From a virus (Duplodnaviria; Heunggongvirae; Uroviricota; Caudoviricetes): 37,179 nucleotides of DNA. The stretch lies in IMG/VR virus record IMGVR_UViG_2909303794_000005; one strand, 5' to 3'. The notes under the pieces are model-generated. The model ran no database searches and was not told the DNA's origin. It worked only from the letters and a program-made list of their open reading frames with translations. Below, in pieces: positions 1 to 37,179 of this stretch; position 1 is the first letter of the stretch, and each line of letters begins with the position of its first letter. The translations under genes and the position numbers were made by a program.

Positions 1-273
1 ATGAACATCGGTAAAGCAATCATCAACTACGCAGCACGTCGCAACATGGACATTACCTTGATTGGCGATGAGGCCGTGGCGTTCTGGGAAGCGGATAACG
101 ATTGTGAATGGATGTTCTCCTACATGATTGGTAATGATGGTTTCCTCCACTTTAAAGGCAATGTGTATCTGCCGCAGGAGATTAAAGAAGAATTACCGGC
201 GTGCATCGATACAGACAAGAAGCTGAAAGAAGTAATCAACTTTATCGCTAAAGAGTTTATCAGCAAGAAGTAA
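1..273 (+). CDS. hypothetical protein, possibly 5'-truncated at window edge
   Basis: ORF begins at base 1; 90 aa, no recognisable motif. Confidence 0.35.
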   Translation: MNIGKAIINYAARRNMDITLIGDEAVAFWEADNDCEWMFSYMIGNDGFLHFKGNVYLPQEIKEELPACIDTDKKLKEVINFIAKEFISKK

Positions 274-285
274 GGCAGCAAAACA

Positions 286-672
286 ATGTTCAATATCATG
301 ATTCGTAAATTTGGTGAGATGACTTTCGAGAAAGCTGGTGTTGCGCGTACAGAAGAAGAAGCAATGGCCTTAGTTCTGGTAGCACTGAGATCATCACCTG
401 AGATTATCGACGCTGAATATGTTGCGGCTGAGGGTGAGATTAAAGAGATTAAAGCGGTGGCTAAGGAATTAGGTGTTAAAGGTTTCCGTAAGCTGAAACT
501 ATCCCGCGAGTCATATGTAATTGGTAAGCAAGGACAATACCTAGATGAGAATACCGTGATTATTCTACTGAATAAGATCACCCGCTATGGTTTCCAGATT
601 GAGCAATATAAAACGTGTTTCGAATTATACGAAAAAGGTTTGCTGGATACTCTGACCATCGTTCGCGCTTAA
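286..672 (+). CDS. hypothetical protein
   Basis: ATG at 286 with weak AAGG upstream; 128 aa, no recognisable domain. Confidence 0.4.
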   Translation: MFNIMIRKFGEMTFEKAGVARTEEEAMALVLVALRSSPEIIDAEYVAAEGEIKEIKAVAKELGVKGFRKLKLSRESYVIGKQGQYLDENTVIILLNKITRYGFQIEQYKTCFELYEKGLLDTLTIVRA

Positions 673-812
673 TTAATTTCTAATTTGGTGGGTGTAATTC
701 CCACCGCTTTTTAAATGGAGAATCAAACATGTTAGCTTTTATCTCATTCGTGGGAGGTAGTCTCACAACTATGATTAGTCTTTCTTATATTGTCGTTAGT
801 ATGGGGTGAGCA

Positions 813-938
813 ATGAAACAATTTCATGATGGCATTTCATCTAAGACATTCAAGAAAGAATATAGCGGATTGTGTATTAACTGGATTGATTTGATTGGTG
901 CGGTTGTGTTTGGTCTGGTAATTAGCATCAATTTTTAA
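813..938 (+). CDS. candidate small hydrophobic peptide (41 aa)
   Basis: ATG 813 after GGGGTGAG; translation MKQFHDGISSKTFKKEYSGLCINWIDLIGAVVFGLVISINF with hydrophobic C-terminus. Below ORF-track cutoff, speculative. Confidence 0.2.
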   Translation: MKQFHDGISSKTFKKEYSGLCINWIDLIGAVVFGLVISINF

Positions 939-983
939 CGATATAAATATATCGTAATTCAAATAACAAGAGGAAATTCTACT

Positions 984-1229
984 ATGAAAAAGATTATCGC
1001 GGGTATCGTTCTTGCTCTGGGTTTGGTTGGTGCTGCAAATGCCGAACAATATGTACAGGGTGATAGTGTCAAGCGTGCTGCCGTTGCACCTTCTTTAAAT
1101 CAACTGTGTACTGAATTAGCACAGATTGCCGGAGTTGGTGACGATGACGACTTTATTACTGCGTGTGTATGGAGTCATATCGAGGATATTAATAAACGTG
1201 ATGCAAAACTAACTGGAAAGAAATATTAA
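984..1229 (+). CDS. small secreted/periplasmic protein with Sec signal peptide
   Basis: RBS AGAGGA upstream of ATG; N-terminus MKKIIAGIVLALGLVGAANA then EQ (AxA signal peptidase I site, no lipobox); two Cys in the roughly 61 aa mature part. Confidence 0.6.
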   Translation: MKKIIAGIVLALGLVGAANAEQYVQGDSVKRAAVAPSLNQLCTELAQIAGVGDDDDFITACVWSHIEDINKRDAKLTGKKY

Positions 1230-1245
1230 TGACTTACTAACCAAT

Positions 1246-1279
1246 GCCCCTATCGTTATAATACGCGGTAGGGGCTTTT
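1246..1279 (+). terminator. rho-independent terminator
   Basis: GCCCCTA / TAGGGGC stem followed by TTTTTGTTTT directly after the 984-1229 stop. Confidence 0.6.
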
Positions 1280-1294
1280 TGTTTTGGAAATGGT

Positions 1295-2974
1295 ATGAAA
1301 ACTAAACTGTATTCGTATATTCGCTTCTCGTCTATGCGTCAGAGTGATGGTTCGAGTTATGAACGACAAATCAGGATGGCGAGAGAGATTGCGGCAAAGT
1401 ATGACCTTGAACTGGTAAATGATTATCAGGATCTGGGTGTATCTGCGTTTAAGGGTGCTAACTCCAAAACAGGGGCGCTATCTCGTTTCCTTGATGCAAT
1501 TGGTAGATCCGTTCCTGTTGGTAGCTGGCTATTCATCGAGAACTTGGACCGTTTATCCCGTGCCGATATTGTCAGTGCGCAGGAGTTATTCCTTTCAATA
1601 ATCCGTAGGGGGATAACCATTGTTACTGGCATGGATAACAAGATCTACTCGCTGGATACTGTTACCGCTAATCCGATGGACCTGATGTTCTCCATCCTTT
1701 TATTCATCCGTGGTAATGAGGAAAGCCAGACTAAGCGCAATCGTACTAACTCAAGCGCATTGATTAAGATTAAAGCTCATCAAGAAAATCCACAAAATCC
1801 GGCAGTGGCTATCGAGGAAGTTGGAAAGAATATGTGGTGGACTGATACCACTTCCGGTTATGTGCTGCCTCATCCGGTGTACTTCCCTGTTGTTCAGGAG
1901 ATTGTGGAATTACGGAAGAATGGACGTTCAACCGCCGAAATACTGGATCACCTTAACGAGACATATGCACCACCACCAGCGGTTAGTAATAAGAAGCATT
2001 CAAAATGGTCACGGGCAATGGTTGAAAGGTTGTTTCATACCCGCGCTTTGATTGGTATCAAGGAAATATCTGTAGATGGCGTTAACTATGAGTTAAAGGA
2101 TTATTACCCTCGTGTTATTGATGACCCTACGTTCTATCACCTTAAGAAAAATATTGGTGCTAGAGCATGGAACTTTGGAGACAAGGAAGAAGTTAAACCG
2201 ATCCCCCTGCTTAGTGGTATTGGCCTATTGAAATGTGATCATTGCGGTTGCGCTATGGTTAAAGTGAAGGGAACGAACAAACGTTCTGACCAGTATCGTT
2301 ATACATGTGATGCGACCCGTTCACGTAGACTTGATTGCGAGCATCCAAACTGGAGTTTTCGAGGTGATCAATTAGAGAAAGCTGTATTGCAATTGCTGGC
2401 TGATAAAATCTGGATTGCTGAGGACAAGGCTAATCCGGTTCCGGCGTTGAAAGTACAGGTTGATGAAATATCACGCAAGATTGATAACCTGATTGCCCTT
2501 TCTGCTATGACAGGAGCAACGAAGGAGCTAGCCGATCAGATTACTACCCTCAATAGCGAGCGTGAAACACTCTACAATCAGATCAAGATGGCAGAAGAGG
2601 AAATGTATTCTGTTGACTCTCAAGGCTGGGAGAAGCTCGCAGAATTTGATTTAGAAGATGTTTACAACGAGGAACGACTAAAGGTCCGGTTTAAGATTAA
2701 GCAAGCTCTAAAGCGGATCGGGTGTAGCAGGATTGACAGAAACAAAAACTTGTTTGTACTGGAATACATCGATGGAAAGACCCAGAGAGTTGTAATAGAA
2801 AATTCAAGAGGAACGAGGAAAGGACAAATCTTTGTCGATTTGAAGACCATCAATGATAGGCAGATTCTGGAGAGTAACGGGCTTGTTCTGCATCCATGTT
2901 TAGACATGCTGACAGATAAAGACTGGAAACCAGAAGAGGAAATACCAGGTCCATTACAGGAATTTGGAATTTAA
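1295..2974 (+). CDS. large serine recombinase (serine integrase/resolvase superfamily)
   Basis: N-terminal resolvase catalytic motif YIRFSSMRQ...RQ, Cys-rich zinc-ribbon segment CDHCGC...C...C, C-terminal coiled-coil; 559 aa is typical of large serine recombinases. Confidence 0.85.
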   Translation: MKTKLYSYIRFSSMRQSDGSSYERQIRMAREIAAKYDLELVNDYQDLGVSAFKGANSKTGALSRFLDAIGRSVPVGSWLFIENLDRLSRADIVSAQELFLSIIRRGITIVTGMDNKIYSLDTVTANPMDLMFSILLFIRGNEESQTKRNRTNSSALIKIKAHQENPQNPAVAIEEVGKNMWWTDTTSGYVLPHPVYFPVVQEIVELRKNGRSTAEILDHLNETYAPPPAVSNKKHSKWSRAMVERLFHTRALIGIKEISVDGVNYELKDYYPRVIDDPTFYHLKKNIGARAWNFGDKEEVKPIPLLSGIGLLKCDHCGCAMVKVKGTNKRSDQYRYTCDATRSRRLDCEHPNWSFRGDQLEKAVLQLLADKIWIAEDKANPVPALKVQVDEISRKIDNLIALSAMTGATKELADQITTLNSERETLYNQIKMAEEEMYSVDSQGWEKLAEFDLEDVYNEERLKVRFKIKQALKRIGCSRIDRNKNLFVLEYIDGKTQRVVIENSRGTRKGQIFVDLKTINDRQILESNGLVLHPCLDMLTDKDWKPEEEIPGPLQEFGI

Positions 2975-3010
2975 GCGGCCTAAATCGACGTATAACGAGC
3001 TAAACGCTTT

Positions 3011-3040
3011 AAGGGGTACATTCGTACCCCTTTTTAATTT
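3011..3040. terminator. bidirectional rho-independent terminator between convergent genes
   Basis: AGGGGTAC / GTACCCCT stem, loop ATTC, flanked by T-runs on both strands. Confidence 0.6.
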
Positions 3041-3047
3041 AATTGCG

Positions 3048-4223
3048 TTAGGCAGCGTCTAAGAGAGTATTAAAGTATTCATCCATTAAATCAGGACTGT
3101 CGTCATCAATACAGAAAAATTCTGGTTTATTGATGCCGTAGAAGTGAGTATGTAGCTTGAATGTATCCTCATCAAATACATCTTTCGGAGATACCCACAT
3201 ATTAGCCTCGTCCGGTTGATTGGTTAGGTAGTCATAAACCAGTTGTTGTAAGTGTGGTAACTCATCAATAGTCAGAGTTTCCGACCATCCATCCTTGAAA
3301 TCTTTGTAGGGTGCGGCGTGAGTCTTGAAGCGTTGTTTTACTTCATGCTCTAAATCGGCAGCTTTCCAACCATCCTCAAACTCATGAGTAAAGATTAAGC
3401 GGTGAGTGAAGTTGCTCTTTCTGGTTTGTTCTCTCATTCGTTCTTCTGGTTTTCGGGTAGTGATTCCAAATTTAATAAATTTGTCATCTAATAATTGAAT
3501 GTAGAAACTAGCCTTACCCTGATAAGTCCGGTTAGACAGTTGCACCAGTTGGTCTTTAATGCAAAGCGGACAAGTGAAAGAATCAGCACATCTTAAATGA
3601 GATTCCCATTCGTGGTTATGTGACTTGCAATAGGTTTTAAATTTAACATCCTTTAGGTGTGGGGTGTTTATGATGAATCCTTTGAAGATGTAAGGTGTAG
3701 TCTCGCAACGTGCATTGATGAGTGTCTCTTTGTCCTTAATAACTTCATCAAAAGTCTTGCCACTTCTTACCCGTTGGGATTTTTCAGCCATACAGATTTT
3801 ACAATCAAAATCAAAATCATCCTTGAGAGCATGTAATAGAGATGGCGTCATGATTTGATTGTGTATAGGACACAAAACACGGGCTTTTGTCTTGTTGCGC
3901 CCTTTCCATTCTCCTTGCCATCCTAGAAACTTCTTTCCCTTCTCATTACAACGAGATTCCATTTTCAACCATACAGCCTTTTCAGTCTGGAATAACTCAC
4001 CCCCGTTAGTATCTTCCAGTTTGCGTAATTTGTAGTCCTTATATTCTTGTGTGTCTAAATTGTATAACCGGAAGTAAGTATGATTACCTTTCCACGGTAG
4101 GATAAATCCACCAAATACAAAAGTAGGTTCCAGTTTAGTGATGATTCGTTGTTGGTACTCTTCCGGCGATAAACCGCGAGTTTTCTTAACAAAAGGAATT
4201 TCGGCAGCGTAAGCAAGTTTCAT
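3048..4223 (-). CDS. T5orf172/GIY-YIG-like domain protein with Cys-rich zinc-ribbon-like region
   Basis: Start chosen at internal ATG (MKLAYAAEIPF) with RBS GAGGA 7 nt upstream, not the upstream ATG of the 428 aa ORF. Motif FYIQLLDDKFIKFGITTRKPEERMREQ...DGWSETL matches the T5orf172 pattern from memory; CxxC pairs in the N-terminal half. Confidence 0.45.
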   Translation of the reverse strand: MKLAYAAEIPFVKKTRGLSPEEYQQRIITKLEPTFVFGGFILPWKGNHTYFRLYNLDTQEYKDYKLRKLEDTNGGELFQTEKAVWLKMESRCNEKGKKFLGWQGEWKGRNKTKARVLCPIHNQIMTPSLLHALKDDFDFDCKICMAEKSQRVRSGKTFDEVIKDKETLINARCETTPYIFKGFIINTPHLKDVKFKTYCKSHNHEWESHLRCADSFTCPLCIKDQLVQLSNRTYQGKASFYIQLLDDKFIKFGITTRKPEERMREQTRKSNFTHRLIFTHEFEDGWKAADLEHEVKQRFKTHAAPYKDFKDGWSETLTIDELPHLQQLVYDYLTNQPDEANMWVSPKDVFDEDTFKLHTHFYGINKPEFFCIDDDSPDLMDEYFNTLLDAA

Positions 4224-4378
4224 AGTAGTTTCCTCTAAAATAATAAGCTCACTACTATTTATTAGAGAAAATTGTCTTACTATTGCATTCTCTATCTGAA
4301 TGTGTATAATACGCGACCCTAAATCCCAAACCAACCATATTGAGGTTATGCCTATAAGTTAAAAAAAGTGAGGTCTAT

Positions 4379-4948
4379 ATGATTCCAGTAATGGCTAAAG
4401 ATATTGTTTTTACTCCTAAATCCTCCCGTGCTGTAACTCCATCGGCATTAGAACAACGCATTCTGACTCACATCAAAGATAAGGACTTACCATTAGTCTT
4501 TCATGGCTTTCTGGGTGAGTTTAAAGGGCTTCATTCAAGAATTGCTCTAACATGTACCCGATGCGGTAATAGAGCCGACAAATCAGCTACTAACCTGCTT
4601 AATGAAGGTAAACGATGTGTTTGCTTCAATAGTGACTACTTTCAATATAAAGCGGGTGTGCCTTATCTCTATGTAATGAAGTCTGGGGATATTGGTAAAT
4701 TTGGTGTTACAAAGTCAATCATCAAGCGACGTGTTAATCTGGGTGTACGCAATCCCGGTCATAACTTTGATATTGTCTTTGCTGGTGAAATGCCATCAAT
4801 GAAACATGCACTAGCCACTGAAAGAGCAATAAAGAGATTACTGGATGTGGGTATAGGCGGGATTGAATACGGCAAAACTGAAACATTCCACTACTGCAAT
4901 AAATCACTAAACAATATAAAGAATATTGCAAGTGTGGAGTGGAACTAA
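4379..4948 (+). CDS. T5orf172/GIY-YIG-like domain protein with zinc-ribbon-like N-terminus
   Basis: RBS GTGAGG before ATG 4379; CTRCGN...CVC cysteine cluster, then YLYVMKSGDIGKFGVTKS...RR...GKTETF resembling the T5orf172 domain. Confidence 0.45.
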   Translation: MIPVMAKDIVFTPKSSRAVTPSALEQRILTHIKDKDLPLVFHGFLGEFKGLHSRIALTCTRCGNRADKSATNLLNEGKRCVCFNSDYFQYKAGVPYLYVMKSGDIGKFGVTKSIIKRRVNLGVRNPGHNFDIVFAGEMPSMKHALATERAIKRLLDVGIGGIEYGKTETFHYCNKSLNNIKNIASVEWN

Positions 4949-6438
4949 TGCAAGATATTAAAATTCATTTTCAAGATTACAGTTTCGTTAAGGTTGATTG
5001 CTCTCCTTCTATCGGAATGGAATTAAGAGATTATTTCTCTTTTGAGGTTGAAGGGGCTAGGTTTAGCCCCCGATACAAGTATTCAGGCTGGGATGGACGA
5101 ATAAGACTGTTTACGCATGAAAATACCCTACCAATTGGACTATTAAAAACATTGGGTGTCTTCGTTAAAAATATGGGGTATTCAGTCTGGATTGACCCGC
5201 GATTGCTTGAGAAGGAAGATGTAACCAAAGAACAGATTGATTCATGGATTGACTCTTTAGAAGTGTATTCCGGTTCCAATAAAATCAATCCTTACTGGTA
5301 TCAGCGTGAGGCAGTCTTTCAGGGTATTCATAATCGCCGTAGAATGCTGGTTCTTCCTACCAGTGCGGGTAAGTCATTGATTGCTTGTATGCTGTCTCGT
5401 TGGTACTTAGAGCATTACACCGGAAAGGTGTTAATCATTGTCCCGACTACATCGCTAGTGGTTCAAATGAGGGATGATTTCATCGATTATCGGTTATTCC
5501 CTTATGAAGCAATCCATACAATGATGAGTGGTAGCGGGAAACATCCGGGAGACAGGTTAATCACGGTTAGTACCTGGCAATCAGCTTGCAAGATGCCCCC
5601 TGAATGGTTCAAACAATATGGAATGTTGATAGTTGATGAATCGCATAAGGCTAGTGCCAAAAATATTACCAATATCATCAATGGAATGAATCATTGCCAG
5701 TTTAAAATCGGCATGACTGGTTCCCCGAAAGAATCAAAATGCCATCTTTTACAGTATGTCGGGCTTTTCGGTGATATTTCTAAGATCGTGAGTATTGACC
5801 GCCTGATGGAAGAAGGCCAGGTGACAAAACTGAAAATTAACTGTCTTTTCCTTCGTTATACCGATGAGGAATGTAGCGCGGTTAAGGGTAGAGAATATGC
5901 GGAAGAGATCAAGTATATTACGTCTAACCCACGACGTAATAAGTTTGCTTGTAATTTGGCGCTAAAACTCGCTAAGAAGGGCGAAAACGTATTCCTTATG
6001 TTCCGCAATACTAAGCACGGAAAACTTATGTATGATGCGTTACAGAAGGTACACGACAAGGTTTATTATATTGACGGTGGAGTTAAGACAGAAGAACGTG
6101 ATGAATTTAAGAAAATGGCGGAGGGTGACACCGGGATCATTTGTGTTGCGTCTTATGGTGTGTTCTCTACTGGTGTTTCAATTAAGAATTTGCACCATGT
6201 TATTTTCGGTCATCCAGTGAAGGAATCAACTATCGTTCGTCAGAGTATCGGTCGTGCATTGCGTAAACATGGTTCTAAGGATATTGCAACGGTCTGGGAT
6301 CTTATCGATCATTTGTGTATATTTGGTCGTAACGGAAAAATCAAGCATAAAAATTATGCGGTAAAACATGCACTTGAGAGAATCCGCTATTATCTGACCG
6401 ACAAGTTCAGCTATGCAACTAAAACAATTGCTATATAA
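4948..6438 (+). CDS. uvsW: UvsW-like SF2 DNA helicase
   Basis: ATG 4948 overlaps the upstream stop (TAATG) with GGAG 7 nt upstream. N-terminus MQDIKIHFQDYSFVKVDC and later blocks (LPTSAGKS Walker A, DESH, VASYGVFSTGVSIKNLHH, GRALRKHGSKDIATVWDLID) closely resemble T4 UvsW as recalled. The ORF track's upstream GTG at 4939 is less likely. Confidence 0.85.
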   Translation: MQDIKIHFQDYSFVKVDCSPSIGMELRDYFSFEVEGARFSPRYKYSGWDGRIRLFTHENTLPIGLLKTLGVFVKNMGYSVWIDPRLLEKEDVTKEQIDSWIDSLEVYSGSNKINPYWYQREAVFQGIHNRRRMLVLPTSAGKSLIACMLSRWYLEHYTGKVLIIVPTTSLVVQMRDDFIDYRLFPYEAIHTMMSGSGKHPGDRLITVSTWQSACKMPPEWFKQYGMLIVDESHKASAKNITNIINGMNHCQFKIGMTGSPKESKCHLLQYVGLFGDISKIVSIDRLMEEGQVTKLKINCLFLRYTDEECSAVKGREYAEEIKYITSNPRRNKFACNLALKLAKKGENVFLMFRNTKHGKLMYDALQKVHDKVYYIDGGVKTEERDEFKKMAEGDTGIICVASYGVFSTGVSIKNLHHVIFGHPVKESTIVRQSIGRALRKHGSKDIATVWDLIDHLCIFGRNGKIKHKNYAVKHALERIRYYLTDKFSYATKTIAI

Positions 6439-6440
6439 CA

Positions 6441-6472
6441 AAAAAGCGCCCACTAGAGGCGCTTTAATTTTA
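6441..6472. terminator. bidirectional terminator between convergent helicase and lysis-region genes
   Basis: AGCGCC / GGCGCT stem flanked by an A-run upstream and TTAATTTTA downstream. Confidence 0.5.
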
Positions 6473-6823
6473 TCCATTCCATCGTGATTTTTTCGATCTG
6501 GAATCGATATGCGTAAATGTTTTATATTTTCCTAAGCCGTATTGGGTAGGATATTTCCCATCAAGATAAGCATGAACAATATCAGGTGAGACACCCTTGA
6601 TAACAATGTCAGCCGCACGGCCTCGAACATGATAGCTATTGGCTGCCCCGCCTACATTCTTGTTATGAGTCGGACAACGGTTCCCACTGTTAATAATTAC
6701 TGGTTTCCCGAAGTGTTCGCGTACATCCTCAAGAATTACCAGTAATTCAGCGTCGATTGTATCATAATCACATTTTCCACATTTACATTTAAATTCCTTG
6801 CGAGAAAAATGTTTGCTTAACAT
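6470..6823 (-). CDS. peptidase M15 family cell-wall hydrolase (putative endolysin)
   Basis: RBS AAGGGGG upstream; FSRKEFKCKCGKC...IINSGNRCPTHNKNVGG...SYHVRGRAADI...THID matches the M15 zinc-peptidase signature (His/Asp/His ligands). Confidence 0.7.
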   Translation of the reverse strand: MLSKHFSRKEFKCKCGKCDYDTIDAELLVILEDVREHFGKPVIINSGNRCPTHNKNVGGAANSYHVRGRAADIVIKGVSPDIVHAYLDGKYPTQYGLGKYKTFTHIDSRSKKSRWNG

Positions 6824-6832
6824 ATTACCCCC

Positions 6833-7180
6833 TTAGATCATTTCGAAGATATAACCAATAAAGCGCATACCCTTGATATAATAAGGAGCAGTGCCTACAC
6901 ACACCGCGCGTGCATCGCCCAGACAGTTAAAGCTATAAGGATTAACCACATCAACTTCTTGCCCTACACGAAAACGATACTTAGGACGTTTAGCCAATGT
7001 AGCGACACAAAACACGGTCCCTTTTTCATGATCGCGGATACATTCTTTATATTGTTTATGTTTAACTCTCTTCGCCTCAAAATCATAGGTCATTGATTCA
7101 GGGCTAATGCCATTAATAAAAATACCGGAAAGCTGATCGACCGGATAAGTAGGAAATTCAGTAAAAATATTTTTAGCCAT
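6833..7180 (-). CDS. hypothetical protein
   Basis: RBS GGGGGT upstream of ATG; 115 aa, tightly spaced with the M15 gene (operon-like). Confidence 0.45.
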   Translation of the reverse strand: MAKNIFTEFPTYPVDQLSGIFINGISPESMTYDFEAKRVKHKQYKECIRDHEKGTVFCVATLAKRPKYRFRVGQEVDVVNPYSFNCLGDARAVCVGTAPYYIKGMRFIGYIFEMI

Positions 7181-7218
7181 GTTATACCCCCATAAGATTC
7201 TATGAGGGTATTTATTGA

Positions 7219-7902
7219 TTAAACGTATTTCATGCGCGATTTAATGTGCTTATTGATGTTTTCAAGCATCATTGCTTCGTTGCTTTCCCACGATCCTAGC
7301 GTCGAATAACGAGTAGAAATTTTATCCGATTTAACGGCAACGATTCGCTTACTCTGTTTCTGTATGCGTTTCTCTAAGCGACGTTTTGCCACCGCCGATC
7401 CATTCCTAGCGCGTTTGGTTCGGGATTTCTTAGGCTTGTACTTCTTCATGATAAAAGTCCCTTCCTGGTTCTCTACCTTGATGAAGTTGCCATTTTCGAT
7501 GTTACGCATCATCTTACCGCCTTTGATGGCCTTAATGTTCCCGTGGGCGTCTAAGACCTTACCGTTGGCGATTGGCACTAGCTTATTGATTTTGCCACCA
7601 TCGAAATAGTGTTTCAGATAGTCATCCTGACTGCCGATCTTCTTGTCCTTATCCCTTGCGCCCTTGATGAAGATTTGGTGTCTCGTCCCTGATCGGTTCT
7701 TGTAGTTGGTATTACCTACAGCTTGCTGAGTCCAGCGAGTAGGTCTATCAACATTCTTGTTAATCTTCTTCTGTAGTGCACGAGCAGCAAAGATCGCCCC
7801 TTCCCCTATCGCCCTTTCGAATGTATCGGTTGCCTTTTCAGACCATTGCCGTAACGCTTTCTTAGTCCTTAGAGCGTTTCGTTTATTGGTACTGGTTGCC
7901 AT
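7219..7902 (-). CDS. basic Lys/Arg-rich hypothetical protein
   Basis: RBS AGGGGG upstream; 227 aa with many K/R clusters (KKYKPKKSRTKRARN); function unknown. Confidence 0.45.
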   Translation of the reverse strand: MATSTNKRNALRTKKALRQWSEKATDTFERAIGEGAIFAARALQKKINKNVDRPTRWTQQAVGNTNYKNRSGTRHQIFIKGARDKDKKIGSQDDYLKHYFDGGKINKLVPIANGKVLDAHGNIKAIKGGKMMRNIENGNFIKVENQEGTFIMKKYKPKKSRTKRARNGSAVAKRRLEKRIQKQSKRIVAVKSDKISTRYSTLGSWESNEAMMLENINKHIKSRMKYV

Positions 7903-7903
7903 G

Positions 7904-8074
7904 TTAGCCCCCTAATAACGAAAAGACCCCCGCCAGTGTCCTTAGCAATTGTTCATCCACGGTCATAGCCGGGAGTTCAAGCCCAAAGGACGTTAGCAGA
8001 GGTCTAATAGCTACGTTATAAGTGAGGGCGACAATCAAGAGATAACCAAAATATTTCTTAAGTTTATTCTTCAT
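7904..8074 (-). CDS. candidate small membrane protein (56 aa)
   Basis: Not in ORF track (under 60 aa). Strong RBS AGGGGTGA before ATG; MKNKLKKYFGYLLIVALTYNVAI... has a hydrophobic segment; stop lies next to the start of the downstream gene. Confidence 0.35.
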   Translation of the reverse strand: MKNKLKKYFGYLLIVALTYNVAIRPLLTSFGLELPAMTVDEQLLRTLAGVFSLLGG

Positions 8075-8092
8075 ATATTCACCCCTTTATTA

Positions 8093-8371
8093 TTATTTTT
8101 GTTTGAGTATGTCGAGAACTTGGTCAAATTTGGCGTCCATCGCAACCACTTTCTTCTCTATACCGTGTAGTGTTTGTTCCATTTGGTAAACACGTTCAGC
8201 AATCTGAGTATGGTTGTTCTGCATCGTCTCAAACTTCTGGTTTAACAATGCGTCGCTGGATTCCAATTTCGACAATCTATTTTCAGTTGCTAATTGATTT
8301 CGGTGAAGTCTCCAAAGACCACCGCAAATTAAGGCGATAACACCGATACCGCCATATATAATTTCAGTCAT
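8093..8371 (-). CDS. membrane-anchored coiled-coil protein (lysis-associated candidate, i-spanin- or holin-like)
   Basis: RBS GGGGGCG upstream; N-terminal hydrophobic helix GGIGVIALICGGLW followed by heptad-like coiled-coil sequence. Confidence 0.45.
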   Translation of the reverse strand: MTEIIYGGIGVIALICGGLWRLHRNQLATENRLSKLESSDALLNQKFETMQNNHTQIAERVYQMEQTLHGIEKKVVAMDAKFDQVLDILKQK

Positions 8372-8422
8372 TACGCCCCCGATATTTTTATAATTTCATG
8401 GCAGAATTATTTAGATAAAAAT

Positions 8423-8456
8423 AATCCCGCCTAACTCAAAAGAATTACGCGGGATT
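8423..8456 (-). terminator. rho-independent terminator downstream of the native tail-tip gene stop
   Basis: AATCCCGC / GCGGGATT stem followed on the minus strand by ATTTTTATCT; lies just below the reconstructed native stop at 8476-8478. Confidence 0.45.
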
Positions 8457-8524
8457 AATTATTAAAATTAAATTTTTAAGAAACAGTAATACCCGTAGTG
8501 GCTTTTTTAGTTACCATTACAGTT

Positions 8525-8533
8525 AAATCACTG
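8525..8533. repeat. IS1 target-site duplication, left copy (AAATCACTG)
   Basis: Identical 9-mer directly abuts both IS1 termini. Confidence 0.9.
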
Positions 8534-8548
8534 GGTAATGACTCCAAC

Positions 8549-18440: not shown

Positions 18441-18472
18441 CAATAAAAAAGCCCCACCATTAAGGCAGGGCT
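18441..18472 (-). terminator. rho-independent terminator after putative tail tube gene
   Basis: Minus-strand AGCCCTGCC TTAA TGGTGGGGCT (G-U wobbles in RNA) followed by TTTTTATTG. Confidence 0.6.
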
Positions 18473-18603
18473 TATAATTAATCTTTAGCCTTGCGGCTTC
18501 GTTTAGCTGTGGCTTTCGCCGTAACAACCTCTAATTCTGGAATCACCACCGCTTCATGTTCCGGCTGTGGTTCCGGTTCTATTAAAGGAAGTTCTTCGTT
18601 AGT

Positions 18604-19080
18604 TCATCCGGCAGTATTGAAGATTTCCTGTTTCAGCGGTTTGCCGTCCACTGCAAAGGTAAACTCTTTAGTTACCACTTCTTCATCGCCACCGTTCATA
18701 GCAACTTTAGAAATAAAGCCGTTGAAAGCGGTGCGAATACCAGTCTGTTTTGCTGCGTCAACGTAATATTCTACTTTAATCTGAATACGAGTACCGTCTT
18801 CGGCAGCTTTGATCAGTTTTTCATGTACCGCATCGCCTGGGATGTAGTTAACGGTCAGAGTCAGATCAGGAACGTTCAGCTTCCCTACCAGTTTACGGTT
18901 ATACTGAGAAGAGAAGGATTTAACTTCTACAGTACCGCGTTCGATAGCAGTTTCCGGGAATCCGGCGCACTCTTTAATTTCTTCATAGCCCTCATGGTTG
19001 AGAGCGGTGTTAGTGGTATCGGCGTGATAGAACAGACTTACCAGACCACCAGTAAAAATATCTTTAAATTGCTGAGACAT
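18604..19080 (-). CDS. putative major tail tube protein
   Basis: RBS AAGGGG upstream; 158 aa; followed by a strong terminator and a conserved readthrough extension shared with the capsid gene (see findings). Assignment is by position and expression signals, not by a recognised motif. Confidence 0.45.
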   Translation of the reverse strand: MSQQFKDIFTGGLVSLFYHADTTNTALNHEGYEEIKECAGFPETAIERGTVEVKSFSSQYNRKLVGKLNVPDLTLTVNYIPGDAVHEKLIKAAEDGTRIQIKVEYYVDAAKQTGIRTAFNGFISKVAMNGGDEEVVTKEFTFAVDGKPLKQEIFNTAG

Positions 19081-19110
19081 AGAATTACCCCTTAATTAAA
19101 ATTGTTATTA

Positions 19111-19129
19111 CGGGGGAACTAGTCCCCCG
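19111..19129. terminator. GC-rich hairpin after tail fibre gene
   Basis: CGGGGGA ACTAG TCCCCCG inverted repeat between the fibre stop and the next RBS. Confidence 0.35.
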
Positions 19130-19136
19130 ACTTTTA

Positions 19137-22100
19137 TTATTTAGTTGCTTTGAGTTCGGCAATTTCTTTCTGTAATGCTTCGATCTGGGCTTTATATTTG
19201 GCGTCCATTTCCTGAATAGCTTTAATAATCAAGGCATTAACAGCGGAGTTAGAAATTGTTAAGATCTCTTCTGGCTTATCTGGATCTCCGATCTTTGAGG
19301 TTGTTACTGCTTCCGGCAATTCTTTTTCAAGATCCTGAGCAATAATACCAACTTCATGAGCAATGACAGTACGGTCGGTTAAAGACTTAACCTTATCGTA
19401 GGTGTACACAGTCAAGCGATTAATTTTATCGGTTGCATTCTCTTTATACTCTTCCTTGTTGATTTTAAGGCGAGCATCAGAACGAATATACACATCGTTA
19501 AAGTTACCATTGCGACCAGCTTGGAAATCACCGGAGGCGTTAAAGTCAAAGTTTGTGGTATGAATATGAAGACGTGCCATAGCATTAGTAATAACACCAC
19601 TAGGAACGTGTACACCCATTGCTGCGATGTGGTCTAAACCCCATTTGGTCGCTTTCCATACGTTATATGCGGAAGTTTGAGCATTAGGACAATCAACCAA
19701 TAAGCCAGCAGCGCGAGTTTTCCATTCTGACCATGCACCACCTTGTACTTCTCCGCGAATCAAACCACGGTCGCTACCGTTTGCATACCCACGTTCTAAG
19801 CGAATCATACCAGTCTGGAAAACATGGTCAAATTCTCCGCTGTTATAGTTTCGAATGCGCATTTGACCTGTGCTATCACCCCAGATAACACCACGGTTAG
19901 TACCATTAGCATCCTTAAACCAGAGTTCTTTATTACCATCTCTATACATCTGAATTTGGTTATTGGTACGCAAAACATTAGTAACCACCAAATCACCATT
20001 TATCTGAGCACGACCACCCGTTTCTAAACTACCAGCAACTCTGAATTGAATCGAACCGTTAGAATCACGCTGAGAATATAGATGATAGCTTGTTTCGTCA
20101 GCAAGTTCCCACACCTGAGCGCGAGAAGTTCCATTACCCCAATTCTTAATAAAAAATCTAGATGCAGATCCTTCGCTACGTTCCCAATATAATCGAGACC
20201 CTAAATGTGTTGTTGCATTTATTTCTACTTGACGATTTTCATTGTTGAGACGCATTAAATGATTACCAGCATCACTACCACCTAGTGTAACGTTACCATT
20301 GGCTAGGCTATAGATGAACGGCCTAAAGGTATTCCACGGACCCATAGTGTCGCCTGATTTTGTGCTCATCAGATAAACGTTACTACCGTCATTTCGCCAC
20401 CATGAACCATAGTTACCATATACAGTACGGAAGCCATCAGCATATAAAGAAATGAATTGACCGTTGGTATAGACTCGCTTCATGTTACCTGTCTGAAATT
20501 CGATCTGTCCGTCGATATGTTGACGAATAGAACTGCCACCTACATCGCTATACCATTCAAAAACGTTAGTATCAGCATTGGCATAACCGATCCAACCTTG
20601 ACGCGTAATATTTCCAGTCCGGTTATCTTGAAACGCAATGTGGTTAGATTGACCAGCAGGTCGGCGTAGTGTAATGACATTAGATCCGCCATTTAACAGC
20701 ATACGACCAGAAATAATATTACCCTTATGAGTTCCGGCAATTGAGCTACTAGATTCAATAGTCATAATTTCCTGAGCATCAGTGCTACCAGTAGCCAGAC
20801 GATAGCTGGCACCTTGAACAGTCTCATGCCAGATCATTTCATTATAGTTACTACGGAATTTACGAATATATTTTCGTCCAGTACCCCTATCATTACTCAA
20901 GTGAACAATATCATAACTGTTTTGTGTGTTATCGTCAAAACTCAACACACCACGTTTATTTTCAGTATTAAAAAGAGTTACGTTGCGACCACCGATAACA
21001 CCAACGGAAGGTTTAATTAACGTGGCTTCCGGCGTATCATAAACCGTCAAACTTACATAAACAGATTTCCCATATTCGACAATAACGTTATCGGTATAAC
21101 GCTGATATTTCACGTAGATATCATAGTTATCACCGGAAGTATTGACAGCAAATACCTCAAAATCTTTGTTTGTATTTCTACGGTATGCAATTACGTTAAG
21201 ACCTTTAGGTCTATCGTTACCACTACGCAGAAGAATTTCTACTACGTCAACCTGATCATATGCCGTAACGTTGTAACCATTACCACCATGAATACGGAAA
21301 AACACACTACGCCCGTTTTGTGGAATTGTTGCGGTTGCCAATTTGAAATATGCAGATACGTTTTCGCTAGAATTAGGAACAGACATAGTGACGTTTTTAA
21401 CAAACATCTTGTCAACTTCTGCTTTAGTGTATGCACCGATTTCGCCAGGAGTCGGCTTATCACCTTCGTGATACATCTTATAGCTAAAGTTCTTCTGTCC
21501 TTCTCTATCAAAACCATAGGTTTCAACACGAGATCCACCAGACGCATAACGGAAAGTAAATCCGCGACCGTGAGCTTTACCGGCAGAGTGAGGAACGTTA
21601 AGAGTTAGATCCATGAGTCCATCTTGACCATTGGTACGGAAAGCACCAAAGTAGTTAAGATCTCTCGCTGTCTGGTCTTCCAAATAGTTAGCTGTTTTGG
21701 TTAACAGATACCCGCCGTGCTTAGTGTTGGTATTCTTCTTGATGTAAAGAGCATCGTTACTACCTTCAATACCATCAATTCGACGGTTAGCGGCTGCGAT
21801 CGCTGAATCAGTATCAGTTTTGTTTTTGTCAACCTTTGCGTTAATAGCGGTATGGTTGCTATTCACCGTCCCTGTAAGGTTACTGATTTTAGTATCAGCA
21901 TCGCGTTTATTGTTCGCTACCGTAGTTTCAATGGCTGATTTGTTAGCTGCAACGGTACTCGTTAAGCTGGAGATCTTGGAATCAGCATCAGACTTGTTAG
22001 CTGTAACGGTTTTGGTCAGATTGCTAACATTGGTGTTAGTGGTATCAACACGGCTATTGATCGCGGTGTTATTGTCATTAACCGTCGTGGTTAAAGCTGC

Positions 22101-22577
22101 GATTTTATTGTCCGCATCTCGTTTATTATTTGCTACAGTAGTTTCTATAGCTGATTTGTTAGATGCAACTGTCCCCGTAAGGTTATTGATCTTAGTATCA
22201 GCATCGGTTTTATTTGCCGTGACTGTCTGGGTTAAGTTACTAACCGTGGTGTTAGTAGCATCAATGCGCTTATTGGTCGCTGTATCTTTCGTGGTAATAG
22301 TCTGATTCAGTTCAGCTTTAGCACTAGCCAGATTATTAGCGGCTTCTTGTTTGTTGGAAGCAATAACACGGTCAGTGCTAGTTTTGTTATTGTCTACTTT
22401 AGTGTTAAGTTCAGCGTGTTTTTCTGGAGAAACACTAATTTGGACTACGTTATTATTTTTGTCTTTGGTGTAAATCACATGATCCGCCAACTGTAAGGCG
22501 ATTTCACCCTGTGATAATTGTTCCGGCGTTGGCTTTTTACCAGCCGTCTGTGTGCGTTTAAATTGGATCGACTGCAT
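19137..22577 (-). CDS. tail fibre with C-terminal intramolecular chaperone (peptidase S74-like) domain
   Basis: RBS GTGAGGTGA upstream; 1146 aa; C-terminal SDARLK...LTDRTVIAHEVGIIAQDL...AVNALIIKAIQEMDAKY resembles the self-cleaving chaperone domain of T5 L-shaped fibre / endosialidases as recalled. Confidence 0.8.
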   Translation of the reverse strand: MQSIQFKRTQTAGKKPTPEQLSQGEIALQLADHVIYTKDKNNNVVQISVSPEKHAELNTKVDNNKTSTDRVIASNKQEAANNLASAKAELNQTITTKDTATNKRIDATNTTVSNLTQTVTANKTDADTKINNLTGTVASNKSAIETTVANNKRDADNKIAALTTTVNDNNTAINSRVDTTNTNVSNLTKTVTANKSDADSKISSLTSTVAANKSAIETTVANNKRDADTKISNLTGTVNSNHTAINAKVDKNKTDTDSAIAAANRRIDGIEGSNDALYIKKNTNTKHGGYLLTKTANYLEDQTARDLNYFGAFRTNGQDGLMDLTLNVPHSAGKAHGRGFTFRYASGGSRVETYGFDREGQKNFSYKMYHEGDKPTPGEIGAYTKAEVDKMFVKNVTMSVPNSSENVSAYFKLATATIPQNGRSVFFRIHGGNGYNVTAYDQVDVVEILLRSGNDRPKGLNVIAYRRNTNKDFEVFAVNTSGDNYDIYVKYQRYTDNVIVEYGKSVYVSLTVYDTPEATLIKPSVGVIGGRNVTLFNTENKRGVLSFDDNTQNSYDIVHLSNDRGTGRKYIRKFRSNYNEMIWHETVQGASYRLATGSTDAQEIMTIESSSSIAGTHKGNIISGRMLLNGGSNVITLRRPAGQSNHIAFQDNRTGNITRQGWIGYANADTNVFEWYSDVGGSSIRQHIDGQIEFQTGNMKRVYTNGQFISLYADGFRTVYGNYGSWWRNDGSNVYLMSTKSGDTMGPWNTFRPFIYSLANGNVTLGGSDAGNHLMRLNNENRQVEINATTHLGSRLYWERSEGSASRFFIKNWGNGTSRAQVWELADETSYHLYSQRDSNGSIQFRVAGSLETGGRAQINGDLVVTNVLRTNNQIQMYRDGNKELWFKDANGTNRGVIWGDSTGQMRIRNYNSGEFDHVFQTGMIRLERGYANGSDRGLIRGEVQGGAWSEWKTRAAGLLVDCPNAQTSAYNVWKATKWGLDHIAAMGVHVPSGVITNAMARLHIHTTNFDFNASGDFQAGRNGNFNDVYIRSDARLKINKEEYKENATDKINRLTVYTYDKVKSLTDRTVIAHEVGIIAQDLEKELPEAVTTSKIGDPDKPEEILTISNSAVNALIIKAIQEMDAKYKAQIEALQKEIAELKATK
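19140..19481 (-). other. intramolecular chaperone domain of tail fibre (predicted autoproteolytic release)
   Basis: Begins at the Ser of IR-SDARLK (residue about 1033); domain boundary inferred from the family motif. Confidence 0.55.
21831..22265 (-). repeat. in-frame tandem repeat in tail fibre N-terminal shaft
   Basis: Two near-identical 72-73 aa units (DATNTTVSNLTQTVTANKTDADTKINNLTGTV... and DTTNTNVSNLTKTVTANKSDADSKISSLTSTV...) with about 24 aa sub-periodicity. Confidence 0.6.
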
Positions 22578-22606
22578 CGAATCACCTCACTATAAAACAG
22601 GAATAA

Positions 22607-22624
22607 GGGAGGCGTTAACCTCCC
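22607..22624 (-). terminator. GC-rich hairpin after the 277 aa structural gene
   Basis: GGGAGG CGTTAA CCTCCC, followed on the minus strand by TTATTCCTGTTTTAT. Confidence 0.4.
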
Positions 22625-22654
22625 AACGTTCATGTTTTATTTAGGTAAGCAATC

Positions 22655-23488
22655 TTAATACTCACCGAAATCGATCCGGTCCGTCTTAGCCACTGCGCCA
22701 ATTTCGCTAGGTGTCGGTTTCTCATTGGTGGAATATACCTTGATCCATTCAGAACGACCGTTTTCCTGAATATTTCGGACACGTAAACGCGGTGCGCCAG
22801 AAGTATTACAGGTTAATTGCCATGCGCCATGCTCATTAGCTTGAAGATGAATTAACGATGTATCAGCACCATAAGGGTTAGTGCTAGCCGTTCCTTTGTA
22901 GGTTACGAAACGGTTTCCTGCTAATGCCTCGCTATCAATACCGCCCGTGAATGGATGTACACCAGCACCGATACCAAAATCACCCTGACGTAAGATACGG
23001 CCTTCGGTAGCAATACCCCTTGCCAAAATCCCGCCATCTGGTTCAAGTTTAAATTCCAGTGTTACAGCTTTGTTATCACTACCACGGGTTTTATGTGATG
23101 TGACGTAAGCATCATAGATGACATAGTAACCAGTGTTAGCAGCACTATAGCCAGAGTTCACAACATAGAACATACGGAAGCGTAAAGGTGTTTTATCCTC
23201 TACCGCTTTCATCAACATTGCTTGATGTTCATCGTCAAGAACACGGTTTAACGTGAGTGTTGTCGGTTCCAGTCTACGATAACCAGCAAGTTTCCCCGTA
23301 GCGTCCTGATCGTACTCTTCCAGAGTTTCTATCTCTGTGGATTCTGTTAGCGTAGGGAATGCTGCGACGTTCTCAATAGAACTAAAGCTAGGATCGAAAA
23401 AGTCGACCTGATTGTCTAGCTGGTTAGAGATTGAAATCTCTACATGGCTTCCAGTAAAAATATCTAAGTTATCATGCGTAATATTCAT
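22655..23488 (-). CDS. virion structural protein with fibre-like C-terminal motif
   Basis: 277 aa between connector genes and the tail fibre; C-terminal NEKPTPSEIGAVAKTD echoes KPTPGEIGAYTKAEVD inside the fibre. Confidence 0.4.
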   Translation of the reverse strand: MNITHDNLDIFTGSHVEISISNQLDNQVDFFDPSFSSIENVAAFPTLTESTEIETLEEYDQDATGKLAGYRRLEPTTLTLNRVLDDEHQAMLMKAVEDKTPLRFRMFYVVNSGYSAANTGYYVIYDAYVTSHKTRGSDNKAVTLEFKLEPDGGILARGIATEGRILRQGDFGIGAGVHPFTGGIDSEALAGNRFVTYKGTASTNPYGADTSLIHLQANEHGAWQLTCNTSGAPRLRVRNIQENGRSEWIKVYSTNEKPTPSEIGAVAKTDRIDFGEY

Positions 23489-23497
23489 TATTACCCC

Positions 23498-23920
23498 TTA
23501 AAAACGCGCTAGATAAGAAAATTTAAGGCTAAGTGTCCCAACGATACCCCCATCACTAGAATCATCGTCATAATCGGTATTAGAAGCTACTGGAGTGATA
23601 TCTGAAATAGAGAAGCCCAAATCTTTAAATCGTGGGTTATCCGGCTGAATCTGGATTATCTGGCAAATACCCTCATGGATTTTCGTTTCATGAATCTGAG
23701 AATATAATTGCATTTCGATAACGCATTCAGCTTGCATTGCATTACCACCACGGACCCTAGTGTAAGTCTCATTCATTCCGGTGATCCAACAAACCACGTC
23801 ATCACTAAAGCCTTGCTGAGTTTGTTCTACGTTTAAAGCCAGACCTAAATCTTGTTCGATAATATCTTGCAAGGCGCGTTTGATTTTCAGTCTAGGCATA
23901 TTATTAACGGTAGCGAGCAT
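23498..23920 (-). CDS. head-tail connector / neck protein candidate
   Basis: Start at ATG (MLATVNN...) with RBS AGGGGG 6 nt upstream; position downstream of capsid gene. Confidence 0.35.
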   Translation of the reverse strand: MLATVNNMPRLKIKRALQDIIEQDLGLALNVEQTQQGFSDDVVCWITGMNETYTRVRGGNAMQAECVIEMQLYSQIHETKIHEGICQIIQIQPDNPRFKDLGFSISDITPVASNTDYDDDSSDGGIVGTLSLKFSYLARF

Positions 23921-24194
23921 GTGTACCCCCTGCCAGAGTAATAAAGCAATCAGAAGTATTATCACCATTGCGCTTAACGTATTGAACTTTGAAACGCTGA
24001 TTTTCTACAATGACAATATCACCTTGCTTTAAGTCTCCCTCACGACAGAATAGAAATTCTGTTTCTGTCATTACCCCTTGTTCGTCGGTAGTAGTAATTT
24101 CATGGTAAGCACGAATTGATTTACCACCTTCCACCGAAAATACAGGAGCACTTCGGAACATTCTTGATAATTGTGATTCTGATAATTTGAACAT
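23904..24194 (-). CDS. head-tail connector / head completion protein candidate
   Basis: RBS AAGGGGG upstream; 96 aa directly after the capsid gene terminator. Confidence 0.35.
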   Translation of the reverse strand: MFKLSESQLSRMFRSAPVFSVEGGKSIRAYHEITTTDEQGVMTETEFLFCREGDLKQGDIVIVENQRFKVQYVKRNGDNTSDCFITLAGGTHARYR

Positions 24195-24221
24195 AGTTAC
24201 CCCCTTTATGGAGTATTTACA

Positions 24222-24251
24222 TACAAAAAAGCCCCACCGTTAGGCAGGGCT
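24222..24251 (-). terminator. rho-independent terminator after major capsid gene
   Basis: Minus-strand AGCCCTGCC TAAC GGTGGGGCT followed by TTTTTTG; same element as 18441-18472. Confidence 0.6.
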
Positions 24252-24343
24252 AATTATTATTTTGCTTTCGGTGGACGTCCCACCTTTTTAGCTGTGGCTT
24301 TCGCCGTAACTACCGGAATTTCTTCCGGCAATTCTTCGTTATT

Positions 24344-26347
24344 TCACTCTTCGCCAATTTTCAGAACTTTCAGAGCTTCCGGCTGTGCTACAACGTAGTC
24401 CAAATCTACAAAGATACGAGGCACTACCGCACCACGGTCACGGTATGTAGTTAGATCCATATCCAGTTCCAGACCGCCCCACTCACCGATGGTAATACCG
24501 GAGAAGTCACCCAGAACGATGTGGTCTGCCGGAATAACGCCAGAAGTAACTACTTCGTAACCAGCCAGTTTGCCGTTTTCGATGATATAACCGGAAACGC
24601 CGTTATCTTTCAGGGTAGATTCCAGTTCAGCAGCAGTTGCACCGCTCATCGCAAACTTGATCGCCTGAGCAGGAACGCCAGCGTCGGTCAGTGCTGCAAT
24701 TTCTTTCAGGAAGTCTTTGTAAGAGAAAGCAGCTTTCTTGGTAACGCGGTTAGCGTCTACCAGTTGCTTAACCAGACCAGCCGGACCACGGTCGTTAGCT
24801 TTATCAGACAGAATCAGTTGTTCCAGTTTGATGCGAACAGCTTTGTTAATGTGATCAGTGATCAGGGTAGCGATGCCCGGAACGGTTTTCAGCGACTGAC
24901 GGCTGATCGGGTTGCCACCAGCAAAAGTCTTAGGAGACAGTTTCACGTTTGCAAATTCAGCTTTGCCTTCCGGTGCAGCACCGTTTTCATCAACGAAGCC
25001 GAAAGCGTCAACGCTGGATTTAGTCATTTTTGGAATAGCGGTCGGGGAGTTCAAGCCACTGTAAACAGTCACACCCAGACGACCCAGAACAGATTCCGGC
25101 ATCAGCATTTCGATGTAGGATTCAGTCATCAGTTTTTCGTCAGTGATAGCGGTCAGGTCGGCTTTGGTGTTACCAGCAGAAGCAGCACGCATAGCAGCAG
25201 CCGGAACGAATACAGAGCCACCGCGAGCAGCACGACCACGCTGCATTGCAGCACCAGCAGCCATAGCGGAATATTCAGCTTCGTTAGCACCCAGAGCAGC
25301 ACCATCTACCAGAGAGCGAATTACGTTGTTCAGGTCAAAAGTTTTTTCCATTTTAGAGTCCTTAATTTGTTCGTTATTACGTTGAGCATTGACGAGATTA
25401 TTTAGTGCCTTAGTGCGGAATGCTTCCGGCGTCATGTCTTTAATTGCCAATGCGCGTGCTAATTCAGAGTCATCAATATTTAGTTCGCGTGCAATTTCGC
25501 GAATTTCTTCTTCGTCTTCTTCGGAACGTTCAGCCACTTCTTCGGTTTTTTCTTCTTCAACCGGAGCGGCTTCACGTTCTTCTTTTACTTCTTCTGTTTC
25601 CCGAACAGTTGAACTATCATCATCAACACTTTCAGGATGTTTAGCGTCTTTTCCGTCTTCGAGATTTTCATCTTCTTTATTCTCTTCAACTTGGCGCTCT
25701 TGAGTTTCTTCAACTTTCGGTTCTTTATTTTCTTCTACCGGAGTTTCTTCAACCTGAGCTGATTCTTGTTCTTCTTTGATTTCTTCGATTTGTTCTTTAG
25801 TCATATCGCGTTTAGCCCCCAAATTAACTGTGATAGTATTTAGAGAGCGATTTAAACCGACCGTATCGTCTGCGGGAACGGTGACAAATGAGAGTTCATA
25901 GGGTGCCCACTTAGTAACAATCAATTGTCCTTTGGTGTAGTCGATGTGATATTCTTTAATGTCATAACCGACAGAAATTTTTTCCATCGTACCTTCAATG
26001 ACTTTATTGCGAATATCATTAGCCAAAGTGCCATGCTTAGAGAATTTAACCAGAGCACGGCCTACGTTATCCGCATCGATTCGAGCGTTACAAACGACAC
26101 CAATGTGATTATCGAAAATATGATTGAACAGCAACGGAGCGTTATTATTCAGACGAGACAGATCAACCGCTTCCGGTGTATGTACCAGAATTTCATCTAA
26201 TACCACCATTTCTTGATTTTGCTCATCCCAGAATTGGCGCTGATAAGGCTGTTCACTGGAGAAAGCAATTTCAAATTCGTATTGATCGTTATGCCCTTCG
26301 TTAATAACTCCACCGTAACCGTTAAGATCGCGGCGAAATTTAAGCAT
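24344..26347 (-). CDS. prohead protease - acidic scaffold-like linker - major capsid protein fusion (HK97 fold)
   Basis: N-terminal about 170 aa with HK97-type protease motif ELSFVTVPADD; Glu-rich middle region; C-terminal about 350 aa with HK97-like capsid features. RBS AAAGGTGA upstream. Confidence 0.8.
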   Translation of the reverse strand: MLKFRRDLNGYGGVINEGHNDQYEFEIAFSSEQPYQRQFWDEQNQEMVVLDEILVHTPEAVDLSRLNNNAPLLFNHIFDNHIGVVCNARIDADNVGRALVKFSKHGTLANDIRNKVIEGTMEKISVGYDIKEYHIDYTKGQLIVTKWAPYELSFVTVPADDTVGLNRSLNTITVNLGAKRDMTKEQIEEIKEEQESAQVEETPVEENKEPKVEETQERQVEENKEDENLEDGKDAKHPESVDDDSSTVRETEEVKEEREAAPVEEEKTEEVAERSEEDEEEIREIARELNIDDSELARALAIKDMTPEAFRTKALNNLVNAQRNNEQIKDSKMEKTFDLNNVIRSLVDGAALGANEAEYSAMAAGAAMQRGRAARGGSVFVPAAAMRAASAGNTKADLTAITDEKLMTESYIEMLMPESVLGRLGVTVYSGLNSPTAIPKMTKSSVDAFGFVDENGAAPEGKAEFANVKLSPKTFAGGNPISRQSLKTVPGIATLITDHINKAVRIKLEQLILSDKANDRGPAGLVKQLVDANRVTKKAAFSYKDFLKEIAALTDAGVPAQAIKFAMSGATAAELESTLKDNGVSGYIIENGKLAGYEVVTSGVIPADHIVLGDFSGITIGEWGGLELDMDLTTYRDRGAVVPRIFVDLDYVVAQPEALKVLKIGEE

Positions 26348-26366
26348 TTAATCACCTTTAATTAAT

Positions 26367-26383
26367 TGGGGGCATTGCGCCCC
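26367..26383 (-). terminator. GC-rich hairpin after portal gene
   Basis: GGGGGC ATTGC GCCCCC between portal stop and capsid RBS. Confidence 0.4.
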
Positions 26384-26392
26384 CGTTGGTTA

Positions 26393-27904
26393 TTAGGGAT
26401 CGGCTGGGGAATTTTTTTCTTCATCCTCGCCATTAACGATAATATTTAGTGCGCTCTTTTCGGCTTGAATCTCTGAGAATACTTTTTCAGGATCATCACC
26501 ACGTTCTAATATAACGGCAGTACGTGATTTAAGTCCGTTATCAATTAAAGCAATCTCGGCGCTTACGTCTTTAAATGGATCGACGGATTCAAAACGCGGA
26601 CGAATAATAGTAGTGTTATCGATAATATGCGGGATTGCAGTAATACGAATCGGAACAATACCACGCGCGGAATAATGGCGTAGATATGCTTCGAAAATGG
26701 GCGACACCACTGTTTCAATCAATTTGTTTTGCAGTGCTTTAACGCGGTGTCGTTGCATTAAATCACCGAATCTACTGGCGCTGTAGTTTATTTGTGAACA
26801 ATCTCCTGTTAAGCCCTGTTTGAACACGCCTAAGCCCATTGATACGCTAGTAAACATCGCATCATTGAAGGAATTGAAATCATCGCCTGATTGAGTAGCT
26901 TGGATTGATTTAATCGTTGCCCCTTCCGGTAATTCCTGAATAGTACCAGGTGCAAAATCCTGTACTACTTCCGGCGCTTGATATTGTTCATCCTCTTCAC
27001 CAGTATCAAAATCGTCACCAGAATCTTTCGGACGTTCGATAAAGCCCATAGAACTAGCCGCAATACGTTTCTGGATAATTGCAGTTTCGCGGAATGCGTC
27101 TTGATGTGCGATATCCTTGATCACTGGCAGGAAGTCAGTCACACCACGCAGGGATTCGGCTGTAAGTGGTTGATAATAATGGCATACTTGCGATGCATCT
27201 ACGCGATAGTTATCACCTGTGTAAGTCTGAGTCAGTAGGTTGATTTTACGAAACCAGTATGCTACTGGCTTCATTGTTTCTACGTCATACTCGATCCCCT
27301 GATAGATAGCACGTTCTTTGCTTACTTCACGGTTTAGCGACCAGTCGCACTTATCAGCAGACAGGATAGAAACATTTAACTCATTGTTTTCTTTGGTTAA
27401 AACGATGAAGCACTCACCACCCATAACGCGCTCACGTTCAGCCATTACCAGCAGTTCACGGAAGTTAAAGCGACCGTTACGAGAGAAGCGTTTAGCATTC
27501 TGCGCCCACTTCCAGAAAGCATTCTCGATCTGCTTATTCAGTGCGCTATCAAGTTTGCCATTTGGTTTAACAACTGACGGCTTCGGATCTAGGCCACCAC
27601 CGACCACCATATCGGTGATGTATTGCGTGTAGCGACTGCCTACGGAAGTGTTTAAGGCCAGAGTACGACCCTGATCATAAAGGCGCTTACCGTTCGATTT
27701 GAGAGCCTTATTGAAGGTTCCTGTAATGGTGTCTTGTTGAAGCGATCCATCAATGCGATCACCCACCAGACCTAAACTACGCTTAGACAAATCTTTCTGG
27801 TATTTTTCTATAGATTTGTCGATGAAAATTTTTGGTTGTTGCTGGCGGTGATTAGTTTTAACTGGAGTTTCTACCGCCTTTTTGCGTCGAAAAAGATTAA
27901 ACAT
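26393..27904 (-). CDS. portal protein (lambda gpB-type)
   Basis: 503 aa immediately downstream of terminase and upstream of protease/capsid; overall resemblance to lambda-family portal proteins. Confidence 0.8.
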   Translation of the reverse strand: MFNLFRRKKAVETPVKTNHRQQQPKIFIDKSIEKYQKDLSKRSLGLVGDRIDGSLQQDTITGTFNKALKSNGKRLYDQGRTLALNTSVGSRYTQYITDMVVGGGLDPKPSVVKPNGKLDSALNKQIENAFWKWAQNAKRFSRNGRFNFRELLVMAERERVMGGECFIVLTKENNELNVSILSADKCDWSLNREVSKERAIYQGIEYDVETMKPVAYWFRKINLLTQTYTGDNYRVDASQVCHYYQPLTAESLRGVTDFLPVIKDIAHQDAFRETAIIQKRIAASSMGFIERPKDSGDDFDTGEEDEQYQAPEVVQDFAPGTIQELPEGATIKSIQATQSGDDFNSFNDAMFTSVSMGLGVFKQGLTGDCSQINYSASRFGDLMQRHRVKALQNKLIETVVSPIFEAYLRHYSARGIVPIRITAIPHIIDNTTIIRPRFESVDPFKDVSAEIALIDNGLKSRTAVILERGDDPEKVFSEIQAEKSALNIIVNGEDEEKNSPADP

Positions 27905-27914
27905 GATTTACCCC

Positions 27915-28412
27915 TTATCGCGTAAGACGTAATTTGATATTTTTAATCGGGCTAATTCCCTGTTTACGTCGTTCGGCTTGAATTAATTTTGATAACTGAC
28001 GTTCATAATCGACTTTTAGAGTCTGGAGAACAGCCAATGACTCATAGGCGAAAGTATTCCCTTTCACTGTCATTTGAGATAATGCGGCTTCGTCCCCAGA
28101 TAAACGGGCGAAAATAACTTGCTCGATTAAGGCGATAGTTTCCCGCAGATATTCTTTTTTGGATTGTTTGGCGAATACTGGCAAAACAGTTAATTCCTGC
28201 ATTGATATCAGTTCATCATCCAAAGTTGTTACGATGGTATATTTACCTTCGGCAAAATCTAAGGTTTTAATCTCATGATTAGCCGGAGAATCATCAACCT
28301 GATAAATGATACCTTTATTACTATTTCCTACCTGAATTGTTACACCCTCTTCATTCGCCAGCGTGACTTTTTCGCCTTTACGAATTACTAAGGGAATTAG
28401 TTCTAAACTCAT
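27915..28412 (-). CDS. hypothetical head protein (lambda gpW position)
   Basis: 165 aa between large terminase and portal; no motif recognised. Confidence 0.35.
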   Translation of the reverse strand: MSLELIPLVIRKGEKVTLANEEGVTIQVGNSNKGIIYQVDDSPANHEIKTLDFAEGKYTIVTTLDDELISMQELTVLPVFAKQSKKEYLRETIALIEQVIFARLSGDEAALSQMTVKGNTFAYESLAVLQTLKVDYERQLSKLIQAERRKQGISPIKNIKLRLTR

Positions 28413-28484
28413 AATTACCCCTTATTTAATTGTTATTGGATTAACAATATTTAGGAGTAAGCCGCCCCGAAGGACGGCGAGTTA

Positions 28485-30392
28485 TTAGAACGATGTTACC
28501 CAACTACGGCCTCTATTTGGACGTCTGGCGATGTTTTTACGTTGTGGTCGTGTGATTGGCTTAGTTTCTTCGATTTGCTCGTTAGATTGCGATTTAGGAG
28601 CTTCTACGGGTTCTTCGACAACACGGTTTAAGCTGTCTTTCATTGCAATGAGTTTATCCCATGACATTTTTGAAAGGACGTAGCGAGAAGCCGCTGTAGC
28701 ATACACGGCGCAGTCGAGCGCCTCGTTTCGTGTCGCACCTGGATTTTTTACCCATCTCACGCCAGTAGTAGTACGCTTAACAGATTCACTTAAAAGCTGA
28801 TCGAGATAATCATCAGGAACGGTGTCTGATATTTCTAAGGCAATATGAGGATTATCTTTCAGGTTCCTAGCCAACATTTCACGAAATGCAGTTTTACCCA
28901 CGTTAACACCCAACATAAGCAATTCATGACCACCTGTGCGGGTAGGTTTAACCGGAATGATCGGAGCGTTACCAGCAGAACTACCTTTGATAGCGTGTAA
29001 GTTCTTCCACTTGCCGCAAATACGGTATCCAGCTTGAGTGAATCGACCGTTCGATGTATCAAGGAAGCTGGCGAGCATAGGAACACGATCACCCGATACA
29101 GTAGTAAATTTGGTTTTATGGAAGTTGATTAATCTATCCCATACAGGGGATTCATATCGTTCACAGTTATGATCGTAAAAGCTACGGTGATCCAGAATGT
29201 AAACCTTATCTTTCGCTACACCTAAGATGGTAGTTTCTGCGCGATCTAATTGCTGGTCAGTACCCGCACATAAGAAAATCACGTCATCAGGGATATTCTC
29301 GATAGAAACATCTGTTTTGAGTTGTTCCAGTTCATTTGCTTCTACTGCCGTGTCCTGATCGTCGTATACCTTACCTAACACGGTGTTATAAAATGATTGT
29401 AAATCAAAGGATTGCCACGCATGACTAAAATCAACCACACAAGCGCGGATACTACTGAAAGGTGAATACAGACGGCTAATCCAGAATCCTGCTACCTCAC
29501 TTTCACGGGTTGCTCTCCACTCTCCTTGTGCTACTGCCCTGATTCGTTCCCCTTCTGTCCATGCGTTCTTACAGTGGGGGCAAATATAACGAGCGGTATC
29601 AGGATCGGGTAAGTTCTTACCATCGATGTTACGCCATTCAAATTGAACGTTTTCCCACTCGATCACCTGGTGTTCCCCGCAATGAGGACACGGAACAAAA
29701 AACATACGCATATCGCTTGATAACCATTGCTGGTTAATGCTTCCCAGCTTACTGGTCGGGGTACTGGATACGACTAATCGACCTTCATCGCCAAAGGTAG
29801 TTAAACGGTTAGCAGCCAGTGCCACCGGATCACCTTCTTCTGAGGCTGTAGCAGCATCGATTTCGTCAAGCAATCCAACCTTTGCGGTCTTACCACGTAG
29901 GGTCGATGGACTGGTTAGCGATACCATGTAAAGGAAGTGATTCGTTTTTAGCTGGAGTTGGTTATTGTTGTTAACCGCATTGCGATCATTCTTGTCTGTA
30001 ACAACGTCTTTTAATGCATCACATGCTTCGATAGACGGTCGGATCTTACCAGCGAGATATTGAGACATTTCTTTAGCGGTTGATTGTCCGATAATCATAT
30101 TGCATGGATCGTTAGCCATCTGGTTAAACAGGATGCCGTTCAGGATGGTAGTCTTTCCGATCTGCGCACTGGTCATCAGAACATACTTTTTCTTATTCTC
30201 AAGGAAAGGAGCATCAATCATGCCTTTCTGGAATGACAGCAATTTAACTTTATCCCCAGCTTGAGGACCATCTACCAGCACCATATTCGCTTCGCACCAT
30301 TCCGATGGAAGGAGTTTAGGCGGTGGCGTAATATATTTGGCTGCATTTCTGAGAATCTTTTTTAATTTGGCCTTATTAGAAATCAGTTTCAT
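28485..30392 (-). CDS. terL: terminase large subunit (lambda gpA family)
   Basis: Walker [10 protein letters not shown], paired CPHCGEH...CPHCKN zinc-finger typical of GpA-type terminases, C-terminal nuclease region; RBS GAGGGT upstream. Confidence 0.9.
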
Positions 30393-30477
30393 GTAATTAC
30401 CCTCATTACGAAATATGAAGGTATTTATTAAATTGTTGATATTTTGATAAATACGGGTATTAATTAAAGGGGGTTGT

Positions 30478-31080
30478 ATGCTAATTAATCAGCAACAAAG
30501 AGATGAATTAGAATTAGCCTTGTCTTGTACCGATCATGAATATCGTTTGCCAGTTAAGCATAAGCATTTAAAAACCGACTACACTACATCTGGCTTTAGT
30601 CGTGAGGAAGCGAAAGAGATTTTAATAGAATTTTACCGCGATAATGGTTATACAGACGTTCACAACTTCTTTAAGAAGCATAGAACATCGCATACAGAGT
30701 TTCGGAGAGTCCGAGATTGGTTTGATTTTGATATCAAGCGTTATTATCGCATTGATGACGGTCCTATCTATCGGTTGCAGTGGAAGCCGATCCGAGAAGT
30801 GTTGAAACAGAAGAGATTGAATCACGCAATTACACGCTATCGTAACGAGGCTTTCAAGAAAGGCTATGGTGATACAAGGGAACTATTCGTTGAACTCGCT
30901 AACGTGCGTTATAGCCACTATTACAACGATCCTAAAGGGTTCTTTGAAGTGCTTCGCAAGGTTGATATTAGTCGGGGTACATACTATTCACGGTTGAAGA
31001 AGTACGGGATTAAGGCAGAGTTCTTTATGTCGGTTGACGATGGAGAACTTTTTCCTATAAAATGTAAGTCCTCTAAATAA
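30478..31080 (+). CDS. hypothetical DNA-binding protein with C-terminal HTH-like motif
   Basis: RBS AAAGGGGG; C-terminal [15 protein letters not shown] resembles the HTH of the two small proteins at 31116 and 34720. Confidence 0.45.
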
Positions 31081-31115
31081 AGGTGAACATTCACTTTAAT
31101 TTGGAGAAAATGACT

Positions 31116-31343
31116 ATGACTACTAAAGCTACTCGCGGTCGCCCTGCCCGTTTTAACGCTGAACAGATGGCTGATATTGCCTACGCTTACTATACAGCGG
31201 ATCGTGGTAAGGAAGCGAAAGAACAGATTCTTAGTGAACATGGGATCTCAATCGCCCAATTCTATAAGAATATGAAGAAGTTAGACATTAAATTCTATGT
31301 TCAGATCGGTGATGGTCAGATCGTAGAAGCAACAGGTTTTTGA
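31116..31343 (+). CDS. small AT-hook/HTH DNA-binding protein
   Basis: ATG 31116 has better SD spacing (GGAG 9 nt upstream) than in-frame ATG 31110 or GTG 31083; KATRGRPARF (AT-hook-like) and GISIAQFYKNMKKLDIK (IS3 OrfA-like HTH). Confidence 0.5.
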   Translation: MTTKATRGRPARFNAEQMADIAYAYYTADRGKEAKEQILSEHGISIAQFYKNMKKLDIKFYVQIGDGQIVEATGF

Positions 31344-31358
31344 GTTTTGATTCTCTTT

Positions 31359-31382
31359 GCCACTCTTCGGAGTGGCTTTTTT
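31359..31382 (+). terminator. rho-independent terminator
   Basis: GCCACTC TTCG GAGTGGC (UUCG tetraloop) followed by TTTTTTG. Confidence 0.7.
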
Positions 31383-31473
31383 GTATGTAAAACAATCTCG
31401 CCAGTTTTGGTGAGATCTATAGATGCCCTCAAAATTGAGGGGATGTACTCAACTCTGAGCGCATCTACAGATA

Positions 31474-31499
31474 CAAAAAAGCCCCTGAAATTCAGGGGC
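31474..31499 (-). terminator. rho-independent terminator after Rha-like operon
   Basis: 9 bp arms GCCCCTGAA / TTCAGGGGC followed on the minus strand by TTTTTTGTAT; the arm sequence is the same motif as the 34017-34201 iterons. Confidence 0.55.
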
Positions 31500-31507
31500 A
31501 AAAATTA

Positions 31508-32338
31508 TCACAGTCCGAAGACTTCCAGTGATCCAACATTCTGGCGGAGACGTTCAGCTGCTTTATTTTGAATCAGAATAGTGTTGTTCGGCTTAGGAAG
31601 ATTCAGAGTTGCTTTTTGTTCTTCTTCCAGAACACCCAATTCAACCAGCACCGGAAGCACATCAACAGTAAACTCAAGCTGGTAGTGAGCATTCATGCGG
31701 CAGAAAGACAGAGAAGAGTCATTAGCAACATACCCACACGGCTTGTTATTTTCATCATAGACGCGCTCAATGTAGCCAGCAGTACGCAAGGCCGTCAGTG
31801 CTTCTTTAACCTTCGTAGCGCCCTTTTTAGCGCCTAACAGACGTGTCATAGAATGGCTATCTACGGATTTGCGAATGTGTAGCTCAATCAGTTTTTTATT
31901 TTTGCGTTTTTCATCTAATGCCAGTTCGATCCAGTCTGTTTCTTCAAAGTGTTCATATGGATTAACCGGAACATTAGCTTTACCTTCTTTCATCAAACGC
32001 CATTCTTTAGCAATTTTGAAGCGAAGCGGTGCATCGTATCCCATAACCAGAGTATTACAGAGATCTTCATCCAGTTCATACATCGGGCGAGATTGATTAT
32101 TCTTATCAAAATATGAAGATTCTACAAAATACCCCAGCGCAAAATTGCGCCCGGCTAATTCGCTTCCTTTTTCAAGAGAATCAATCATGCGACGAAAATC
32201 ACGCATAACATCTTTATGATTCTTTCCGGTCAATTCAGCAATCTGACGGGTAGACATGGTCAGCGGTTTGGTGTTATCAACAACCAGAGACACGGAAGCA
32301 GTTTTAACAGCAGTATTCATAGTAGTAACAGTATTCAT
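31508..32338 (-). CDS. Rha-family phage regulatory protein (antirepressor-like)
   Basis: N-terminal TMSTRQIAELTGKNHKDVMRDFRRMIDSL matches the Rha-domain pattern as recalled; RBS AAGGGGA upstream. Confidence 0.7.
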   Translation of the reverse strand: MNTVTTMNTAVKTASVSLVVDNTKPLTMSTRQIAELTGKNHKDVMRDFRRMIDSLEKGSELAGRNFALGYFVESSYFDKNNQSRPMYELDEDLCNTLVMGYDAPLRFKIAKEWRLMKEGKANVPVNPYEHFEETDWIELALDEKRKNKKLIELHIRKSVDSHSMTRLLGAKKGATKVKEALTALRTAGYIERVYDENNKPCGYVANDSSLSFCRMNAHYQLEFTVDVLPVLVELGVLEEEQKATLNLPKPNNTILIQNKAAERLRQNVGSLEVFGL

Positions 32339-32427
32339 AGTATTAATTCCCCTTAAACGGTTTAATGATTTGGTCCTCCTAGTTCCGGCAGCATCACCGG
32401 AACAATTTTATTTATAATAGAAATTTA

Positions 32428-32760
32428 TTACCAATCGATTTCTACTTGGTCTTCTTCATAATAAGGAATCGCATATTCATAACGCCAGTTTTCGATGATT
32501 TCACGTTCTTCATTAGTAAGAAGGTGATTGCTAACTGGAGTCGCATTGTGATTACCAGCTTCGAATTGTTCGCGAACTTCCAGCATTGCATGAATACCAG
32601 TTAAGGACATCAGATCAAACGGAACATGCATACTACGGGAGATTGTTTCACGGGATACGCCCCAATCATTTTCTACATGGCTAGGGCTTACAGAAACGGT
32701 TTTGCCGGAGATTTTAACAGTCCAGTCATACAGGGATTTAGTGATGGTAAATTCTTTCAT
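32428..32760 (-). CDS. hypothetical protein
   Basis: RBS AAGAGGA upstream; 110 aa; first gene after the promoter/operator at 32817-32858. Confidence 0.45.
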   Translation of the reverse strand: MKEFTITKSLYDWTVKISGKTVSVSPSHVENDWGVSRETISRSMHVPFDLMSLTGIHAMLEVREQFEAGNHNATPVSNHLLTNEEREIIENWRYEYAIPYYEEDQVEIDW

Positions 32761-32816
32761 GTTACATCCTCTTTACAAATCTAGGTCAAATAGGTTCAAA
32801 GTTGTCAAGTGCGATA

Positions 32817-32845
32817 ATCATAAAAAAGTCAGAAAATTTTGTCAA
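32817..32845 (-). promoter_or_regulatory. sigma70-type promoter (minus strand)
   Basis: Minus-strand TTGACA, 17 nt spacer, TATGAT; about 55 nt upstream of the 32760 start. Confidence 0.5.
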
Positions 32846-32858
32846 TACCCCTTGACAA
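32839..32858. promoter_or_regulatory. palindromic operator-like site overlapping the -35 element
   Basis: TTGTCAA TACCCC TTGACAA, perfect 7 bp inverted repeat; more TTGAC/GTCAA half-sites at 32790-32880. Confidence 0.45.
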
Positions 32859-32880
32859 GACGCCAAAGGGTTGACCTAAC

Positions 32881-33333
32881 TTACAGCATATCTAAGCCTT
32901 CATCGTAACCGTAGAAGCCATTCTGAGAAGAGAAACAGATTGGCGCGTAGTCGTCGTCATCTTCGTCTTGTTCATCTCGTTCTGGGGCTTCCTGAGCGGG
33001 TTGTTTACCATAATCAGCCATAATCTGGTCAAGATCGGCGATCCCATAGTAAGAGCCTAAATCAACGTCATATTCACGAACATCAAACGGCAGGTCATCA
33101 CGAACAATAATTGCCGGAATGTTGTTGTATTGTTCACGACCTTCATCAGTAAAGCAGTCTACGATCACCGTAGGGCGACCATTACGTTTAAGAGCATAGA
33201 AAGCAGTTGAGAAATTGGAGTCTTCGGAATGACGAATGATGTTATAACCACGATTAGCGAAAACATGCATCATAGCCAGATTATCATCATGGTTCAGACC
33301 CAGAAGAATGAAAGGAGTTTTAGTATTGATCAT
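32881..33333 (-). CDS. hypothetical acidic protein
   Basis: RBS AGAGGA upstream; 150 aa with Asp/Glu-rich C-terminal region. Confidence 0.45.
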   Translation of the reverse strand: MINTKTPFILLGLNHDDNLAMMHVFANRGYNIIRHSEDSNFSTAFYALKRNGRPTVIVDCFTDEGREQYNNIPAIIVRDDLPFDVREYDVDLGSYYGIADLDQIMADYGKQPAQEAPERDEQDEDDDDYAPICFSSQNGFYGYDEGLDML

Positions 33334-34016
33334 AGTGGAAATCCTCTAAAAAGTGAATCAAAGTAAGTTCACTATTATTTATAACGAGAAATTTTTGTCT
33401 AATTTGAAAGGAATTGGTATTCAGTCGGCTTCGCCTCCTTCATAGATTTTGATTAAATCATCATCAAAACGAAGAAGTATCTTTAGAATATAAGAATCTT
33501 TCTTTTGGAGAAATAATAATCCGGAAGCAATTTAGCAACCGAAGGTTGCAATCCCGAAGGGATACCAATACCTTTCATGATCATTAAAGTGATCTAGAAT
33601 CATCTAGTAACCAGTTAACTACTATTATCTTCAAAGTGATTATTACTATCTTTCTAGAATCAGTTAGTAACTAGTTTAAAATCCCTTTCAAGAAAATCCT
33701 TTCAAAAGTGATTCTCGATGCCACGCAGTGGCGTCGCAGACGTTTGAGAGTGAGCGAAGCGAGCGAGCAAACTAGTTAATTCCTTCTAAGACCATCTAGT
33801 ATCATCTAGTTTAAATTAGTGTTACTAGAAGTAATTGGTTAGCGCTTCGCGCAGTCGGGCTACGCCCTCCTAATATCTTTTTGGTTATTTGTTGTTTTTG
33901 GTTTTACACATGAGCGTAGCGAATGTGTTATATAATATCTATGCACGCCCGATTCCCCGTTTTTGCCCCTCACTAAGTTAATGTTTTATAAAGAGTTTTT
34001 CTTACCAATCCTTTTC

Positions 34017-34201
34017 GGGGGCAAATTTCAGGGGCAAAAATTAGATTTTCAGGGGCAATTATTGGCATTTCAGGGGCAAAAATGAGGGGCAAAATCACCG
34101 TTTCCCAGAATTTCAGGGGCAAAAATATTGGGTTTCAGGGGCAAAAATGGGATGTGGAATCTAGGGTATTTTGGTTCAGGGGCAAAAATTCAGGGGCAAT
34201 T
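34017..34201 (+). repeat. iteron array: 9 direct copies of (TTC)AGGGGCAA(AAAT)
   Basis: GGGGCAA cores at 34018, 34031, 34052, 34073, 34086, 34116, 34138, 34179, 34193, spaced 13-41 bp; an inverted copy at 33961-33969. Confidence 0.8.
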
Positions 34202-34240
34202 TTCATAGTGTAGGGCTAGTGTAGGTTTGAAAATCCTTTG

Positions 34241-34298
34241 TTGACACTGTGTAGGATCGGTGCTACACTTGACAATTAGAGAAAAAATGTGGTATAAT
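34241..34298 (+). promoter_or_regulatory. tandem strong sigma70 promoters
   Basis: TTGACA (34241) -17- TACACT, and TTGACA (34269) -18- TGgTATAAT (extended -10, 34290-34298). Confidence 0.65.
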
Positions 34299-34662
34299 AT
34301 TTGTATTGAAAGTGAAAATTTACCGATTTTCCTTCCTATTGTTATCACCGTGTTAAATTGTTATATGTCTGTGAAGATTTGGATCTGAGAGAAAATCTTG
34401 TAACAAATCTTTACAATTCATAGCTCAATTAATGCTCACCGCTTTAGCAAAAAGTGCTATGCAATTTTCTAAATTGATTGAATAAACATCAATTTGGTTA
34501 ATTCGTGTTCTTCTCTTTAGCAATTCGTGCTGCGGTTTAACACATTTAACACGTCTGATAACATCTGAATAACATTTTAACATATCTCTGTTATAAATAC
34601 ATATATAAGAGATAAATGTGAGGGGTTGAAAAATAAAATACAATCCCCATATAAATAATAGT

Positions 34663-34683
34663 GAGCGGTTAACGCTCTTTTTT
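34663..34683 (+). terminator. weak terminator/attenuator before the 34720 gene
   Basis: GAGCG GTTAA CGCTC followed by TTTTTT, located before the AGGAGG RBS. Confidence 0.45.
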
Positions 34684-34719
34684 AAGAAATCATTAATCCA
34701 CATTGTAGGAGGATTCGAG

Positions 34720-34902
34720 ATGGCACGACCTGTTAAGTTCACTCGCGAAATCATCTTAGAAATGGCTAAACGCTACTTTGAGTTAACGCCGGGTGTGAGA
34801 ATTGAAGAGTGGTTTAAAAATGAGGGTATCGATAAATCAACCTTTCATAAACTCTTAAAGAAGTATGACATTAAAGTAAAGATTACCGCCGAGGTCTGGT
34901 AA
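34720..34902 (+). CDS. small HTH DNA-binding protein (paralogue of 31116-31343)
   Basis: Strong RBS AGGAGG 7 nt upstream; MARPVKF...NEGIDKSTFHKLLKKYDIK parallels RGRPARF...HGISIAQFYKNMKKLDIK. Confidence 0.5.
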   Translation: MARPVKFTREIILEMAKRYFELTPGVRIEEWFKNEGIDKSTFHKLLKKYDIKVKITAEVW

Positions 34903-34944
34903 TAACCTTTCACTGAGAATTATATGATGGCTTTAAAAATAAAA

Positions 34945-34978
34945 AAGCCTCCCTTGTTGCAGCAAAGGAGGCTTTTAG
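34945..34978 (+). terminator. rho-independent terminator
   Basis: AAGCCTCC ... GGAGGCTT stem followed by TTTT. Confidence 0.6.
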
Positions 34979-35021
34979 CATGAAACATTAAAACTAACAC
35001 AGAGTATTCAGGAGTATTTAT

Positions 35022-35963
35022 ATGTTATTTTCCGCTAACTTTTTCACTAACGAAGTAACCAACGCTAAAGCAGTTATCAAATTTGGCACCGAAGCAAACA
35101 AGAAGATTCAGCCGAAAGTTGTTGCTCATGTTTCCTTTGCACAGCAGAAATCCGCTTTCGCTGGCTTTAAAGCACATCGTGAAGCACTGATCGCGGCTGG
35201 CTTTGGTGTTGACGGTAAACTGCCTAACGGCATTCGTAAAGCAATCGACCGCGTTAAACCTGCTAAAGACGTTGCAGTAGACCACATCGTTACTTTTACC
35301 GTTAAGAACTCTTCTGAACTGTTCCACCTGGTTATTGCTGGTGATACTGCTATCGTTTCCGCTCCTAACATGGATTTTCAGGATACCGCTGATTGCCAGA
35401 TCACCTTCGGTCGTCGTAAAGAAGTTACCGGAAAAGCTAAACTGAACTTCACTAAATCCGGCAATCCTTACTTTGCTGTATTCTTTAACAGCCACGCTAC
35501 CGAAAAAGAAGTTGTAGAACTGGTTGCTTATGAAGGTGAAGAGAAAGAACGTATTGAATCTTGCGAAGCATTTCTGGAACTGGAAGCACAGGTGAATGCT
35601 GTTTCTCCTGTTGTAGAAGATCGCTTTGCTGCACTGGAAGCACAGATCGCAGAACTGAAAGCTGCGCTGGAAGAAAAAGACCAGATTATCGAAGCCCAGA
35701 AAGCTGAAATTGAAGAACTGAAAGCTAAAGAAGTTGCTCCGGTGGCAGTAGTTGAAAATGCGGCTGATGAGGCCGCAAATGATGAAGTAGAAGTGAAAAT
35801 CGATGTGATGCGTGATCCGATGGCTGCACTGCAATTACTTCGTTCTTTTAAGGGCAAATCTCATTTTTCTAGTGATGTAGAAGATGAGGAAGAAGAACAG
35901 AAACGCAATGCTGCAATGCTTCATGATGAAATGTACGGTACTAACTTTTCTTACTGCCAATAA
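35022..35963 (+). CDS. acidic coiled-coil protein with host-like (high-expression) codon usage
   Basis: RBS AGGAG 8 nt upstream; 313 aa; heavy use of CTG, CGT, GCT, GGT, GAA, AAA codons unlike the AT-rich surrounding genes; Ala/Glu-rich heptads and acidic C-terminus. Confidence 0.6.
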   Translation: MLFSANFFTNEVTNAKAVIKFGTEANKKIQPKVVAHVSFAQQKSAFAGFKAHREALIAAGFGVDGKLPNGIRKAIDRVKPAKDVAVDHIVTFTVKNSSELFHLVIAGDTAIVSAPNMDFQDTADCQITFGRRKEVTGKAKLNFTKSGNPYFAVFFNSHATEKEVVELVAYEGEEKERIESCEAFLELEAQVNAVSPVVEDRFAALEAQIAELKAALEEKDQIIEAQKAEIEELKAKEVAPVAVVENAADEAANDEVEVKIDVMRDPMAALQLLRSFKGKSHFSSDVEDEEEEQKRNAAMLHDEMYGTNFSYCQ

Positions 35964-35966
35964 AAA

Positions 35967-35986
35967 AGGGACTCCGAAGAGTCCCT
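35967..35986. terminator. bidirectional terminator hairpin
   Basis: AGGGACTC CGAA GAGTCCCT, preceded by an A-run and followed by T-rich sequence. Confidence 0.55.
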
Positions 35987-36060
35987 AGTAAGTTTAGGTT
36001 AGGTTGCACAACAAAGATGAGGTTATAATGAACATAATGCTACATTATCTAGTAAAGCCA

Positions 36061-36087
36061 GAAAAATAACCGCCCCTTTCGAGGCGG
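36061..36087 (-). terminator. rho-independent terminator (minus strand)
   Basis: Minus-strand CCGCCUC GAAA GGGGCGG (GNRA loop) followed by TTATTTTTC. Confidence 0.55.
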
Positions 36088-36245
36088 GAGGATTAATACT
36101 CAATCTATACTTGTTATGTTTTTATGTTGTATAGTCACTGACTATGAAAACACTGTACTGAATGTGTTTTATGGCTTTTAATCGGGAACTCTCTTTCGAA
36201 AATTCCCTGTTAAAACCACATAAGGAGAAATGGCAGATTACAATA

Positions 36246-36530
36246 TTATTTAGTCTGTTTGAAAACAAACGTTAAAAATTCGATTAAGCAATATACCCAG
36301 CATACAGTAAGCAGTAGATGCATAGAAATAGCCGGATGGAAGTTAAAAAGTGTCATACTAACTAGACCAACAATATAAGAAATCCCTTCGACAATTAAAG
36401 CTAGACTAGAAAATGCAACAAACGCACCTAAGAATAATTCAGCACGTTCTCGATTTTCGGTTCCGAGTTTATAAGCAGAAATAACAGCCAGAATAGTAAT
36501 GATGACAGCATAGGTAATAAAAGTAGCCAT
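36246..36530 (-). CDS. small membrane protein with three predicted transmembrane helices
   Basis: RBS AAGAGGA upstream; 94 aa with three hydrophobic stretches of about 20 residues. Confidence 0.45.
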   Translation of the reverse strand: MATFITYAVIITILAVISAYKLGTENRERAELFLGAFVAFSSLALIVEGISYIVGLVSMTLFNFHPAISMHLLLTVCWVYCLIEFLTFVFKQTK

Positions 36531-36556
36531 AGTTTTATATCCTCTTAAAAGTTAAG

Positions 36557-36575
36557 CGGGGGAGAACATCCCCCG
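36557..36575 (-). terminator. GC-rich hairpin after terminase-small-like gene
   Basis: CGGGGGA GAACA TCCCCCG, same hairpin family as 19111-19129. Confidence 0.4.
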
Positions 36576-36624
36576 TAGACGTTGACCCGTTCAACATCTT
36601 TCATACATTTATTTATAACGCGTT

Positions 36625-37179
36625 TTAAGACACATCAAATTCATCGTCTTCTTCTGGTTCTTGTTCTTCCGGTTCATCCATTAATGGTAATTCTTCTTCC
36701 TCGTCTTCTCCCAAATCTGCATTTTCGAACAAGTCCCCTACTTCATTTAAACGACGCTCGATGATCTCCCTTAGCTTATTCTTCAATGTTTTCTGATCAG
36801 TGGCAGATTCAAGAATTTCTAAAGCGTCGATTGTGGCGATCTGCAAAATAGTCTGTTTCACCTTCCCGCAATATTCCGCTAGTTCCTGTTCTACATAACC
36901 GACCGGAATCAGGAGATTCATTGCTTCCTGGTTCTCTCGTTCGGCTGCATCCGCTAATGCTCTCTCACGGCGTAATTTCTCTACGTCGATTTGTTCCTTG
37001 ACAGTAGTTTCTTTAAGCGGGTTGATAATATTTTTCAAGACCCATTCTGTTCCTTCTTTGGCTGGCACGCGTCGTGTATTGGTATTAAATGGCATTCCTC
37101 GTTCTTGCCATTTCTTAGCGGCGTTGATTGTATAGCCGTATAAACGGGAAATTTCTGTAAGGGTTAATTCTTCTTTCAT
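36625..37179 (-). CDS. terminase small subunit-like protein (Nu1-type HTH); start at or beyond window edge
   Basis: N-terminal LTLTEISRLYGYTINAAKKWQERGMPF then EKLRRERA resembles lambda Nu1 (winged HTH, W.E.GMP) as recalled; acidic C-terminal tail. Confidence 0.55.
   Translation of the reverse strand: MKEELTLTEISRLYGYTINAAKKWQERGMPFNTNTRRVPAKEGTEWVLKNIINPLKETTVKEQIDVEKLRRERALADAAERENQEAMNLLIPVGYVEQELAEYCGKVKQTILQIATIDALEILESATDQKTLKNKLREIIERRLNEVGDLFENADLGEDEEEELPLMDEPEEQEPEEDDEFDVS

Follow-up and report, generated by a model that had tools for sequence, protein, structure and literature searches.

A strongly codon-adapted gene of an E. coli prophage encodes a two-part protein whose N-terminal domain type changes together with an upstream DNA repeat array

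The stretch of DNA analyzed here (hereafter the window; 37,179 nucleotides) holds a complete temperate prophage of siphovirus type, ca. 37 kb in size and inserted in the E. coli gene ycdX. It integrates via a serine recombinase and carries no partition NTPase; Pfam and PHROG searches over the whole prophage found DEAD/DEAH helicase and GIY-YIG/CapR proteins and recognized neither a replication initiator nor a CI-like repressor. Minus-strand terminators separate the late genes from a small cassette on the opposite strand, in which a consensus sigma-70 promoter is followed by a long leader, a gene encoding a helix-turn-helix (HTH) protein of 60 aa and, as the second of two genes, an open reading frame of 313 aa (35022..35963, plus strand). 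The features of this region are as follows:

33959..34204, no strand assigned: type-A direct-repeat array, candidate cognate site of the N-terminal domain of the 313-aa protein, with nine GGGGCAA copies on the plus strand and one inverted copy at 33963
34241..34298, plus strand: two tandem sigma-70-type promoters, from a consensus scan
34305..34690, plus strand: long leader, folding at -100.7 kcal/mol (z = -7.3)
34720..34902, plus strand: 60-aa basic HTH reading frame, first gene of the cassette (HTH_Tnp_1, E = 0.0015)
34943..34976, minus strand: intergenic hairpin 46 nt upstream of the large gene's ATG, an intrinsic terminator for the minus strand, which carries its T-run
35010..35021, plus strand: ribosome-binding site AGGAG with a 7-nt A/T spacer; the minus strand reads TATAAATA at 35015-35022
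35022..35501, plus strand: codons 1-160, basic beta-rich N-terminal domain, type-specific module (from pI and AF2 model)
35502..35771, plus strand: codons 161-250, acidic Ala/Glu-rich helical region with a coiled coil of ca. 40 residues (about residues 197-237)
35772..35963, plus strand: codons 251-313 and stop, acidic low-confidence tail DVEDEEEEQ..., ending in AAMLHDEMYGTNFSYCQ (CAI 0.42)
35967..35986, minus strand: conserved hairpin GGGACTC-CGAA-GAGTCCC directly after the stop codon, with T-run and UUCG loop on the minus strand
36070..36087, minus strand: second minus-strand terminator with a GNRA loop on that strand, downstream of the convergent terS/94-aa unit

The downstream promoter (34269-34298) heads the operon and matches the consensus at 12/12 positions (TTGACA-18-TATAAT) with a TG extension. 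Its counterparts in related prophages, whose versions of the large gene fall into types A to D as set out below, are TTGACA-17-TATAAT in the diverged type-A locus L002 and TTGACA-17-TATACT in type-B leaders. Prophage copies differ strongly in the leader region (pi 0.1-0.25), at whose end a conserved hairpin with six T residues (GAGCGGTTAACGCTC-TTTTTT, 34663-34685) is followed by TTAATCCACA. We dropped a role of the leader as structured RNA because its fold, though very stable, is accompanied by no compensatory changes among 12 alleles; an Rfam search returned nothing. The HTH gene is found upstream of the large gene in every lineage and comes in at least four alleles that reassort independently of array and N-domain type. 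In the gap between both genes, the 3' arm of the hairpin at 34943-34976 reads AAGGAGG on the plus strand and is followed by a mini-ORF (34980-34991, ATG AAA CAT TAA); this hairpin recurs, together with a mini-ORF encoding MKH*, MT*, or MNN*, in types A, B, and C as well as in L002 and L003.

Translation signals of the large gene are strong, as the initial annotation had proposed, with AGGAG at 35010-35014 located 7 nt 5' of the ATG. This motif and the A/T-rich start region are conserved at the nucleotide level in three lineages, and the minus-strand TATAAATA over the start codon is kept in types A, B, and C despite a changed Shine-Dalgarno sequence. The gene had also been described as bracketed by terminators. 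Conserved hairpins are indeed present, but the T-runs of all three lie on the minus strand so that they are oriented to stop minus-strand transcription. A consensus scan found no sigma-70 promoter for a putative antisense RNA of ca. 75 nt (about 35009 to 34935) that would end in the gap between HTH gene and large gene. With its own promoter, insulating hairpins, and atypical codon usage the cassette resembles a moron, but its GC content matches that of the prophage and a protein of this architecture always fills the slot.

That the large gene is a codon-usage outlier was the central claim of the initial annotation, and it proved correct. We calculated the codon adaptation index (CAI) with Sharp-Li E. 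coli weights and obtained 0.629 for this gene, the highest among 34 prophage ORFs (median ca. 0.30) and ahead of the major tail protein, i.e., the tail tube (0.580), and a capsid-protease fusion (0.516). In 20,000 random draws of its synonymous codons according to the usage of the prophage itself, CAI averaged 0.387 (sd 0.025, maximum 0.495), which places the gene at z = 9.8. The annotation had listed CTG, CGT, GCT, GGT, ACC, GAA, and AAA as used almost exclusively. This holds for Leu (CTG 13/17), Arg (CGT and CGC together 10/10), Glu (GAA 33/36), and Lys (AAA 23/27), but Ala (GCT 24, GCA 16), Gly (GGT 6, GGC 6), and Thr (ACC 7, ACT 5) are mixed; codons for Phe, Asp, and Pro are not optimized (TTT 15/21, GAT 12/17, CCT 5/8). 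The codon count of the gene contains no AGA/AGG/CGA/CGG, ATA, CTA/CTC/TTG, GGG, ACA/ACG, TCA/TCG, CCA/CCC, or GTC at all. Along the gene, CAI lies at 0.64-0.78 over codons 1-240 and at 0.42 over the last ca. 70 codons, for which an origin by frameshift is ruled out by the other frames being closed. A minus-strand reading frame of 269 aa opposite the gene was discarded as its low-complexity shadow.

A contrast with AT-rich neighbors had been noted as well. It is true of the immediate flanks (35-38% GC), but the gene itself (43.3%) hardly departs from the prophage mean of ca. 42%, and its GC3 of 0.35 is unlike that of highly expressed E. coli genes. Among 16 prophage copies in E. coli, variable sites fall on codon positions 1, 2, and 3 in a ratio of 18/6/49. 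The protein is nearly invariant in 14 of these copies (0-2 substitutions), and the remaining two have a heptad insertion in the coiled coil; the flanks of the gene differ by 10-25% between copies. The codon bias is retained by P0124, an orthologue with 50% identity (CAI 0.72), and three non-homologous genes found in the same slot have CAI values of 0.55-0.71, so that the four types together span 0.55-0.72. The 313-aa reading frame is thus a real and strongly codon-adapted prophage gene. From a CAI above that of capsid and tail-tube genes, the bias kept in relatives, the ribosome-binding site, and the 12/12 promoter, we infer that its product is highly expressed, in agreement with what the annotation had suggested. 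Its alternative suggestion of recent acquisition from the host is not supported because none of 185,579 GTDB species genomes contains a relative, because GC3 is so low, and because the bias has been maintained over deep divergence.

The encoded protein is bipartite. It had been characterized as an acidic coiled-coil protein, which fits residues 161-313 (pI 4.28, net charge -24) but not residues 1-160, which are basic (pI 9.75, net charge +8). The N-terminal MLFSAN is invariant in homologues at 34-50% identity, while some alleles carry a heptad duplication in the coiled-coil region. Near the C-terminus, the motif LHDxxYxTN[FY]S is common to type A and the non-homologous type-B protein, and another C-terminal domain (WNKYL...R[RK]AA) is common to L002 (type A), type C, and a chimeric relative with an ORF6N domain. 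In most relatives the C-terminus is -AA, suggestive of protein instability, whereas the protein encoded in the window ends in ...SYCQ. Of two AF2 models, the full-length one reached a pLDDT of 59 and that of the N-domain alone a pLDDT of 72 (pTM 0.75); the latter gave no convincing fold match. The protein also lacks the combination of OB-fold core and acidic C-terminal tail that is typical of SSB or T7 gp2.5-like proteins.

Database searches place this protein in a very small family. Scans against Pfam-A, PHROGs, NCBIfam, and PDB sequences yielded only weak matches of coiled-coil type below all cut-offs. Among them is a PHROG match (E = 0.009) to a scaffold-like region in a head protease, and the Pfam scan had nothing at E <= 0.1, including ANT, AntA, P22_AR_N/C, Rha, Bro-N, KilA-N, KilAC, and ORF6N. 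The single PADLOC match was LmuB (E = 0.004), confined to the coiled coil. Among 1.84 billion protein representatives there are three full-length clusters only. Homology searches returned near-identical "hypothetical proteins" of E. coli and Shigella and two diverged full-length relatives, P0124 (50% identity) and P0128 (34%); P0130 and P0132 were discarded as repeat-protein artefacts. Tblastn with types A and B found no match in 50,697 phage records or 72,556 plasmids, and scans of IMG/VR and metagenomes found 99-100% identical copies only. Protein searches with the type-C N-domain and with the C-terminal domain of P0124 returned nothing, as did, in terms of relevant hits, a literature search on the WP accession and on ycdX prophages. 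In one metagenomic protein known from a single contig (P0131), the same coiled coil, encoded at the same locus, is joined to an ORF6N domain that is related to KilA-N and shows ordinary codon usage (CAI 0.235). Partial blastn matches that resembled domain swaps turned out to be IS3 truncations.

The repeat array of the window lies in a non-coding hub of 1.4 kb. Next to it are GC-rich inverted repeats that are very conserved and another family of repeats (33593-33856), and T-rich and AT-rich tracts flank the array. The nine plus-strand GGGGCAA cores begin at 34018, 34031, 34052, 34073, 34086, 34116, 34138, 34179, and 34193, with spacings of mostly 13-14 or 21-22 bp; allowing up to two mismatches, AGGGGCAAAAAT occurs 14 times against 4.2 expected. 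The array lies 0.8-1 kb upstream of the 313-aa gene and upstream of the promoter so that transcription runs away from it. None of the predicted promoters overlaps it, and the spacing between array and operon promoter ranges from ca. 40 to ca. 300 bp depending on the leader type, which fits an independent cis site better than an operator. Perfect DnaA boxes are present in triplicate inside the L002 cassette, and the DnaA-box-like TTAATCCACA before the HTH gene is kept in the window, L002, L003, and L031 with variant forms in L032 and L036; the window itself shows no enrichment of DnaA boxes.

Related E. coli prophages carry one of four N-domain types at this slot, each with its own upstream array, and in all family members examined the slot is filled by a protein with this architecture:

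Type A: array of GGGGCAAAAAT, about 24 loci including L002 with an N-domain of 55% identity
Type B: array of TAGTGTAGGTTT, 5 loci
Type C: array of GTGGAATCTTGGGG (GTGGAATCTTGGGGATTT, 5 copies at 21-23 bp spacing), one locus
Type D: array of GGGGA, (C/T)GGGGA, 18 copies at about 11 bp spacing, one locus

By hhalign, which was applied to types B and C, these N-domains have no sequence similarity to type A (probability 1%). Among 5,426 complete E. coli genomes, about 1% carry this prophage family (36 type A, 18 type B, 1 type C). Two pairs of prophages illustrate how array and protein change together. Between the window and L036 (type D), the left and right flanks are 98.2% and 94.4% identical. 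Both encode an identical 94-aa protein, the same HTH recognition region, and near-identical versions of the 150-aa protein and TerS, and they differ only in array block and large gene. Similarly, L031 (type B) and L011 (type A) share flanks with 96% and a leader/HTH segment with 80% identity, and only array block and large gene are swapped. We dropped the idea of the array as a set of TerS (cosB) sites, given that TerS is 93% identical or near-identical while arrays change, and the 60-aa HTH protein, whose same alleles are found with different array types, as well as the 150-aa and 110-aa proteins were rejected as its ligands because each is conserved or reassorts across array types. The co-variation of N-domain and array, which rests on four types with C and D represented by one locus each, indicates that the 313-aa protein is most likely an abundant array-binding protein.

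Our preferred, though tentative, interpretation of these sequence patterns is that the 313-aa protein binds the array in a sequence-specific manner and most likely serves as an origin binder comparable to the O protein of phage lambda. Judging from the co-variation, the basic N-domain would be a sequence-specific DNA-binding module for the GGGGCAAAAAT repeats 0.8-1 kb upstream, the coiled coil would make the protein at least dimeric and thereby allow a multi-copy nucleoprotein complex on the array, and the acidic tail with its conserved C-terminal motif would recruit or regulate a partner. The weakest step, taken by analogy to lambda cro-O, is that this complex may form at the phage replication origin with the 313-aa protein as initiator. 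Codon optimization would then reflect a stoichiometric demand for the protein, given up to about 10 sites on each of many genome copies and possibly rapid turnover. The analogy draws on the lack of a recognized initiator in the prophage, the always-filled slot, and the C-terminal motif common to types A and B; an origin would also be in line with the three DnaA boxes of L002, the conserved TTAATCCACA, and repeat spacings of one or two helical turns. Against an initiator, the protein has no sequence or fold match to any initiator family, known initiators are not codon-optimized (e.g., P22 gp18 with a CAI of 0.24), the window is not enriched in DnaA boxes, transcription starts downstream of the array and leads away from it unlike in ori-lambda, and the C-terminus in the window lacks the -AA of its relatives. 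Moreover, the moron-like nature of the cassette, i.e., its own promoter, insulation, and opposite strand, means that a gene expressed in the lysogen fits at least as well.

One such gene would be a defense factor. BstA is a ca. 307-aa two-domain prophage protein with an N-terminal KilA-N-like DNA-binding domain that is highly expressed in lysogeny, has its own Rho-independent terminator, and is neutralized by aba, a cognate, type-specific DNA element in its own locus that consists of a single 63-bp element overlapping the gene start (Owen et al. 2021, PMC8585504). By the same logic, the abundant 313-aa protein might bind the replicating DNA of superinfecting phages in a lysogen and abort infection, be titrated or switched off by its own array upon induction, and come in four protein/array types that keep related phages from exploiting each other's immunity. 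We consider this somewhat unlikely, even though the consensus host promoter, the insulation, the strand opposite to the late genes, the very high codon adaptation, and the type-specific protein/array pairs would all suit it, as would the KilA-N-related ORF6N domain of P0131 on the same coiled coil at the same locus. That chimera is a single contig with low CAI in its ORF6N part, the LmuB match is one at coiled-coil level only, and no similarity links the protein to BstA or any PADLOC family. Accessory defense genes are usually sporadic, whereas this slot is always filled by the same architecture, and the large gene shares its operon with a Cro-sized HTH regulator. The instability suggested by the -AA ending of most relatives and an array of 200-350 bp about 1 kb upstream, rather than 63 bp at the gene start, do not match BstA either. 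A regulator of immunity appears unlikely. Like immI of P22 with its order of Pant-arc-sar-ant, or like a master repressor, the cassette could pair an autoregulator with a burst of a ca. 300-aa effector that acts as stoichiometric antirepressor or array-coating repressor and is damped by antisense RNA. The late region of P22 harbors a strong promoter that is followed by arc (53 aa) and then ant (300 aa), with the antisense RNA sar terminating between both genes; here, a 60-aa regulator is followed by a minus-strand terminator 46 nt before the ATG of the 313-aa gene, and the conserved minus-strand TATAAATA over the start codon, the hypervariability of the promoter/leader/HTH segment as in immunity regions, and the absence of a recognized CI-like repressor add to the resemblance. 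However, the protein is dissimilar to Ant, AntA, KilAC, Rha, and other regulator families, the proposed antisense RNA has no sigma-70 promoter in the consensus scan, the array lies off all predicted promoters at variable distance, and P22 ant has a CAI of only 0.30, which disqualifies Ant as an explanation of the codon bias.

Other cis-acting roles of the array are improbable, e.g., with the protein as a factor binding a cosB-like packaging site, as a centromere-like or genome-organizing protein, or as one that binds genome ends. Small terminase subunits and centromere-binding proteins are built from a DNA-binding domain, a coiled coil, and a partner-binding tail. The 313-aa protein would show the same order, its array sits in the non-coding hub, and the second repeat family at 33593-33856 could be cos. 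Yet a PHROG-supported TerS is already present (E = 2.8e-15) and remains 93% identical while arrays change, a partition NTPase is missing from a prophage that integrates by serine recombinase, and the gene lies on the early-type strand behind a host promoter and outside the late operon. The initial annotation had suggested a host-takeover or anti-defense protein or recent host capture. We judge this quite improbable, also in the form of an anti-restriction factor that would mimic DNA by its acidity and have its target in the host. The very acidic C-terminal half, the high codon adaptation, and the host promoter at the head of the operon would be expected of such a factor, but no specific support emerged from PADLOC, Pfam, PHROG, or structural comparisons, with no match to Ocr, ArdA, or other anti-defense families, and the missing host homologue and the GC3 that is atypical of highly expressed E. 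coli genes speak against host capture. In addition, the N-half is basic and its type tracks an array in phage DNA rather than any host feature, implying a DNA-binding role on the phage's own DNA. It is very improbable, finally, that the gene encodes an abundant virion or assembly protein such as a decoration, head-fiber, or scaffolding protein. Its CAI is comparable to or above that of capsid and tail-tube genes, and the Ala/Glu-rich coiled coil and the weak PHROG match to the head protease recall scaffolding proteins; still, none of the structural genes lies on its strand, where it shares an operon with an HTH regulator behind a host promoter, the capsid gene is already a protease-capsid fusion, and the co-variation with a DNA array would be left unexplained.

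Beyond the function in this prophage, it is possible that these genes represent a new class of abundant phage proteins in which swappable, dissimilar N-domains are mounted on a common acidic chassis of coiled coil and tail, each locked to its own array, and mediate self/non-self recognition between close prophages. Such a class might comprise a new kind of origin and initiator that uses a novel DNA-binding fold, or else an exclusion system resembling BstA in which a DNA array is the antidote. If the protein is an initiator, it would bring a new origin-binding fold and explain how replication starts in a prophage that has no recognizable initiator; if it acts like BstA, the principle of defense with DNA-encoded self-immunity would apply to a second family of proteins unrelated to BstA. 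The four protein/array pairs occur naturally in nearly isogenic backgrounds and offer a concrete and testable handle on these questions. No Pfam, PHROG, NCBIfam, or PADLOC family includes the most codon-adapted gene of this prophage, whose annotation reads "hypothetical protein". The case also shows that codon-usage outliers can flag functionally central phage genes, though they do not by themselves indicate host origin.

Several known systems share part of this organization. Iteron-plasmid initiators such as RepA, pi, and TrfA and centromere binders such as ParB, ParR, and omega likewise act in trans on arrays of short direct repeats, and these pairs of protein and array define specificity or incompatibility types. 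Here, however, the setting is an integrating prophage, the protein was absent from all 72,556 plasmids, no winged-helix, RHH, or ParB domain and no partner NTPase were detected, and the long acidic tail and very high codon adaptation set it apart. P22 immI is similar in gene order and sizes (a regulator of 53-60 aa, then a protein of 300-313 aa), in its strong promoter, in its location among late or structural genes, and in the minus-strand terminator of the intercistronic gap, but differs in that Arc and Ant are not homologous to the proteins of the cassette, in the ordinary codon usage of ant, in lacking a co-varying repeat array, and in its antisense promoter, which is putative here and has no sigma-70 match by consensus scan. 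With BstA, the 313-aa protein shares its occurrence in enterobacterial prophages, a size of about 300 aa, two domains with a putative N-terminal DNA binder, high expression (measured for BstA, predicted here), and a cognate, type-specific DNA element in the same locus. It shows no homology to BstA, a KilA-N-related domain is seen in one chimeric relative only, the array is long, multi-copy, and located well upstream instead of over the gene start, and the large gene is co-transcribed with an HTH gene in an architecture found in every family member examined. Compared to lambda O, sequence or detectable fold similarity is lacking, the array precedes the promoter instead of lying inside the gene, 5-18 repeats take the place of four, no P-like or DnaB-like partner gene is adjacent, and the CAI of 0.63 far exceeds that of P22 gp18. 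There are parallels to the lambdoid Cro-O arrangement of lambda O and P22 gp18 as well. In both, a small HTH regulator gene is followed by one for a protein of ca. 300 aa, of which a type-specific N-terminal part matches direct repeats spaced by whole helical turns while another part is common between types, and regulator/operator alleles reassort independently of initiator/iteron types between related phages.

The window is essentially one complete prophage; E. coli 2017.18.04CC has the same 37 kb inserted in ycdX, which it splits in two (97.8% identity, measured over 3.9 kb tested). The minus strand is taken up by genes for lysis, tail, and head, and the layout is as follows:

1295-2974: large serine recombinase
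18604-19080, minus strand: tail tube
24344-26347, minus strand: protease-capsid fusion
among the head genes, minus strand: portal gene
28485-30392, minus strand: gpA-type large terminase (terL)
between terL and terS: 6-kb block holding a Rha-family gene, several small ORFs, a non-coding region, and the large ORF
33334-34719, between terL and terS: non-coding region (1.4 kb)
36625-37179, right end: small terminase (terS; PHROG 57, E = 2.8e-15)

No close cultured phage was found, the best capsid match being 46% identical. The nearest capsid relative in a deposited phage is Escherichia phage DCP80 (PQ671644.1), a 141-kb record classified as Straboviridae that opens with a lambda-like terL-portal-capsid block and may therefore be composite. 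In the late region, an IS200/IS605-type transposase ORF (8549-9052, minus strand; PHROG 720, E = 1e-78; GC 0.55) is apparently an insertion missing from the prophage copy in NZ_AP027850. Two neighbouring proteins (3048-4334, minus strand, and 4379-4948, plus strand) both have CapR-homology domains, one of them together with a GIY-YIG/T5orf172 nuclease domain, and adjoin a DEAD/DEAH helicase (4939-6438); no other DNA-metabolism module was recognised in the prophage. Beside the integrase, an 81-aa ORF (984-1229, plus strand) with a signal-peptide-like N-terminus (MKKIIAGIVLALGLVGAANA) is likely a secreted or lipoprotein moron.

The initial annotation had singled out the 313-aa ORF at 35022-35963 (plus strand) for its codon usage, and both the ORF and the ribosome site given there were confirmed. 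Using Sharp-Li E. coli weights, its codon adaptation index (CAI) of 0.629 is the highest of 34 ORFs, above tail tube (0.580) and capsid (0.516), and in 20,000 resamplings of its codons according to the usage of the prophage no value rose above 0.495 (z = 9.8), which confirms it as an outlier. Rare codons are absent and CTG, CGT/CGC, GAA, AAA, CAG, and ATC prevail, while Phe, Asp, and Pro codons are not optimised; the bias is even over codons 1-240, but over the final ~70 CAI is down to 0.42. GC content is usual for the prophage (43%) and GC3 is just 0.35, so this is not E. coli-like DNA. Variable sites among 16 copies fall 18/6/49 on codon positions 1/2/3, a pattern that marks a real gene, and the codon adaptation indirectly supports the very high expression that had been proposed. 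The hairpins said to bracket the ORF as terminators do exist and are kept even in 34%-identical relatives, but all have T-tracts and UUCG or GNRA loops on the minus strand; they are terminators of convergent or antisense transcription and not of this gene. CAI is also raised in two genes divergent from the cassette that encode small acidic proteins of 150 aa (32881-33333, minus strand; pI 4.1; CAI 0.455, or 0.60 in its homologue at the related prophage locus L002) and 110 aa (32428-32760, minus strand; pI 4.8; CAI 0.494). Neither protein matched any family, and the former ends in a DEDDDD tract.

The identical protein occurs on more than 1,000 E. coli and Shigella contigs, and the large ORF is present in 36 of 5,426 complete E. 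coli genomes, always on the chromosome. Five of these 36 matches are partial, and both that we inspected are IS3 truncations: in the related prophages of E. coli L73 and 14EC029, inserted beside hicB, the ORF is cut at query nt 620 and nt 262, respectively. The L73 prophage copy is clearly degraded, and that of 14EC029 retains several neighbouring prophage genes. A HMMER search of 1.84 billion representatives returned just three real full-length clusters, i.e., the query's own, P0124 (50% identity), and P0128 (34% identity), and searches of 185,579 species genomes, 50,697 phages, and 72,556 plasmids brought up no relatives. P0124 (CAI 0.72) is encoded on a syntenic prophage likewise inserted in ycdX. 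Because species genomes hold no relative and the diverged P0124 keeps the bias, we reject the suggestion of recent acquisition from the host; the codon bias is a maintained property, best explained by selection for efficient translation.

Residues 1-160 of the protein are basic (pI 9.75) and predicted to be beta-rich with two or three helices, followed by an Ala/Glu-rich segment with a ~40-residue coiled coil (161-250) and a low-confidence acidic tail (251-313). Searches of Pfam, PHROGs, NCBIfam, PADLOC, and PDB sequences gave no match above coiled-coil noise. We make no fold claim because the fold matches of two AF2 models were weak and at odds with each other.

The large ORF is preceded in all lineages by a gene for a 60-aa basic HTH protein, and the two lie behind a common upstream region:

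34269-34298: consensus sigma-70 promoter (12/12, with TG extension) upstream of the HTH/large-ORF pair
34305-34690, plus strand: leader of ~390 nt downstream of this promoter
end of leader: conserved hairpin with T6 and a DnaA-box-like TTAATCCACA
34720-34902, plus strand: HTH gene

The leader folds at -100.7 kcal/mol compared to -65.3 +/- 4.9 for shuffles (z = -7.3) and -87.2 for its minus strand; this fold lacks covariation support, as among 12 alleles no pair is compensatory, 9 changes are one-sided, and 11 pairs are broken. Among 16 E. coli copies the large ORF stands out from its surroundings as conserved (pi 0.003-0.04): 14 of the proteins have 0-2 amino-acid changes, and the remaining two have a heptad insertion. 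The promoter/leader/HTH segment of these copies is hypervariable (pi 0.1-0.25), comprising at least four HTH alleles and two mostly unalignable leader types that have short conserved islands alone in common, and so is the 94-aa gene on the other side of the large ORF (pi 0.2-0.26). The HTH protein has paralogue-like relatives in the prophage, a 75-aa ORF (31116-31343, plus strand) and a 200-aa ORF (30478-31080, plus strand); its motif STFHKLLKKYDIKVKI recurs in the former (as GISIAQFYKNMKKLDIKFYV) and at the C-terminus of the latter.

In family prophages without this ORF, its place is taken by another gene built to the same design, i.e., a basic N-domain of ~170 residues, an acidic coiled coil, a C-terminal module, and very high CAI. 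We distinguish four types by their N-domains, each with its own array of direct repeats upstream (33959-34204 in the window); types C and D are represented by one locus each.

N-domain types and their arrays (N-terminus, length, CAI, complete E. coli genomes, array).
Type A: MLFSAN..., 313 aa (window), CAI 0.63, 36 genomes; GGGGCAAAAAT, 7-13 core (GGGGCAA) copies per locus
Type B: MKNSKRITFN..., 328-343 aa, CAI 0.70-0.71, 18 genomes; TAGTGTAGGTTT
Type C: MKNVKIWFYD..., 320 aa, CAI 0.59, 1 genome; GTGGAATCTTGGGGATTT, 5 copies at 21-23 bp spacing
Type D: MKQNNFSITV..., 333 aa, CAI 0.55, L036 only, complete genomes not counted; (C/T)GGGGA, 18 copies at about 11 bp spacing

By hhalign, the type-A N-domain has no similarity to those of types B or C (probability 1%), and the type-A array is found in about 24 loci including L002, whose N-domain is 55% identical. 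Between the window and L036, identity is 98.2% to the left (32429-33613) and 94.4% to the right (35962-37179), with near-identical 150-aa and TerS proteins, an identical 94-aa protein, and an unchanged HTH recognition region, and both the array block and the large ORF are replaced. Similarly, a type-B locus (L031) and a type-A locus (L011) share both flanks at 96% and the leader/HTH segment at 80% identity and differ just in the same two non-adjacent segments. Different array types also occur with the same HTH alleles, and together with the near-isogenic pairs this reassortment rules out the other candidate array binders. Two segments that invariably switch as a pair, while the stretch separating them reassorts, are the hallmark of a trans-acting specificity protein with its cis site; we therefore infer that the N-terminal domain is the putative array-binding domain. 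The finding owes its interest mainly to these four natural specificity pairs, which make it directly testable. A perfect lone copy of the array motif, AGGGGCAAAAAT, lies 2.5 kb away from the array (31494-31505, plus strand), just past the 3' end of the Rha gene.

C-terminal modules shuffle as well: an acidic tail with LHDxxYxTN[FY]S at its end is common to types A (E. coli) and B, and a different domain, WNKYL...R[RK]AA, is found in L002 (type A), type C, and P0131, a metagenomic ORF6N chimera at the same locus. Five of six variant C-termini end in -AA (RRAA, LKAA, RKAA, AYAA, DFAA), which we take to resemble ssrA-like ClpXP degrons and which would fit an unstable protein; the window's protein ends in ...SYCQ.

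Most other family members have, after the large ORF, another one of 77-333 aa whose codon usage is ordinary (L002 8930-9163; L031 4086-4328; L032 3760-4620; L036 3491-4492; L027 ~730-1000) and whose product has a conserved C-terminus, TLR(I/L)VA or, in L027, GLRLVA; the window (type A in E. coli) has none. The 3' arm of the intercistronic hairpin (34966-34991, plus strand) contains AAGGAGG followed by a three-codon ORF (ATG AAA CAT TAA), and L002, L003, and types B and C have equivalent mini-ORFs (MKH-stop, MT-stop, MNN-stop) after this hairpin. In the L002 cassette, HTH gene and large ORF are set apart by an additional ~190 nt (7690-7870) that contain three perfect DnaA boxes (TTATCCACA).

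Four copies (33593, 33653, 33785, 33795) of a second type of repeat, TCTAGAATCA(T/G)(C/T)TAGTAAC, are interspersed with an inverted repeat rich in GC, GAGTGAGCGAAGCG / CGCTTCGCGCAGTC (33748-33856). Of all non-coding DNA in the region, bases 33700-33899 are conserved best (pi ~0.01), and loci of other array types also have the GAGCGAAGCG...CGCTTCGCGC pair and TCTAGAATCA repeats. The stretch 33593-33900 is a candidate cos or TerS-binding region. Another motif, TTATAAATA, occurs four times in the window (0.85 expected): three copies are intergenic and face the downstream gene (Rha, 150-aa, 94-aa; 32409-32417, 33376-33384, and 36610-36618, all minus strand), and the fourth lies in the leader before the HTH gene (34591-34599, plus strand). 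On the minus strand, TATAAATA (35015-35022) covers the start codon of the large ORF, and types A, B, and C all retain it. The TTATAAATA/TATAAATA motif may be a phage-specific promoter element or an antisense-RNA promoter.

These comparisons would constrain the function of the large ORF to one half of a type-specific protein/DNA-array pair; the host-takeover or anti-defence role once proposed has found no specific support. The strongest rival to the origin/initiator reading given below is a system like BstA/aba, the sole documented example in which a prophage protein of ~300 aa, made at a high level, is neutralised by a cognate DNA element of its own locus (PMC8585504). Such a system would account well for host-like codon usage and moron-like insulation but less well for a gene that is present throughout and coupled to an HTH gene. 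A regulator like that of P22 immI is suggested by analogy of layout, with a small regulator, a minus-strand terminator, and a ~300-aa gene, as well as by the conserved minus-strand TATAAATA over the start codon, though it would leave the array unexplained.

Among known pairs of cis site and protein we tentatively rank an origin and its initiator first, a statement that as a whole falls somewhat short of probable. Codon optimisation this extreme, compared to a CAI of 0.24 for P22 gp18, counts against the protein and array acting as such a pair, as do the lack of any family membership and the different position of array and promoter at ori-lambda. The initiator reading is favoured because no replication initiator was recognised in the prophage, the slot is never empty, L002 has DnaA boxes, the repeats are phased by helical turns, and the order, sizes, and modular logic of the operon are similar to those of lambda cro-O.
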